Source: Candidatus Palauibacter poriticola (GTDB lineage Bacteria > Gemmatimonadota > Gemmatimonadetes > Palauibacterales > Palauibacteraceae). Taken from it: a stretch of 64,000 nt of DNA. Below are positions 1-64,000 of this stretch, piece by piece. The notes below the pieces were generated by a model, which was not told where the DNA came from, ran no database searches, and was given only the letters and a program-made list of their open reading frames with translations. The translations under genes and the position numbers were made by a program. The stretch spans positions 8,083-72,082 of the forward strand of contig JAAXHJ010000070.1 of NCBI GenBank assembly GCA_012270965.1, written 5' to 3'. Within the stretch, counting starts at the first letter, position 1, and the number at the start of each line of letters is the position of its first letter.

Positions 1-1759
1 GACCGCCCGTTGGCCCGGCCGGGCGGGGCGCGACGGCGGCGCCCTCCCAGTCGGGGTCGGCGGCCCCGACCCAGGTGCGCGTGGAGGCATCGTACTGCAG
101 ACCGTGGATGCGCCCGAACGCGCCCTGCCGCGGCGTGGGCGTGATCTCGAATCCCATCTCCCGGAATTCCTCCACCGAGGTTCCGGACCAGCCGTCCTCG
201 GGGCCCGCTTCCACGGAGAAGCCCGCGAGCCCGTCAGGCCCCATGTCGGGGTGCACCCGCGGCGCCGCGAGGGCGGCCGGTAGCGCCAGCCCGTCATCGA
301 CGACCCGGGTCACGGCTTGGACGACCGCCGAGATGATCCGGATGCCGCCGGCGGCGCCCAAGACGAGGAACGGCTCGCCGTCGTCGAGGACCATGAACGG
401 CGTGATGCCGGACCGCGCGCGCTCGCCGGGCTCGCTGATCCCCAAGTAGCCGCCCAGCGTCACCGCGTAGAGGAAGCCGAGTCCGGGCGTGGCGACCTTC
501 GCGCCCATGCCGGGGCCGATGGTCTGCGTGAGCGCGATGGCCATGCCGTTTCCATCGGCGGCGGAAAGGTGCGTCGTGTGGCCGTCCTCCGACGGCAGCA
601 CCGGCGCTCGACCTCCGTCGCCGTACCACGAAGGCGCGGCGGCGGACCGTGAACCCGCGGCCGAGGCGGACCATGAACCCGAGGCCGCGGCCCCCCGGAA
701 CTTCGCGTCGGACTCCATGGCGGCCTCCGCGGGCACCCTGACCTGCTCCGCCAACTGACGGGCGAAGGACTTCGACGTCACCCGCACGGCGGAGGAGTCC
801 GAACTCGGACGACGGTATTCCATCATGGCGAGGGCGAGCGATTGGGCGATGACGGAAGCCCACGCCTCGCCGCTCATGCTCTCGGGATCGAACCCCTCGG
901 CGATCTGGAGGGCGAGAATCGCGATCGCGCCGGAGGCCGGGATGTCGGAACCGACGATCTCGAACCCTCGGTAGGATCCGCGCACGATGCGCGAGTCCTC
1001 CGCCTCGTAGGCCGCCAGCGCGTCGCGCGTCAGGAAGCCGCCGTTCGCCGCCATGTCGTCGGCGATGCGGCCCGCAATCTCTCCCCGATAGAAGGCATCG
1101 CCGCCGCCGAGGGCAATCGCCCGCAGCGTCGCGGCCATGTCGGACTGCACGAGCCGGTCGCCGGGGAGATAGGGCGACCCGTCCGCCTTCAGGTAGTAGC
1201 GCCGGGCGCCTTCGGACTCCGCCACCTGGTCGCGCGATCCGGCCTGGCGCCGCGCTTCGCCGGGCAACAGCCGGAACCCGTGCGCCGCGTAATCGATCGC
1301 CGGGGCCATGATCGTGGTTAGCGGGAGGGACCCGTATTCCTCGTGCAGGCGCATGAGGCCGGCGACCGATCCGGGCACCCCGACGGTCGCGTAACCGTAG
1401 GCGGCGCGGGGCGCCGTGGCCGGGTCGTAGCCCAGCGGGACCGATGTCGTCCCATCGATGCCCGCGACCCCGCCGCCGGGTGTCCGAATGAGGATCTGGT
1501 TCCGTCCGCCGATGCTGTTCATGCTCGGTTCGACCACGGAGATCGCGAACGCGGCGGCAACGGCCGCATCCGCGGCGTTCCCTCCGAGTTCCAGCATCCG
1601 CGCGCCCGCGGTCGCGGCCAGAGGCTGCGCCGCGACGACGACCCCGTCCGCCGAGCGCGCGACCTGGGGCGCACTCTGCGCGCCCAGCCGAAGCGGAAGC
1701 ACCGCGAACGCGAGTATCGCGAGAACGGTCGTGCCGTGCATCCGGATGCGTGGCCTCAT
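1..1759 (-). CDS. ggt: Gamma-glutamyltransferase family protein (3' end outside window)
   Basis: Hand translation from ATG 1759 (GGAGG RBS upstream): signal-like N-terminus, then ...MLELGGNAADAAVAAAFAISVVEPSMNSIGG... and the Ntn-hydrolase cleavage motif GHTTHLSAAD (~560-590). Absent from the ORF track because no stop lies in the window. Confidence 0.9.
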   Translation of the reverse strand, partial: MRPRIRMHGTTVLAILAFAVLPLRLGAQSAPQVARSADGVVVAAQPLAATAGARMLELGGNAADAAVAAAFAISVVEPSMNSIGGRNQILIRTPGGGVAGIDGTTSVPLGYDPATAPRAAYGYATVGVPGSVAGLMRLHEEYGSLPLTTIMAPAIDYAAHGFRLLPGEARRQAGSRDQVAESEGARRYYLKADGSPYLPGDRLVQSDMAATLRAIALGGGDAFYRGEIAGRIADDMAANGGFLTRDALAAYEAEDSRIVRGSYRGFEIVGSDIPASGAIAILALQIAEGFDPESMSGEAWASVIAQSLALAMMEYRRPSSDSSAVRVTSKSFARQLAEQVRVPAEAAMESDAKFRGAAASGSWSASAAGSRSAAAPSWYGDGGRAPVLPSEDGHTTHLSAADGNGMAIALTQTIGPGMGAKVATPGLGFLYAVTLGGYLGISEPGERARSGITPFMVLDDGEPFLVLGAAGGIRIISAVVQAVTRVVDDGLALPAALAAPRVHPDMGPDGLAGFSVEAGPEDGWSGTSVEEFREMGFEITPTPRQGAFGRIHGLQYDASTRTWVGAADPDWEGAAVAPRPAGPTGG

Positions 1760-1904
1760 GGATCCTCCGTCGGTTTGCGGTCCCCAGCAGCCCGTGGGCA
1801 GGGGCCCTCGCCCGTAGCGAAGGCCCTGCCGTTCGAGTGGCGATGCATCCCGCCCGCAGGGAAACTTGCGCCCCCCGCGGGGCGTGACTAGGGTCCGAAT
1901 CCTC

Positions 1905-1934
1905 TTGACAAGAATGTTAAACGATTTGGATAAG
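1905..1934 (+). promoter_or_regulatory. Putative sigma70 promoter with overlapping TetR operator
   Basis: Perfect TTGACA at 1905-1910 in an AT-rich patch of the divergent ggt/tetR gap, plus an imperfect inverted repeat TTAAAC-gattt-GGATAA (1917-1933). The -10 element is poor. Confidence 0.45.
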
Positions 1935-1946
1935 GCGAGGATCGCG

Positions 1947-2618
1947 ATGGTACCGCAAGCTCCGGCCGCAGCCCGGCCCCCGGATACCGAACAGAGGATC
2001 TTCGACGCCGCGCTGACGGTGTTCGCCCGCAAGGGACGCGACGGCGCGCGCTTGCGGGAGATCGCGGACCACGCGGGGATCAATCGCGCCCTGCTGCACT
2101 ACTATTTTCGCACCAAAGAGCAACTCTACGAGGCCGTGTTCGAGCACGGATGCCGGCAGTTCATGACCGGCCTCAGCCAGTCGCTGCGGGCGGAGGAGGG
2201 GGTTGAGGACAGCCTGCGCGCCTTCGTGTACGGCTACATCGACTACATCTACGAGCATCAAGACATGGCCCGCCTCATGCTGAACGAATGCCTGTGCGGC
2301 GGCGGCGTCCTGGAGCGACACCTCGCCGCCGCCATCGAGGCGCGCGACGGGGTGCCGGGGCTCCTGCTCGAGGACCGGCTGCACGCGGCCGTCGAAGCGG
2401 GCGAGATCCGGGAGATCGACCTCCGGCACACGCTGCTCACGATCGTGTCGGCCTGCCTGTTTCCCTTCGTCGCCCTCCCGACCGTGCGCCTCTTCCACTC
2501 CCGCGCCGTGGAGGACTTCGATCGCTTCCTGCGGGAACGGAAGGCGCACATCGTGGATCTCCTGCTGGCGGGTCTGAGGCCGGCCGAGGTGGGAGTCGGG
2601 CGGGGGGAACTCGCGTGA
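1947..2618 (+). CDS. TetR/AcrR family transcriptional regulator
   Basis: TEQRIFDAALTVFARKGRDGARLREIADHAGINRALLHYYFRTKEQLY is a TetR HTH; first gene of the RND operon. Start chosen at ATG 1947. Confidence 0.93.
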   Translation: MVPQAPAAARPPDTEQRIFDAALTVFARKGRDGARLREIADHAGINRALLHYYFRTKEQLYEAVFEHGCRQFMTGLSQSLRAEEGVEDSLRAFVYGYIDYIYEHQDMARLMLNECLCGGGVLERHLAAAIEARDGVPGLLLEDRLHAAVEAGEIREIDLRHTLLTIVSACLFPFVALPTVRLFHSRAVEDFDRFLRERKAHIVDLLLAGLRPAEVGVGRGELA

Positions 2619-4234
2619 GCGCCGCGACGGCGGTCTCCGGGATCGGCGCGCGCGGCTTCCCGCGAGCGCGCGGGCTATTTCCGCTCAGGGTGGTGCCCGG
2701 GCTTCTCCTGCTCAGGGTGGCGGGCGGACTTCTCCTGCTCACGGTGGCGGGCGCGTGTTCGTTCGCGCCGGGCCCCCGGCTCCCGGGTACGGTCGCCGAA
2801 CTCCCCGCGGCGTACGAAGCGGAGACCCCCCCGGCCGACGCGGTGCGCGAGCCCCTCGACTGGTGGCGCGCGTTCGACGACGCGACGCTGGACCGCCTGA
2901 TCGAGACGGCGCTCGTCGCCAACCTCGACCTGCACGAGGCCGTCGCGCGGCTCGAGGAATTGCGGCACCGTTACCGGATCGCGCGCGCGCCCCTCTTCCC
3001 GGCGCTGACGCTCGACGTGAACGCCAACCGGTCCAGCACCCCCGCCAATACGGGTCTGGGGTCGCAGTTCGGGGGCGACGGGGATGACGCCGGCGGACCG
3101 ATCCCCGGGATCAGCTTCAACTTTCCCGACCGGTTCGAGTTCACGACCTACTCGGCTTCGCTCGGCTTCGCGTACGAACTCGATTTCTGGGGTCGGCTGC
3201 GCAACGAATCGGGGGCGGCGGTCCGCGACTTTCTGGCCTCCCGGGCGGACGCGGAGACCGTACGGCTCACGGTCATCGCCTCCACGATCTCGACGTATCT
3301 CGAAGTCGTCGCCGCGCGGGCGCAGCTCGCCATCGCCGAGGACAATGTCGATCTGCTCCGGGAGCGCGCCGAACTCACCCGGGAGCGGTATCAGGCAGGC
3401 GTGACGAACACCTTCGAACTCTATGCGATCCGGCAGCAGTACCGGACCGCCGAGGCGAACCTGCCGGGCCTGCGCACGGCCGTGGACGACGCGGAGGGAC
3501 GCCTGGCCCTCCTCGTGGGACGATACGCGGGAACGATCGAGGATCTGCTCCCGGCCGAACTCGCGCCGGCGGTCGATACGACGCCGATTCCCGGCGGGCT
3601 GCCGATGTCTCTGCTCGAGGACCGGCCCGACGTCGTGGCCGCGTTCGAACGCGTCGAGGCGGCCCGCCGCAGGGTGGGGGCCCGCCGGGCCGAACTGCTC
3701 CCCACGATTTCCCTGAACGGGGCCGTGGGGCGCCAGGCGGGCGCACTCGAGGACCTGCGTTTCGTCGACCAGTGGTTCACGAACCTGATCGGCGGCCTCG
3801 TCGCGCCGATCTTCCAGGGCGGTCGCCTGCGCGCCAACGTCGGGGCGGCTTGGGCGCAGTACGACCAGGCGCTGATCGCCTATGCGCGCACGGTGCTCGA
3901 CGCCTTCCGGGAAGTACGGACGAGCCTGCGGCAGTTCGAGAACGAGCGGGAGCGGTACGCGCATGTCGTGGAACAGGTTGCCGATGCCCGCACCTCGTTG
4001 GCGAACCAGTTGGAACGCTACCAGAGCGGGGTGGGGGACTACGTCGAGTACTTGGACGCGAGGGTCAACCTGAACGGTGCCGAAACCACCCAGGTGCTGG
4101 CCGAGCGCGGCATCGGAGAGGCGCGGCTCGCCGTGCACCGCGCCTTGGGCGGCGCGTGGGTGGCGGAGGCCCTCGAGGACGTCGAAACGAATGAAGGCAA
4201 GGGGGGCGCGGGGTCGCTTCCCGTTCGGAGATAG
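2615..4234 (+). CDS. RND efflux outer-membrane lipoprotein (NodT/TolC family)
   Basis: Lipobox VAGAC; WWRAFDDATLDRLIETALVANLDL, YELDFWGRLR, RPDVVAA, PIFQGGRL and ALGGAW motifs; GTG overlaps the tetR stop (GTGA). Confidence 0.93.
   Translation: MSAATAVSGIGARGFPRARGLFPLRVVPGLLLLRVAGGLLLLTVAGACSFAPGPRLPGTVAELPAAYEAETPPADAVREPLDWWRAFDDATLDRLIETALVANLDLHEAVARLEELRHRYRIARAPLFPALTLDVNANRSSTPANTGLGSQFGGDGDDAGGPIPGISFNFPDRFEFTTYSASLGFAYELDFWGRLRNESGAAVRDFLASRADAETVRLTVIASTISTYLEVVAARAQLAIAEDNVDLLRERAELTRERYQAGVTNTFELYAIRQQYRTAEANLPGLRTAVDDAEGRLALLVGRYAGTIEDLLPAELAPAVDTTPIPGGLPMSLLEDRPDVVAAFERVEAARRRVGARRAELLPTISLNGAVGRQAGALEDLRFVDQWFTNLIGGLVAPIFQGGRLRANVGAAWAQYDQALIAYARTVLDAFREVRTSLRQFENERERYAHVVEQVADARTSLANQLERYQSGVGDYVEYLDARVNLNGAETTQVLAERGIGEARLAVHRALGGAWVAEALEDVETNEGKGGAGSLPVRR
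2675..2755 (+). repeat. Three 27-bp tandem units in the signal-peptide region
   Basis: ctatttccgctcagggtggtgcccggg / cttctcctgctcagggtggcgggcgga / cttctcctgctcacggtggcgggcgcg. Confidence 0.75.
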
Positions 4235-4242
4235 GCGGAGCG

Positions 4243-5577
4243 ATGGAAGACGGAACGCGGCGGACGCCGCACGAGCCGGGAGACGCCGAGGCGTCCGTCG
4301 CCCGGCCGGGGTTCCTGAAGCGGTTGGTGCAGGGGGCGATCGTCATCGGCGTGGGAGTGGTCGGCTTCGCGCTGCTGTTCGGCATGCGCGCCGAACCGGC
4401 GGAAGTGGAGCCGCCGCGCGTGATCCCCACCGTGAGCACGGTGCCCGCCCGCGTGACGCGGGGCGCGATCAAGGTGCGGGGCGGCGGCACGGTCCGGCCC
4501 CGCGCGGAGGTCACGATCGCGTCGCAGGTCGGCGGGCGCGTGATCTGGACATCGCCCGCTCTCGTGAGCGGCGGGCGCTTTCTCGAGAACGAGCCCCTCC
4601 TGCGGGTGGACCCGGCCGACTATGAGAACGCCGTCGAGGCCGCCGAGGCGGACGTCGCCCAGCGCGAGGTAGCCCTGCTGGAAGCCGAGGAGGACGCCCG
4701 GCTGGCACTCGACGAATGGAGGCGCCTCGCCGCCCGTGAGAACCTCGACCCGACGCCGCCGAACGCGCTCGTCGCGCGGCAGCCGCAACTCGATGCGGCC
4801 GAGGCGGCCCTCAGGAGCGCCAAGGCGAGGCTGGAAGATGCGCGGCTGGCGCTGGAACGGACTTGGATTCGGGCTCCGTTCAACGTAATCGTGCGCGAGG
4901 AAACGGTCGATCCGGGGCAGTTCGTCGCGGCCGGCCAGACCGTTGGCCGTCTGTACGCGACAGACGCGGTGGAGATCGTGGTGCCGCTGAGCGACAACGA
5001 GGCCGCGCTGATCGAACGCCTGTGGAGCGCGCGCGCGGGCGATGCGGCGACCCGCATTCCGGTCGACATCGTGTCCGAGTACGGCGGGATCGAGTACGCG
5101 TGGTCGGGATACGTGGACCGGGCGGAGGCGGCGCTCGACGAGCAGACGAGAACGGTCGACGTGGTGGTGACGGTCCCCGAGCCGTTCACGCCCGCGGAGG
5201 GCGATCTCCGCCGCCCGCCGCTCCTGCTCGGCAGCTACGCGACGGTCGATATCGAAGGCACGAGCTTCGAGGAATACGCCGTCGTCCCGGCCGCCGCCGT
5301 CCGCGATGGCGATGTCCTCTGGACGGTGGCGGACGACACCCTGCTCGTCATGACCCCGGTCGAGCCGATCCAGGAGGTGGACGACGAAGCCATGGTGCTC
5401 GGACCGATCCCCGACGGAACCCCGGTCATCGTTTCGATGCTCCTCTTCGTCACCGACAGCATGACGGTGCGGCCGGTGCAGTTGCTCGAGAGCGCCGGAC
5501 CGCGGGGGGCGGGTGCCGGGCCCAGGGGGCGGGGCGCCGACCCTGACGCGGACGAGCGGGAAGGGGACGGCTCATGA
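4243..5577 (+). CDS. RND efflux periplasmic adaptor (membrane fusion protein)
   Basis: N-terminal TM segment, GTVRPRAEVTIASQVGGRV, alpha-hairpin, IRAPFNVIV; lies between the OMF and the RND permease. Confidence 0.93.
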   Translation: MEDGTRRTPHEPGDAEASVARPGFLKRLVQGAIVIGVGVVGFALLFGMRAEPAEVEPPRVIPTVSTVPARVTRGAIKVRGGGTVRPRAEVTIASQVGGRVIWTSPALVSGGRFLENEPLLRVDPADYENAVEAAEADVAQREVALLEAEEDARLALDEWRRLAARENLDPTPPNALVARQPQLDAAEAALRSAKARLEDARLALERTWIRAPFNVIVREETVDPGQFVAAGQTVGRLYATDAVEIVVPLSDNEAALIERLWSARAGDAATRIPVDIVSEYGGIEYAWSGYVDRAEAALDEQTRTVDVVVTVPEPFTPAEGDLRRPPLLLGSYATVDIEGTSFEEYAVVPAAAVRDGDVLWTVADDTLLVMTPVEPIQEVDDEAMVLGPIPDGTPVIVSMLLFVTDSMTVRPVQLLESAGPRGAGAGPRGRGADPDADEREGDGS

Positions 5578-8500
5578 GGCGGGCGATCGGGTGGATGGCC
5601 AGGCACGGCGTCGCCGCCAACCTACTCATGGTGCTGATCATTCTGGCGGGCTTGGTGAGCCTCATCAGTCTGCCCCAGGAGACGTTCCCGGAGATCTCCC
5701 TCGACACGATTCAGGTGCAGGTCCAGTACCCCGGCGCGTCGCCCGACGAAGTCGAGCAGGCGATCGTGCGCCGGATCGAGGAGCGGATCACGGGCATCCA
5801 GGGCGTCGACCGCGTGACGAGCGCCGCCTCGGAGAACGTCGGCGTGGTGCTGGCCGAACTGTCGCTGGGCGCGGACCAGTCGAAGACGCTGGATGAGATC
5901 AAGTCCGCCGTGGACCGGATCACGAGTTTCCCGGTCGATGCGGAGGAGCCGGAGGTGGTCGCGCTGACCGCGGAGGGCCGCGTCATGGAGATCGCGATCT
6001 TCGGCGACGTTCCAGAGCGGACCCTCAAGGAGATCGCGAACCGGGTCAAGGACGACCTCACCTCGCTGCCGACGATCTCCCTCGTCCGCGTGGCGGGGGT
6101 GCGGCAGTACGAGATCTCGATCGAAGTGTCGAAGGAAGCCCTGCGCGCCCACGGTCTGGCCCTCGACGAGGTGGCCGCGGCGGTGCGGCGCGGCAGCCTC
6201 GACCTTCCCGGCGGGAGCGTCGAGACCGACCGCGAGGAGATTCTCGTTCACATCCGGGGTCAGAACTACACCCGGGCGGACTTCGCGGACCTCGTCGTGC
6301 GGGCGAGCGTCGACGGGTCGATGCTCCGCCTTTCCGACATCGCGGACATCCAGGACGGTTTCGAGCACGTCGACCTCATCAACGCCTACAACGGACAGCC
6401 GACGGCCTTCGTCCAAGTGCTGCGCACGGGAGACGAGCGCATCCTTGAGATCGTCGATGAGGTGGATCGCTACCTGGAGGAAGAGCTGGCCGTCTCTCTG
6501 CCGCGGGGCGTCGACTACGGCATCTGGCGCAGCGAGGCCGAATACCTGCAAAGCCGCATCGACCTCCTCATCAAGAACGGCCGGCTGGGCCTGATCCTGG
6601 TGCTCATAGCGCTCGCTCTCTTCCTCGACCTGCGCCTCGCGTTCTGGACCGCGGTCGGCATCTTCCTCTCCTTCGCCGGCGTGTTCGCGGTGATGGCGTG
6701 GGTCGGCATCTCCATCAACATGATGACCCTGTTCGGCTTCATCCTCGCGATCGGGATCGTGGTGGACGACGCGATCGTGGTGGGGGAGAACATCTTCGCC
6801 GAACGGGAAAGGGGGGCGTCCAGGCTGCGAGCGGCCATAGAGGGGGCGAGACGCGTATCCGTACCGGTGATCTTCGCCGTGCTCACGACCGTTGCGGCGT
6901 TCACTCCGCTGCTCTTCGTGCCCGGTAGCCTCGGGAAGTTCCTCTACGTGATCCCCGCGATCGTGATCTCCGTGCTGCTGCTCTCGCTCGTCGAGGTCCT
7001 GTTCATCCTCCCCCACCACCTCTCGCACCTGCCGGCGCCGGGCGCGGGTCGAGGCGGAGGAGGTCTGCTGAGGCCCGTCTACCGCCTGCAGGCGGGGGTA
7101 CAGACGAATCTGCAACGCTTCATCGATGGTCCGCTGGAGCGTTCCGTGCGGTTCGCGGTGCGGCGCCCGGGGCTGACCGTGCTCGGGGCCGTCTCCTCCC
7201 TCTTGATCGTGGCGGGGCTGGTGGCGGGACGGCATCTCCGATTCAGCCTTCTGCCCGTGATCGAGGGCGAGGAAGTCGTCGCCTACATCGAGATGGCCGA
7301 GGGGACGACCAGCGAGCGCACCTTGGAAGTCGCGAGCTACGTGGAGGGACAGGGATACGCGGCGATCGCGGACCTGGAAGCGCAGTTGCCGGAGGACGAG
7401 CCGCCCCTGGTCGAAGCCATCTTCACCAGCATCGGGCAGCGCCCCTCGCAGGCCGGAGGCCCCGGCATGAGCGCCGAAGCGACCTTCATCCGGTCCAACA
7501 TCGCCGAGGTCAGCCTGCGATTGTCCGACCCGGAGATCCGGGACTTGCCGGCCATCGAAGTGGAGCGGGCCTGGCGGGAGCGCGTCGGGCCGGTCGCGGG
7601 CGCCCGGGAACTCACCTTCAGCTCCATGCTCATCGACCTGGGGTCGCCGGTGCAGGTGGAACTCTCCCACCCGGACACGGCCATGCTGACCGCGGCGGTC
7701 CCGGACTTCACCGACCGCCTGATGCGCATTGCGGGCGTGACGGAAGTCCGCGACGACCGGGGCCGGGGCAAGCGCGAGCTGGAGCTGGAACTCAAGCCCG
7801 CCGCCCGCACGCTCGGGATCACACTCGACGACTTGGCGCGCCAGGTGCGCGGAGCGTTCTTCGGGAACGAGGTCTATCGCCTGCAGCGGGGCCGCGACGA
7901 GGTGCGCGTCTACGTCCGGCTGCCCGAGTCGGAGCGGAACACGCTCGCCGACCTGCAGGACTACCGGATCCGCACGCCGACCGGAGGGGAGGCGCCGCTG
8001 TCGGAGGTCGCCGACGTGTCCTTCGGGGTCGCCTCATCGACGATCAACCGGATCGACGGACGCCGCATCGTGACGGTCACGGCGGATGTCGACGCCGCCA
8101 TCATCACGGGACAGGAAGTCAACACGGAGATCACGTCGGCGATCCTGCCGGATCTGCAGACCCGATACCCGGGCCTTCGCTACGGGTTCGGCGGAGAGCA
8201 GCGCCAGCAGACGCTGGCCTTCGAGGGGATCGCCCGCGGCTTCCTGCTTGCCCTGCTCGCGATCTACGCCCTTCTCGCCATCCCCTTCCGCTCGTACCTG
8301 CAGCCGCTGGTCGTCATGGCCTCGATCCCCCTGGGGCTCGTCGGCGCCGCGGTCGGGCACCTGATCATGGGACTCGACCTCGGCATGCTCTCCATGTTCG
8401 GGCTCGTGGGCCTGTCGGGCGTGGTCGTGAACGATTCGCTCGTGTTGATCGATTTCATCAACGAACGCCACCGGGCGGGGCTCCCCATGTCGGAAGCCAT

Positions 8501-8813
8501 CGTGCAGGGGGCGAAGGTTCGCTTCCGTCCCATCATGCTGACCTCCGTGACCACCTTCCTCGGGGTGTCGCCGATCATCCTCGAGCGCAGCACGCAGGCG
8601 CAGTTCCTCTCCCCCATGGCGGTGAGTCTCGGGTTCGGGATCCTGTTCGCCACCTTCATCATCATGCTCGCGGTGCCGGCCCTGGCGATGATGAACCACA
8701 CGCTCACGATGAGGTTGAAGCGCCGGGTCAGTCGCCTACCCACACAGTCTTCACGTTCACGAACTCGCGGATCGCGTGGGGGCCCAGTTCCCGCCCGTAG
8801 CCGGAGCGTTTGA
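5574..8813 (+). CDS. RND efflux permease (AcrB/AcrD/AcrF family)
   Basis: 1079 aa; GIVVDDAIVVGENI proton-relay motif, RFRPIMLTSVTT, two large periplasmic loops. Confidence 0.95.
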   Translation: MRRAIGWMARHGVAANLLMVLIILAGLVSLISLPQETFPEISLDTIQVQVQYPGASPDEVEQAIVRRIEERITGIQGVDRVTSAASENVGVVLAELSLGADQSKTLDEIKSAVDRITSFPVDAEEPEVVALTAEGRVMEIAIFGDVPERTLKEIANRVKDDLTSLPTISLVRVAGVRQYEISIEVSKEALRAHGLALDEVAAAVRRGSLDLPGGSVETDREEILVHIRGQNYTRADFADLVVRASVDGSMLRLSDIADIQDGFEHVDLINAYNGQPTAFVQVLRTGDERILEIVDEVDRYLEEELAVSLPRGVDYGIWRSEAEYLQSRIDLLIKNGRLGLILVLIALALFLDLRLAFWTAVGIFLSFAGVFAVMAWVGISINMMTLFGFILAIGIVVDDAIVVGENIFAERERGASRLRAAIEGARRVSVPVIFAVLTTVAAFTPLLFVPGSLGKFLYVIPAIVISVLLLSLVEVLFILPHHLSHLPAPGAGRGGGGLLRPVYRLQAGVQTNLQRFIDGPLERSVRFAVRRPGLTVLGAVSSLLIVAGLVAGRHLRFSLLPVIEGEEVVAYIEMAEGTTSERTLEVASYVEGQGYAAIADLEAQLPEDEPPLVEAIFTSIGQRPSQAGGPGMSAEATFIRSNIAEVSLRLSDPEIRDLPAIEVERAWRERVGPVAGARELTFSSMLIDLGSPVQVELSHPDTAMLTAAVPDFTDRLMRIAGVTEVRDDRGRGKRELELELKPAARTLGITLDDLARQVRGAFFGNEVYRLQRGRDEVRVYVRLPESERNTLADLQDYRIRTPTGGEAPLSEVADVSFGVASSTINRIDGRRIVTVTADVDAAIITGQEVNTEITSAILPDLQTRYPGLRYGFGGEQRQQTLAFEGIARGFLLALLAIYALLAIPFRSYLQPLVVMASIPLGLVGAAVGHLIMGLDLGMLSMFGLVGLSGVVVNDSLVLIDFINERHRAGLPMSEAIVQGAKVRFRPIMLTSVTTFLGVSPIILERSTQAQFLSPMAVSLGFGILFATFIIMLAVPALAMMNHTLTMRLKRRVSRLPTQSSRSRTRGSRGGPVPARSRSV

Positions 8814-10110
8814 TGCCGCCGAAGGGGACGCGGGGATCGGAAGCGGACATCCCGTTGATGAAGACGCCGCCGGCCTCCAGGTCGCGGACCGCCCGGGCCC
8901 GTTGCTCGGGATCGTTCGTCCAGATGGCGGAGCAGAGGCCGAACTCGGTCGCGTTCGCGCGCTCGATAGCCTCGTCCATGCCGGCGACCGGGAAAACGCT
9001 GGCCACCGGGCCGAAGATCTCGTCATCCGTGGCCGGCGATCCGTCCGGGATGTCCGTGAGCACGGTCGGCTCGTAGAACCATCCGCGCCGGTCGGGCACG
9101 CGTCCACCGGTGGCTGGCCGCGCGCCGGCCGCCACGGTGGCCTCCACCTGCTCGGCGACCTTGTCCCTCAGGTCGCGGCGGGCCAGCGGTCCGATTTCAA
9201 CGTCGGGCTCCTTCGGGTCGCCGACGCGGAGCGCCGACACGCGTTCGACGAGCCGCTGGGTGAACTCGTCGACGATCGAACTCTGGACGAGCATCCGCTT
9301 GGCGGCGATGCACGACTGGCCGTTGTTCCACATGCGGGCATCGACGGCCGTCGCGACGGCCCGCTCGAGGTCCGCGCTCTCCATGATGATGAAGGGGTCG
9401 CTGCCGCCGAGTTCGAGCACGGTCGTCTTGATGCGGCGTCCCGCCTCGGCCGCGAGCGCGGAGCCGGCGGCGACGGAGCCCGTGAGAGAGGCGGCCTGCA
9501 CCGCCGGGTCGTCGAGTACGCGGGGGATGTCCTCGACCTCGACGAAGACGTTCTGGAATACGCCCTCGGGGAATCCTGCGCGCGAGAACAGTCCCTCGAG
9601 CGCGACCGCGCACTGCGGCACGTTCGGCGAGTGCTTGAGCAGGAAGACGTTGCCCGCCAGCACCGTCGGCACCGCGGAGCGCATGGCCTGCCAGAACGGG
9701 AAGTTCCACGGCATGATCCCGAGCACCGCGCCCAGCGGATGGTACTCGACCCAGCAGTGCGTGCCGGTGGACTCGAAGCGCTCCGGCGCCAGGTGCGCGG
9801 CTCCGTGCTCCGCGTAATATCGGCACACCCAGGCGCATTTCTCCGCCTCGGCGACCGCGCTGGCGAGCGGCTTGCCCATCTCGCGCGTCATCAGCAGACC
9901 GTACGCGGCCTTGCCCCGCTCGACGAGTTCCGCCAAGGCGAGAAGACGTTCGGCCCTCTCGGCCACCGGCACCCGCCTCCACGTCTCGAACGCGTCGCGC
10001 GCCCGCTCCAGCGCGGCGTCGATGCCGCTCCCGCCCAGAGCGGGAAACGCGGCGAGCCGTTCCTCCGTGGTCGGATCTATGCTTTCGAAGGGCATCTCGT
10101 CCTCTCCCAC
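8728..10110 (-). CDS. NAD(P)-dependent succinate-semialdehyde dehydrogenase-like aldehyde dehydrogenase
   Basis: IMPWNFPFWQ, LTGS, LELGGSDP, NNGQSCIAAKR (catalytic Cys), EIFGP and PFGGIKRSGYGRE. Confidence 0.9.
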   Translation of the reverse strand: MGEDEMPFESIDPTTEERLAAFPALGGSGIDAALERARDAFETWRRVPVAERAERLLALAELVERGKAAYGLLMTREMGKPLASAVAEAEKCAWVCRYYAEHGAAHLAPERFESTGTHCWVEYHPLGAVLGIMPWNFPFWQAMRSAVPTVLAGNVFLLKHSPNVPQCAVALEGLFSRAGFPEGVFQNVFVEVEDIPRVLDDPAVQAASLTGSVAAGSALAAEAGRRIKTTVLELGGSDPFIIMESADLERAVATAVDARMWNNGQSCIAAKRMLVQSSIVDEFTQRLVERVSALRVGDPKEPDVEIGPLARRDLRDKVAEQVEATVAAGARPATGGRVPDRRGWFYEPTVLTDIPDGSPATDDEIFGPVASVFPVAGMDEAIERANATEFGLCSAIWTNDPEQRARAVRDLEAGGVFINGMSASDPRVPFGGIKRSGYGRELGPHAIREFVNVKTVWVGD

Positions 10111-10211
10111 GAGACGTTACCGTTGAGGGAACGTCATCACCATCAAGAAAATCGTCCGGTCTCGGAGCTTGAGCCGCAAGCCCCGGACGAACCTCGCGCG
10201 GTGGAGCGCCC

Positions 10212-11027
10212 GTGACTGCAGCCGACATCGCCCGCGACCTGCTTTCGGCGCGGGACGAGTGCCGCGCGACGACGCCCCCGACGCTGCGCGGGAGGGGATT
10301 CGGGCTCGACGAGGCGTACCGCGTCGGGGCCGCGTTGGACCGCCGCCTGCGGGAACGGGGGCACCGGCTCGCGGGCTGGAAGGTCGGGTTCACGAACCAG
10401 GCTATCTGGCCGCGCCTGGGGTTGGGGGAACCGATTCTGGCCCCCGTCTACGACCGGACGCTGCATGCCGCGGCACCGGTGGCCGAGGTCTCGCTCGGGG
10501 GATTCTACGCCGCGCGTCTCGAAGTGGAGGTCGTGTTCGGCATCGAGCCGGATGCCGGGAGCGGCGAAGGGCGGCGGCCGGCCCGTCCCGCGTGGGCGGC
10601 GCTCGGGCTCGAGATCGTGGATTGTCATTATCCGGGCTGGCGGCTCACGCCTGCGGATGCCGTGGCGGACTTCGGGCTCCACGGCGCGCTCGTCATCGGC
10701 CCGCGGATCCACCGGACGGAGGCCCTCTTCAACGCCTGCCGCGACCGGCTCGACCGGCTCGAGGTCCGCCTCCTGCAGGACGAACGGCCCTCGGCCACGG
10801 GTTGCGGGCGCGACGTGCTCGGCCACCCGCTCGCGGCGCTCGACTTCGTGCCCCGGCTCCGGCCCCGGTTCGGCGAGACCGGCCTTCCCGCCGTTCCCTT
10901 CGTCGTGAGCACGGGTACGATGATCGCGCCCCGGCCGCTCGCGGCGGGGGAGACCTGGCGCGTCGAGGCGGAGGGCGTGGAGCTGCCCGGTCTCGAACTC
11001 GTGGTGACGGACGAGCCGCGGGGCTGA
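10212..11027 (+). CDS. 2-keto-4-pentenoate hydratase-like (fumarylacetoacetate hydrolase family) protein
   Basis: GWKVGFTN, RLEVEVVF, LEIVD, AVADFGLHG, VLGHPLAAL and VVSTGT motifs. Confidence 0.85.
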   Translation: MTAADIARDLLSARDECRATTPPTLRGRGFGLDEAYRVGAALDRRLRERGHRLAGWKVGFTNQAIWPRLGLGEPILAPVYDRTLHAAAPVAEVSLGGFYAARLEVEVVFGIEPDAGSGEGRRPARPAWAALGLEIVDCHYPGWRLTPADAVADFGLHGALVIGPRIHRTEALFNACRDRLDRLEVRLLQDERPSATGCGRDVLGHPLAALDFVPRLRPRFGETGLPAVPFVVSTGTMIAPRPLAAGETWRVEAEGVELPGLELVVTDEPRG

Positions 11028-11206
11028 CGAACCGGCCTCGCCGCTGACGGACCGGCCGCGGGGTCGCCGGGCCTCATCGGACGGGGGACCGAGTGAGAAC
11101 GGTGGCGTGTCGGCGTGGGTTCGCGAGCGATGGCCGATGCGGCTGCGGCGCATTATCTTGGCCGCCATGCCGCGCGTCCCGGCGCGGAGATGCGAGCGGG
11201 AGGCGG

Positions 11207-11539
11207 ATGCTCGTCCGCGGGCGAGACTTCCGGACGATCCTGCCATCCGCAACGGGATCCCCCCGGCCCGAGCGCGATCACTCCATCTACCGGGATCTCG
11301 TCATCGAGTCCGGCGAAGCGGGGCGGCCGGCCGGCGAGCCGAGGGCGTTCGCCGACATGGTGGCCGAGGCGGGGTTCACCGACCGCGAACTCGGCTGGCT
11401 GGCCTCGTCCGAAAGGGAATCGAATGCGCTCGCGGAACTCGAGGATGCACGCGCAGACCGGCGCTCGCGCGGCCGGCTGCCGGTGCTCGCGTTCGGCTTG
11501 CTGTCCGTGGTCGTCATCGTGGTCGCCATCCGCTCGTAG
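11207..11539 (+). CDS. Small hypothetical protein with C-terminal membrane anchor
   Basis: ATG 11207 after GGGAGG; hydrophobic C-terminus LPVLAFGLLSVVVIVVAI; ends 6 bp before arcA. Confidence 0.5.
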   Translation: MLVRGRDFRTILPSATGSPRPERDHSIYRDLVIESGEAGRPAGEPRAFADMVAEAGFTDRELGWLASSERESNALAELEDARADRRSRGRLPVLAFGLLSVVVIVVAIRS

Positions 11540-11545
11540 CGCTTG

Positions 11546-12838
11546 ATGGCGGGCCACACCCCGCACTCCAAGGCGGAGCCGGAGGGCGGACACGACGCTC
11601 GGGCGGCGGCGCGGGCACCCGCGCCCCCGGTGGGCGTATATTCGGAAGTCGGGCGCCTCCGGCGGGTGCTGGTTCACCGTCCGGGTCTGGCGTTGCGCCG
11701 CCTCACGCCGTCCAACTGCCGTGATTTCCTTTTCGACGACGTGATGTGGGTGGACCGGGCGCGTGAGGACCATGACCGGTTTCGCAGCGTGCTTGAGCAG
11801 CACGGCGTGCAGGTCCACCTCCTGCGGGATCTCGTGACCGACGTGCTGGAGTTGCCCGAGGGACGCCGGTGGCTGCTCCGCCGGCGCGTTACGGCGAACG
11901 CGCACGGCGTGTTCGCGGACCGTCTTCGCGAGGCCCTCGAGGCGTTCGACTCCGCGAGCCTGGCCCGATACTTGGTCGGCGGAATGACGACCGGCGAACT
12001 CGGCTTCGACACCCGGGGACTCGTGGCCGCCACGCTCTCGGAAGACGACTTCGTGCTTCAGCCCCTGCCGAACCACCTGTTCACGCGGGACTCCTCGTGC
12101 TGGATCTTCGGGGGCGTGTCGATCAATCCCATGGCGACGCGGGCGCGCTGGCGCGAAGCCACCAACCTTCGGGCCGTCTACCGCTTCCACCCCCTGTTCG
12201 GCCACCCGGCCTTCCCGGTCTGGCTCGGAGGAAGGGAGTCCTCCGCGGAGGAGGCGGCCTCGCTGGAGGGGGGTGATGTGCTGGTGCTCGGGGGCGGAAC
12301 GGTGCTCATCGGACTGAGCGAGCGCACGACGGCCCGGGCGGTGGAGCTCCTGGCGCAGGCGCTGTTCAACGCGGGAGCGGTCGAGCGCGTCATCGCCGTG
12401 TCGCTGCCCAAGGGGCGGGCGACTATCCATCTGGATACGCTCATGACGATGATCGACCGGGACGCGTTCACCACCTTTCCCGGTTTCGCGGAGTCGGCGC
12501 GGTCGTGGACCATCTCGCCCGGGCGCGACGGCGGAGAGATGGCGGTGCGGGAGAACCCGGACTTCGTTCGCGCCGTCGGCGACGCGCTGGGTGTCGAGCG
12601 GCTGCGCCTCGTGAAGACCGCGGGCGACCGATTCGAAAGGAGCCGCCAGCAATGGGACGACGGCAACAACGTCCTCGCGCTCGAGCCGGGAGTGGTGATC
12701 GCCTACGACAGGACGGTGGCGACCAACGACAAGCTGCGCCGCGCGGGGATCGAGGTGATCGAGGTGCCCGGCTCCGAACTGGGGCGCGGGCGGGGTGGCC
12801 CGAGGTGCATGAGCTGCCCCCTGCTGCGCGACCCCTGA
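11546..12838 (+). CDS. arcA: Arginine deiminase
   Basis: VYSEVGRLRRVLVHRPG, LFDD, FTRD, LEGGD, HLDT and GRGGPRCMSCP (catalytic Cys). Confidence 0.95.
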   Translation: MAGHTPHSKAEPEGGHDARAAARAPAPPVGVYSEVGRLRRVLVHRPGLALRRLTPSNCRDFLFDDVMWVDRAREDHDRFRSVLEQHGVQVHLLRDLVTDVLELPEGRRWLLRRRVTANAHGVFADRLREALEAFDSASLARYLVGGMTTGELGFDTRGLVAATLSEDDFVLQPLPNHLFTRDSSCWIFGGVSINPMATRARWREATNLRAVYRFHPLFGHPAFPVWLGGRESSAEEAASLEGGDVLVLGGGTVLIGLSERTTARAVELLAQALFNAGAVERVIAVSLPKGRATIHLDTLMTMIDRDAFTTFPGFAESARSWTISPGRDGGEMAVRENPDFVRAVGDALGVERLRLVKTAGDRFERSRQQWDDGNNVLALEPGVVIAYDRTVATNDKLRRAGIEVIEVPGSELGRGRGGPRCMSCPLLRDP

Positions 12839-12985
12839 CCGCCCGCCCCGACCCGCTCTCCACGGAGGCATCGAGCGTCGTGTCGCGGGATACTCCTCTC
12901 GTCACCGTGGATCTCAACCTTTACCTTGCCGCGTCTGCGGCGAGCCCGTCGTCCGCCTTCAACTACCGCCATCTTCAAGCGCGGC

Positions 12986-14563
12986 ATGCCTGATCCAACT
13001 GATTCCAACCGCGCCCCGGCCCGCTGGGCGAAAGTCATCGATCACACGCGCTGTATCGGCTGCCACGCCTGCACGACGGCGTGCAAGTCGGAGAACGAGG
13101 TTCCGCTCGGCGTCACCCGTACCTACGTGAAGTACGCCGACGTGGGAACCTTCCCGGCCGCGCGACGCGCCTTCCAGGTCACGCGTTGCAACCAGTGCGA
13201 CGACGCGCCGTGCACGACCGCGTGCCCCACGCAGGCCATGTTCCGCCGTCCCGACGGGATCGTGGACTTTGACAAATCGATCTGCATCGGCTGCAAGGCG
13301 TGCATCGCCGCCTGTCCCTACGACGCCATCTTCATCAACCCCGACGACCATTCCGCGGAGAAGTGCAACTTCTGCGCTCACCGCATCGACATGGGGCTGG
13401 AGCCGGCCTGCGTCACGGTGTGCCCGACTGAGGCGATCATCGTCGGCGACCTCGACGACCCCGAATCGAAGGTCTCGCGGTACGTTGGGCGCGACTCGGT
13501 GAGCGTGCGGCGGCCGGAGAAGGAGACCCACCCGAAGCTGTTCTATAAGGGGGCGCACCAGGCGACGCTCGATCCGCTGGCCGCCGTCCGTCCCGGAGGC
13601 GGGCTGTACATGTGGAGCGAGCAGCCCGAGGGCCCGCACGAGGTCGGCTCGGGCCAGCCGCACCCGATGGGGACGGACGGACGGCACGGCCCGAACTCCT
13701 CGGCCGCCGCGATTCTCTCCTATGACGTGTCGCACTCCGCGCCGTGGGACTGGCGCGTGAGCCTGTACACGCTCACCAAGGGAATCTCGGCCGGCGTGTA
13801 CCTCGCCGTGCTCCTCCTCTGCCTGCTGGGGGGGGTCGCGTGGCGGGACGGAACCTGGCTCACCCTCACGCCGCTCCTCGGTCTCGCCGCGCTCGCGCTC
13901 ACCGGCGGACTGCTGATCTGGGACCTCGAGCACCCGAAGCGCTTCTTCCTCATCTTCACGAGGCCCCACATGAAGAGTTGGCTCGTGCGCGGCGCCTTCG
14001 TCATTGCGGGTTACGGCCTGGCCCTGACCGCGCACCTCGCGGCGGCGCTGATCGGCGGCGCCGGCGCCGCGGAGACGACGCGCTCTCTGGCGTGGGCGGG
14101 GGCGCCACTGGCCGGCATGACCGCGGTCTACACGGCCTACCTCTTCGCGCAGGCCCGGGCGCGCGATCTGTGGCAGAATCCGCTCCTGCCGCCGCACTTT
14201 CTCGTACAGGCGGTGCTGGCCGGCGGTGCGGCGCTGATGCTCTTCCCGTCGCTCGGCGGCTCCGCCGCGCTGGGCCGGCTCGTGGGGCTCACGGCCGCCG
14301 CGCACCTCCTGCTCGTGCTCGCCGAACTCACGCTCACGCACGCGACGGCCCACGCCGCCCTCGCCGCCCGGAACATGGTGCGCGGCCGCTACGCGCCATG
14401 GTTCTGGAGCGGCATTCTGCTCGTGACGCTGGCGGGCACCCTGACGGTGAGTCCGCTCAGCGGCACCTGGGTTGCCCCGCTGATCGGCATTTCCGCCCTC
14501 GCGGGGCTCCTCGCGCACGAGCACGCGTACGTCCAAGCAGGCCAGTCCGTGCCCCTCGCATGA
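12986..14563 (+). CDS. 4Fe-4S dicluster (PsrB/NrfC-like) fused to NrfD/PsrC membrane anchor
   Basis: CIGCHACTTAC, CNQCDDAPCTTACP, CIGCKACIAACPY and KCNFC...PACVTVCP, followed by a multi-TM NrfD region (PWDWRVSLY, LIWDLEHPKRF, SWLVRG). Confidence 0.92.
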   Translation: MPDPTDSNRAPARWAKVIDHTRCIGCHACTTACKSENEVPLGVTRTYVKYADVGTFPAARRAFQVTRCNQCDDAPCTTACPTQAMFRRPDGIVDFDKSICIGCKACIAACPYDAIFINPDDHSAEKCNFCAHRIDMGLEPACVTVCPTEAIIVGDLDDPESKVSRYVGRDSVSVRRPEKETHPKLFYKGAHQATLDPLAAVRPGGGLYMWSEQPEGPHEVGSGQPHPMGTDGRHGPNSSAAAILSYDVSHSAPWDWRVSLYTLTKGISAGVYLAVLLLCLLGGVAWRDGTWLTLTPLLGLAALALTGGLLIWDLEHPKRFFLIFTRPHMKSWLVRGAFVIAGYGLALTAHLAAALIGGAGAAETTRSLAWAGAPLAGMTAVYTAYLFAQARARDLWQNPLLPPHFLVQAVLAGGAALMLFPSLGGSAALGRLVGLTAAAHLLLVLAELTLTHATAHAALAARNMVRGRYAPWFWSGILLVTLAGTLTVSPLSGTWVAPLIGISALAGLLAHEHAYVQAGQSVPLA

Positions 14564-17500
14564 GCGATCCACGCGGCCCCGGCCGCAACGGCTCCGGCGC
14601 AAGCCACGACGGCTCCGGCGCGGGCCACAACGGTTCCGGCGCGGGCCACAACAGCTCCGGCCCGGACGGCGTTTCAAGGCGGCTGCGGGCACTCAGCGAG
14701 CGCGTGAGCGCGGCGCGCTCCGAGACCGAGAGTCGCGGCGAGACCTTCTATCCGGGCCCCAGCCGCGCCCAACTCGCCGCCTTCCCCCCGCGGGAGCGCT
14801 GGGATGACTGGGTGGAACTCGACTCGAAGGCGTGGCCGAAACGGCGCGAACGGCGTTACATGCTCGTGCCCACGACCTGCTTCAACTGCGAGTCCGCGTG
14901 CGGGCTCCTGGCCTACGTCGACCGCGACACCCTGCAGGTGCGGAAGTTCGAGGGGAACCCCGAGCATCCGGGCTCCCGCGGAAGAAACTGCGCCAAGGGC
15001 CCGGCCACGCTGAACCAGATCGTCGACCCCGACCGCGTCCTCTATCCGCTCAAGCGCGCCGGCGAGCGCGGCGAGGGGAAGTGGGTGCGCGTCTCGTGGG
15101 AGGAGGCGCTCAACGACATCTCGGCGCGGATCCGCAAGGCCATCGACGACGGTCGCCAGCGCGAGGTCATGTACCACGTGGGGCGTCCGGGCGAGGACGG
15201 GTTCACCGAGCGGCTGCTCGCGGCGTGGGGCGTCGACGGCCACAACTCGCACACGAACATCTGTTCCTCCAGCGCGCGCGCCGGCTACCAGTTCTGGCTC
15301 GGTATGGACCGTCCCAGCCCCGACCACGCCCGCGCGGACGTCATCCTCCTCGTGAGTTCGCACCTCGAGGCGGGGCACTACTTCAACCCCCACGCCCAGC
15401 GCATCCTGGACGGGGTCAAGAAGGGGGCGCGGCTCATCGTCTTCGATACGCGTCTCTCGAACACGGCGACGCACGCGGACCACTGGCTCCCCACCCAACC
15501 CGGCTCCGAGGCCGCCGTTCTTCTCGCGATCGCGAACCACCTGATCGCGACGGGCGCCTGGAACCGCGACTTCGTCCGGCGCTGGTTCAACTGGGAGGAG
15601 TACCTCGCCGCCGAAAAGCCGGATCTCCCGCGCACCTTCGAATCGTTCGAGGCCGCCCTCCGCGAGCTGTACGAGGCGTGCACCCTCGAGTGGGCGGCGG
15701 AGGAGTCGGGCGTGGATGCGGAGCAGATCCGCGAGGTCGCCGAACTCGTGGCCCGGGCCGGTTCGCGCCTCTCCACGCACAACTGGAGGAGCGCCGCATC
15801 GGGCAACGAAGGCGGCTGGCAGGTGGCTCGAACCCTCTTCTTCCTCAACGCCCTCACGGGCTCCGTGGCGACCCCCGGCGGCACCTATCCGAGCACGTGG
15901 AACAAGTTCATCCCGAAGCCGATCCGGATGCCCCGGCATCCCGAGCACTGGAACGAACTCACCTGGCCCGACGAGTTTCCGCTGGCGATGTACGAGGTCT
16001 CCTTTCTCCTCCCGCATCTCCTCAAGGAGGGGCGCGGCAAGCTCGACGTCTATTTCACCCGCGTGTACAACCCGGTGTGGACGAACCCGGACGGGTTCGC
16101 GTGGATCGAGGCCCTGACGGATGAGGAGAAGGTCGGCCTCCACGTCGCGCTCACCCCGACCTGGAACGAGTCCGCCTACTTCGCGGACTACGTCCTTCCG
16201 ATGGGACACGGGTCCGAGCGGCACGACCTCCACTCCTACGAGACGCACGACGGCCAGTGGATCGGCTTCCGGCAGCCCGTGCTGCGCTCCGCCCGCCAGC
16301 GTCTCGGCGAGCGCGTGGCGGACACGCGGCACACGAACCCGGGCGAAGTGTGGGAGGAGAACGAGTTCTGGCTCGAGCTTTCGTGGCGCATCGACCCGGA
16401 CGGCAGCCGCGGGATCCGCCGCTTCGTGGAGTCGAGGGAGAAGCCCGGACGGCGCCTCACGGTGGACGAGTACTACGCTTGGATCTTCGAGCACTCCGTG
16501 CCCGGCCTGCCGGAGGCGGCTGCCGGGGAGGGACTCTCGCCGCTCGACTACATGCGCCGCTACGGCGCTTTCGAGGTCGCGCGCGACATCGGCCCACTTC
16601 ACGAGCGGCCCGTGCCGGTCGAGGAACTCGAGGACGCTCGGGAAGACGAGTTCGGCCGCATTTATACGCGGGCACCCGGCCCCGCCGCGGTGAACCTCGC
16701 ACCCATGGGTGCCCCCGATCCGGATCCGGAGGGGCGGCGCGCGGTGGGCGTTCGCGTGGACGGCACGATTCGCCGCGGATTCCCGACCCCGAGCGGCAAG
16801 CTGGAGTTCTACTCCCCCACGCTCGTCCGCTGGGGCTGGCCCGAGTACGCCACGCCCGCCTACATCAGGAGCCATGTGCATCCGGCCGCGATGGAGCCGG
16901 ATCAGATGTGTCTCATCTCCACCTTCCGGCTCCCGGTGCAGATCCACACGCGTTCGGCCAACTCCAAGTGGCTGGATGAGATCGCCCACACGAACCCGCT
17001 CTGGCTCCACCCGTCCGACGCGGCGCGGAAAGGGGTGGGGACGGGAGATCTCGTGCGAGTCGAGACCGAGATCGGGTACTTCGTCCTCAAGGCGTGGGTG
17101 ACCGAGGGGATCAAGCCGGGCGTCGTCGCGTGCAGTCACCACATGGGGCGCTGGAAGCTGGCGGACGCCACCGGCTCCGGCCCGGGTGCGGGCGAAGACG
17201 GGTCCGCCGGCCGGGGCGCGCCGGAGCACGCGGCGGGCCAGCGGCAGCTCATGGCGACGGTCTCCCTCACGGGGAGAGATGGCGACTGGAAGCTGTCACG
17301 CAAACGGGGTGCCAGGCCGTACGAGACCGACGATCCGGACACGTCGCGGATCTGGTGGACGGATGTGGGCGTCCATCAGAACCTCACCTTCCCGGTGCAC
17401 CCCGACCCGGTGTCCGGGATGCACTGCTGGCACCAGGCGGTGCGCGTGGTCAAGGCGTCCAGGCGCGACCGTCACGGGGACATTCACGTCGACACGGAGC

Positions 17501-17682
17501 GGTCGCACGAGGTGTACCGGCGCTGGCTCGCCAAGACGCGCGGGGCCGTGCGGCATTCCCCCGACGGGACGCGCCGGCCGCACTGGCTCATCCGCCCCGT
17601 GCGACCCGCGCGCGCGGCCTACGACCTCCCGCAGCCGGACGGCCCGAAGTCGCCCCGGCCGGACCCCACGGAACCCCGATGA
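14560..17682 (+). CDS. Molybdopterin-dependent oxidoreductase catalytic subunit (DMSO-reductase superfamily)
   Basis: ATG overlaps the upstream stop (ATGA); FS0 motif TTCFNCESACG...NCAKG; YPLKRAGERGEGKWVRVSWEEAL; SHTNICSS; ADYVLP; FPTPSGKLEF; C-terminal LHPSDA...GDLVRVET domain. Confidence 0.93.
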   Translation: MSDPRGPGRNGSGASHDGSGAGHNGSGAGHNSSGPDGVSRRLRALSERVSAARSETESRGETFYPGPSRAQLAAFPPRERWDDWVELDSKAWPKRRERRYMLVPTTCFNCESACGLLAYVDRDTLQVRKFEGNPEHPGSRGRNCAKGPATLNQIVDPDRVLYPLKRAGERGEGKWVRVSWEEALNDISARIRKAIDDGRQREVMYHVGRPGEDGFTERLLAAWGVDGHNSHTNICSSSARAGYQFWLGMDRPSPDHARADVILLVSSHLEAGHYFNPHAQRILDGVKKGARLIVFDTRLSNTATHADHWLPTQPGSEAAVLLAIANHLIATGAWNRDFVRRWFNWEEYLAAEKPDLPRTFESFEAALRELYEACTLEWAAEESGVDAEQIREVAELVARAGSRLSTHNWRSAASGNEGGWQVARTLFFLNALTGSVATPGGTYPSTWNKFIPKPIRMPRHPEHWNELTWPDEFPLAMYEVSFLLPHLLKEGRGKLDVYFTRVYNPVWTNPDGFAWIEALTDEEKVGLHVALTPTWNESAYFADYVLPMGHGSERHDLHSYETHDGQWIGFRQPVLRSARQRLGERVADTRHTNPGEVWEENEFWLELSWRIDPDGSRGIRRFVESREKPGRRLTVDEYYAWIFEHSVPGLPEAAAGEGLSPLDYMRRYGAFEVARDIGPLHERPVPVEELEDAREDEFGRIYTRAPGPAAVNLAPMGAPDPDPEGRRAVGVRVDGTIRRGFPTPSGKLEFYSPTLVRWGWPEYATPAYIRSHVHPAAMEPDQMCLISTFRLPVQIHTRSANSKWLDEIAHTNPLWLHPSDAARKGVGTGDLVRVETEIGYFVLKAWVTEGIKPGVVACSHHMGRWKLADATGSGPGAGEDGSAGRGAPEHAAGQRQLMATVSLTGRDGDWKLSRKRGARPYETDDPDTSRIWWTDVGVHQNLTFPVHPDPVSGMHCWHQAVRVVKASRRDRHGDIHVDTERSHEVYRRWLAKTRGAVRHSPDGTRRPHWLIRPVRPARAAYDLPQPDGPKSPRPDPTEPR
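14581..14664 (+). repeat. Four 21-bp tandem units (GHNGSGA-like peptide)
   Basis: ggccgcaacggctccggcgca / agccacgacggctccggcgcg / ggccacaacggttccggcgcg / ggccacaacagctccggcccg. Confidence 0.85.
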
Positions 17683-17773
17683 GCCGCAACTTGACAGAAA
17701 ATAGAGGCCCCCATCTACTACATCCCGTGAAGACACACGGTGCCGCACGCGCCGCCGGCGTGGGACATTAGAC

Positions 17774-18679
17774 ATGGAGCTGTTTCGCGCCCTCGGCGCG
17801 CTTCTCGATGGCCCGTGCGGGGAGAATCGGCTCCTTGGCCACCTCCTCGAACTGGGCCCGCTGCCGGACGAGCCCACGCACAACGACCTCTTTCTCTTCC
17901 AGCTTTATCCGTACGCCTCCGCCTTCCTGGGTACGGACGGGCGCATGGGCGGGGAGGCGCGCGACCGCGTCGCCGGCTTCTGGCGCGCGCTCGGGACGAC
18001 TCCCCCGCAGGATCCGGACCACTTGCGGGCCCTGCTGGGGGGCTACGCGTGGCTGGTGGAAGCGCAGCAAAGTGGGAACGGCCGGTCCGCCCAGGCCTGT
18101 CGCGACGCGCGGCACACCTTCCTGTGGGAGCACCTGCTCTCGTGGGTCCTTCCCTTTCTCACCAAGCTGCGGCAGATCGCGCCGCCGTTCTACCGGGAGT
18201 GGGCCGACACGCTCGAGGCCCTCCTGTTCAGCGAGTCGGCTCGCCTCGGGCCGCCGACGCGACGTCCGCTCGCGCTCCGCGAGGCAGCGCCGGTGCCCGA
18301 CCCGCGCCGGGCCCAAGCGGACAGCTTCCTGAACGCCCTCCTGAGCCCGGTGCGCAGCGGGCTCGTCCTCACGCGCGCGGACCTCGCCAGAGCCGCGCGC
18401 GACCTCGACCTCGGTCTCCGCGTGGGCGAACGTGCCTACATCCTGCGGTCGATGATGTCGCAGGGGCCGCACGCGACCCTGGACTGGTTGGCGTGCGAGG
18501 CGCGGGATTGGGCGCACCTTCACGACCGCGGGGGGACCACGGCGCCGGAAGTCGCCGATTTCTGGACGCAGCGCGCGACCGCAACGGGTCGCCTCCTCAG
18601 CGACCTCGGCGCCGATCTCAACGCTGACCTCGGCACCGACATCGACTCCGGCCTCAGCGCCGACATACGCAATGGCTGA
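17774..18679 (+). CDS. TorD/DmsD family redox-enzyme maturation chaperone
   Basis: LYPYASAFL, PDHLRALL and FLWEHLLSWV...FY motifs; directly downstream of the Mo-enzyme. Confidence 0.85.
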   Translation: MELFRALGALLDGPCGENRLLGHLLELGPLPDEPTHNDLFLFQLYPYASAFLGTDGRMGGEARDRVAGFWRALGTTPPQDPDHLRALLGGYAWLVEAQQSGNGRSAQACRDARHTFLWEHLLSWVLPFLTKLRQIAPPFYREWADTLEALLFSESARLGPPTRRPLALREAAPVPDPRRAQADSFLNALLSPVRSGLVLTRADLARAARDLDLGLRVGERAYILRSMMSQGPHATLDWLACEARDWAHLHDRGGTTAPEVADFWTQRATATGRLLSDLGADLNADLGTDIDSGLSADIRNG

Positions 18680-19883
18680 CACCGGCGGGAACCCGCCCCT
18701 GCATCCGGGGCGTTTCCGCGCCATCTTCCTTCTCCTTCTCGTCGCCGGGATCAGCCTCCTCTTCCTCGAGATGATCCGGACGTTCCTCACGGCGCTCTTC
18801 CTGGGGGCGATCCTCAGCGGCCTCATGTACCCGGCCTACCGGGCCCTCCGCCGCTGGTTCGGGGGAAGGGAGGGGCTGGCCTCCTTCGCCGCGGTCGGCC
18901 TGTTCGTGATCCTTCTCATCGTGCCGGTGACGGCGTTCCTGGGCATCGTCGCGAACCAGGCCGTGCACGTCACGCAAACGGCGGGCCCCTGGATCGAAGA
19001 CATGCAGGCTCAACTGGGGCGGCCGGGAGGGATCGACGAACTGCTCGACCGGATTCCCTGGCTGGATTCGCTGCGGCCGTATCAGGGGCAGCTCCTCCAG
19101 AAGCTGGGTGAGGTTGCGGGGTCCGTCGGCGGTTTCGCGGTCGACTGGCTCACCGGCGTCACGACGGCCACCGTGCGGGTCGTCTTCCTCCTGTTGCTGA
19201 TGTTGTACGCCATGTTCTTCTTCCTGAAGGACGGGCGCGGCGTGTTGCGCAAGGTCCTCTACTACCTCCCGCTCTCCGACGAGGACGAACGCCGCATGCT
19301 CGACCGCTTCGTCTCCGTGACGCGGGCGATGGTGAAGGGAACGTTCCTCATCGGCATCGTGCAGGGCGCGCTGGCCGGACTCGCCTTCTGGGCGGTGGGG
19401 ATTCCGTCCGCCGCCTTCTGGGGCACGGTCATGGCGGTACTTTCGATCGTCCCGGGGATCGGATCCGCGCTCGTGTGGCTGCCCGCCGCGATCTACCTCC
19501 TCGCAGCCGGCCAGATCGCCGCCGGCATCGGGCTGATCCTGTGGTGCGGCCTCGCGGTGGGGACGCTGGACAACCTCATGCGCCCCTGGCTCGTCGGGCG
19601 CGACACCCGGATGCCGGATCTGATGATCCTGCTCGGCACCCTCGGCGGGCTCCTCGCCTTCGGCATGGCCGGCGTGCTCATCGGCCCGATCGTCGCGGCG
19701 CTCTTCATCACCGTGTGGGAACTCTACGGCGAGTCCTTCCGCGACATCCTGCCCGCCACCGCGTTCGGGACTCGGGCGGCGGCCGAACCCGACGCAGCGA
19801 GTCCGCCGACCGCCCCGCCGCCGCCGGCCGCCCGGAATCGCGTTGAGGGCGAGGCTGGTATCGAAGGGAACCCGCAGGACTGA
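18672..19883 (+). CDS. AI-2E family transporter
   Basis: FFFLKDG, LSIVPGIGSALVWLP, DNLMRP, LGGLLAFGMAGVLIGP; multi-TM. Confidence 0.92.
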   Translation: MADTGGNPPLHPGRFRAIFLLLLVAGISLLFLEMIRTFLTALFLGAILSGLMYPAYRALRRWFGGREGLASFAAVGLFVILLIVPVTAFLGIVANQAVHVTQTAGPWIEDMQAQLGRPGGIDELLDRIPWLDSLRPYQGQLLQKLGEVAGSVGGFAVDWLTGVTTATVRVVFLLLLMLYAMFFFLKDGRGVLRKVLYYLPLSDEDERRMLDRFVSVTRAMVKGTFLIGIVQGALAGLAFWAVGIPSAAFWGTVMAVLSIVPGIGSALVWLPAAIYLLAAGQIAAGIGLILWCGLAVGTLDNLMRPWLVGRDTRMPDLMILLGTLGGLLAFGMAGVLIGPIVAALFITVWELYGESFRDILPATAFGTRAAAEPDAASPPTAPPPPAARNRVEGEAGIEGNPQD

Positions 19884-21490
19884 TGGGCTTCGCGACGGAA
19901 CCGGCCTTCGTCTGGTTTTATTCCTTCGCCATCGTCCTGTTCGCGGGCTACTGGGCGTTCAGGCTGCTCCGCAGAGTTCTCCACCTAGATCGTACGCTGA
20001 CGGACCTCACGGACGCTATCGAGGATTATGCTGACGAGGAGGCGTTCGCGGGGGGGTTTTCGGACTACGACAAGCGCGTGCGGGATCTCCTTCTCGACAA
20101 GGTGCCTTGGACGGAATTCGTCGAGTCGCTGATTGGGCCCGGTTCCGGTGAGTCAAGCGTCATCCGCAATACACGAGACGTATCAGAGTTTCTCAACGAT
20201 GCGACGATCATCTTCCCCCGCCTCTCGAGGGATTTCTACCGGGCCTTGCCCAACCTGCTGACGGGCCTCGGGATTCTGGGGACTTTCCTCGGTCTGGCGG
20301 GAGGTGTCGGCGAAGCCAGCAGCGGCCTCGGATCAAGCCAGCTGGACGAGGTGACGGGGTCGATAAGCAGCCTTCTGGACGGAGCCTCCCTCGCTTTCTG
20401 GACGTCGATCGTGGGCATCTCGTGCTCGATCGCGTTCGTCTTGCTTGATCGCTGGTGCACCCGCCGCGTGCGAGACACGCTGCGCCGCTGGGTTGACGGA
20501 ATCGAGGAGCGGCTTGAACGCCTGACCACGTCGCGGATCGCGCTGGACCAACTGAAGCAGGCTAGGCGGACGACAAGAGAGCTTGAGACGTTCAACACCG
20601 AACTCGTCTTCAGCATCCAAGCTGCGCTCGATGAGAAGATCGTAGGCGGACTGTCGCCGCTCTTGAAGGACATCCACAAGGCGGTGGACGATCTCCGCCG
20701 CGACCGTGCCACCGACAGCGCGACGGTGGTCGAAGATGCCGTGAAGAGCTTGGCGAGCCTTCTGGAACGTCAGACGGGCGAGCAGTTCGAGGAGATGAAA
20801 GAGACGATCGCCGAGCTGAATAGATCGTTGGCCGGCGGAATCGAATCGCTGCGTGACGGCGCGCAGGAACTCGCTCGGCAACTGGAGGACTCTGGAGATC
20901 GAGCCGCCAAGAGGTTGGACGGGTCCACATCTGGACTGGCTGCGGGAGCGCAGAACCTGTCGGGCCTGATCACACAAGGCGAGCGGCTCGTCGAGAAGAC
21001 AGCCACCATGATCCAAGGCTTCAGCAGCGTGCGGGAAGAGATCATCACGGCCGAGAACAGATTCAGGGAGGCGCAAGCTGCCCTTGTGGCTGCGGCCGAA
21101 CCGCTTGCGGCGACGGGCAGGAATCTGGGGAAGACCGGAGACCGGGTCGTCGAAGCAACGGAGCAGGTCGGAGTCGCGGCGAAGCTGATTGCCGAGACGG
21201 TGACAGATTTGGAGCGCACTCAGCGGGAAACGTCCCGCGCATGGGCAGAGTATCGGGAACGCTTCGCGGGCTTGGACGTGACGTTGGAAGGTGTGTTCGC
21301 CCGGCTGAAGGAGGGTCTGGAGGCGTACTCGAAGCAGGTCGGGGAGTTCATGCTAGGACTCGATGGCTCGGCCAGCCGCGTCACTGACTTGCTGGCAGGC
21401 GCGACGCAGGAATTGTCGGAAGCGGTCGAGGATCTTGACGGGACGCTGGACAAATACCTGAGACCTTTGCGGCTGAGATCACAGCCGTGA
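19883..21490 (+). CDS. zorA: Zorya anti-phage protein ZorA (MotA-like with long helical tail)
   Basis: N-terminal TM; LPNLLTGLGILGTFLGL and AFWTSIVG MotA/ZorA TM motifs; about 330-aa coiled-coil-like tail; first gene of a zorABCD-ordered operon. Confidence 0.88.
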   Translation: MGFATEPAFVWFYSFAIVLFAGYWAFRLLRRVLHLDRTLTDLTDAIEDYADEEAFAGGFSDYDKRVRDLLLDKVPWTEFVESLIGPGSGESSVIRNTRDVSEFLNDATIIFPRLSRDFYRALPNLLTGLGILGTFLGLAGGVGEASSGLGSSQLDEVTGSISSLLDGASLAFWTSIVGISCSIAFVLLDRWCTRRVRDTLRRWVDGIEERLERLTTSRIALDQLKQARRTTRELETFNTELVFSIQAALDEKIVGGLSPLLKDIHKAVDDLRRDRATDSATVVEDAVKSLASLLERQTGEQFEEMKETIAELNRSLAGGIESLRDGAQELARQLEDSGDRAAKRLDGSTSGLAAGAQNLSGLITQGERLVEKTATMIQGFSSVREEIITAENRFREAQAALVAAAEPLAATGRNLGKTGDRVVEATEQVGVAAKLIAETVTDLERTQRETSRAWAEYRERFAGLDVTLEGVFARLKEGLEAYSKQVGEFMLGLDGSASRVTDLLAGATQELSEAVEDLDGTLDKYLRPLRLRSQP

Positions 21491-22302
21491 GACGGGAACG
21501 GGCGCGCCAAGCTACGCCGCAGGCCGAGGGTGGAGACTATCTGTCGACGGTCAGCGATCTCGTGTCTGCCCTGATTTTCATATTTGTGATCCTGCTCGCC
21601 GTGTTTGCGTATCAGCTGGCCGGGTGGGGCGTGGCGGGGGAGGACACCGCGCTCGCGGAAGTGCTCCAGGAGATTGAGCGGCGGCTGGACAGCGCGGGTG
21701 TCGCGGTGATTATCGTCCCGGAACAGGGAGTGCTCCGCTTCTCGAATAACTCGATCAACTTCGATTTCGGTAGCGAGCAACCAGCAAGCATACATGATCG
21801 CAACATCGGGCGCTTGGCTTGGGCGCTTGCCCAAGTGCTGCCCGGCCGGGTTAATGGGCACGTGGAGCCAACGGGTTCGGCTTCGGTGGCACGACCCGGC
21901 TATTGTGAGCCGCCGGTGGATGCGATCCATTATTCGTCGAGAGATTCAGTACGCTGGCACGTCGAGACGTTGTTGATCGAGGGGCATACCGACAGTATTC
22001 CCGTGTCGGAAACGGGCAGCCAACGCTACCGTGACAACCTCGAACTCTCGTCCATGCGCGCCGCCTGGGTGCATCGCATGATCAGCGATTGCGAGTCGCG
22101 GTTGAACGGACTGCGCAACTCCGATGGCTATCCGATCCTGAGTACCAGCGGTTACGGAGAGGCGCGACCCACCGGTTTTGGCGCGGCCGCCGACCGGCGG
22201 ATCGACCTTCGCTTTCTGTTGGAGCCGTCCACCCGGCTCGGTGACGCGGATCCCGTCACGGAGGAGGTCGGGAGGCAGTACGACCGGAGAGGGGAGCGCT
22301 GA
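21487..22302 (+). CDS. zorB: Zorya protein ZorB (MotB/OmpA-like)
   Basis: SDLVSALIFIFVILLAVF (conserved TM Asp); OmpA-like IEGHTD, NLELSSMRA, SGYGEARP and DRRIDLRF. Confidence 0.9.
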   Translation: MRRERARQATPQAEGGDYLSTVSDLVSALIFIFVILLAVFAYQLAGWGVAGEDTALAEVLQEIERRLDSAGVAVIIVPEQGVLRFSNNSINFDFGSEQPASIHDRNIGRLAWALAQVLPGRVNGHVEPTGSASVARPGYCEPPVDAIHYSSRDSVRWHVETLLIEGHTDSIPVSETGSQRYRDNLELSSMRAAWVHRMISDCESRLNGLRNSDGYPILSTSGYGEARPTGFGAAADRRIDLRFLLEPSTRLGDADPVTEEVGRQYDRRGER

Positions 22303-23711
22303 TGGAGAGAGCGGGGAACCTGCGAGGAATCTTGGATTCTTGGCCTCCTATCATGCGACCCCCGTCCGGCTTCAGGCCCCGACGGATCGCGATCGTGGAG
22401 CGCACGGTCTCCAAGGAACTTGGTCGGATCGAGGCTAGGCCCCCCACTTCGGTCGACTTGGACGCGCTGCGGCGGCGAACGCTGGCCGCATGGCGCCAGC
22501 ATCCGCCTGCCCGGTTCATGCGCGAACTCTCGCCGCGGGATCGGAAGCGGCTCCCGTGGGTCCTGTTTGGAGATCGTGATCCCCTGAGAGTCTATTTTGA
22601 CCTCGTGTGCGCCTACCGCGACTGGCTCGCGGAAGCGCCGCCCTCCGCCCTCCGGACGCTGCTACATGTGCTGTTGCTGAAATACCCGATGGAAGAGCCG
22701 GCCGGCGACGTGCTGCGGGCGGAGCTGGCGAGAGTTTTGGCGCGAGCGGAAGGTCGGTCTCTCCAACGCTGGACGAAGCGGTGCAAGGAGTACGGCTTGC
22801 TCAGGGCCGATGGCCTTGGTCGGTTCGGGAAGTTGCTGCTCCAGGCGGCCGATCCGCACGAAGTACTTCAGGCGGCTGGCTTCGACGGGGGACTGTTGCG
22901 GTGCGAATTCCTGCGGCATGTGGCCCATAGGGTTCTGGATGAAGCGGGCGTTCGACTGCGTGGCGAGGAGGTCGGGGCACTGCAAGAGCGGCTGTTCCGC
23001 TTCCTCGAACTTGATGGGCAGCTCCGCTTCAATGACCCCGAGACCCGGAGCCGGCTCGCGAAGGGACTGCTCGATCCCTACACGGCCCGCCCGCCGGAGG
23101 CGCCCGTCAGAAACGTCTTGTTTCCGTTCTTTCGCCGACACTTCGGGCATCCGCACCTCAATGCCGGCCGGTGGCACGGAATAGAGGATGACCTCAGAAA
23201 GGTTGCCCTCCGGTGGTGGATCGAAGAAACGCTGGAACTCTTCGTACAGGTGGTCAAGGAGTTCGCCCTCGACCGACATTGGAGGTATCGGGAGAGATTT
23301 TGGCGAGCGTTCCACGACGCAGGGTTCATCGATGACGCTTGGTTCGTCTTCGGTCCGCGGGCGACGGGCATGATTCGATCGATCCCGGGGCACTCGGGCG
23401 AGGACGTCGGTGCGGTTCATGCGCGGCTGACGGGCGCGGACAACAGCCAATCGGTACTACTGCTTCGCATGCCGGGCCTAACGATAGCCGAGTGGAGCCA
23501 CAACGGGTCGTGCCGCATCTGGCTCGACGGGCATGAAAACCAGCCACCACTACACAAACGGTCCTATGACGCGTCGATGCTCCGGGCCTCGGCCGACTTC
23601 ACGCAACCGCATTTCTTGAGCGAGATGGGAAGGTGGCAGCGGCGCGTCGCATCGTACATCGAAGCGAACACGGGGGCGGCGGTGTCCCGCCGCAAGTACG
23701 CTTTCCTGTAA
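22302..23711 (+). CDS. zorC: Zorya protein ZorC (EH-signature domain)
   Basis: C-terminal RHWRYRERFW...DDAWFVFG...IAEWSHNGSCRIW...QPH...GRWQ EH-signature pattern; lies between zorB and the helicase. Confidence 0.85.
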   Translation: MERAGNLRGILDSWPPIMRPPSGFRPRRIAIVERTVSKELGRIEARPPTSVDLDALRRRTLAAWRQHPPARFMRELSPRDRKRLPWVLFGDRDPLRVYFDLVCAYRDWLAEAPPSALRTLLHVLLLKYPMEEPAGDVLRAELARVLARAEGRSLQRWTKRCKEYGLLRADGLGRFGKLLLQAADPHEVLQAAGFDGGLLRCEFLRHVAHRVLDEAGVRLRGEEVGALQERLFRFLELDGQLRFNDPETRSRLAKGLLDPYTARPPEAPVRNVLFPFFRRHFGHPHLNAGRWHGIEDDLRKVALRWWIEETLELFVQVVKEFALDRHWRYRERFWRAFHDAGFIDDAWFVFGPRATGMIRSIPGHSGEDVGAVHARLTGADNSQSVLLLRMPGLTIAEWSHNGSCRIWLDGHENQPPLHKRSYDASMLRASADFTQPHFLSEMGRWQRRVASYIEANTGAAVSRRKYAFL

Positions 23712-26700
23712 TGGACGCGCTTCAGTTCGAACCGCGATCCGAGCACCTTCTCGTTCGGCTAGCCGGCGCTGAGCCCGTCCCGGTGGCCGACTGGACCGCT
23801 CGGGAGGCAGCCCCCCCGGGAATCGAAGTGTTTCTTCGATTATGGTCCGACGGGGAGGCGGAGTACGCCGAGGATGGCTACGCCCTGAGTGTGCGCTGGC
23901 CCCGCCTAGCCGGCCTCGCCCCAAGGGAGCTGTCCTACGCCGGCCTACCTAACGCGGCACCATTCACGGTAGAAGTACGGGCGAACGGCGCAATCCATCA
24001 TTCCGACTTTCAGATCAGCTATCGCTTTATTCGTCGTGGTCGACATGTGTGGGGTGTGCGTAGATTGGGGGCGTGGCTGAGTCACGGAGACGACGCGGAG
24101 TTCATCCTGCTGGAGCCGCTCTACTCCATCCTTGACGAGATCGACGCGTTCACAAACGCCGGGGAGTCGGACATCGAAGCGCGGATGCTTCATTGGGGAC
24201 GGATAAGACTCCGGCTGCCCGTAGAATCCGTCGTCGACGACCATCTGCAATCGCTGCATATTTCCGTGGCGTCTAGTTTCCGCTTGCATCCGTTCATAAA
24301 CCAGAACGGCGAGACCGACTTCCATCCGATCCTCGGCCGCCGGGTCACGGAGGAGAGGGAAGACGACGAGACGCACGAGGTGTTTCGGGAAGTGCTACCC
24401 TCAGCCCGGCAAGACGAGTTCGCGCGACGCTTCAGAGGGCTGCCGGCAGTCCAGCCGCGATATGCTGTTGGCGGCGGCGCCTTCGTCATGCTTGCGAAGG
24501 GGATGAAGCGCTGCCTCGACGTTGTGCACCGGGCTCAGCGAGGCACGGTCGAGGAGCGCCGCGACCTCCTCAAGAACGTGCATGGGTATCTCCAGGCGGC
24601 CCTCGCCTCGGACCCAGCGGTCGACGCTCCGTCCGTCACCGAGACCGAGTCCGGTCCGCCGGATGTAGTTCCCGAGATCGAATCCCAAGACCTCGACGCG
24701 ATCTTCAGCGACGAGGGGCTCAGTGACCGAGTACGCGGGATCGGCTGCTGGTCCATTAGGGATCTTCCTTGGATTAAGATGCCGGGAATACCGTGGCTGC
24801 CCCCGGAAGAACTCGGCGTCGAGATAGGCGGTCAAGTTGTCTGGGTGCCGACGGAGGACCTTCCGTGCGTCATCGAGCAGGTCAAGGAGGCGCAGGCGGA
24901 GGGTGTCGAGTCCGTCGAAGTCAACGGTGCCCACCTACCGGTGACGCCCGAGGTTATTTCCACGCTCGAGGAATATGATCGGCGTGCGCGCCCCGCCCGG
25001 CCCGATACCAGTAAGACGGGCCCGCAAGGGTCTCGGCAGCGGGAACGGCGCGCCGATCAGGTCTTGGATGTCATCGATAATCTGACGGAGACTGCCTACC
25101 GGCAGCGCCGGAAACCGCGGGGGGTAGATCTCTCGGCAACGGGTCCGGCCCTCCGGTCAACGCTCATGCCCCACCAGCAGGAGGCGCTGCGCTGGCTGCG
25201 GGATCATTGGAGCGGCGGTAGCGCGGGCGTTCTGCTCGCCGACGACATGGGGCTGGGAAAGACCATCGAGGCGCTGGCGTTCATGTCATGTCTTGGGCAG
25301 ATCATGGGAGAGGACCGGGTGCTGCCTCACAAACCCATGCTCATCGTGGCTCCGACCGGTCTGCTGAAGAACTGGCTGGACGAGCAAGAAAAGCACTTGT
25401 CGCGGCCGGGACTCGGAAAGATCGTCGAGGCCCACGGCCGGGAGCTGTCCAAGCTGCGGCGGAGGGCGGCCCCGATGGACAAGATCCGGGGCGAGTTGTC
25501 GGACGCCCTGCCGCAGCTTGACTTAGGAGAGCTCGGGCGGGCGGACTGCGTGCTCACGACCTATGAAACGCTACGCAACTACCAACACTCGTTCGGGCGG
25601 ATTGAGTGGCGCGTGGCCGTGTTCGACGAAGCCCAGAAAATCAAGAATCCCGCTGCCCGTATCACGGACGCGGCACTCGCCATGAACATTGATTTCTGTC
25701 TGCTCATGACCGGGACGCCGGTCGAGAACCGGGTGGCGGACATTTGGACGTTGCTCGACCGGGCCGAGCCGGGGTTATTTGGCCCGCTGAAGGAGTTCAG
25801 CCGCCGCTACGAGTCCGACGAGGGGAGCGGCCAAGCGCTGGAGGGACTCCACAGCAGATTGGTTGAGCCAAAGTCGAACGTCCCCGCGCTCATGCTACGG
25901 CGCCTGAAGGAAGACCACATCGATAATCTTCCACGCAAAGTGCTACACGTGGAGCACGTCACCATGCCCGCTCGGCAAGCCGAGGTCTATACCCGTGTCG
26001 TAAGCAACAGAGACGGGGGAAAGAGGATTCTTCAGACGCTGCACCGGCTGCGCAGCGTCTCGCTGCATCCGACATCGCCCGGCGATGCGAAGAGCTGGGA
26101 GGAGTACCGGGACGGATCAGCCCGGCTTTCCGAGACGTTTCGGATACTGAGGAGGATCCAGGCGGCTGGTGAGAAGGCGCTGCTCTTCGTCGAGCCGCGC
26201 GATATGCAGGCGTTCCTCATCCGTGTGCTGCGGAGGGAGTTCGGGCTCTCGCAGGACCCACTGGTCATCAACGGTGCCGTATCCGGGGTGAAGCGCAAGC
26301 AACGCGTGGACGAGTTCCAGGAGCGGCAGGGGTTCGACGTTATGATCCTGTCGCCGCGTGCGGGCGGAGTGGGGCTCACGCTCACCGCCGCGAACCACGT
26401 CATCCACCTCACGCGGTGGTGGAACCCCGCCGTCGAGGATCAATGCACGGATCGCGCGTACCGAATCGGCCAGCGTCGGACGGTGCACGTGTACGTACCC
26501 ATCGCGGTTCATCCCCTGTTCCGCGACGCCAGTTTCGACGTGAACCTCCATAACCTGATCATGAGGAAGCGCGATCTGAACCGTCAGGTATTGGCCCCGA
26601 CCTCGGCCACCGGAGACGACTTCAAGGAACTGTATCGCAACTCTATCGAGATTGGGGACAACGGAGGGAGGCGTGCGGATGCCGGCGGGAGCGAAGCCGC

Positions 26701-27088
26701 GAGGGACATCGACATCATGGAGCCGGAGGCGTTTGAGGACTGGGTGCTCCATCAGCTGGCCCGCGCTGGATACAAGACGCACCGCACGCCGCCGACGCGT
26801 GATGCGGGAATAGACGGCCTCGCAGTGTCGCCCGAGAAGGATCACACGCTCGTGATCCAGTGCAAGCACACGCAACGCACGGGCTCCAATCGTGGGCCCG
26901 ACGCGGTCGAGGAGGTGATACGCGGCTCGGACGCCTACCGGCACTTAATCAAGGGACGAACCGTGCTGATGGTGGTGACCAACGCGATGGGCTTCTCGAA
27001 ACCCTCGCGCCGAATGGCCAAGGCACACGACGTCGTCCTCATTGATCGAGCGGGGTTACGCGGTTTGTCCTCGTACCGGACGTCGTGA
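23711..27088 (+). CDS. zorD: Zorya protein ZorD (SNF2 helicase plus C-terminal Mrr-like nuclease)
   Basis: ATG overlaps the zorC TAA; LLADDMGLGKT, DEAQKIKN, TGTPVEN, GGVGLTLTAANHVIH, WWNPAVEDQCTDRAYRIGQ; C-terminal FEDWV...DAGIDGLA...IQCK Mrr-type motif. Confidence 0.9.
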   Translation: MDALQFEPRSEHLLVRLAGAEPVPVADWTAREAAPPGIEVFLRLWSDGEAEYAEDGYALSVRWPRLAGLAPRELSYAGLPNAAPFTVEVRANGAIHHSDFQISYRFIRRGRHVWGVRRLGAWLSHGDDAEFILLEPLYSILDEIDAFTNAGESDIEARMLHWGRIRLRLPVESVVDDHLQSLHISVASSFRLHPFINQNGETDFHPILGRRVTEEREDDETHEVFREVLPSARQDEFARRFRGLPAVQPRYAVGGGAFVMLAKGMKRCLDVVHRAQRGTVEERRDLLKNVHGYLQAALASDPAVDAPSVTETESGPPDVVPEIESQDLDAIFSDEGLSDRVRGIGCWSIRDLPWIKMPGIPWLPPEELGVEIGGQVVWVPTEDLPCVIEQVKEAQAEGVESVEVNGAHLPVTPEVISTLEEYDRRARPARPDTSKTGPQGSRQRERRADQVLDVIDNLTETAYRQRRKPRGVDLSATGPALRSTLMPHQQEALRWLRDHWSGGSAGVLLADDMGLGKTIEALAFMSCLGQIMGEDRVLPHKPMLIVAPTGLLKNWLDEQEKHLSRPGLGKIVEAHGRELSKLRRRAAPMDKIRGELSDALPQLDLGELGRADCVLTTYETLRNYQHSFGRIEWRVAVFDEAQKIKNPAARITDAALAMNIDFCLLMTGTPVENRVADIWTLLDRAEPGLFGPLKEFSRRYESDEGSGQALEGLHSRLVEPKSNVPALMLRRLKEDHIDNLPRKVLHVEHVTMPARQAEVYTRVVSNRDGGKRILQTLHRLRSVSLHPTSPGDAKSWEEYRDGSARLSETFRILRRIQAAGEKALLFVEPRDMQAFLIRVLRREFGLSQDPLVINGAVSGVKRKQRVDEFQERQGFDVMILSPRAGGVGLTLTAANHVIHLTRWWNPAVEDQCTDRAYRIGQRRTVHVYVPIAVHPLFRDASFDVNLHNLIMRKRDLNRQVLAPTSATGDDFKELYRNSIEIGDNGGRRADAGGSEAARDIDIMEPEAFEDWVLHQLARAGYKTHRTPPTRDAGIDGLAVSPEKDHTLVIQCKHTQRTGSNRGPDAVEEVIRGSDAYRHLIKGRTVLMVVTNAMGFSKPSRRMAKAHDVVLIDRAGLRGLSSYRTS

Positions 27089-28486
27089 AGGGGTCAGCCC
27101 TCCTAATGCTCGACCGGCTACGCGAGGGTGGCGCGGCGCTGTCCCGCGTCACGGAACGCTGGGTGCCCGACGCGTGGGTGATCCTCATGTCGCTCACCGT
27201 GGTCGCGCTCCTCCTCGCGGTCACGGGCGGCGGCGCTTCGATGCCGGAGGCGGGGCTGGCGTGGGGCGCGGGCGTGTGGACGCTGCTCGAACTCGCGATG
27301 CAGTTCTCCATCGCCATGGTCGCCGCCCACGCTTGCGCCTCGTCGCCTCCGGTCTACCGGCTGCTCGATCGCCTCGCGCGCTGCCCGAACCCGGAGCGCC
27401 CGGTCCAGGCGGTCGCCTTGGCCGCCGGGTTCTCCATGGCCGTCGGCTACCTCAACTGGGCGTTCGGGCTCGTCGGGTCCGCGCTCTTCGTCCCGTTCAT
27501 CCTCAAGCGCAACCCGCGCGCCGACGTGCGCCTCGTCGTCGCCGCGGCCTACATGGGCATCGGGACCGTGTGGCAGTCCGGCCTCTCCAGCTCCGCTCCG
27601 CTCATCATGGCCACCCCCGGCAACCCCCTGCTCGAACCGGGGACCGGCGCGCCCGTCGTGGACCGTCTCTATCCGGTTACCGAGACACTGTTTCATCCGT
27701 TCAACCTCGGGTATGCCGCCGCCATGCTGCTCGTCGGTCTCGTCGCCGCCATGGCGCTCCACCCGCACCGCGGCGCCGTCACCCTCACCGAGGCGGAGGT
27801 CGACGAGATCCTCCCCGCGCCCCCGCCGCGCGCCGAGACCGCGACGACGCCCGCCGAGCGGCTCGACCGCTTCCGAGGCTGGTCGCTCCTCGCCGCCCTC
27901 CTGTTCGCGTACCCGCTCGCGCACTCGATCGTCACGCGGGGATTCGGGGCGAGCTGGACGATCAACGCCTACAACACCGTGTTTCTCGTCCTCGCCATCG
28001 TCCTGCACGGCCGCCCGACCTCGTTCCTGCGCGCCTGCCGCGACGGCGTGGGCGCCGCGTGGGGGATCATCCTCCAGTTCCCCTTCTACGCGGGCATCTT
28101 CGGCCTCATCCAGAATACGAATCTCGGCGGCTGGCTCGGCGAGCAGTTCGCCGCGGTCGCCACGACGCGGCTCTACCCGCTCGTGGTCTACGTCTATTCG
28201 GGGATCATGAGCATGTTCATTCCCTCGGCGGGCTCCAAGTGGATGATCGAGGCTCCGTACGTGATCCCCGCCGGAGAGGTCCTCGACGTGTCCGTCATGA
28301 CCGTGCTCCTCGCCTACGCGTACGGGGACTCCGCCTTCAACCTCATCCCACCCGTTCTGGGCGCTCCCCATCCTTGCCGTGACGCGGCGCCGCTTCGGGG
28401 AGATCTTTGGGTACGCCTTCCTCCTCTGGCTGGCGACGATCCTCCTCGGAGTCGCGACCATGCTCGTGATCCCGATTCGTTGGTGA
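27085..28486 (+). pseudogene. atoE: Short-chain fatty acid transporter (AtoE-like), +1 frameshift near 28348 (pseudogene or sequencing error)
   Basis: ERWVPDAWV, GLSSSAPL, ILQFPFYAGIFG, FIPSAGSKW, AYAYGD. Removing one C from atccca (28345-28350) restores NLIHPFWALPILAVT...FGYAF...IRW* ending at 28486. Start could be ATG 27106. Confidence 0.8.
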
Positions 28487-28574
28487 CACTCGTGAAGACC
28501 GTGACACTCGTGAAGACCGTGACGCTCATGAATGAAGACTGTGACGCCATGAAGCCGGTGACGCCATGAAGACG
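28483..28574 (+). repeat. Five 17-22 bp tandem units at the atoE-stop/sixA-start junction
   Basis: gtgacactcgtgaagacc x2 (exact), gtgacgctcatgaatgaagact, gtgacgccatgaagccg, gtgacgccatgaagacg. Confidence 0.85.
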
Positions 28575-29057
28575 CTGCTCATCCTCCGGCACGCGAAGTC
28601 CTCCTGGGACCATCCCGGGCTCCGCGACCACGACCGCCCCCTCAATCCCCGCGGCCGCCGCGACGCCCCCCGAATGGGACGGTTCCTCGTGGAACGGGAT
28701 CTCGTGCCCGGCCGCATCGTGAGTTCGACCGCCGTCCGCGCGCGCACCACGGCGGAACTCGCGTCGGCGGAGTTCGACCGGGAGGTGGAGATCGAGACGA
28801 CGAGCGACCTCTATCACGCGTCCCCGGACGGCTACATCGAAGTCGCGGAGGCGATGGGGGGAGGAGCGGAGCGCCTCATGGTCGTGGGGCACAACCCGGG
28901 CGTCACCTCCCTCGTCCGGCAGTTGACGGGCGCGGGCGAGTACATGCCGACCGCCGCCCTCGCCGCCGTGGAACTGGATATCGACGACTGGTGGGACCTG
29001 GGTTCGGCCCCCCGCGGCCGCCTGATCGGCCTCTGGCGCCCCAAGGCGCTTGCTTAG
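28566..29057 (+). CDS. sixA: SixA-like histidine phosphatase
   Basis: LLILRHAKSSW, DHDRPLNPRG, SSTAVRARTT, VVGHNP, MPTAA. Confidence 0.9.
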   Translation: MKTLLILRHAKSSWDHPGLRDHDRPLNPRGRRDAPRMGRFLVERDLVPGRIVSSTAVRARTTAELASAEFDREVEIETTSDLYHASPDGYIEVAEAMGGGAERLMVVGHNPGVTSLVRQLTGAGEYMPTAALAAVELDIDDWWDLGSAPRGRLIGLWRPKALA

Positions 29058-29151
29058 CCATAGCTCTTCGCGTGCGCCGCGTGCTGGCCCGCCTGAGAGC
29101 TGCTCCTAATCTACAGAATGTCCTTCAGGTGCAGTTGTCCCGTATCTCGAA

Positions 29152-29256
29152 TCAGCCGGAGTTTCGACGAGCCAAACCACCTCGTCCATTGAAGAGTAGT
29201 GAAACGACACTTGTGTCAACAACGACCGCAACGTGGCTGTCTTCGACGACGGTCAT
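29152..29256 (-). pseudogene. Truncated PIN-domain (VapC-like) toxin N-terminus
   Basis: ATG overlaps the upstream stop (ATGA); MTVVEDSHVAVVVDTSVVSLLF is a typical PIN N-terminal motif; stops after 34 residues. Confidence 0.55.
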
Positions 29257-30090
29257 GCGTCGCGGGCCCGGTGGATGGTCTGGATGAAACTCTCGACGTC
29301 GAACGTATCGCCGGCGATGACGATCTCGTCACCCACGAAAGGCTTCGGGTCCGACTGGTGTCGGATATCATCCAAGTTATCCGGCCGCCGCCAAGACCGG
29401 GTGCTGCTGATGGTCTGCACGGTAAGGGATCGCCAAGTGCCGTCGGCGTCAAATCTGCCTTCGCCTTCCACGCGGACGTATTGCGTGGCGAACTCACGCA
29501 TGACGTCTGCGTGACGGGCATCGAAGAGAAGGTGGATATGCCGATTACCGTACCGATGCAGCTGTGCCGTTCCCTGATCCCAATTTATCTCTAGAAGCCG
29601 TCCCTCGGCGATGGCCGTCTCGGGATGTGCTGGGGGGGCATGTGAGATGGGGCGGGGGACGGGTATCGCAACGACGCGTGTGCGAGTAGAATCGTGCAGT
29701 TGAATGGAGCTGCTCTCGGCTGAAACGTCAGAAGCGATCGCCGACAGCTCGGCGGTGACATCGGTGGGCAATGACGTCTCGTCATCGGGGTGCCAGCCGA
29801 GCAGCGCGTCGCGGGCCGCACGACCATGGTCTTGAAGGTCGAGTTGTTCGTCCGCCCCGGCGGAGCAGGCGAGTTCAAGGACCATGGATCCAGGGGATGT
29901 TCGGATCAGGCGCAACGCGCTCGCGCGACGGAGCCAATCGGTAGGACGCCCGGTGCTGGACGGAACTCCGGCGATGTGCCGCACCATGAGTCGCAGGGCC
30001 CTTTGCAGGTGCCGCAGGATCTTATCCAATCATCAAGGGACACGCCCTTATCGGGTGTGATCCCCCCGAAGCGAACATGTAGCCGAGAGC
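29253..30090 (-). CDS. Hypothetical protein, probably frameshifted near its 5' end
   Basis: 258-aa ORF 29253-30029 (LRLIRTSPGSMVLEL...EGRLLEINW...). An upstream frame reading RLHVRFGGITPDKGVSLDD joins it if one T is added near 30030; GGAGG at ~30094-30098. Confidence 0.6.
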
Positions 30091-30151
30091 CAGTCGGGCA
30101 ACACCTCCGCTGTAATGGGGGCCAGTCTGGAGCTTCTCGAGAACGTCGCTG

Positions 30152-30172
30152 AAACCACCGAAGGGTCGGTGG
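30152..30172 (-). terminator. Possible intrinsic terminator
   Basis: Hairpin CCACCGA-aggg-TCGGTGG followed on the minus strand by only TTT, about 40 bp past the stop at 30214. Confidence 0.3.
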
Positions 30173-30213
30173 CCGACCGGTGCCGCGCAAGCGGAGGTCC
30201 CGGGCCCGTGATC

Positions 30214-30921
30214 CTATCGCGACTGCCGATTTGTCGCTTGATCGGCGGGGGTCGGGGCCAGTTGCAGGGCCCGGGTGTACACGAGGTCGTCCAGGGGGGA
30301 GTCGTCCCCGCCCCCGGAGTTCGCCGCTAGGTGGAGCACGATCGGTGCCTCCGCCTCGGGGGCGCGCCATTCGAACGTCCACTGCGCGACGCCGCCCGCC
30401 ACCGCGGAGCCGGCACGGGTGTGCTGTACGTACTCGGTGCCGCCGTCCTCCCCGCGGGCGACGGTGACCCGGTCGTCGAGCGAACGGACCTCGCCGGCGC
30501 CGGTGCCGCGCCGACCCCCGTCTTGGAAGCGGAATGATCCCTGGAAGCCGGCGGCGAGCATGTCGAAGCTCTCGAAACGGATCGTCACCGGGTGGCGCTG
30601 GCCGGGGCGGTAGCCGTTGTCGAGGCCGACCACCTCCAGCGCGGACCCCGGTTCGTTGAGCGGAGCGCCGAAGTGACAGGTGGCGCAGGTCGGCTCCCCG
30701 AAGCCCCCCGTGTGGCCCGGGGGAGGCCCCTCGATGTGCGGTGGCGCATGCCCCCCGGTGCCGGAGTTCAGCACGCCCGCCGCTGCCACGCCTGCCACGG
30801 CGCGCGGCCCGGTGCCGGAGTTTGCCGCGCCCGTCGCGGCCCACACGCCTGCCTCGCCTGGGGCGACCATCGCGAAGAGGCCCGCGGCGCACAGCGCGAC
30901 TGCGGTCCCGGGAAGGGACAT
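30214..30921 (-). CDS. Secreted Reeler-like (choice-of-anchor V type) protein with CxxCH motif
   Basis: Signal-like N-terminus; GPPPGHTGGFGEPTCATCH, GYRPGQRHPVTI, AGFQ, WTFEWRAP, AANSGGGDDSPLDDLVY. ATG overlaps the upstream TGA. Confidence 0.7.
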   Translation of the reverse strand: MSLPGTAVALCAAGLFAMVAPGEAGVWAATGAANSGTGPRAVAGVAAAGVLNSGTGGHAPPHIEGPPPGHTGGFGEPTCATCHFGAPLNEPGSALEVVGLDNGYRPGQRHPVTIRFESFDMLAAGFQGSFRFQDGGRRGTGAGEVRSLDDRVTVARGEDGGTEYVQHTRAGSAVAGGVAQWTFEWRAPEAEAPIVLHLAANSGGGDDSPLDDLVYTRALQLAPTPADQATNRQSR

Positions 30922-31997
30922 CAGCGCGAGCGCGGCGAGACCACCGCCCGCCCGACCGTGTTCACGTCCGCCCCGAACCAGATCGAGTCCGTGTCCGGAT
31001 CGTAGTACATGTGCCGGATCGTGCCGCCCCCGCTCGGCACGTCGAGCGTGCCCACGAACTCCTCCGTGCCGGTGTCGAAGCCGACGAACCGGTTCGGCTG
31101 GATCCCCGTCTCCACGAGCCACACGACGTCGTACTTGTCGATCGCCACGCCGTAGGGGCGGGACTCCTCGGCCGCCGGCAGGTCGTATTCCCGCTGGAAC
31201 CCGCCGCCCTCGACGACGAGACCGATCTTCCCCCGGCTGTAGTCGACGTACCAGATCCGGTCCTTCGAGTCGATTACGAGTCGGCGCGCCCGCGCGCCCT
31301 CGGGCAGGTCGTAGCCGATGAGTTCGAACGAGGACGGCTCCACCATCCCGATCAGGTTCGTGTTGAAGTGTGCGATCCAGGGCCGGTTCTCCGAGTCCAG
31401 CTTGACCCCGTATGGACGGCTCGAGCCCATGCCGCGGCGCGTCTCGACCTCGGGCGCCTCCACCAGCCGCACCTCCCTCGACTCCTTGTCGAGGAAACCG
31501 ATCAGGTTCCCGCCCTGCACGGAGAACCAGATGTCCCCGTTGTCGTCCCAGATCAGCGTGTGCGGATCGCGCGCCCGCTCGTCCGGCATCATGATCTTGT
31601 CGATCTCGCCCGTGGCCGGATCGATGATCCCGATGTGGTTCGCCCGGTTGCCGGCGTAGTAGACCATCCCGTCGTCGTCGACGATCAGGTTGTGGGGCCC
31701 CGTGCCGTCGTCCATGTCGTAGCGCCTGAACTCGCCGGTGGCCGGGTCCAGCACGGCGGCGTAGTGCGCGGCCTGTCCCACGAACCAGACGCGCCCGTCC
31801 GGTCCGACGAACGGGTCGCGCGGACGGCTGTCGGGGTAGGGCACCGTCCATTCCTCGATGGTGAGAACGTCGGTCGTCGCCGTATGGTCCTGCGCCGCCG
31901 CCTCCGCGGAACCGACGAGCAACAACGCCGCCGCGAACCCCGCCGCCGCCGCGAGCCCCGCCGCCGCAAGCGTCGCGACCCGAATTCGATGAATCAT
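30921..31997 (-). CDS. Secreted virginiamycin-B-lyase (Vgb)-like beta-propeller
   Basis: Signal peptide (AEAAAQ); repeated blades SRPRDPFVGPDGRVWF, GPHNLIVDDDGMVYY, DPHTLIWDDNGDIWF, RPYGVKLD. Confidence 0.82.
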   Translation of the reverse strand: MIHRIRVATLAAAGLAAAAGFAAALLLVGSAEAAAQDHTATTDVLTIEEWTVPYPDSRPRDPFVGPDGRVWFVGQAAHYAAVLDPATGEFRRYDMDDGTGPHNLIVDDDGMVYYAGNRANHIGIIDPATGEIDKIMMPDERARDPHTLIWDDNGDIWFSVQGGNLIGFLDKESREVRLVEAPEVETRRGMGSSRPYGVKLDSENRPWIAHFNTNLIGMVEPSSFELIGYDLPEGARARRLVIDSKDRIWYVDYSRGKIGLVVEGGGFQREYDLPAAEESRPYGVAIDKYDVVWLVETGIQPNRFVGFDTGTEEFVGTLDVPSGGGTIRHMYYDPDTDSIWFGADVNTVGRAVVSPRSR

Positions 31998-33454
31998 GTC
32001 CGTACCTCCTCGATCGCCGTTGCGGCTCCATGCCTCGCCGCCCGCACCCTGGGCGTCAGATAGATATTGGCGGTCAGACGGCCGAACAGAAAGCCGGTGA
32101 AGGCGGCCGTCGCGCCGGCCCAGCCCAGCCCCCAGCCGACCGCGACGAACACGCCGGCCACGGCCGTGATCTCCGCTGCGGTCCCCACGATGATCGGACC
32201 CGTCGTTCGGTGCCGGATCAGCGTGCCCCGCTGGAGCGAGAGGAGGACGCCGAGGAAGGGGACGGGGGTGAGTACGCGGGCGGCCGGAATCGCGAAGGAG
32301 GCGAGTTCCGGCGTGAGGCCGGACACGTGGACGAACCAGAGTTGGGAGAGCGGGGTGAACGCGAGGAGCGCGAGGATGCCGGAGAGCGTCGCGCCGAGAC
32401 CGATCGCGAAGCGGCGGATCTCCTCGTAGCCCTCGTTCCCCCGGCCCAGGAGCGCGATGACCGCGTCCTGAAAGCTGAGACCCACGGAACGGAAGATGAA
32501 CCCGAGCGAGTGCACGACGGGGAACACGGCGAGCGACTCGACCGGCGACGCGGCGCGGCCCATGAAAAAGGTGAGCATCGGCTGAATCGCGATCCCGATC
32601 AGCGACGTGAGCATCAGGGGCACGTAGAAGCGGCCGATTTCACCGAAGCGCAGTTCGCCGCCCTCCGTCCCCGCGCCCGGCCCCGGGTCGGCGGTCGAGA
32701 CGCCAACGCGGCCGATCTCCGCGATGTCGTGGGGGTCCGCCGCAACCGTCACGGGGTCGGGCGCGCCCGCCCGGCGGGGGGCCGGGCCGAGCAGGGCGCG
32801 AATGGCGTCCCGGGCCATCCAGCGCGCGACCGCCGCCTCCGTCACGACGCCGAAGGAGAGCGCGGAGGCCCCGACCGCGGCGCCGGGGAGGTCCGTGGCG
32901 ATGGCGAAGGTGAGCGCGGCGACCGACATCGAGACGAGCCGCACGACCGTCCCGCCCGCCACGAGCCTCGTTCGCCCGGCCCGGATGAGCACGCCCTGCC
33001 AGAAGCGCCGGTAGCCGATGGCGGCCGGCCAAGGCAGGAAGCACCACAGCGCTCCGTACGTCAGGCGCGCCAGGTCCTCCGGCAGTCCGAGCACCCCCAG
33101 CATGAGCCCGCGGTGCACCGGAGGCACGAGCACGAAGAGGAGCAGCAGCGTGGAGAAGGCGTTCAGACCGTGCGCGAACGTCCGCAGCCGCCGGTACGAA
33201 ACGGCGTCCTCCACGAGGGCCGTGGAGGCGCTCAGCAGCATGATGACCGGCGCCTCCATCAGCACGGCGAGCGCGATCGCCACGCCGTAGGCCGCCAGCC
33301 CCAGCGTGGGATCCGGCAGCCGCGCCACAACCGCCGCCAGATAGGGCCCCTCGACCGCCATCATCAACCACGTGGCGGCCAGCGGGGCCCAGAAGGCGAC
33401 GATCCGGCGTGCGGAATGGTCGGTCGTCGAGCGGGCCGCGGAGTCGGAAGGCAT
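31994..33454 (-). CDS. ANKH-like / MATE-superfamily membrane transporter
   Basis: About 12 TM segments in two halves; FWAPLAATWLMMAVEGP...LAAYGVA...EAPVIMLL and FYVPLMLTSLI half-repeat starts. Confidence 0.65.
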   Translation of the reverse strand: MPSDSAARSTTDHSARRIVAFWAPLAATWLMMAVEGPYLAAVVARLPDPTLGLAAYGVAIALAVLMEAPVIMLLSASTALVEDAVSYRRLRTFAHGLNAFSTLLLLFVLVPPVHRGLMLGVLGLPEDLARLTYGALWCFLPWPAAIGYRRFWQGVLIRAGRTRLVAGGTVVRLVSMSVAALTFAIATDLPGAAVGASALSFGVVTEAAVARWMARDAIRALLGPAPRRAGAPDPVTVAADPHDIAEIGRVGVSTADPGPGAGTEGGELRFGEIGRFYVPLMLTSLIGIAIQPMLTFFMGRAASPVESLAVFPVVHSLGFIFRSVGLSFQDAVIALLGRGNEGYEEIRRFAIGLGATLSGILALLAFTPLSQLWFVHVSGLTPELASFAIPAARVLTPVPFLGVLLSLQRGTLIRHRTTGPIIVGTAAEITAVAGVFVAVGWGLGWAGATAAFTGFLFGRLTANIYLTPRVRAARHGAATAIEEVRT

Positions 33455-33478
33455 GCGGCGGTGCGTTCTCCCGGAAGC

Positions 33479-33919
33479 TCAGCCGAACAGGGCTTCCAAG
33501 CGCTCCAGCGACCATGTCCACCCAAGGCGGTGTCCCTCCGCCGCCCCCGCGGCGGGGAAGCCTTCATGCGCGAGAATGACCTCGGTCGACGCTTCGCCGG
33601 CCACGAACTCGACGGTGACGAGCGTCTCGCCCACCGCGGTTTCCGGCTCCCGCCAGTCCCAGGTATACACAAGCCGGTTCGGAGGGCGGATCTCGCGGTA
33701 CACGCCGAACGCCGTATGGAGCGTCCCCTCCTCCGCCTCGATGACAAGGCGGTACGATCCCCCGGGCGCGAGGTCGACCTGCGAGTCGCGGATCGTCGCG
33801 CCCGGAGGGCAGGACCACCGCCGGATCAGATCCGGTTCGGTCCAGGCGCGGAATACCGCCTCGGGAGACGCGGGAATCACTCTCCGGACGCGGCAGCGTC
33901 GGTCTGCGGAAGCGGCCAT
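33479..33919 (-). CDS. SRPBCC (AHSA1-like) domain protein
   Basis: RRVIPASPEAVFRAWTEPDLIRRW, GVYREIRPPNRLVYTW, HRLGWTWSLERL; GGAGGAG RBS before ATG 33919. Confidence 0.88.
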   Translation of the reverse strand: MAASADRRCRVRRVIPASPEAVFRAWTEPDLIRRWSCPPGATIRDSQVDLAPGGSYRLVIEAEEGTLHTAFGVYREIRPPNRLVYTWDWREPETAVGETLVTVEFVAGEASTEVILAHEGFPAAGAAEGHRLGWTWSLERLEALFG

Positions 33920-34091
33920 CTGGATTCTCCTCCGAGCTTGGGGGGGATGCCGGGCGGAATCGCGTGTGGAGCGCGGCCCTGAGATTCTGCGCCGAATCTG
34001 GCGCAAGGGGAACCGGCGGGATCAGGTTGTCCATTCGTAGATGGTTGGCGACCCGTCGGACAAGGACCCCCCCTTGGATCGTGAATCGATC

Positions 34092-34667
34092 GTGATTCCC
34101 CGCAAGCTGCTCGTTCCAGCCGTCGTCTTCGGCCTGTGTTTGCCGGCCGGGGCGGCCGCCCAGGGATCTCCCTCGAACCGAGACCGGTTCGCCCTCTTTA
34201 CCGGCTGCGGTCCCGTCCCGGTGGAGGTCTTCGTCACCAACTCGGGCGGGCCGGCCAACATCACGACGCCGTTCGTGGAGAGCATGGCGGCGAGCCGGCT
34301 GCGGGCGGCCGGGATCGACGCCCCCGCCGGCCGGCCAGGCGGGTCCACGCTCCAGTTGTCCGTCTTCGTCAGTGCACAGAGGATCACCGCAAACGCCGTC
34401 GTAACGGTCCACGTCATCCGTCTACGCCTCCTGAAGCTCGTCTACGACCGCCAGAGCGATCCCCGGATGGGAGGGGCCGGGCGCCGCTCGGAGGACTCCC
34501 CCGGCGCCGCGCCGGAATGGCTGAATTGGGCCCCGACGTGGGAAACCCCGCAACAGGGAATCGGCTTCTATCTCGGGCGCGACGGGGATCCCGTCACGAA
34601 TCTGGTCGGCAGGATGCTGGACGAATTCGCGCGCGAGTACCTGCGCGTCAACGCGGAGGCGTGCTAG
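34092..34667 (+). CDS. Hypothetical secreted protein
   Basis: Signal peptide KLLVPAVVFGLCLPAGAAAQ; RFALFTGC...SRLRAA...LDEFAREYLRVNAEAC. Start uncertain (34041 or 34092). Confidence 0.65.
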   Translation: MIPRKLLVPAVVFGLCLPAGAAAQGSPSNRDRFALFTGCGPVPVEVFVTNSGGPANITTPFVESMAASRLRAAGIDAPAGRPGGSTLQLSVFVSAQRITANAVVTVHVIRLRLLKLVYDRQSDPRMGGAGRRSEDSPGAAPEWLNWAPTWETPQQGIGFYLGRDGDPVTNLVGRMLDEFAREYLRVNAEAC

Positions 34668-34830
34668 CGGGCGGGCCCTGGCCCACCGGGCGCTCACCGC
34701 TCTCGGCGCCAAGGCGGGGTGCGCCGCGGCCCGCCGCCCGATTGCCGCCGGGTGCGGCCCGTGCCTAGGTTGCTCGATTCCGCGGTGCGCCAACCCGGCT
34801 ACGCGTGCACCCATTCCGAGAGGATCGCCG

Positions 34831-36399
34831 TTGCGCAAGCTCCGCGTAGGTATCGTGGACCTTGTCTCGAAGGGACCCACGAAGGCCCTGTACGCCAAGG
34901 TGATGCACGCGAATCTCGCGAGCATCATGCCGCAGGTCCTCGGCTCGTGGTGCGAGGAAGCCGGGCACGACGTGAGCCTCGTGTGCTACACCGGTCTCGA
35001 GGACCTCGTCGACGACCTCCCGCGGGATATCGACCTGCTCTTCGTGAGCGCCTTCTCGCAGGGCGCCCAGCTCTCCTACGCGATCAGCGAGCTGTTCCGC
35101 CGGCGGGGCGCGGTGACCTGTATCGGCGGCCCGCACGCCCGCTGCTATCCCCAGGACGCGCGGAAGTACTTCGACTACGTGTTCGGCTTTACCGACCAAG
35201 CGGTGCTGAACGAAGTTCTGGACGAGTGCCTCTCCCACCGTCCGCTCGGCCGCCACGTCACCGCCGAGACGCAGCCGCTCTCCCTGCCCGGGGTGCGCGC
35301 CCGCTGGAAGTTCATCGAGCCGACGCTCCGGAAGGCGCCGCTCTTCAAGATCGTCCCCATGCTCGGCAGCCTCGGGTGCCCGTACACGTGCAGCTTCTGC
35401 ATCGATTCGGTCATTCCCTACCAACCGCTCGATTTCGACGAGATGCGGGACGACCTCCGCTTCCTCGCAAACAAGATGAGGAGACCGATCGTCGGTTGGC
35501 ACGATCCCAACTTCGGCGTCCGGTTCGACGACGTGCTCGGGGCCATCGAGGCGGCCGTCCCTCCCGGGACGATCGAGTTCATCGCGGAGAGCAGCCTCTC
35601 CCTCCTCGCCGAGCCGCGCCTCAAGCGCCTCGCGAAGGCCGGGTTCCGGGCGCTCCTGCCCGGCGTCGAGTCCTGGTACACGCTGGGGAACAAGTCGAAG
35701 TCCCGGAACCGTCACGGGATCGAGAAGGTCCGCCAGGTGTCGGACCATTCCAACCTCATCACGAGCTACATCCCCTATCTCCAGACCAACTTCGTGATGG
35801 GTCTCGATTGCGACGAGGGTCCCGAGCCCTTCGAGCTGACGAAGAGGTTCCTCGATGCCTCGCCCGCCGCCTTCCCCGGCTACTCCCTGCTCACGTCGTT
35901 CGGGGAAGCGGCCCCGCTCAACCTCGAATACCAGCAGGAAGGACGGGTGCTCGGCTTCCCGTTCCACTTCCTCAACAACAACCACGCGATGAACCTCAAG
36001 CCGAAGAACTACGAGTGGATCGAGTTCTACGACCGCGTCATCGACCTCACGCGGTACAGCTTCTCGAAGCGGGCGGTGTGGCGTCGCCTGAGGGCCAACC
36101 GCGGCGGTATCCCGAGGCTCCTGAACGCCGTGCGCGCCCTCTCCTCGGAGGGGAACGGGAGGATCGCGTACTACACGACCGTGCGCGACAAGCTCAGGAC
36201 GGACAGGAAGTTTCGGGACTACTTCGAGGGCGAGACGAAGGCGTTGCCGCAGTTCTACATCGACCGGGTGAAACACGATCTCGGGCCGCTGTGGGAGTTC
36301 CTGCCCGAGGGCGCGATCGAGCACGACCCCTACGCGTACCTCAAGAGCACCGGGGGCACGACGCCGGCGCGGGCCCGGGCCGGGGCGGTCGTCCACTGA
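34831..36399 (+). CDS. B12-binding-domain radical SAM protein
   Basis: N-terminal Rossmann-like domain ending IGGPHA; SLGCPYTCSFC (CxxxCxxC); DPNF, GVES, NFVMGLD. Confidence 0.9.
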   Translation: MRKLRVGIVDLVSKGPTKALYAKVMHANLASIMPQVLGSWCEEAGHDVSLVCYTGLEDLVDDLPRDIDLLFVSAFSQGAQLSYAISELFRRRGAVTCIGGPHARCYPQDARKYFDYVFGFTDQAVLNEVLDECLSHRPLGRHVTAETQPLSLPGVRARWKFIEPTLRKAPLFKIVPMLGSLGCPYTCSFCIDSVIPYQPLDFDEMRDDLRFLANKMRRPIVGWHDPNFGVRFDDVLGAIEAAVPPGTIEFIAESSLSLLAEPRLKRLAKAGFRALLPGVESWYTLGNKSKSRNRHGIEKVRQVSDHSNLITSYIPYLQTNFVMGLDCDEGPEPFELTKRFLDASPAAFPGYSLLTSFGEAAPLNLEYQQEGRVLGFPFHFLNNNHAMNLKPKNYEWIEFYDRVIDLTRYSFSKRAVWRRLRANRGGIPRLLNAVRALSSEGNGRIAYYTTVRDKLRTDRKFRDYFEGETKALPQFYIDRVKHDLGPLWEFLPEGAIEHDPYAYLKSTGGTTPARARAGAVVH

Positions 36400-36469
36400 T
36401 CGAGGGGCGGACCCGGCAGCCGGGGACCGGTCCCGGGTCGGAGCCGCCCTCGAAGCCAACCACTTCACC

Positions 36470-36766
36470 ATGTCACGAGCTTTCGTCAACGAGGACGCGA
36501 CCCACGAACCCGAGCCGCGCTACATCCTTCCCCCGCGCGAGTCGCCGCGCTTCGAGGCGGCCGCGGCGCGAGTCCTGCTCGAAGGCGCCCACATCGGCAA
36601 CACGAGGAGCGCCGAGACCGCGACCGGCCACGCTTGGGGCGACCTCGCACTCGTCCCGCACATCGAGGATCTGATCCGCGAAGCGGAGGGACTCGGCGAC
36701 GAACGCATGGCCCGCCTCGGCCGCCGCTACCTCCAGACTGCGGCCCGCAACGAGCAAAGCCGCTGA
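36470..36766 (+). CDS. Small hypothetical protein
   Basis: 98-aa ORF with host-like codon usage; N-terminus MSRAFVNED resembles that of short GreA/GreB-like proteins, but no Gre C-terminal domain is evident. Confidence 0.6.
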   Translation: MSRAFVNEDATHEPEPRYILPPRESPRFEAAAARVLLEGAHIGNTRSAETATGHAWGDLALVPHIEDLIREAEGLGDERMARLGRRYLQTAARNEQSR

Positions 36767-37173
36767 GAACGCCGGTAGATGATCGTACGCTGTGGGATCG
36801 ACCCCCTGAACCGGTGGATCTCATGGCCTCCAAGCCTCACGCACCGTACTCCGTACTCCCTCCTCCTCGAAGTCGAGGCGATTCAGGGGAGACCGAGAAA
36901 GCGTACCCGAGTCGGCGACCACAGCCCATCGCGGCTCAGTCCCTGTCCCTCGAGATGCTTCGGATGGTCTGAAAGGCCCGTATCCAATGAGCGTCGCGGA
37001 GTCTTGATGCGGGGTGTGGGGATGCGCCTGCACGTCCGCCCGTACTCGGCGTATGTTGTCCGGTGATCGCCCACTGCGATGTGGATGTGGTAGCGTGTCC
37101 TCTCGACGGTCTCCGGATGTCGCCGCGTGCACGGAACGTAGAAAGACACGACGAACGGGGGGAAGGGAACACC

Positions 37174-37807
37174 GTGACAGCCAGCAGCAAAGAAAACGCC
37201 ACGCAGTCCATTCCGGCCGGTGCCGTCTTCCACCGGTGCGCGCTCCAGGTGAACCCGGTTGCGTACGCGAAGAAGTTTCGCGGCAAGAAGGCCGGTGGGG
37301 ACGGGCGCGCTCACGCCGACGCCATCGTGTCGAAGGCGGTCGAACTTGGCGTGTCCGTTCTGGCCATCACGAATCACAACGAGGTAAGTGGGCTCTCGGA
37401 TTTTCGGGCTGCGGTCGCGGGACGAGGAATCACCGTGTTCCCCGGCTTTGAACTCACGTCGTCCGAAGGAATCCACGTGTTATGCATGTACGAATCTAAC
37501 ACGGACAAGAGCCGGTTGGAGCGTTTCCTCGGCGAGTTCGGAATTCACGAGCCCGGATCTTCGTCGAGCCTGTCCAACCAATCCTTCCAGGAGATCCTGG
37601 CGACGGTCCGGCGGCAGGATGGAATCACGATCGCCGCGCATGTAACCAGCGATAACGGCTTGTTGAAAGTGTTACAAGGGCAGTCAAGGATCACCCGTGG
37701 TGAGAACGGTGGATGGCGAGGTCTCGAACTTGTCGCCAGAAGACATCCTTCCCCGGGTCGAGGTATACGGTCAGCACGAGATTGCCGAACTCACGCGGAG
37801 CCGTACT
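37174..37807 (+). pseudogene. PHP-domain plus AAA-ATPase (TrlF/Ppl-like) defence gene remnant
   Basis: GAVFHRCALQVN, LAITNHN, FPGFELTSSEGIHVLC, IAAHV (PHP domain). At ~37692 it jumps to another frame, PVVRTVDGEVSNLSPEDILPRVEVYGQHEIAELT, which resembles the post-Walker-A part of this family, and then stops at the IS end. Confidence 0.7.
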
Positions 37808-38072
37808 ATATAGTGCCCCCGATTTCTCTGGACAGTAGTTTAGCAACCCTTCCGGGGTCCAAGAGAGAGGAGGCACTCAATGTCTCGGAGTACGGAAGAG
37901 CAGGATTCGGCGAAGAGCCGCGGGCGGCCGGAAGGCCTGCCGAAGCGGTGGAGCGCGCAGCGGAAGGCCGAGGTGGTGTTGCGGCTGCTGCGGGGCGAGG
38001 ACATTGGCGAGGTGAGCCGAGAGATCCGGGTTGCGCCGCCGGAGCTGGAGCGGTGGCGGCGGGTGTTCCTGG
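37808..38072 (+). mobile_element. IS3-family remnant: left inverted repeat and 5' part of orfA
   Basis: TAGTGCCCCCGATTTCTCTGGACA resembles an IS3-type terminal IR; GAGGAGG RBS, then RWSAQRKAEVVLRLLRGEDIGEVSREIRVAPPELERWRRVFL transposase HTH. No orfB or right IR seen. Confidence 0.6.
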
Positions 38073-38740
38073 ATTTTTCGACGGTAACAGCCGGACGCAC
38101 GGCACCCACGGTTGATGGGACACTCCTGTTCGGAAAGAACCCGAAACGAGCCCTTCCCCAGTCGGGAATCCGGGCTCTTTGCCATCCGGGCGAAGAACCC
38201 GACTACGCGACTCGTGCCGACGAGGACCTGAGAGGGCCCTTGGTTCCGCTCCTCAACGAGGGAGGGGCCATCGTGGAAGCCGGCTTGGTTGACCAAGCTT
38301 GGGATTTCGTGCGACGCAATACGACGCCCTCCGCCCACCTGAGGGGCACGCGGCGCGTTGACTGTTGGGAATATCCGGAGAGCGTGATCCGGGAAGCCGT
38401 GGGCAACGCACTCGTTCACCGCGACTACAGCATCACCGGCACGGACGTCACGCTCGCCATCTATTCGAACCGCCTTGAAGTCGTGAGCCCGGGTCGCTTG
38501 CCCAACACCGTGACCCCCGATGGGATGAAGTCGGGCATGCGCTATGCGCGCAACCAGAATCTGGTCAACGTCATGCGCGACTACGGATACGTCGACGCAC
38601 GCGGCATGGGAGTTCGGAACCAGATCATTCCAGGGATGCGGGCCCACAACGGAACCGAACCGGAGCTGCTGGAGGAAGAGCATCGCTTCGCGGTGCGGCT
38701 GTGGAATACGGGCGAGTCAAAGCCGGAGGACCATGACTAA
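37880..38740 (+). CDS. In-frame chimera: IS OrfA HTH fused to an ATP-binding (RecG C-terminal/HATPase_c_4-like) domain
   Basis: After about residue 62: PTVDGTLLFGKNP...EYPESVIREAVGNALVHRDYS...RLEVVSPGRLP...RNQNLVNVMRDYGYVDARGMGV. Confidence 0.75.
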   Translation: MSRSTEEQDSAKSRGRPEGLPKRWSAQRKAEVVLRLLRGEDIGEVSREIRVAPPELERWRRVFLDFSTVTAGRTAPTVDGTLLFGKNPKRALPQSGIRALCHPGEEPDYATRADEDLRGPLVPLLNEGGAIVEAGLVDQAWDFVRRNTTPSAHLRGTRRVDCWEYPESVIREAVGNALVHRDYSITGTDVTLAIYSNRLEVVSPGRLPNTVTPDGMKSGMRYARNQNLVNVMRDYGYVDARGMGVRNQIIPGMRAHNGTEPELLEEEHRFAVRLWNTGESKPEDHD

Positions 38741-38748
38741 GCCGAAGG

Positions 38749-39135
38749 CTAGTCGAGATGGACGAGGGAGACGTCCATCGCCTCGGCGGCGCGCAGCATC
38801 CGGACATCGTAACTTGCAAGCCGCACCGGGTGCCCACGGCCTCTAAGGAACTCCAAGGCCGCCAAGTGCAGGGCATCGAGGGTCCGAATGGGGACGGGGA
38901 ACTTCTCGACGGCTCGTGCGAGCACGGGCGGCGCCAACTCCAGCAATGAGATCCGAGCGATCAACTCGTGCGCGGCCTCCAGTTGCGGCGTCGCCGCCTC
39001 CCGGGCATGGAGGCGCGCCCATATCTCGTATTCCAGCAGGCGGCTCGAGACCAGAGTCTCAGTCCAGAACGAGGTCGGCGGACGGCGGTCTTCGGACAAC
39101 AAGTGCGCGAGGGCGACTGACGTGTCGACGTCTAC
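38749..39135 (-). pseudogene. PIN-domain (VapC) toxin lacking an evident start codon and antitoxin
   Basis: VDTSVALAHLLSED...SSRLLEYE...IRTLDALHLA...LASYD. The VDTS motif lies upstream of the first in-frame start codon (TTG 39102). Confidence 0.7.
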
Positions 39136-39139
39136 ATCG

Positions 39140-39679
39140 TCAAGGGCGTGGCCGGCCGGACTCGCCGATCCGCTCCAGGCGCGCGGCTTGCCAGACGGTG
39201 GCCACCGCGGCCGCGCTGGCGAGGAGGTGCAGGGCGAGGCCGATCTCCTCGGCGGACTCCAGGGCGCCGGCGCGATCGAGGAGGAGGCGCCAGTCGTGCG
39301 GGTGGTCTCCGATCAGAGGGAGGGCGAGGCGGTTCGCGTCGGCCAGGTATTCCGCCGTGTACATGAGGCTTTCGGCGGACCACAGGGCGCTGACCGCCGC
39401 CGGGACGGCCTCGCCCCGCCGCCACAGCCGGAAGGTGAGATAGGGGGGCACGGCGAGTTGAAGCGCGGGCCCGGCCAGCACGGCGAGCGTTTCTCCGCCG
39501 GCCGAGACCCGGGCGAGCGGCCGGAAGATGAGGTGGCCCGCCTCGTGGATGAGGAGGTTGATTCCGTCCACCCAGTGGTAGCGGTAGAAGAAGACGAGCC
39601 ACGCCGCGTACACGCACATGACGACGAGCCCCACCCGCCGCGGCCCGACCGTCTTCCAGAGCCACGAAAAGATCTTCAC
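39140..39679 (-). CDS. Membrane protein with HExxH motif (M50-like)
   Basis: Hydrophobic segments; INLLIHEAGHLIF, LAGPALQ, YLADA, HDW. Confidence 0.75.
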   Translation of the reverse strand: MKIFSWLWKTVGPRRVGLVVMCVYAAWLVFFYRYHWVDGINLLIHEAGHLIFRPLARVSAGGETLAVLAGPALQLAVPPYLTFRLWRRGEAVPAAVSALWSAESLMYTAEYLADANRLALPLIGDHPHDWRLLLDRAGALESAEEIGLALHLLASAAAVATVWQAARLERIGESGRPRP

Positions 39680-39783
39680 GCGGGAAGGCTCCCACTCCGA
39701 CTATGGCGGCGCACCCGGAGGCCGGGGCGGAGCCGCGGCCCGCCACCGGTCCGGGCCCGGCCCCCGCGTGCGAAGGCCGGCAC

Positions 39784-42700
39784 CTACCCGTTCGGCGGCC
39801 AGGCGGGTAGGGCGCGGCCCGTCGTCCACGGTACGCCGGCCTCCTCCAGCCGCGCCTCCAGCGCCGGCAGGTCGGTCTCGACCAGTTGCCGCATGCCGGG
39901 GTAGAGCGCGGTGAAGGCGTCGTTCGCGATCCGGTACTGCTCACGGTGCGTTTGCGTCGGGCCGTGCAGGCCGCTCCAGTGGCCGCGCACGACCTGGTTC
40001 ACGCGGGCCACGATCCCCGGCATGTCGGGCTCGGCGCGGGAGGCCCGCGTGCGCGAGCCGTTCAGCGTCTCCTGCAGGTCGAGGAGCCGCAGCTCGAGCG
40101 CGCGGGCCTCCTGCCGGAGGGCCGGATCGGCCGCCGGCCAGCGGTCCAAGGCCTGCTTCATGGCCGAGATGCGCGCCATCGCGGCCGCCGCCACACGCTG
40201 CGTCCCGGAGACGGCGCGCAGCAGCTCCCCGGTCTGTCGCTGGAAGGCGAGCACGGCCGCCCGGTCCTGGGGCGGGATCGCCGAGCCCCCTATGGGCGCG
40301 ATCTCGAACGGCACCGGCCCGGCCAGCTCGGTCACCTCGCCGTCCACGCGCTGCGAGAGCGACACCGTATAGCTCCCCGGGAGCGCCATGGGCCCGTTGC
40401 CGCCGCCGCCCCCGAATCCGCCGAAGCCGCCCCCGCCACCACCGCCGCCGACCACCGGGTTGTAGCCCGGGTACCGGTAGTTCCAGGTTGCCCGGCGCAT
40501 GCCCCGCGAGGTGGATCCGTTCACCGTGTTCACGATGTTCCCGTCCGCATCCCGGATCGTGAGAAACACCCGCGGATCCTCCTCCCGGTCCTCCGCCTCG
40601 AGTTCCTCCCACGTCGGGTACGGCGTATCCTCCCCCCGCCGCTGCAGCCGCCGCTCCTCGGCCCGCCGCGCCGCCTCGCGCGTGCGCAGCGTCTCGGCCA
40701 CGTAGTAGGTGAACGTGACCCCGAACGACGGATTGTCCGCCGTGTAGAAGTCCGACCCGCTCGTCCCCCCGGGGCTCCAGCGCAGGAACATCTCCCCGTC
40801 TTTCACCTCGAAGATGTGCCCCTCCAAGGCGAGAATCTCGTCCGAACGCGCCGCCAGCTCACGCAGCGGCGTGTAGTCGTCGACCACGTAGAAGCTGCGC
40901 CCGAACGTCGCCGCGACGAGATCACCCTCCCGCTTCTGGATCTCCAGCTCCCGCACCGGGATCGTCGGCAGTCCGGTCCCGATTTCGAGCCACGACTCGC
41001 CCCCGTTCACCGACGTGAAGGCCGAGAATTCCGTCCCCAGGAAGAGGAGATCCGGCTCCACGTGGTCCTGCACGATCGAGAACGCGGGCCCGTTCTCCGG
41101 CAGATCCCCCGAAATCGAGCTCCACGTCCCGCCCCGGTCCGTCGACTTCAGCACGTAGGGCCGGAAGTCGCCCCGCTTGAAGTTGTTGATGACGGCGAAC
41201 ACGGTGTTCGGGTCGTGCAGCGACGCCTCCACGTCGTGTACGAAGCTCGTGTCCGGCACCCCCGGGAAGCTCTCCACCGCGCGCCAGGTCGCGCCCCCGT
41301 CCTCCGTCACCTGCACGAGCCCGTCGTCCGTGCCCACGTAGATGAGCCCCTCCACGAACGGGGACTCGGAAATCGACACGATGTGCCCGTACACCGAGGT
41401 CGAGCGGTTCTTGCCCACCGCGTCCACGCTCCACACCCGGCCCATCACCTCGAGCTGGTTGCGGTCGAGGTTCCGCGTGAGGTCGCCCGAGATCGGCCGC
41501 CAAGTCGAGGCCTGGTCGTCCGACTGGAAGAGGATCTGGGCCCCGTAGTAGAGACGGTGGTTGTCGTGCGGAGACATGTGGAGTCCCGCGTCCCAGTACC
41601 AGCGGAGCGGGGGACCGTCCGCATCCTCCTGCGGCTGGATGTCGAGCCGTTCCCTCGAGACGCGGTCGAAGCGCGACAGCACGCCGTTCTGCAGCTGCGA
41701 GTAGATGATGTCCGGATTCTCGGGGTCGATGACGGGGTCGAAGCCGTCGCCCCCCAGCGTCACGTACCAGTCCGAGTTCCGGATCCCCGCGTTGTCGGCC
41801 GTCTGCGAGGGGCCGCCGAGCGTGTTGTTGTCCTGCGTTCCCCCGTACACGTAGTAGAACGGCTCGTCGTTCGAGGTCGCGACCTTGTAGAACTGGGTGA
41901 GCGGCAGGTTGCTGAAGAAGTTCCAGCTCTCCCCGAAGTCCCACGTCTCGTACAGCCCCCCGTCGTTGCCGAGGATGATGTGCTCCGGGTCGTCCGGGTC
42001 GAACGCGATCGCGTGGTGGTCGACGTGGACGCCCTGCGTGGGGAGCCGCCCCCACGTCTCCCCGCCGTCGTCCGACATCTGCACGAAGGTGTCGAGCGAG
42101 TAGATGCGGTCGAAGCGGTGCGGGTCCGCGTACAGCTCGTGGTAGTACATGGCCGCGCCCGACTGGTAGCTGGAGGTCCGCGACCAGTTCTCCCCCATGT
42201 TCTCCGAGCGGAAGGTGCCGCCGGCGTCGCCGCCCGCCTCCACGATCGCGTACAGAACGTCCGGGTTCTGGGGCGAGATCGCGAACCCAATGCGGCCCTT
42301 GTCTCCCGAGGGGAGGCCGCGGTTGATCTCGCGCCACGTGTTCCCGCCGTCCGTCGACTTGTGGATTCCCGAGCCCGGCCCGCCGTCGATCATCGTCCAC
42401 TGGTGGCGCCGCCGCTGCCACGAGGTCGCGTACATCACGTCCGGGTTTCGCGGGTCGAAGTAGACCTCGTTCACCCCCGTGTGCTCGTCGATCTCGAGCA
42501 CGAGTTCCCAGCTCTCGCCGCCGTCCAGCGTCCGGTACAGCCCGCGCTCGCCGCCCGCGTTCCACAGCGGCCCCTGCGCCGCCACGAAGACGACGTCGGA
42601 ATCGTCCGGATGTACTTGGATCTTCCCGATGTGCTCGGAGGTCTCGAGTCCCACGTTGCGGAACGAGCGCCCGCCGTCGATCGACTTGTACACGCCGTCC

Positions 42701-43170
42701 CCGTACCCGACCGAGCGCTGCCCGTTGTTCTCCCCCGTCCCCACCCAGAGCGTGAGATGGTCGTTGGGGTCGAGCGCGATGGCCCCGATGGAATAGGACC
42801 CGTAGCTGTCAAAGATCGGCGTCCACGTCGTCCCCGCGTTCGTCGTCTTCCACACGTTCCCGGAGGAGGCCGCCACGTACCACACGCTCCGGTCCGTGGG
42901 ATCAACCGCGATGTCCGCGATCCGCCCGGAGGCCGAGGCGGGCCCGATGCTCCGCCACCGGATGCCGGAGATGAACCCCGCGTTCAGTTCGGGCGGGCCG
43001 TCCTCGTCGCCCTCGCCTACCTGGGCGGCGAGCGCCCCTGGACCGCCCGGCAGACCGGGACCGCCGAGAGCGCCGAGGGTCGCCATCCCCGCGAGGAGGA
43101 GGGCGGGGAAGCGGAAGATGACGCCGCGGCGGGCGCCCGGGTTCGCGTGGAACCGTTCAGAATCGATCAT
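39784..43170 (-). CDS. Secreted BNR/Asp-box repeat (VPS10-like) glycosyl-hydrolase-family propeller protein
   Basis: Signal peptide; WRSIGPASASGRIADIAVDP; many S/T-x-D-x-G-x-T/S-W Asp boxes; VHVDHHA; YGGTQDN; ATFGRSFYVVDD. Start ATG 43170. Confidence 0.9.
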   Translation of the reverse strand: MIDSERFHANPGARRGVIFRFPALLLAGMATLGALGGPGLPGGPGALAAQVGEGDEDGPPELNAGFISGIRWRSIGPASASGRIADIAVDPTDRSVWYVAASSGNVWKTTNAGTTWTPIFDSYGSYSIGAIALDPNDHLTLWVGTGENNGQRSVGYGDGVYKSIDGGRSFRNVGLETSEHIGKIQVHPDDSDVVFVAAQGPLWNAGGERGLYRTLDGGESWELVLEIDEHTGVNEVYFDPRNPDVMYATSWQRRRHQWTMIDGGPGSGIHKSTDGGNTWREINRGLPSGDKGRIGFAISPQNPDVLYAIVEAGGDAGGTFRSENMGENWSRTSSYQSGAAMYYHELYADPHRFDRIYSLDTFVQMSDDGGETWGRLPTQGVHVDHHAIAFDPDDPEHIILGNDGGLYETWDFGESWNFFSNLPLTQFYKVATSNDEPFYYVYGGTQDNNTLGGPSQTADNAGIRNSDWYVTLGGDGFDPVIDPENPDIIYSQLQNGVLSRFDRVSRERLDIQPQEDADGPPLRWYWDAGLHMSPHDNHRLYYGAQILFQSDDQASTWRPISGDLTRNLDRNQLEVMGRVWSVDAVGKNRSTSVYGHIVSISESPFVEGLIYVGTDDGLVQVTEDGGATWRAVESFPGVPDTSFVHDVEASLHDPNTVFAVINNFKRGDFRPYVLKSTDRGGTWSSISGDLPENGPAFSIVQDHVEPDLLFLGTEFSAFTSVNGGESWLEIGTGLPTIPVRELEIQKREGDLVAATFGRSFYVVDDYTPLRELAARSDEILALEGHIFEVKDGEMFLRWSPGGTSGSDFYTADNPSFGVTFTYYVAETLRTREAARRAEERRLQRRGEDTPYPTWEELEAEDREEDPRVFLTIRDADGNIVNTVNGSTSRGMRRATWNYRYPGYNPVVGGGGGGGGFGGFGGGGGNGPMALPGSYTVSLSQRVDGEVTELAGPVPFEIAPIGGSAIPPQDRAAVLAFQRQTGELLRAVSGTQRVAAAAMARISAMKQALDRWPAADPALRQEARALELRLLDLQETLNGSRTRASRAEPDMPGIVARVNQVVRGHWSGLHGPTQTHREQYRIANDAFTALYPGMRQLVETDLPALEARLEEAGVPWTTGRALPAWPPNG

Positions 43171-43299
43171 GATCGCACCTTGTGAGCGTTGGCCGTGGCG
43201 TTGAACCCTCGCCGCCGGGAGATTCGCGGCTTGGGAAAGTCGGTCGGGGGGCGGGAGGCGGGCAACCCACTCGGAATCGGTCCCGATCGCACGTTGCGA

Positions 43300-43668
43300 G
43301 AGTCGGCTCCCGTATTCTTGGTCGCCTCGACCCGCCCATGAGGCTTCGAGCCGTCGGGAGCCCGCGGCGTCGCTGCGGCCGCCGAGACGCCGCTCCAGCT
43401 TCTCGAATTCACGCCGGATCTCGTGGCGAAGTTCGTACCGCCAGGTCTTGGACTTGGCGCTGGAGTCTTGGCATCTCTCGTCGATCCTCGCCTCGAATTC
43501 CCGATGCCTGCGCTTACGGTCGCGAAGCTTCCCGTCGCGCGAGATGGACCCCACGGTGTAGTCCGCGTTGCTGGAGTTCGTCGAGCGCCGCCCCTGGCCA
43601 CGCACCGTCCACACGATCGCCGCTCCGCTGACGGAAACGGCGATCCCGACCCACTCGGACAGGTCCAC
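43300..43668 (-). other. Possible degenerate small protein (N-terminal TM plus coiled coil)
   Basis: GTG 43668 after GGGAGG; MDLSEWVGIAVSVSGAAIVW...EFEARIDE...ELRHEIRREFEKLERRL; no stop before the VPS10-like gene. Confidence 0.3.
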
Positions 43669-43899
43669 ACCCTCCCCTTACATCGTCATGCCGTGGGCCC
43701 GTCCCGCGACATCGCCCCGGGGTGCCCCCAGCCCCGCGAACGAAACTCCAACGCGCGTCCCCGCCGCGACGGCACCAAGCGTCAACGAGGCGGTCCCGGA
43801 GTGCCGTCCGCGCATGGCGGCCTCGCGTTCTCACGGCTATCGTTTCGCCGTCATCCCCGGTAATCCGAGTCGCGAAGGAAGCGAGGTGGTACGCACTTC

Positions 43900-44541
43900 A
43901 TGCATGGTGATATCCGAGACGCCCCCGCCTACGGGATTTCCGAGGCGGCACGGTTCATCCGCGTACCAAGGGCCACGCTCGCGTACTGGACTGGCGGGCC
44001 CAATCCGCTGATCGGAACGCCTCCGTCCGGCGGGGGTCTGTCGTTCAACACCCTCGTCGAGGCTCACGTTCTCCGCGCTCTGCGGAAGGTCCACGGCGCT
44101 CGAATGGCGAACGTGCGGTCGGCACTTCTGTACGCGGAGAAGCAGTTGGGGATCTCTCGCCTGCTTCTGCACGACGAACTCCTCACCAACGGGGGCGAGC
44201 TGTTCCTGGAGCACCTTGATCAACTGATCAACCTGTCGCGATCGGGCCAACTCGCGCTTCGAAAGCTGCTGGAGAACTGCCTTGACCGGGTAGAGCGCGA
44301 CGAGCAGCGGCTCCCGTTCCGGTTCTTTCCCGTGCTTCCACGGGAGTCGGCGAACGAGAGAGCTATTTCGATCAACCCGAGAGTCTCGTTCGGTCGTCCC
44401 GTGCTGGCTGGATCCGGCGTGTCCACTCGCGCCGTCGTGGACCGTATCGACGCCGGCGAGGAGATGGCCGAGGTCGCACGCGACTACGATCTGACCAAGA
44501 TCCAGATTCAGGACGCCGTCCTCTACGAGGCGGCCGCGTAG
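43900..44541 (+). CDS. DUF433-domain antitoxin (VapB45-like)
   Basis: PAYGISEAARFIRVPRATLAYW HTH; LSFNTLVEAHVL; ISINPRVSFGRPVLAGSGV...AGEEMAEVARDYDL. Confidence 0.88.
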   Translation: MHGDIRDAPAYGISEAARFIRVPRATLAYWTGGPNPLIGTPPSGGGLSFNTLVEAHVLRALRKVHGARMANVRSALLYAEKQLGISRLLLHDELLTNGGELFLEHLDQLINLSRSGQLALRKLLENCLDRVERDEQRLPFRFFPVLPRESANERAISINPRVSFGRPVLAGSGVSTRAVVDRIDAGEEMAEVARDYDLTKIQIQDAVLYEAAA

Positions 44542-44545
44542 GCCA

Positions 44546-44840
44546 ATACCTACCTACTTCGTCGACCGCGACCTCGGCCGTTACGTCTTCGCGGGCGTTC
44601 TCCGAGAGGCGGGCCTCGATGTCGAGGTCCACGACGACCACTTTGCGCCGGATACGCCCGATGAGGATTGGCTCCGGGCGGTCGCGTCGTGCGGCTGGGT
44701 CATCGTTACGGGCGACAGGGCGATCCTGCGAACCAGACTTGAGATGGCTGCCATCCGCGAGTCCCAAGCAGTGGTTCTCGTCGTGATCGGCACTGCGTAT
44801 ATCCGGCCCGGCGCCAAGTGGCGTCTTCGCATCCTCCGTC
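44546..44840 (+). pseudogene. VapC45-like (PIN_10) toxin with no canonical start and a shortened C-terminus
   Basis: Hand translation TYFVDRDLGRYVFAGVLREAGLDVEVHDDHFAPDTPDEDWLRAVASCGWVIVTGDRAI...EMAAI, directly after the DUF433 stop. Confidence 0.75.
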
Positions 44841-45586
44841 AAGGGACCGGACCACGAAAGACCTCTCTTCGGTGCCATCCAACGAAATCGGCGGCGGGTG
44901 CCATGGTTGGTGCCTGCGGACGCCGAATCCGGCTGCCGGAGAAGTCAACGAGCGATCCGGTCGTCTCACCCCGCACGTCGTGCGAGATGAGCACGGTGAA
45001 GCCCGTACCTTTCCGTTCCTCCAGACCCAGTGCCCCGGCGTCGAAGGACTTGTGATGCAGGAGGCAGAGAGCCAGGCCGTTCGTCACGTCATCGGGCCCC
45101 CCATGCGAATGCCACCGGATATGAGCGGCCTCGACGCCGAGTACCCGGTCCCCGAGCCGGATGTCGAGATCACAGACCGAGCAGCGTTCGCCGTACGCGT
45201 CGAGCACTCTCTTGCGGAACAGGGGGTTGCGTCGGCGTCGGCGTGCGAGGAACGAGTAGATCGTCGGCGGGGCGTCGTCCCGCTCGAGGACCCTCGCCGC
45301 TCGCGTTCTTGCGGAGGTCCGAGTATCGAGGAATCTGCCAGAGTCCATCGCTGAGCAACCACCGGAAGGGATACTGGGGACGGACCGTACTCCTCGGCGA
45401 CCCGAAACTCCGCATCAGTTGGCCGACTTGGCGGTCCACTTCCGCGTAGGGCACCAGCCGGTCGCGATCGCGCAGCAGGCGGCCGAGCGCGAAGAGGAGG
45501 AGCAACGGCTTATGCGGTGCCCGTGTGCCGCGATGCTCGTGCGTGCGGAGCCCGGCGAGCCGAGCGAGGAATTCGCTGGACGTCAC
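44839..45586 (-). pseudogene. SBD-HNH (phosphorothioate-DNA-dependent-like) restriction endonuclease, internally deleted and frameshifted
   Basis: N-part RAPHKPLLLLFALGR...PQYPFRWLLSDGLW; C-part in another frame, RNPLFRKRVLDAYGERCSVC...EAAHIRW...NGLALCLLHHKSFDAG...WHRREVF; junction ~45295. Confidence 0.8.
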
Positions 45587-45619
45587 TGCGCCACTCGATC
45601 TCTCCTCCACCGCCCCATC

Positions 45620-45858
45620 CTATGCTTCAACCCGGAAGACCTGCTCCCGATGATACGACAGGAAGTGCGGGTGCGGACGGTGCGACGGCATGTCCGGCAC
45701 CTTCAAGCGCCGGTCGTCGTTGATGATGCGGAAGAGAAATTGCCGGGAATGGCCCTCTCCCTGAACAGTAGGGTGTCATCGGCGACTGAGATGAGGCCGC
45801 AGTCGAACATCCAATGCGCGGTTCCGCACAGCGCCAGACCGTTGCGCATGCTGGTCAT
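45620..45858 (-). pseudogene. Second HNH endonuclease remnant (start plus C-terminus only)
   Basis: GGAGAG-ATG ACC directly followed by SMRNGLALCGTAHWMFDCGLIS; after a frameshift near 45745 it reads RIINDDRRLKVP...RPHPHFLSYHREQVFRVEA*. Confidence 0.7.
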
Positions 45859-46137
45859 TGTTCTCTCCGCCGTGGTTGTTGAATCGTTTGAGCGCCTCTC
45901 AAGGCAACCTCGGTTGAGGCCGGGTGGCCACCGTCCCCGTTGTCGGGGGCGCCTGTCAGGGGAATACCCTATCAGCGGAGACGTCCTTCGCCATAGCTTC
46001 GCTGGACCACGTCCGGAACCTCGAGGCGGCGGGCGAGGGGGGGGGAAGATCCGAAATGGAAGCGTGTCGATTTCTCCGGCCATGTATTCGATCATGGTCG
46101 CAAGGCTGACGCGCGCCCGGTCGAGCCAACCTCAACG

Positions 46138-47347
46138 GTGGAAGGGGGGTGGCCAGCCGATCCGATCCTCGTGCAGGAACACGCAGCGGCCTTCGTCGTC
46201 GGGCCGGTAGATCGCCACCATCTCCGGGAGACCGCCGCACTCCCGGTCGTCGCCCTGCTGGGGGCACGGCAGGTGGGGAAGACCACGCTCGCCCGGCAGC
46301 TGGCGGCGGCGTACTTCGAGCCCGTGGCTTGGTTCGACCTGGAGGATCCCGCCGATCTCGCACGGTTGGATGATCCGGGACTGGAGCTGCGGCCGCTCGA
46401 GGGTCTCGTGGTTCTGGATGAGATCCACCGCCTGCCCGATATCTTCCAGCTCCTGCGCGTCCTCGCGGATCGCCCCGGTCCTCCGGCGCGTTTCCTCGTG
46501 CTAGGGAGCGCGTCACCCGCACTCCTGCGGCAGACGTCGGAGTCGCTCGCCGGACGCGTTGCGTTCCACGAACTCGACGGCTTCGGCCTCACCGAGCTGG
46601 ACGACTTGGAACGGCTCTGGCTCCGCGGTGGGTTCCCGCGCTCGTACCTGGCTCGATCGGAACCCGCAAGCCGTCGGTGGCGCGACGGGTTCATCCGCAC
46701 GCTACTGGCGCGGGACCTCCCGGAACTCGGGAGCACCATCCCGTCGGCGACGCTCCGCCGCTTCTGGGCGATGCTCGCTCACTGGCACGGACAGATCTGG
46801 AGCGGCGCCGAGTTCGCCCGCGCCTTTGGCGTCTCCCACGCAACGGTCCGGCGGTATCTCGACCTGCTGACCTCCGTCCTCGTGGTGCGGCAGCTCCAGC
46901 ACTGGTTCGAAAACATCAGCAAACGCCAAGTGCGCTCGCCGAAGGTCTACATCGGCGACTCGGGCATCCTGCACGCGCTGCTCGGGCTCACCAAGCGGAC
47001 GGATGTTGTGTCGCATCCCAAGGTGGGGGCTTCGTGGGAAGGGTTCGTCGTCCAACAGATCGTTCATCTGCTGCGCGCCCCCTCGGAGCAGTGCTTCCAC
47101 TGGTCCACGCACACGGGTGCGAGGCTCGACCTTCTCGTGATGGACGGAGCGCGGCGATACGGCTTCGAGGTCAAGCGTTCGGAGGCGCCCCGCCTCACGC
47201 GATCCACGCGTTCGGCGGTGGAGACCCTGACTCGACCGCCTCGACGTGGTCCACGCCGGCCCGAAACGCTACCGGCTCGCCGATGATGTTCGCGCACTCC
47301 CCGCCGCCGAACTCGCAGACACGATGGATCCCTTGCCCGGCAGCTGA
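46138..47347 (+). CDS. AAA_14 plus DUF4143 ATP-binding protein, frameshifted near the C-terminus
   Basis: LLGARQVGKTTLA, LDEIHR, LGSAS, LRGGFP, SPKVYIGDSG, GASWEGF, GFEVK. The natural tail LDRLDVVHAGPKRYRLADDVRALP...* continues in another frame after ~47230 to TGA 47347. Start uncertain. Confidence 0.85.
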
Positions 47348-47359
47348 AGGGGACACTCG

Positions 47360-47690
47360 ATGCTACAGCAGTTTGACGAGCGGAACCCGGGTCCGGTCCT
47401 CCGCCCCCGCGCTCGCCTTCGCGGAGATCCGCCGGACGCTCGCCGCCAACCGCATGCGCGACGGGGTGCACATCCGGCTCACGCCGACGCGGGGCGTGAA
47501 GTTCACCAGCGGCATGGATCCGCGCCTCAACCGGTTGGGTCCCACGCTCATCGTGCTCGCCGAGCACAAGGCGCCGGCCTACGAGCGCTCGGGCCTCAAG
47601 CGGACGGGTCGCCGGGGCCGCTCACGAAGCGGCTCGGAGACCTCTATTGGGCTCTGGCCGCGCAAGAAGGGGTCGTCGTGGTCGGCCGCG
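47360..47690 (+). pseudogene. Class IV aminotransferase remnant with several internal deletions
   Basis: Pieces in different frames: MLQQFDERN | RSSAPALAFAEIRRTLAANRMRDGVHIRLTPTRGVKFTSGMDPR...TLIVLAEHK | DGSPGPLTKRLGDLY. Confidence 0.7.
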
Positions 47691-47744
47691 AGCCATCGAC
47701 CCGGCGGGCGGTCACGCGTCGTCTCGCCATCGTCGACGCGGACA

Positions 47745-47835
47745 CATTAGCACGGACCTCCACCCGAACGGCGCCATCGGATGCCTCGCACACGATGACC
47801 CCGCCGCCGTCAAGACCCGTTCCGGTTTCTCCCAT
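47745..47835 (-). pseudogene. RhuM/Fic-associated protein N-terminal fragment
   Basis: GAGGAGGAG RBS; MGETGTGLDGGGVIVCEASDGAVRVEVR resembles RhuM-family N-termini, then similarity ends. Confidence 0.45.
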
Positions 47836-47846
47836 CGTTCTCCTCC

Positions 47847-48395
47847 TCACCTCGTCAGTATGCGGTCCAGCCGGTCCAGCGCCTCGCGGACATCCCGCAA
47901 GGCGGACTCGGCGATGGACTCGGGAGGGCGAACTCCGTACGGTTCCGCCAGCTCCCGCACCGTCGTCGGCTCCGGGCCCTCCAGCTCGATGATCGTGAAC
48001 GGCACATGGCGGTAACCGCGCCTCATGCGGTATACGGAGAAGTGCCGCCGATCGAACGTGAACACCCGGTCGATCCCGAAGCGCTCTCCTACACAGACCA
48101 GAGAGGCGTCCGCAAAATCCATCGGCGTATCCGCGTACCGGACGATGAGGTCGAAGCAGCGTTGCAGATCCCCGTCCTCCAACCGGGACACGGCGAGCGG
48201 GCCGTCCAGCACCAGGTCCATGAGGCCTCGGCACGCCCGCTGACGGCGCGCCAACAAGTGGAAGGCCTCCGTGAGCGCCGGCGTCGTCGTGACGGCCTCA
48301 TCGCGCAGAGCCGAGAGGGTCCGGCCGCACGCGACATGCCCGGGCTCGGACGGATCGAACGCGGCCACCAGGGGCCCCGTGTCGATCAGGATCAC
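47847..48395 (-). CDS. vapC: PIN-domain (VapC) toxin
   Basis: MILIDTGPLVA, LTEAFHLL, MDFADASLV, VFTFDRRHF; GTG overlaps the antitoxin stop. Confidence 0.9.
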   Translation of the reverse strand: MILIDTGPLVAAFDPSEPGHVACGRTLSALRDEAVTTTPALTEAFHLLARRQRACRGLMDLVLDGPLAVSRLEDGDLQRCFDLIVRYADTPMDFADASLVCVGERFGIDRVFTFDRRHFSVYRMRRGYRHVPFTIIELEGPEPTTVRELAEPYGVRPPESIAESALRDVREALDRLDRILTR

Positions 48396-48697
48396 CGGCT
48401 GTGTCTCTCCCGGATGATCTCCGCCACGGCTTCCTTGTGCCGTCGACGCGGCATGGGCGCGGATTCGGCCTCGTCCGGAGCCCCGGTCGGCCCGTCGTCG
48501 TATCGCCGCATGATACGCTGGTAGGCTTCGCCGATCGTCTCGTCCCTCCTGCCGCCCAGCCGGATGCCGTTCACGTACGTGTCGTAGGACCGGAGACCCC
48601 GCTTCAACACCTCCGAGATCGAGTGACCGGTCTTTTTCCGGAGATCCTCGAGGATCTCCTCTTCTTCTTCATTGAGTCGTACGGTCCGCAGGCCCAT
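48392..48697 (-). CDS. Ribbon-helix-helix antitoxin (VapB-like)
   Basis: MGLRTVRLNEEEEEILEDLRKKTGHSISEVLKRGL RHH pattern; 4-bp overlap with vapC. Confidence 0.82.
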   Translation of the reverse strand: MGLRTVRLNEEEEEILEDLRKKTGHSISEVLKRGLRSYDTYVNGIRLGGRRDETIGEAYQRIMRRYDDGPTGAPDEAESAPMPRRRHKEAVAEIIRERHSR

Positions 48698-48731
48698 CGG
48701 CCTTCCCCCGGCTCTCGTGTAGCGTGACTGG

Positions 48732-48753
48732 TTGTAGTACACGGGTAATACAA
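48732..48753. promoter_or_regulatory. Putative antitoxin operator palindrome
   Basis: TTGTAGTAC-acgg-GTAATACAA (9-bp arms, one mismatch), AT-rich, 35 bp upstream of the antitoxin ATG. Confidence 0.6.
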
Positions 48754-48952
48754 CGTGTCGGCGACCACAAACGTGACGAGGCCGGCCGATGGGCAACGAT
48801 CGTCCGGCGGGCCTTGTTTCTAAGAGGGACACCCAACTCGTACGTTGAAGCCGCCGACGCGGGCGGGGCGAGGCCCTCCGGTGCCGCTCGGTTCCGACGA
48901 CCCGGGAAGTCGTCACGGAGACCGCGTTCGGAAGGGAAGGGTCAGCGACCGC

Positions 48953-51418
48953 GTGTTCGAGTTTCTCTTCAAATACCGTCCCGTCGTGTTCGAACGCGGC
49001 GATCTCTCCCTCGCCGTCCCTTGGTGGGCCGTGATGCTCGTCTTCCTCGGGGTCGGCGCCGTCGTCTGGTTCGCGCTCGAATACCGCCGGCAGGGACCCA
49101 CGGTGGAGGCGCGGGACCGGTGGGTGCTCATGGGACTGCGGGCGGCCGCGCTGGGAGTCCTCGCCTTCCTCCTGATGCGACCCGTGCTCCTCGTCTCGAC
49201 GGTCGTCCCGCGGCGGAACTTCGTGGCGGTCCTGCTCGACGACTCGCGCAGCATGCGCGTGGCGGATGAGAACGGAGAAACGCGCGCGCAACGGATGCTC
49301 GACCTCTTCGGTGGGGAGGAGGAGGGTCCGGCGGGCGGGACGGCCGATCCGCCGGCCGATCCGCTGGTCGAGTCGCCGGCCGACCCGCTGGCCGCCGACC
49401 CCGGCGTTTCGGGTTCCGCGGCGATGGATCCCGCGACTGGGGATCCCGCCGCCGGGCAGGCGTTCGCGACGCGGAGGGGGGACGGCGCGCTCCGCAAGGC
49501 GCTCGAGGAGCGTTTCCGCCTGAGGATGTACGGGTTCGACTCCGACGCGAGCCGGATCGGCGGGGGGGGGGAGATGGCCTTCGCCGGCCCGCGCACGAAC
49601 CTCGCCGCGGGGCTCGCCCGCGTGCAGCAGGAGATGGCCGGACTCCCGCTCTCCGGGATCGTCGTCGTCTCCGACGGCGCGGACAACGATGACGAGGCGA
49701 CCCCGCCGCTCTCCGAGGCGCTGCTGTCGGCGCGCGCGGCGGGGATCCCGGTGTACACGATCGGCTTGGGCTCGGAACGGATCGCCCCGGATGTCGAGGT
49801 GCGTCGCGTGGAGGTGCCTCGCGCGGCGCTCGAGGGGACGACGATCGTGGCCGACGTCATCGTCTCGCACGCGGGATTGGCCGGCCGCACGGTGCGGCTC
49901 GACGTGGAGGACGAGGGGCGCATCGTGGGCACGCGCGAGCTCACCCTCGGGCCGGACGGCGAGGAGGCGGTGCAGCTCCAATTTACGCTGGAGGAGGCGG
50001 GGCCCCGCGCCATCCGCTTCTTCGTGGATCCGCAGGAGGGAGAGGCCCTGACCGGCAACAACGAGCGCCGGGTGTTGGTGGAGGTCGGCGACACGCGCCG
50101 CAGGATCCTCTACTTCGAGGGCTCGCCGCGCCCGGAGAACAAGTTCATCCGCCGCGCCGTGGCGGACGACGAGAACCTGGACGTCGTCACGCTCCTGAGG
50201 ACGGCCGACGAAAAATATCTCCGCCTCGACGTGGAGGGGCCGGGCGAACTCGCCGGCGGATTCCCGGACACGCGCGAGGAGCTGTACGAGTACGACGGGC
50301 TGATCCTGGGGAGCGTGGAGGCGAGCTTCTTCACGCACGACCAGTTGCAGATGATGGCGGATTTCGTGGCACGGCGCGGGGGCGGACTCCTCGTGTTGGG
50401 CGGGCGGAGGTCGCTCGGCGAGGGCGGCTATACGGGGACGCCCCTGGCCGACGCCCTGCCGGTGGTGCTCGGGGGAGCCGGCGAGCCGGATGTGCTCGAG
50501 GTGTCCGCTGAACTCACCCTGGCCGGCCGCCGACACGCGGCGATGAGGATCGCGGAGGCGGCCGAGTCTTCCACCGAGCGCTGGACGGAGCTTCCGCCCC
50601 TCACCTCCGTGAACCGGGTCTTCGAGCTGAAACCGGGCGCGGTCGACCTCCTCCGGGGCGTGCCCGCCGAGGGCGAGCCGCGCATGCTCCTCGCGCACCA
50701 GAGGTACGGACGCGGAACGTCGATCGTGTTCGCCGCCCAAGACTCGTGGCTGTGGCAGATGCACGCGGACATCCCCCTGGAGGACGAGACGCACGAGACG
50801 TTGTGGCGGCAGTTGCTCCGCTGGCTCGTGCACGATACGCCCGGGCGCGTCCGTCTCGACTCGGGCGAGGATGTGGTCCCGATGGGGGAGCCGCTGCGGA
50901 TCCGGGCCGAGGTGGAGGACGAACGATACCTGCGCGTGAACGGGGCGGACGTCGTCGCCACGGTGACGGGGCCGGGGGGCGTCGCGTCGGAAGTCCGGCT
51001 CGATTGGACGGTCGAGCGCGACGGCGAGTATGAGGGACGGTTTGTGCCGCGGGAGCGGGGGTTGTACAGCGTGCGGGTGCGCGCGGCGGGAGCCCGGACC
51101 GGAGGTCCGGGGGCCGGAGCAGAGACGAGCCGCGACATCGCCGAGGAAATGAGCTTCTTCCGGGCGGGGACGCCCCGGATCGAGGAGTTCGGCGCGGGCC
51201 GCCGCACGGAACTGCTGCGCCGGATCGCCGACGAGACGGGGGGCCGGTTCTACACGGCCGATGACGCGCCGGTGCTGGCCGACGAGATCCGCTACACGGA
51301 GAGCGGGGACACCGTGTACGAGGAGCGCTCGCTGTGGGACATGCCCATCCTCTTCCTCCTCCTGGCGGGTCTGCTGGGCGGGGAGTGGGCGTACCGGCGG
51401 CGGAAGGATCTCGCGTGA
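48953..51418 (+). CDS. Membrane-anchored vWA plus glutamine-amidotransferase-like (GATase1-like) protein
   Basis: Two N-terminal TMs; MIDAS LLDDSRSM...VSDG; Ig-like segment ending NN; YDGLILG...RGGGLLVLGG...YGRG...W; C-terminal TM then EWAYRRR. Confidence 0.82.
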   Translation: MFEFLFKYRPVVFERGDLSLAVPWWAVMLVFLGVGAVVWFALEYRRQGPTVEARDRWVLMGLRAAALGVLAFLLMRPVLLVSTVVPRRNFVAVLLDDSRSMRVADENGETRAQRMLDLFGGEEEGPAGGTADPPADPLVESPADPLAADPGVSGSAAMDPATGDPAAGQAFATRRGDGALRKALEERFRLRMYGFDSDASRIGGGGEMAFAGPRTNLAAGLARVQQEMAGLPLSGIVVVSDGADNDDEATPPLSEALLSARAAGIPVYTIGLGSERIAPDVEVRRVEVPRAALEGTTIVADVIVSHAGLAGRTVRLDVEDEGRIVGTRELTLGPDGEEAVQLQFTLEEAGPRAIRFFVDPQEGEALTGNNERRVLVEVGDTRRRILYFEGSPRPENKFIRRAVADDENLDVVTLLRTADEKYLRLDVEGPGELAGGFPDTREELYEYDGLILGSVEASFFTHDQLQMMADFVARRGGGLLVLGGRRSLGEGGYTGTPLADALPVVLGGAGEPDVLEVSAELTLAGRRHAAMRIAEAAESSTERWTELPPLTSVNRVFELKPGAVDLLRGVPAEGEPRMLLAHQRYGRGTSIVFAAQDSWLWQMHADIPLEDETHETLWRQLLRWLVHDTPGRVRLDSGEDVVPMGEPLRIRAEVEDERYLRVNGADVVATVTGPGGVASEVRLDWTVERDGEYEGRFVPRERGLYSVRVRAAGARTGGPGAGAETSRDIAEEMSFFRAGTPRIEEFGAGRRTELLRRIADETGGRFYTADDAPVLADEIRYTESGDTVYEERSLWDMPILFLLLAGLLGGEWAYRRRKDLA

Positions 51419-52524
51419 TCCGCGGCGCGCGATCCGTCGCGCTCGCCGCAGCGCCGATTCCCGGGCCACTGATTCCCGGGGCGCTGTTTCTCGTGGCACT
51501 GGTTCCCGCCGCCTTGATTCCGGCCCCCCTTTTCGGCGCCGGCGGCGTCGCGGGCCTCTCGGCCACGGCCCAGGCGGCACCCGCCTCGCCGCGCACCCAT
51601 GTGCTCATCGTCACCGGCCTAGGGGGCGCGCCGCAGTACTCCGAGCAGTTCCGGGAGGAAGCCGAGGCGCTGCTCGACGCGCTCGACAGCCGGCTCGGCG
51701 TGCGCGAGACCGTCGCGTGGCTCGCGGAGGACGAGGCGCTGTCCCCCCGCGTGGTGGGCCGGGCCACCCTGGAGGCCGTCGAGGGGGAAGTGCGCGCCAT
51801 GGCGGAGCGGGCGGGGCCCTCGGACGTGGCGCTCATCCTCCTGCTCGGCCACGGGAGCGGCGGCGGCCAGGAGTCGCGCTTTAGCTTGCCCGGCCCGGAC
51901 CTGTCGGGGGAGACGCTCTCGATGTGGCTCCGCGCGTTCCCGACGCAGACCGTGGCGGTCGTAAACGCGGCGAGCGCCAGCGGCGGGTTCGTGCCCGCGG
52001 TCGCCGGCGAGCGGCGCATCGTCGTGACGGCCACGCGGTCGGCGCGCGAACGCGAGCGCACCCACTTCGGCGGCTTCTTCGTCGATGCCTTCGCTCTCGA
52101 CGAGGCCGATGTGGACAAGGATGAACGAGTGTCGCTGCTCGAGGCGTTCCGCTACGCGACCGGCGAGGTCCGCCGCCGGTACGAGCGGGACAACGAGATG
52201 CTGACCGAACACGCCCTGCTCGACGATGATGGAGACGGCGAGGGATCGCTGGAGCCGAGTCCGGACGGACCCGACGGGACTCTCGCGAACCGGTTCTTCC
52301 TCGCCCAGGCGCCGGCCGCGCTCGCGGAGGCGGCGGCGGACGACCCGGCCGTGGCCGCGCTCCTGGCGCGGAAACGCGAGGTGGAGGACGGGATCGCCGC
52401 CCTCCGCGCTCGCCGCGCCGAGATGGAGGAGGAGGAATACGACGCGCAGCTCGAGACGCTCCTCGTCGAACTTGCCCGCCTCAACCGCGCCATCCGCGAG
52501 GGTGGGAGCGTCCGGTGCGCCTGA
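51415..52524 (+). CDS. Secreted caspase/C13-fold-like hypothetical protein
   Basis: Signal peptide; LIVTGLGG, LLLGHGS, VVNAASASGGF, VVTATRS; acidic DVDKDERVSLLEAF and EHALLDDDGDG; C-terminal coiled coil. Confidence 0.65.
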   Translation: MIRGARSVALAAAPIPGPLIPGALFLVALVPAALIPAPLFGAGGVAGLSATAQAAPASPRTHVLIVTGLGGAPQYSEQFREEAEALLDALDSRLGVRETVAWLAEDEALSPRVVGRATLEAVEGEVRAMAERAGPSDVALILLLGHGSGGGQESRFSLPGPDLSGETLSMWLRAFPTQTVAVVNAASASGGFVPAVAGERRIVVTATRSARERERTHFGGFFVDAFALDEADVDKDERVSLLEAFRYATGEVRRRYERDNEMLTEHALLDDDGDGEGSLEPSPDGPDGTLANRFFLAQAPAALAEAAADDPAVAALLARKREVEDGIAALRARRAEMEEEEYDAQLETLLVELARLNRAIREGGSVRCA

Positions 52525-55286
52525 CCGTGCGTCCGGCCGCGCGCTTGGCCCCGCGCCCGCCCGGCCGCCTAACCCCGCGCCCGCCCGTCCGGTTGACGGG
52601 GCACCCAATGCGGGTCGCGCTCCCGGCACCCGCGCCGGCGCTCGGGTCCGCGCTGGCGCTCGGGCTCGGGCTGGCGCTCGGGCTCGCGTCGCCGCCGCCG
52701 GGGCATGCGCAGGAGTCGGCGGGCGCGGGCGGGCGCTCCGGACCCCTGGCGGCCGCAATTGAATCGCACCAGACCGGCGACTACGGGCGAGCGGTCGCGG
52801 CGTACCGGTCGGCGGCCCGTGCCGGGCGCGAGTTTCCGGCCTCGGCGCGGGGGTGGGCGCGCGCGCTCGCCGCGACCGGAGAGTACGAGTCCGCGCTCGA
52901 AGCCCTCGACGGGGCCGCCGCGCGCGCCCCGGACGGAGCGGACGCCGACACCGAACTCGCCCGTGCGCGCGGGCGTCTGCTGTACGCGCTCGGACGCCTC
53001 GACGAGGCCGAGGCGAACTTCCGCCGGGCCATCGAGGGCCGTGCCGGCGATGCCCAACTTGCGCGGCTCGACTTGGGCCGCCTCCTCTTCGACCGCGGGG
53101 CGCGCGAGGAAGCCCTCGCCCTGTTCGACGGCTTCATCGATTTCTACAACCGCGGCGCCCGCCGCCTCGGCACCGGGGAACTGCGCGCCGTCGGCACCGC
53201 CCTCACCTACCTTGGAGCCCGCGACCCCGATCTCTTCCACGACGCGGTACGCGCCTTCGAGGAGGCCATCGAAGCGGACCCCGGCGACCCCGAGCCGCGC
53301 ATCGACCTCGGTCTCCTCTTTCTTGACAAGTACGACAGCTTCGAGGCGGGGCCGCTGATCGAGGAGGCGCTGGCCCGCAACCCGGCCCACGCGCGCGCCC
53401 TCTTGGCGAAGGCGCGCCGCGCGAAGTTCGAGGGCTCCTCCGAGGCGCTCGAACTCGCCGAGCGGGCGCTGGAGACGAACCCGCGTCTCACCGAAGCCCG
53501 GGCTTTCCTGGCGCGGCTATTTCTCGAACTCGAGGATGTGGACGAGGCCGAGGCGGAAGCCCGGCGCGCGTTGGAAACGAACCCCGTCTCCCTATCCGCG
53601 TGGACGGAGATCGCGGCCGCCGCCCACCTGCGGGGGGACGCGGCCGCCTTCGCCGAGGCGCGCGACCGCGTACTGCGGTTGGATCCATGGCACGCCGATC
53701 TCTACGTCGCCCTCGCCCAGGTCGCCTACCGCACGCACCGCTACGCCGATGCGGTCGAGTTCGCGCGGCAGGCCGTGGCCCTCGATCCCCTGTCCTGGTC
53801 CGGCATGTCGGAACTCGGCCTCAACCAGCTCCGCGTCGGCGACCTGGAGGTGGGGCGCGCGACGCTCGAGGCCTCCTTCGCGGGCGATCCCTTTAACGTC
53901 TGGGTGTTCAATACGCTGGACCTGCTCGAGGAACTGGCCGGGTTCGAGACGGTGGAGAGTCCGCGCTTCGTGTTCTCCATGCACCCGAGGGAGGCCGGCG
54001 CGCTCTCCATCTACGCCACGGCGCTCGCGGAGGAAGCCTTCGACGCCATGCGCGCCCGCTACGGGTTCGATCCGCCGGCGCCGATCTCGGTCGAGGTGTA
54101 CGACCGGCACGCGGACTTTTCCGTGCGCACGGTCGGACTCGCCGGCATCGGCGCGCTCGGCGTGAGCTTCGGCTCCATCCTCGCCATGGACTCCCCCGGC
54201 GCGCGCCCCGGGGGCGCGTTCAACTGGGGCTCGACGCTGTGGCACGAGATCTCGCACGCGTTCACGCTCGGTTACACCGAGCACCGCATCCCCCGCTGGC
54301 TCTCCGAGGGGCTCGCGGTCCTCGACGAACGGCACGCGCGCGAGGGGTGGGGGTCCGACGTCGACCCCGGCTTCCTCGCCGCCTTCCGGGACAAGCGGCT
54401 ACCCTCGCTCGAGCGCTTCAACTACGGCTTCGTGCGGCCCGCCTACCCCGGGCAGGTGCAGCACGCCTACTACATGGCCTCCCTCCTGTGCGAGATGATC
54501 GAGACGACGCGCGGCTTTGACGCCGTGCTCGCCATGCTCGCCGGGTATCGCGACGGACTGGAGACGCCGGAGGTCGTGGAACGGGCGCTGGGGACGACGC
54601 TCCCGGCCCTCGACCGCGAGTTGCGCGACTACATCGAGGCCCGCTTCGGCCCGACGCTGAAGGCGCTTGGCGACCCCGAAGCCGGGGCAACGCCCGGCCC
54701 CGACACCTTCGCCGGACTGCTCACGGCGGCGGCGGAGGCACGGCGGGCGGGCCGGACGGAGGAGGCGATGCGGGCGCTGGAGAGGGCGCATGAGGTCTTC
54801 CCCGAGTACGCGGGACGCGACGCGCCGATTCTCATTCTCGGCCAACTCCGGCGCGAAGCCGGCGATCTCGCGCCCGCGGCGGAGGCGTACCGGACGTACA
54901 CCGCCCTCAACGAGAACCACTTCGAAGCGCACCTCGCGCTCGCGGACCTCGAACAGGCGCTCGGCAACGATGCGGCCGCCCGCGAAGCGCTGGAGCGCGC
55001 GATCTGGATCGACCCGTTTCACCTAGATCTGCACGCGCGGCTCGCCTCCGGCTACGAGGCCGCCGAACTCTGGCCCCAGGCGGCGCGGGAGCGGCGGGCG
55101 CTGCTGGCGCTGTCGCCGGCGGATCCGGCGGAAGCCCACTACCGGCTCGCCCTCGCGCTGCACCGGGGCGGAGACGCGGGCGGCGCCCGGAGCGCGGTCC
55201 TCGATGCCCTTGAGATCGCCCCCAACTTCGAGGCCGCGCTCGATCTCCTGCTCGAGATCCGCGGCGACCCGGAGGGCCCGCGTTGA
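52515..55286 (+). CDS. Secreted TPR-repeat protein with MA-clan (gluzincin) metallopeptidase domain
   Basis: Signal peptide (GHAQ); many TPR-like repeats; LWHEISH...PRWLSEGLA. Start may be ATG 52608. Confidence 0.85.
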   Translation: MRLTVRPAARLAPRPPGRLTPRPPVRLTGHPMRVALPAPAPALGSALALGLGLALGLASPPPGHAQESAGAGGRSGPLAAAIESHQTGDYGRAVAAYRSAARAGREFPASARGWARALAATGEYESALEALDGAAARAPDGADADTELARARGRLLYALGRLDEAEANFRRAIEGRAGDAQLARLDLGRLLFDRGAREEALALFDGFIDFYNRGARRLGTGELRAVGTALTYLGARDPDLFHDAVRAFEEAIEADPGDPEPRIDLGLLFLDKYDSFEAGPLIEEALARNPAHARALLAKARRAKFEGSSEALELAERALETNPRLTEARAFLARLFLELEDVDEAEAEARRALETNPVSLSAWTEIAAAAHLRGDAAAFAEARDRVLRLDPWHADLYVALAQVAYRTHRYADAVEFARQAVALDPLSWSGMSELGLNQLRVGDLEVGRATLEASFAGDPFNVWVFNTLDLLEELAGFETVESPRFVFSMHPREAGALSIYATALAEEAFDAMRARYGFDPPAPISVEVYDRHADFSVRTVGLAGIGALGVSFGSILAMDSPGARPGGAFNWGSTLWHEISHAFTLGYTEHRIPRWLSEGLAVLDERHAREGWGSDVDPGFLAAFRDKRLPSLERFNYGFVRPAYPGQVQHAYYMASLLCEMIETTRGFDAVLAMLAGYRDGLETPEVVERALGTTLPALDRELRDYIEARFGPTLKALGDPEAGATPGPDTFAGLLTAAAEARRAGRTEEAMRALERAHEVFPEYAGRDAPILILGQLRREAGDLAPAAEAYRTYTALNENHFEAHLALADLEQALGNDAAAREALERAIWIDPFHLDLHARLASGYEAAELWPQAARERRALLALSPADPAEAHYRLALALHRGGDAGGARSAVLDALEIAPNFEAALDLLLEIRGDPEGPR

Positions 55287-56167
55287 CCACGCGGACCCGA
55301 CGCCCCGCGCCCCGATGTCTCAAGGCCCGACGCCTCCCACGGCTCAACGCCTCAACGGCCCGACGCCTCGCGCCCCGACAGCCAACGGCCCGACGTCTCG
55401 CGGCCGGCTGCCTAGCCGCGCTGATCACGCTGCTCGCGGTTGCCGACCTCGACGGCCAGCGCCGGCGGGGACGCGGAGGAGGCGGGTTCGGGAACGACCT
55501 CGCCGCCTATCAGGAGTACAACACGCCCTATACGGGCGAGTTCACCTTCGTGCGCCTCTATTACCACGGCGGGTGGGGCTGGAACCCCGGCTGGTCGCAC
55601 GACTGGCCCGTAGCCGAGCGCAACTTCGCCGAGATCATGGACGCGCTCACCACCATTGGCCCGCGCAAGGGCGGCGGCAACGTCCTCGCCATGGACGACC
55701 CCGACCTGTTCAAGTTCCCCGTCGCGTACCTCTCGGAACCCGGCGGCTGGACCATGAACCAAGTGGAGGCCGACAACCTGAGCAACTATCTGCGCAAGGG
55801 CGGGTTCCTCATCATCGACGACATGGGCGGCGAGCGGGACTTGGACAGGACGAGGCAGGGGCTTCACATCCTGCTTCCGGGACTCCGGCTCGTGCGGCTC
55901 GACGACAGCCACCCGATCTTCGACTCGTTCTTCCACTTGGAGCGGGAGAACATCGAGATGCCGCACCCGTACCGGGGCGGCGTGGCGAGCTACTGGGGAG
56001 TCTTCGAGGACAACGACCCCGAGGGCCGCCTCATGGTGATCGTGAATCACGACAACGACATTGGCGACTACATGGAGTGGTCGGACCGGGGATTCGTCCC
56101 CATCGCCCTCTCCAACGAAGCGTACAAGCTGGGCGTCAACTATGTGGTGTACGCCCTCACGCACTGA
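55283..56167 (+). CDS. DUF4159 domain protein
   Basis: FTFVRLYY, WSHDWPVAERN, FPVAYLSEPG, YLRKGGFLIIDD, HPIFDSFF, NDIGDYME, YKLGVNYVVYALTH. Confidence 0.85.
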   Translation: MTTRTRRPAPRCLKARRLPRLNASTARRLAPRQPTARRLAAGCLAALITLLAVADLDGQRRRGRGGGGFGNDLAAYQEYNTPYTGEFTFVRLYYHGGWGWNPGWSHDWPVAERNFAEIMDALTTIGPRKGGGNVLAMDDPDLFKFPVAYLSEPGGWTMNQVEADNLSNYLRKGGFLIIDDMGGERDLDRTRQGLHILLPGLRLVRLDDSHPIFDSFFHLERENIEMPHPYRGGVASYWGVFEDNDPEGRLMVIVNHDNDIGDYMEWSDRGFVPIALSNEAYKLGVNYVVYALTH

Positions 56168-56208
56168 GCCGAAGCACCAACCCATCACCGAACCCGGAAG
56201 GAGCCGGC

Positions 56209-57363
56209 ATGGAAGCCGACCCCCGCTGGATCGACGCGCCGGACCGGACACCGGAGCAGGAGCCGGGCCGGACGCAGGAGCCGGGCCGGACGCAGGAGCC
56301 GGAGCCGGGCCGGATGCCCAAGCAGGAGCCGGACCCGGTCCCGCACGCCGCGCCCGCAGCGGCCCCGGACGACGCCGAACTCGCCGATCGCCTGCGTGAG
56401 AGCGCCGAAGCCGTCCGCGCGGAACTCAAGAAGGTCATCATCGGTCAGGACGATGTTGTCGAGCAGGTCCTGATCTCGCTCTTCGCCGGCGGCAACAGCC
56501 TCATCGTCGGCGTTCCCGGACTCGCGAAGACGCTCCTCATCCAGACGCTCTCCGACGTCCTGCACCTGAGCTTCAACCGGATCCAGTTCACGCCGGACCT
56601 CATGCCGTCGGACATCACGGGGACGGACATCATCCAGGAGGATCCGGAGACGGGACAGCGCCGACTCGTCTTCATGCAGGGGCCGCTGTTCGCGCACGTC
56701 GTGCTGGCCGACGAAATCAACCGCACACCGCCCAAGACCCAAGCCGCGCTCCTCGAGGCGATGGAGGAGAAGCAGGTGACGATCCAGGGGCGGACCTACG
56801 GCCTCCCCGAACCCTTCTTCGTCCTCGCCACGCAGAACCCGATCGAGCTGGAGGGGACGTATCCGCTGCCGGAGGCGCAGCTCGACCGCTTCATGTTTCA
56901 GGTCAACATCGGCTACCTGCCGGAGGACGAGGAACTGGAGGTCATCCTCCAGACGACGACGGTCGAGGGCGAGCCTCCGCGGGCGGTGCTGTCGGCGGAG
57001 GCGATCGCGGGCTTCCAGCACCTGGTGCGGAAGGTGCCGATCTCCGAGCCGGTCGCGCGCTACGCCGTCCGGCTGGCCCGGCGGACCCGCCCCGGACGCG
57101 ACGACGCCCCCGACTACGTGAAGCAGTACGTGGCCTACGGGGGGAGCGTGCGCGCCGCGCAGTACCTCGTGCTCGGCGGCAAGGCGCGCGCTCTGCTGCG
57201 GGGCGAGATCAACGTGTCGTTCGATGACGTGCGCGCGCTCTGCGCCCCCGTCTTCCGCCACCGCGTGCTGACGAACTTTCACGCGGAGTCCGAGCGCGTC
57301 TCGACGGACGATCTCGTCGAACGGCTGCTCGACGACGTGCAACCCCCGAAGTCGGGGATGTAG
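56209..57363 (+). CDS. moxR: MoxR family AAA+ ATPase
   Basis: GVPGLAKT, RIQFTPDLMPSDITG, LADEINRTPPKTQAALLEAM, ATQNPIELEGTYPLPEAQLDRF; GGAG RBS before ATG 56209. Confidence 0.95.
   Translation: MEADPRWIDAPDRTPEQEPGRTQEPGRTQEPEPGRMPKQEPDPVPHAAPAAAPDDAELADRLRESAEAVRAELKKVIIGQDDVVEQVLISLFAGGNSLIVGVPGLAKTLLIQTLSDVLHLSFNRIQFTPDLMPSDITGTDIIQEDPETGQRRLVFMQGPLFAHVVLADEINRTPPKTQAALLEAMEEKQVTIQGRTYGLPEPFFVLATQNPIELEGTYPLPEAQLDRFMFQVNIGYLPEDEELEVILQTTTVEGEPPRAVLSAEAIAGFQHLVRKVPISEPVARYAVRLARRTRPGRDDAPDYVKQYVAYGGSVRAAQYLVLGGKARALLRGEINVSFDDVRALCAPVFRHRVLTNFHAESERVSTDDLVERLLDDVQPPKSGM
56257..56330 (+). repeat. 18-bp tandem repeat (QEPGRT) in the MoxR N-terminal extension
   Basis: caggagccgggccggacg x2 exact, followed by two degenerate copies. 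Confidence 0.8.
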
Positions 57364-57381
57364 GGGGGGGCGGGCCGGACG

Positions 57382-58308
57382 ATGCGGGCGCGAATCGCCT
57401 CGAGGACGGTGCCGGGGACGCAGTTCCTCGATCCGGCGGTGCTCACCCGGATCGGGAACTTGGAACTCGTGGCGCGTTCGGTCGTCGAGGGCTTCATCGC
57501 GGGGGCGCACGGATCGCCCTTCGTCGGGCTGTCGCTCGATTTCGCGGCGCACCGCCAGTACCTGCCGGGCGACGACATCCGCAAGATCGACTGGAAGGTG
57601 TACGGACGCACCGACCGCCATTACATCAAGGAATACGAGGCCGAGACGAACGCGAACGTCTTCTTCGCAGTGGACGCTTCCCGTTCCATGGATTACGGCT
57701 CGCGCGGGATCACGAAGCTCGACTATGCCCGCTACCTGACGGCCTGTCTCGCCTATCTCTCCGCGAGCCAGCGCGACCGCGTGGGCGCGGCGATCTTCGC
57801 TGAGAAATTGCTCGAGTACATCCCCCCCTCGGTTCGGCACCGGCGCCTCATTCTGGCGGCGCTCGACCGCGTCCGCGCCGGGGCGGCGGGGGATCTGGCG
57901 CGGCCCCTCGCGCAGGTGGCCGAGAGCCTGACCCGGAAGGGGATCGTCGTTCTCGTCTCCGACTTGTACACCGAACCGAAGACGGTCCTCGACGCGGTGG
58001 GGGCGCTCCGCGGCAAGGGGCAGGACGTGATCGTGTTCCAGGTCTTCGACCCCGCCGAGATCGACTTCCCGTTCGAGGCGGCGCGGTCGTTCGAGGATCT
58101 GGAGACGGGGGAGCGGCTTCCGGTGACCCCCGACGTGATGCGCGAGGAGTACCTCTCCCTCGTGGAGGGGCACGTGGGCGAGATCTCGAAGCGGATGATC
58201 GAGCGCGCGATCGACCACGAACTCATCGTCACCTCGACGCCGCTCGACGCCGTGCTCTTCCGCTACCTGTCGCACCGGTCGCGGCGCCTGAAGGGTAAGG
58301 ACCGATGA
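57382..58308 (+). CDS. DUF58 domain protein
   Basis: GAHGSPFVGLSLDFAAHRQYLPGDDIRKIDWKVYGRTDRHYIKEYE; DASRSM; VSDL. Confidence 0.93.
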   Translation: MRARIASRTVPGTQFLDPAVLTRIGNLELVARSVVEGFIAGAHGSPFVGLSLDFAAHRQYLPGDDIRKIDWKVYGRTDRHYIKEYEAETNANVFFAVDASRSMDYGSRGITKLDYARYLTACLAYLSASQRDRVGAAIFAEKLLEYIPPSVRHRRLILAALDRVRAGAAGDLARPLAQVAESLTRKGIVVLVSDLYTEPKTVLDAVGALRGKGQDVIVFQVFDPAEIDFPFEAARSFEDLETGERLPVTPDVMREEYLSLVEGHVGEISKRMIERAIDHELIVTSTPLDAVLFRYLSHRSRRLKGKDR

Positions 58309-60428
58309 GCTTTCTGGCCCCGTGGTTCCTGGCCGGGCTCGGGCTCCTGTCGATCCCGGTCATCATCCACCTCACGCACCGCCAGCGCAGCCGGGTGACG
58401 GTGTTCCCGTCGCTGATGTTCCTCCGCAAGCTGCCCTTCAAGGCGATGAACCGGCGCCGGATCCGGCACCCGCTTCTATTCGCTCTGCGCAGCATCGCGG
58501 TCATCCTCCTCGCGCTCGCCTTTGCCCAGCCCTTCTTCGATTCGGTGGCGGACGCGGAGGCCGGTTCGGCCCGGGACGTGGTCATCCTCCTCGATGTGTC
58601 GGCGAGTCTGGGCTACGAGGGACGCTGGGAGGCCGCGCTCGATTCCGCGCGCGCCGTACTCGACGGTCTCGGGGAGGGGGACCGCGTCGCCGTGGCGACG
58701 TTCGACGAGCGGGCGCGGGAGCGGGTTCCGTTGACGCTCGACCTCGAAGCTGCCCGGGAGGCCCTCGCGGACCTGTCGACGACCGACTTGGGGACGCGCC
58801 TCGAAGCGGGACTCCAGCTCGCGGGGCGGATCCTCTCGGAGTCGGAGGACCGGACCCGGGAGGTGGCGCTCGTCTCGGACTTCCAGCGCACGGGGTGGGA
58901 GGACGGCGGCAGGGTGCGCCTTCCCGACGGGGTCTCGTTGCGGGCGGCGAGCGTCGCGCCGGAGGAGGCCGCGAACGTGGCGCTGGCGGAGGCGGCGGTG
59001 CGGGCCGCGGGCGACGGGCGCGTCCGGCTCCTGGCCCGGCTCGCGAACATGGGCGAGGCGGGGGTGGAGCAACTCCCGGTGTCGCTCGAGATCGCCGGGC
59101 GGACGGTGGCGACGGTCCCGGTGGACATGCCGCCGCGCGGCGTCGGCACGGCGGTGTTCGACAATCTCGCCCTCCCGGAAGGGCGGAGCCCCGGGCGCCT
59201 CACGGTCCCCGAGGACGGGCTGACCATCGATGACGAGTTCCGCTTCGTGGCGGCGCCCGAGGCGGGTCTGCGCACGCTCATCCTGGAGAACAACCGCAGG
59301 GGGTCGGATGGGAGTCTCTTTCTGGCGCGCGCCCTCGGGATCGGCGACGCGCCCCGCATCGAGACTTCGCGCGCGCCGGCCGCGGGCCTCGATGTCGCCG
59401 CCCTCTCGTCGGTGGATTTCGCGATTCTCAACGACGCGGACCTCGCCGACGCGGGCCGGGCCGGACGGCTGCGCGATTGGGTGAGCGGCGGCGGCGGCCT
59501 GCTCATCGTCCTCGGGCGCGACGCGAACATGAATCGGTGGTCCGACGCCGGACTTGAACTGCTCGGCGCCGGCCCCGGCTCCCTCGTGGATGCCGCGGAC
59601 GGCCGCCGGCTGTCGTGGCTCGACTACGATCACCCCGTGTTCGAGTTGTTCTCGGGCCCCCGCAGCGGGGACTTCTCGGGCGCGCGTTTCGAGCGCCTCT
59701 GGAGCATCGAGCCCGCCGAGGGCACGGCGGTGGTCGCGCGCTTCGACGGCGGGGAACCCGCCTTGCTCGACCGTCCGCTGGGCGAGGGGCGCGTCCTGGT
59801 CTGGACCTCGACTCTCGACCGTTACTGGAACGACCTCGCGCTGCAGCCAGTCTTCCTGCCCTTCGTGCACCGGCTGGCGCTGCACGCCACCGGATACCGC
59901 GAGCCGGACCGCTGGATCGAAGCCGGGGGCGTGCTCGAACTCGCGGCCCTCGTCGGAGCGGGCGGAGCGGGCGGCGTGGGCGGAGCGGGCGGAACGGGTG
60001 GGGCGGGCCCCGCGGGGCTCGGCGGGGATGAGGCCGAGTGGGTGCTGGTGGATCCGGACGGCGACCGGCAGCCGGTCGAGGTCGGCGAAGGGCCGACGTG
60101 GATCGAGTTTCCGCGCGCGGGCTTCTACCAAGTGGCGCTTCGGGACGACGCCGGCCGCGCGACCACCGTGGCGGTCAACCCTCCGATCGCCGAATCTGAT
60201 CTCGCGTCGGTTGCGACGGAGCGCGTGGTGGAGGCTGCGGCGGGCGGCTCTCCCGCGGAGGGGGGAGCCGCCGCCGGCGGTGCGGCGGCGGACGGGGAAA
60301 CGGTCTCGCGGCGCGCCGAACTCTGGTGGGTGCTCCTCCTGCTCGCGGCGCTCGTGCTGGGAGCGGAGAGCGTGCTCGCGAACCGCTGGACGCGCCAACG
60401 TCCCGTGTCGGGGCTGGCGGGCGCCTAA
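58305..60428 (+). CDS. BatA N-terminal plus vWA domain membrane protein
   Basis: MSFLAPWFLAGL...PVIIHL...FPSLMFL; MIDAS DVSASL...VSDFQ; GGGLLI; NPPIAESDL; C-terminal TM. Confidence 0.9.
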   Translation: MSFLAPWFLAGLGLLSIPVIIHLTHRQRSRVTVFPSLMFLRKLPFKAMNRRRIRHPLLFALRSIAVILLALAFAQPFFDSVADAEAGSARDVVILLDVSASLGYEGRWEAALDSARAVLDGLGEGDRVAVATFDERARERVPLTLDLEAAREALADLSTTDLGTRLEAGLQLAGRILSESEDRTREVALVSDFQRTGWEDGGRVRLPDGVSLRAASVAPEEAANVALAEAAVRAAGDGRVRLLARLANMGEAGVEQLPVSLEIAGRTVATVPVDMPPRGVGTAVFDNLALPEGRSPGRLTVPEDGLTIDDEFRFVAAPEAGLRTLILENNRRGSDGSLFLARALGIGDAPRIETSRAPAAGLDVAALSSVDFAILNDADLADAGRAGRLRDWVSGGGGLLIVLGRDANMNRWSDAGLELLGAGPGSLVDAADGRRLSWLDYDHPVFELFSGPRSGDFSGARFERLWSIEPAEGTAVVARFDGGEPALLDRPLGEGRVLVWTSTLDRYWNDLALQPVFLPFVHRLALHATGYREPDRWIEAGGVLELAALVGAGGAGGVGGAGGTGGAGPAGLGGDEAEWVLVDPDGDRQPVEVGEGPTWIEFPRAGFYQVALRDDAGRATTVAVNPPIAESDLASVATERVVEAAAGGSPAEGGAAAGGAAADGETVSRRAELWWVLLLLAALVLGAESVLANRWTRQRPVSGLAGA

Positions 60429-60498
60429 GCGCGGGCTGCTAACGAGTACGAGGCCGGTGCCGGGCCGCAGCCTGGCGGGATTCCGGGAGTAAGGGAGG

Positions 60499-63400
60499 AT
60501 GACGATGCAGCGATGGGCGAGGACGCGGAACACGGAGCACCAGTTGCTCGGAGTCGTCCGCGACGTGAGGCGCCGCTGGCGCGTACGCCAGCTCATTCAG
60601 GGCGTCGCCGCGACGCTGGGGATCGGTTTCGCCGTCTTCTTCATCGCGACTTTCGGGATCGACCGGCTGCGCTTCGACGACGGCGCGGTCTTGGCCTTCC
60701 GCATCCTGCTCTGGGCCGCCGCCGCCGCCCTCCTCGCCTGGTTCGTCGCGCGCCCCCTCCTGCGCCGGGCCTCGGACGCGCAGGTCGCGCTCTACCTGGA
60801 GGAGCATGAACCGTCGCTCAAGGCGGCGTTCCTCGCGGCCATCGAGCGCGCCGGGTCGCCGGGGGCCCGCTCCGGCCTCGATGCTCGCCTGCTGGAGGTC
60901 GCGGCCCGGCGCGCCCGCCGGGTGGACCGGGGGCGCCGCGTCGAGCGCGACCGGCTTCGCCGCTCGACCGCCTGGTTCGCGGGCGTCGCCAGCGCCGTGC
61001 TGCTCATCGCCCTCTTCGGCCCCGCCTTCCAGGGTACGGCGGGCTCGCTCCTCCTGAGCCCTTGGAAGACCGCCGACGCCGCCAATCCCTACGCGATCGC
61101 GGTGGAGCCCGGCGACGCGCTCATCGCCCGGGGCTCGGATCAGCTCGTGCGCGCGTTCCCGCGGGGGTTCGAGACGGACGAGGTGGAGATCGCCGTCCGG
61201 CGCGGCGAGTCGGAGGCGTGGGAGCGCTACTTCATGACGCCGGCCGCGGAGGAGGAGGCATTCGAGATCCTCCTCTTCGACCTCGACGAGGCCACCGACT
61301 ACACGGTGAGTTCCGAGGGCGTCCGGTCGCCGGTCTTCACCATCGAGGTCGCGGACCTTCCCTACGTGGACCGGATCGACCTCGAGTACCACTTCCCCGC
61401 CTACACGGGGCTGAGCCCGCGGACGGTCGAGGACGGCGGCGACATCGCGGTGCTGCGGGGAACCGAGGTCCGTCTTCGGGTGACGCCGACGCTGGCCACG
61501 GAGGCGGCGCGACTCGCGTTCGACGACGAGGAGGAGGGCGCGGTGCTCGAACTCCTGGGTGGCGTCTTCGAGGCCAGCTTCACCGTCACGGAGGAGACGT
61601 TCTACCGCATCGAGTTCATGGGTCCGGGCAACCGCTTCGTCATCGGCTCCCCCGACTACCTCGTCGAACCGCTCGACGATCAGCCGCCGGGGATCCGAAT
61701 CGCCGAGCCCGGCCGGGACACGCGCCTTTCGCCGATCGATGAACTGTACGTCGAGGTCGAGGCCGAGGACGATTTTGGACTCGGGCGGGTCGAACTCCTC
61801 TACTCGGTGAACGGAGGGGAGGAAGCGTCTCGCGTTCTCCACGGCACGGCCGGGGGTGGGACCACGCAGCTCTCCGGCGGACACACCTTCTTCCTCGAGG
61901 AATTCGGCCTTGAGCCGGGCGACGTCCTCTCCTACTACGCCCGCGCGACGGACCTGCGCGCCGGCGGCCCCGGCGGCGGCGTCGAAAGCTCCGACATCTA
62001 CTTCGTCGAAATCCGTCCCTTCGACCGAAACTTCCGTCAGGCGGAGCAGGGCGGGGGAGGGGGTGGAGGCGGCGGGGCCGGGGCCGGCATGGGCGGCGAG
62101 CTGTCCGAACAGCAGCGGCAGATCGTGGCCGCGACCTTCCGCCTCGACCGCGACAGGAACGAGTTCGAAGAAGAGGAGATGTCGGAGAACCTGGCTACGC
62201 TGACGCTGTTGCAGGGGCGGCTGCGCCAGCAGGTGGAAGAACTGATCGCGCAGATGCAACAGCGCGGCGTGGCGGGGGATCCCTCGCTCGAGGTCGTGTT
62301 CCGCGAACTGCCCCTCGCGCCGCCCGCGATGCTGGAAGCGGAGACGAGGCTGGGGGAGCGGCGGCTCCGGGAGGCGCTCGCGCCCGAACAGCGCTCGCTC
62401 CAGCATCTACAGCGGGCCGAAGCCGCCTTCCGCGACGTCCAGGTGCGGCAGGGCGGCGGTGGCGGCGGCGGCGGTACTCCCGGAAGTGTGGGGTCGGGGG
62501 CGGAGGAACTCGCGGACCTGTTCGAACTGGAGCTGGACCGCCTGCGCAACCAGTACGAGACCGTGCAGCGGGGACGGCAGCAACAGCAGGACCAGGAGGT
62601 CGACGAGGCGCTGCAGAAGCTCGAGGAGCTGGCGAGGCGCCAGCAGCAGATGAACGAACGCGCGGCCGCGCAGCCGCGGGGCGCCGCGGGCGGCGGCCAG
62701 GGCCAGCAGCAGCGGATGATCCAGGAGACGGAGGAGTTGGCTCGTCAGCTGCAGCGCCTGGGTCGCGAGGGCGACCGGGCGGACGTCGAGGAATCCGCGC
62801 GCCGGCTGCGGCAGGCGGCGGACGAGATGCGCCGGGCGCAGGCGCAAGGTCGCCGCGGGCAGGGGCAGGCGGAGGCGTCGAACGCCCTCGACCGGCTGCG
62901 CGAGGCACGCCGTCTGCTCGAGAACCGACAGGTCGCGGCGGTGGAACGGGAGGTCGAGGATGCCGCGCGGAGGGCAGAGCGGATCGCGGAGCGTCAGCGG
63001 GAGCTGCAGAGCGATGTGAACGAGGATCCGACGGGCGGCGACCGGGAACGCGTGGCCGGTCTGCGCGAACGGAAGGCCGAACTCGCCCGCGAGGTGGACC
63101 AGTTGGAGACCGACTTGGACCGCCTGTCGCGCGAGGCGCGTCAGGATCAGCCGGACGCCGCCCGCCGTCTCGCAGAAGCCGCCGGCGAGATCCGCGAGAG
63201 CCGGCTGCGGGACAAACTCCTCTTCTCGCGGGGAGTCCTCGGCACCCAGTCCGAGGACTATGTGCGGAACTTCGAGGAGCAGATCACCCGGGACGCGGAG
63301 AACGTGCGGGCCCGGGTCCAGGCCGCGCGGGACGCGCTGAGCGAGTCGGACCCGCGCCGCCTCGGCCGGCAACTGGACGAGACGCGCGACCTGGTCCGCG

Positions 63401-64000
63401 GTCTCGAGTCGCTCCAGGAGCGCTTGCGGCAGGGGCAGGAGGGCCAGGACGGGCAGGGCCGGCGCCAGGATGGCCAGGGTAGGCAGGAAGGCCAAGACGA
63501 TCAGCAGGGCCAGGGTGAGCAGCAGGGCGAGGGGCAGCAGCAGGGTCGGGGCGAGCAAGGCGAGCGAGGTCAGGGCGAGCAGGGCGGCCAAGGGGAGCAG
63601 GGCGGACAGGGCCAGCAAGTCGGCCAGCAGCAGGGCGAGGGTCAGGGCCAGGCAGGTCGCGGAGGGCAGCCGGGGCAGCCCGGACAGACGCCTGGCGGCC
63701 GGGGGTTCGCGCCCGGCGGGGGCGGCGGCGGGGGCGGCGGACGGTGGCTGTCGCCGGAAGATGTCCGACAGTTCCAGCGGGAATTCCGCGAACGGGGACA
63801 GGACGCGCGCCGTCTGCGCGACGAGCTGAGCCAGGAGGGTGTCGACGTCGGTGACCTCGACGGCGCCATCGCCGGGCTCGACCGCCTGCGGAGCATGGGG
63901 GATTTCGACGATCCCGACGAACTGGCCCGGCTACAGGCGGACGTGCTGCGGGGCCTGAAGGACTTCGAGTTCGCCCTTCGCCGGGAGCTGGGTTCGCAGA
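60499..64000 (+). CDS. Large DUF4175-like membrane-anchored coiled-coil protein (3' end outside window)
   Basis: GGGAGG then ATG 60499/60505; three TM segments, Ig-like segments (YHFPAYTGL, DDFGL, SDIYFVEIRPF), ELADLFELELDRLRNQYE, long Q/E/R helices and a Q/G low-complexity tract; appears open to the window end. Confidence 0.8.
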   Translation, partial: MTMQRWARTRNTEHQLLGVVRDVRRRWRVRQLIQGVAATLGIGFAVFFIATFGIDRLRFDDGAVLAFRILLWAAAAALLAWFVARPLLRRASDAQVALYLEEHEPSLKAAFLAAIERAGSPGARSGLDARLLEVAARRARRVDRGRRVERDRLRRSTAWFAGVASAVLLIALFGPAFQGTAGSLLLSPWKTADAANPYAIAVEPGDALIARGSDQLVRAFPRGFETDEVEIAVRRGESEAWERYFMTPAAEEEAFEILLFDLDEATDYTVSSEGVRSPVFTIEVADLPYVDRIDLEYHFPAYTGLSPRTVEDGGDIAVLRGTEVRLRVTPTLATEAARLAFDDEEEGAVLELLGGVFEASFTVTEETFYRIEFMGPGNRFVIGSPDYLVEPLDDQPPGIRIAEPGRDTRLSPIDELYVEVEAEDDFGLGRVELLYSVNGGEEASRVLHGTAGGGTTQLSGGHTFFLEEFGLEPGDVLSYYARATDLRAGGPGGGVESSDIYFVEIRPFDRNFRQAEQGGGGGGGGGAGAGMGGELSEQQRQIVAATFRLDRDRNEFEEEEMSENLATLTLLQGRLRQQVEELIAQMQQRGVAGDPSLEVVFRELPLAPPAMLEAETRLGERRLREALAPEQRSLQHLQRAEAAFRDVQVRQGGGGGGGGTPGSVGSGAEELADLFELELDRLRNQYETVQRGRQQQQDQEVDEALQKLEELARRQQQMNERAAAQPRGAAGGGQGQQQRMIQETEELARQLQRLGREGDRADVEESARRLRQAADEMRRAQAQGRRGQGQAEASNALDRLREARRLLENRQVAAVEREVEDAARRAERIAERQRELQSDVNEDPTGGDRERVAGLRERKAELAREVDQLETDLDRLSREARQDQPDAARRLAEAAGEIRESRLRDKLLFSRGVLGTQSEDYVRNFEEQITRDAENVRARVQAARDALSESDPRRLGRQLDETRDLVRGLESLQERLRQGQEGQDGQGRRQDGQGRQEGQDDQQGQGEQQGEGQQQGRGEQGERGQGEQGGQGEQGGQGQQVGQQQGEGQGQAGRGGQPGQPGQTPGGRGFAPGGGGGGGGGRWLSPEDVRQFQREFRERGQDARRLRDELSQEGVDVGDLDGAIAGLDRLRSMGDFDDPDELARLQADVLRGLKDFEFALRRELGSQ

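Follow-up and report, generated by a model that had tools for sequence, protein, structure and literature searches.

In Escherichia coli, the account given in PMC11946911 describes type I Zorya as a membrane system in which ZorA5B2 forms a proton-driven motor that ZorB anchors to peptidoglycan, and its operon carries its own promoter. Artificial truncations of the ZorA tail abolish defence there (same source), and an Mrr-like domain in ZorD is mentioned in PMC11890865. Other defence genes are described in islands and core-flanked hotspots, where accessory defence loci sit between conserved core genes and vary among close relatives (PMC10121019 and PMC10250203). The block of about 7.2 kb described here likewise lies between conserved genes and varies among close relatives, the nearest named ones being Candidatus Palauibacter, marine Gemmatimonadota, but in contrast to those sites it is accompanied by neither mobile-element genes nor neighbouring defence systems. 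With a probability of roughly 0.8, it is an intact zorABCD locus, predicted to act as a type I Zorya anti-phage system, that was gained horizontally on its own branch. Type I Zorya is already well described and the system itself contributes little new. The locus is a very clean, otherwise ordinary instance of horizontally gained immunity, and its scarless embedding in an operon is the sole unusual feature of this Zorya.

Within the window (the whole 64,000-nt stretch of DNA analysed), four open frames on the same strand fill positions 19883-27088 without stops or frameshifts in the ORF listing. All are adjacent, in the order zorA-B-C-D that constitutes the type I arrangement. The initial annotation had called this a complete type I system and had staked that reading on profile models recognizing the Zor families. 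PADLOC assigns all four type I families (5e-43 to 2e-288), the models for ZorB, ZorC, and ZorD being matched over almost their whole length, and together with Pfam it places every frame in type I Zorya. The genes overlap by 1-4 bp, as had been noticed: by 4 nt between zorA and zorB (GTGA), and by 1 nt both between zorB and zorC (TGATG) and between zorC and zorD (TAATG).

The order and families are those of E. coli Zorya I, and the core of ZorA, the Asp of ZorB, and the GKT and DEAQ motifs of ZorD align, although sequence similarity is low. The zorA gene (19883-21490, plus strand as for all genes below; 535 aa) encodes a MotA/ExbB-like membrane core followed by a long, putatively helical C-terminal tail. 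It matches 21 PADLOC ZorA models (ZorA1, 5.2e-43) and the ZorA chains 8vvn_C (3.2e-18) and 8qyd_A (3.4e-11), with the match to E. coli ZorA restricted to residues 13-204; about 320 residues lie C-terminal of the aligned core. The N-terminus aligns with those of the closest relatives and is complete by that comparison; the tail is some 60-70 aa shorter than theirs (535 versus 575-619 aa overall) and much shorter than in E. coli, whose ZorA has 729 aa. Considering this shortness beside the E. coli truncations reported in PMC11946911, function cannot be assumed. PADLOC ZorA1 models span 487-727 positions, a range that includes the 535-aa protein.

The product of zorB (21487-22302; 271 aa) is MotB-like, with Asp24 preceding a membrane helix and an OmpA-like peptidoglycan-binding part. 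It matches PADLOC ZorB1 (3.7e-46; model positions 4-241 of 254) and chain 8vvn_B (3.5e-8), in which an Asp aligns with Asp24 and the alignment of the OmpA-like part covers residues 146-246. The zorC gene (22302-23711; 469 aa) encodes an EH-signature protein that matches PADLOC ZorC1 (2.4e-93; positions 14-459 of 462) and Pfam PF15611 (EH_Signature, 1.1e-35, exceeding the 27.5-bit cut-off), and no sequence match to it was found among solved structures.

The zorD gene (23711-27088; 1125 aa; stop at 27086-27088) encodes an N-terminal region, an SNF2 ATPase (~25172-26014; Pfam SNF2-rel_dom, 1.1e-49), a Helicase_C domain (~26144-26470; Pfam, 2.6e-12), and a C-terminal Mrr-type nuclease domain (~26711-27061; Pfam Mrr_cat, 1.4e-16). 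Its PADLOC ZorD1 match reaches 1.9e-288. E. coli ZorD (8qy7) aligns with residues 322-966 (4.9e-89), including the GKT and DEAQ motifs; that chain ends where residue 966 aligns and has no Mrr_cat, so that the Mrr domain here is an extra C-terminal element. The start codon is most likely ATG 23711 rather than the upstream GTG 23633 of the mechanically called frame, because alignments to relatives begin at residues 2-13 of the 1125-aa protein.

The closest loci for all four proteins occur in metagenome-assembled genomes labelled Bryobacterales (L042), Longimicrobiales (L044), Rhodothermales (L041), and Polyangiaceae (L043). Identities to them are 47-52% for ZorD, 42-50% for ZorB, 34-39% for ZorC, and 32-36% for ZorA, and in the ZorD tree the window groups with L042, L044, and L041 in one clade (support 97). 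Internal 4-nt overlaps are common in these loci, as here. The Mrr end of ZorD, with its D...QxK core, is shared by L041 and L044, whereas the other two have ZorD proteins of 954-979 aa without it; the ZorA proteins of these loci have 575-619 aa, and L041 differs further in carrying zorD on the opposite strand. These loci are far too distant to be donors, and metagenome contigs contained no ZorD closer than the 47-52% relatives. With the nearest ZorD relatives only about 50% identical and spread across four phyla, no donor was found. Palauibacter-like Gemmatimonadota join the lineages that have type I Zorya, here with a short ZorA tail and a ZorD fused to an Mrr domain.

By analogy with E. coli as described in PMC11946911, a ZorA5B2 motor anchored to peptidoglycan by ZorB would be activated when a phage perturbs the envelope. 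The ZorA tail would then relay the signal and recruit DNA-binding ZorC and the SNF2-type ZorD, and phage DNA would be degraded locally, the Mrr-type domain of ZorD probably doing or assisting the cutting.

The surrounding host run includes an Fe-S/NrfD gene (12926-14563), a molybdopterin oxidoreductase gene ending at 17682, and a TorD/nitrate-reductase-delta-like chaperone gene (17774-18679; Pfam PF02613, 1.7e-8). The chaperone gene, which also precedes the AI-2E gene in relatives, is the last one before it and overlaps its start by 8 nt. The AI-2E family transporter gene (18672-19883; 403 aa; PF01594, 1.3e-46) encodes a protein 88-92% identical in amino acids to those of 12 same-genus genomes. 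Beyond the block lie a short-chain fatty acid transporter (atoE-like) gene, altered at its N-terminus (27106-28569; PF02667, 1.7e-82; 89-96% identity within the genus) and a histidine phosphatase gene (28566-29057; PF00300, 2.8e-11), which overlaps the atoE-like stop, ends the same-strand run, and follows atoE in relatives too.

Evidence for gain comes from the same site in related genomes. The AI-2E and atoE-like genes are directly adjacent in 18 same-genus genomes (16 of the 29 relatives' loci examined, plus two further genomes of the genus), and 13 of these 18 empty sites share an 18-nt spacer and the atoE N-terminus MSGSP. Across the 24 same-genus genomes in which the site was examined, the remaining six comprise five with a sortilin-like gene, joined in four of them by a beta-lactamase-family gene and in two by polyamine-pathway genes as well, and one without the atoE and phosphatase genes. 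Judged by Pfam annotation, none of the 24 carries defence cargo at the site, which is empty or occupied by housekeeping-type genes. No full-length ZorD was found in 40 relatives; the best match, in G019, has 43-57% identity and is encoded some 2 Mb away from that genome's own AI-2E gene. A tree of the flanks nests the window in a clade of 14 rows (SH-aLRT 99) whose other members, like the outgroups, all have the empty site.

Composition agrees with this distribution. The block had been described as visibly richer in A/T-ending codons than its flanks, and GC3 is indeed 0.76, 0.74, 0.75, and 0.77 for zorA through zorD, whereas the two nearest genes on either side have 0.87-0.90; the corresponding values for total GC are 0.62-0.64 and 0.69-0.72. 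Among 1949 coding-like open frames of at least 250 codons, a roughly filtered set, the genome-wide median GC3 is 0.848, with 5.5% of frames below 0.74 and 12.4% below 0.77. The zor genes are therefore atypical rather than extreme, their GC3 being among the lowest 6-12% for long open frames of this genome and inside the range. Taken together, the 18 empty sites, the lack of full-length ZorD in 40 relatives, the flank tree, and the composition bear out the proposal that the block was acquired horizontally and entered a run of host genes. Synteny of the block across the lineage, which had been named as an outcome that would speak against this, is not observed. With an exact empty site in 18 same-genus genomes, bounded junctions, no mobile-element marks, and host genes that would depend on transcription through the cassette, the locus offers an unusually clean natural experiment on the movement of defence systems.

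The splice into the operon had been called seamless. In spacing this holds: the zorA ATG at 19883 shares its A with the AI-2E stop TGA (19881-19883, forming TGATG), and zorD abuts the atoE-like gene whether that gene starts at GTG 27085 (a GTGA overlap) or at ATG 27106, 17 nt on. It does not hold for the host genes, both of whose ends are remodelled. The conserved end and stop of AI-2E were lost at the insertion, its last ~16-37 codons resembling those of no relative in the tail alignment, and the atoE-like N-terminus now reads M-LDRLRE, or a GTG-started variant, where relatives have MSGSP-LDRLRE.

On the left, comparison of tails places the junction in 19765-19883, clear homology to relatives stopping at ~19765 after ...ATAFG and 19835-19882 being unlike their AI-2E tails. 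Positions 19802-19857 show a weak, collinear alignment to the end of the relatives' AI-2E tail, its stop, the spacer, and the five initial codons of atoE, with a score reached by 42/3000 and 20/2000 shuffles for the L003/G016 segment and by 84/2000 to 355/2000 for other relatives; if this alignment holds, an insertion point near 19858 is suggested, though only suggested. On the right the interval is 27076-27108, with unbroken homology restarting at 27109 (CTCGACCGG). Here 27075-27100 is weakly similar to the relatives' spacer end and atoE start, with 16/3000 shuffles reaching the score against L010 and a nonsignificant 314-1179/3000 against three others. The two models of weak residual homology are mutually exclusive, and the alignments bound the junctions to a few tens of bases rather than to an exact base.

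The usual marks of mobility are missing, as had been remarked at the outset. Pfam found no integrase or transposase among 45 window ORFs, the window contains no tRNA or tmRNA genes and no Rfam matches, and no convincing direct or inverted terminal repeat occurs in 19000-28000. No Pfam family matches the six antisense ORFs that lie within the block or next to it, and contig C41, to which the window belongs, carries no tyrosine recombinase, while the rest of the genome has 11 Phage_integrase matches. The route that we tentatively favour, with confidence a little short of even, is that a bare four-gene fragment integrated by illegitimate recombination, independently of site-specific recombination. 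Such a fragment would have brought a leader of ~25 nt and a trailer of ~20 nt, and its insertion would have left no repeats while replacing or scrambling the tail end of AI-2E and the first atoE codons.

Arrival within a larger mobile element, such as an integrase-bearing island, a transposon, or a prophage remnant that was later trimmed to the gene boundaries, is less likely than this and on the whole unlikely. It would suit the report that defence systems of E. coli lie in overwhelming majority on mobile elements (PMC10121019), the 11 integrase-family matches elsewhere in the genome, and the earlier rearrangement of this junction within the genus, where deeper genomes carry the sortilin-like and beta-lactamase-family genes between AI-2E and atoE. 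Yet it would take at least two extra deletions, whose end points on either side fell no more than a few nucleotides from the gene ends, and relic repeats, pseudogene fragments, and spare DNA are all absent from the block. An integron gene cassette was considered and rejected, as at most 17-20 nt follow zorD, no inverted repeat stands at its end, and C41 has no tyrosine recombinase. A defence hotspot or island was also rejected, varied defence cargo or mobile elements not having been found by Pfam annotation at the site in the 24 genomes of the genus.

A more specific version of bare-fragment entry is one-step capture without a recombinase, which we regard as doubtful. The fragment would have entered after atoE-like codon 5, its last three bases supplying the new start codon, and the AI-2E frame would now extend across its former stop, the former spacer, and what is left of the atoE start before entering the leader of the insert. 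Host and immune genes would then form one translationally coupled transcription unit. Were this so, the locus would give a base-level example of defence spreading without mobile elements in host-associated bacteria, under the control of a host operon.

No intergenic DNA precedes the cassette and at most 17 nt follow it, an anatomy that fits the suggestion of a cassette lacking its own promoter and makes read-through transcription probable. The cassette would be transcribed from the host run, through the chaperone and AI-2E genes, and the downstream atoE-like and phosphatase genes would now depend on transcription across it. A scan for sigma-70-type promoters gave one site against 1.2 expected by chance, using an E. 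coli-type consensus that does not cover the promoter consensus of this phylum, and five terminator-like sites were found against 6.8 expected. If read-through is correct, immune expression is tied to a host operon containing a molybdoenzyme and transporters, which would amount to domestication of a defence cassette.

It is possible, if rather unlikely, that the cassette instead has its own promoter, within the last 50-120 nt of the AI-2E frame (as DNA of the insert) or inside zorA, which would make the operon context incidental. Positions 19835-19882 could be donor DNA, being unlike the tails of relatives, and native promoters operate in the E. coli systems described in PMC11946911. Moreover, in 9 of 11 related Zorya I loci no long same-strand frame terminates in the 400 nt that precede zorA; by this rough survey, which depends on uncertain start assignments, most such relatives probably use their own upstream region. 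Against such a promoter, 19000-19900 contains no sigma-70-like site of the E. coli type, and only ~25-118 nt at most could hold one.

It is considerably less probable that the cassette, intact in sequence, is silent or non-protective cargo heading toward decay. The shortened ZorA tail would be compatible with this, as would one study in which Zorya I under its native promoter did not protect against the phages that were tried, a result indicating that expression level matters (PMC11890865). On the other side, four frames remain open across 7.2 kb with catalytic motifs retained, the sequence is identical in contigs of two studies, and downstream host genes would need transcription through the block.

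Two further readings are very improbable. Ancestral presence followed by loss in relatives, which has in its favour only that deletions are common, would require several independent losses, all precise enough to recreate one and the same 18-nt spacer and atoE N-terminus, and is further opposed by the deeper genomes of the genus, in which the site holds unrelated genes, and by the foreign composition of the block. A chimera of assembly or binning, conceivable in a 99-contig draft, is opposed by flanks that both derive from one conserved neighbourhood and by independent contigs that cross both junctions. In run X1, which may be the window's own assembly sample, one contig covers 19728-20717 and another 20890-27972, and in a second study (X5) a contig crossing the right junction covers 26925-27701, all with 0 differences; neither study yielded contigs omitting the block.

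The initial annotation had also taken this Zorya for the only intact multi-gene defence system among many decayed ones in the window. A light check of other PADLOC matches returned short pieces resembling Ppl and Aga/pAgo, an HNH protein, and a near-full-length candidate for the single-gene system PDC-S01, at 37-47 kb.

The block at 19883-27088, located between an AI-2E-family transporter gene and an atoE-like gene, is fully occupied by four same-strand open frames, and no stops or frameshifts interrupt zorA through zorD over this span. The initial annotation described these genes as a complete type I Zorya system, and this description holds because PADLOC assigns all four Zor families and the Pfam domains agree. 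All on the plus strand, zorA (19883-21490) matches ZorA1 (5.2e-43), zorB (21487-22302) matches ZorB1 (3.7e-46), zorC (22302-23711) matches ZorC1 (2.4e-93) as well as Pfam EH_Signature, and zorD, whose frame ends at 27088, matches ZorD1 (1.9e-288) together with Pfam SNF2-rel_dom, Helicase_C, and Mrr_cat. The gene overlaps that had been claimed can be read directly as TGATG, GTGA, TGATG, and TAATG, and internal 4-nt overlaps are also common in the closest Zorya relatives. The true start of zorD is most likely ATG 23711, because alignments with relatives begin at residues 2-13 of the protein that starts there. Its stop occupies 27086-27088, and the possible starts of the atoE-like gene that follows are GTG 27085 and ATG 27106. 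Six antisense ORFs matched no Pfam family, and an Rfam search of the window matched no family.

The encoded proteins retain features expected from characterized systems. The N-terminus of ZorA shows residue-by-residue alignment with the N-termini of its closest relatives. At 535 aa, the protein is shorter than these relatives (575-619 aa), with ~60-70 fewer residues in its tail, and shorter still than the E. coli protein (729 aa), whose tail is reported to measure ~70 nm. Asp24 of ZorB precedes a membrane helix and aligns with the Asp of a solved ZorB structure, the GKT and DEAQ motifs of ZorD align with solved E. coli ZorD, and ZorC has no sequence match to solved structures. At the sequence level, the cassette conforms in full to a type I Zorya system.

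In E. coli, ZorA5B2 is described as a peptidoglycan-anchored, proton-driven motor (PMC11946911). Its long ZorA tail relays the signal that a phage is entering and brings in ZorC, which binds DNA, and ZorD, an autoinhibited nuclease (PMC11946911). The outcome is local degradation of phage DNA without killing of the cell, and defense requires all four zor genes and an intact tail (PMC11946911). By homology, the cassette would act in the same manner, with a ZorA5B2 motor, a signal passed through the tail, and degradation of phage DNA through ZorC and ZorD. Unlike the E. coli protein, ZorD here has an Mrr domain, and its Mrr-type D...QxK core is common to two relatives. An Mrr end is present in two of the five closest relatives and absent from the other three. 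A second source notes an Mrr-like domain of ZorD and reports that protection hinges on expression level (PMC11890865). The Mrr domain of the ZorD described here probably contributes to the cutting.

That the block might be an assembly artefact can be dismissed. The stretch is present in eight DNA sequencing runs from two studies. In one run (X1), a contig spanning 19728-20717 bridges the left junction and another spanning 20890-27972 bridges the right, and in a run from the second study (X5), a contig spanning 26925-27701 crosses the right junction. These contigs show 0 differences from the window, and no contigs were found that skip the block. X1 is possibly the window's own source sample, and it is the run that bridges the left junction among the matches listed.

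It had been suggested that related genomes might reveal an empty site, in which the AI-2E and atoE-like genes stand side by side without Zorya. The AI-2E protein was used as query against 40 relatives, and 29 loci from these were inspected. Such a site is indeed present, with the atoE-like gene directly after AI-2E in 16 loci (G015 and 15 from the nearer genomes of the genus) and again in two further genomes of the same genus (G042 and G044). Thirteen of the 16 loci have an 18-nt spacer between the AI-2E stop and an atoE gene whose product begins MSGSP-LDRLRE. None of the 40 relatives yielded a full-length ZorD. Their best match, from G019, is 43-57% identical, adjoins its own zorC, and lies ~2 Mb from the AI-2E gene of that genome. 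In a tree built only from flanking DNA, with the Zorya block excluded, the window is nested in a 14-row clade (SH-aLRT 99) whose other members all have the empty site; the site is empty in the outgroups G013, G010, and G015 as well. As judged from these sequence comparisons, the cassette is an insertion on this lineage.

Base composition agrees with insertion. The block had been described as richer in A/T-ending codons than its flanks, and this is borne out by a GC3 of 0.74-0.77 for the four zor genes versus 0.87-0.90 for the two genes on either side. The draft genome (3.56 Mb in 99 contigs, 94% complete, GC 0.69) yields 1949 coding-like long open frames with a median GC3 of 0.848, and the zor values fall in the lowest 6-12% of these. 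The composition of the cassette is atypical yet not extreme.

More distant members of the genus carry other arrangements at this site. In five genomes (G005, G001, G018, G004, and G019), a sortilin/BNR-like gene of ~1100 aa follows AI-2E. It is followed in four of these by a beta-lactamase-family gene of ~510-650 aa, and in two of the four by polyamine-pathway genes further on. G021 lacks both the atoE-like gene and the phosphatase gene. The junction has therefore undergone repeated rearrangement within the genus. The AI-2E/atoE junction is not a collector of defense genes. In deeper genomes of the genus, the sortilin/BNR-like (~1100 aa) and beta-lactamase-family genes thus lie exactly between AI-2E and atoE (loci L279-L284), and the window has its own sortilin/BNR-like gene of 1294 aa (39784-43668, minus strand) ~12 kb downstream from the Zorya block.

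Homology to relatives is unbroken until ~19765 (after ...ATAFG) and resumes from 27109 (CTCGACCGG). The C-terminal tail of AI-2E is hypervariable and Ala/Glu/Pro-rich in all relatives. In the window, ~22 residues of this type are kept and are then followed by NRVEGEAGIEGNPQD, unlike all relatives. None of the conserved tail end, stop, spacer, and opening atoE codons can be recognized in normal form in the window. As an observation on the tail itself (19765-19883; loci L003-L017), this cytoplasmic, low-complexity segment comprises 35-60 residues, and each genome of the genus has its own version, different in both length and sequence.

Two weak, mutually exclusive models of residual homology bear on the exact junction; each attains nominal significance against one relative only, before correction for ~10-18 tests. 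In the first, 19802-19857 is collinear with G016 from the end of the AI-2E tail through the stop and spacer to atoE codon 5, with a score that 42 of 3000 shuffles and, in a second comparison, 20 of 2000 reached (84 of 2000 to 355 of 2000 for other relatives). Under this model, the event would simply have placed an insert of 19858-27108 behind codon 5 of atoE, with the new ATG supplied by the final three bases of the insert. In the second, 27075-27100 resembles the spacer end and atoE start of G006 (nominally, 16 of 3000 shuffles), and the similarity to the other three relatives is not significant. This hints instead that atoE may have kept its own start as GTG 27085. Once multiple testing is taken into account, neither of the two models is established, and the junction is placed only to intervals. 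The left and right junction segments are dissimilar (the score was reached by 2462 of 3000 shuffles), and therefore no target duplication is indicated.

Marks of mobility, whose absence had been reported, were likewise not encountered in searches of the window. There are no tRNA genes, no terminal direct or inverted repeats were found around the block, and a Pfam scan of 45 window ORFs detected no integrase or transposase. None of the genome's 11 Phage_integrase matches is on the window's contig.

The cassette is embedded in a same-stranded host gene run consisting of an Fe-S/NrfD gene, a molybdopterin oxidoreductase gene, a TorD-like chaperone gene, the AI-2E gene (18672-19883, plus strand, Pfam), the cassette, the atoE-like short-chain fatty acid transporter gene (ending at 28569, plus strand, Pfam), and a histidine phosphatase gene. 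The chaperone gene overlaps the AI-2E start by 8 nt, and the closest intergenic DNA upstream of zorA is 17683-17773. A consensus scan found one promoter-like site, inside zorB, versus 1.2 expected, and five terminator-like sites versus 6.8 expected. Gene anatomy favors co-transcription of the cassette with the host genes, which would imply that transcription now has to pass 7.2 kb of Zorya to reach the atoE and phosphatase genes. In nine of 11 related loci, surveyed roughly and with uncertain starts, no long frame on the same strand terminates in the 400 nt before zorA, and therefore embedding in a host run is not the usual state. Elsewhere in the neighborhood, a TetR regulator gene and an RND efflux set (outer-membrane factor, HlyD-type adaptor, and AcrB-type pump) at 2288-8813 provide a housekeeping context. 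Local GC dips to 0.62 at 29000-30200, just after the histidine phosphatase gene, and a 258-aa ORF at 29253-30029 (minus strand, GC3 0.70) has no Pfam or PADLOC family.

Among one-genome-per-species collections, the nearest ZorD proteins (47-52% identity) come from MAGs labelled Bryobacterales, Longimicrobiales, Rhodothermales, and Polyangiaceae, all of which carry zorABCD. Searches of genome and metagenome contigs returned nothing above ~52% identity. A 2.4-kb metagenome contig (L157) considered as a donor encodes an 81-residue piece that is 74% identical and is only a patchy relative. A FastTree of 39 ZorD proteins groups the window with Bryobacterales, Longimicrobiales, and Rhodothermales (support 97), and G019, of the window's own genus, forms the next branch (support 100). 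The spread of these relatives means that the subfamily crosses at least four phyla and that no donor can be named.

Most defense systems of E. coli are carried by mobile elements at hotspots (PMC10121019), and hotspots flanked by core genes are described in Pseudomonas (PMC10250203). The setting here is a bare operon, and the site is not a defense hotspot. The locus is an ordinary system in a slightly unusual setting. Its value lies in a clean empty-site comparison and in a hypothesis open to testing, namely that expression of the acquired immune cassette is driven by a host operon.

No second Zorya or paralogues were found in the genome by tblastn (E 1e-4). Three or four consecutive low-GC3 genes (471, 275, 427, and 420 aa) on contig C50 (29091-32618; L297) include a trio with Zorya-like gene sizes, which was rejected as a second Zorya when no PADLOC match was obtained. 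A neighboring 411-aa ORF (minus strand) has weak LmuA/PDC-M48B-type matches (best 4.4e-12). Within the window, a lower-GC stretch at 36400-48400 holds scattered defense-type genes. A 350-aa PHP-domain ORF (37063-38115) has a match confined to positions 70-173 of the Ppl model, which has 894 positions, and a 286-aa HATPase_c_4 ORF (37880-38740) matches internal parts of Aga/pAgo-associated models. These are joined by genes for a DUF433 protein (43900-44541), an HNH protein (44839-45348, minus strand), a near-full-length PDC-S01 candidate with AAA_14 and DUF4143 (46138-47286), and a PIN protein (47847-48395, minus strand). The stretch looks like a small, partly decayed defense/toxin-antitoxin patch.
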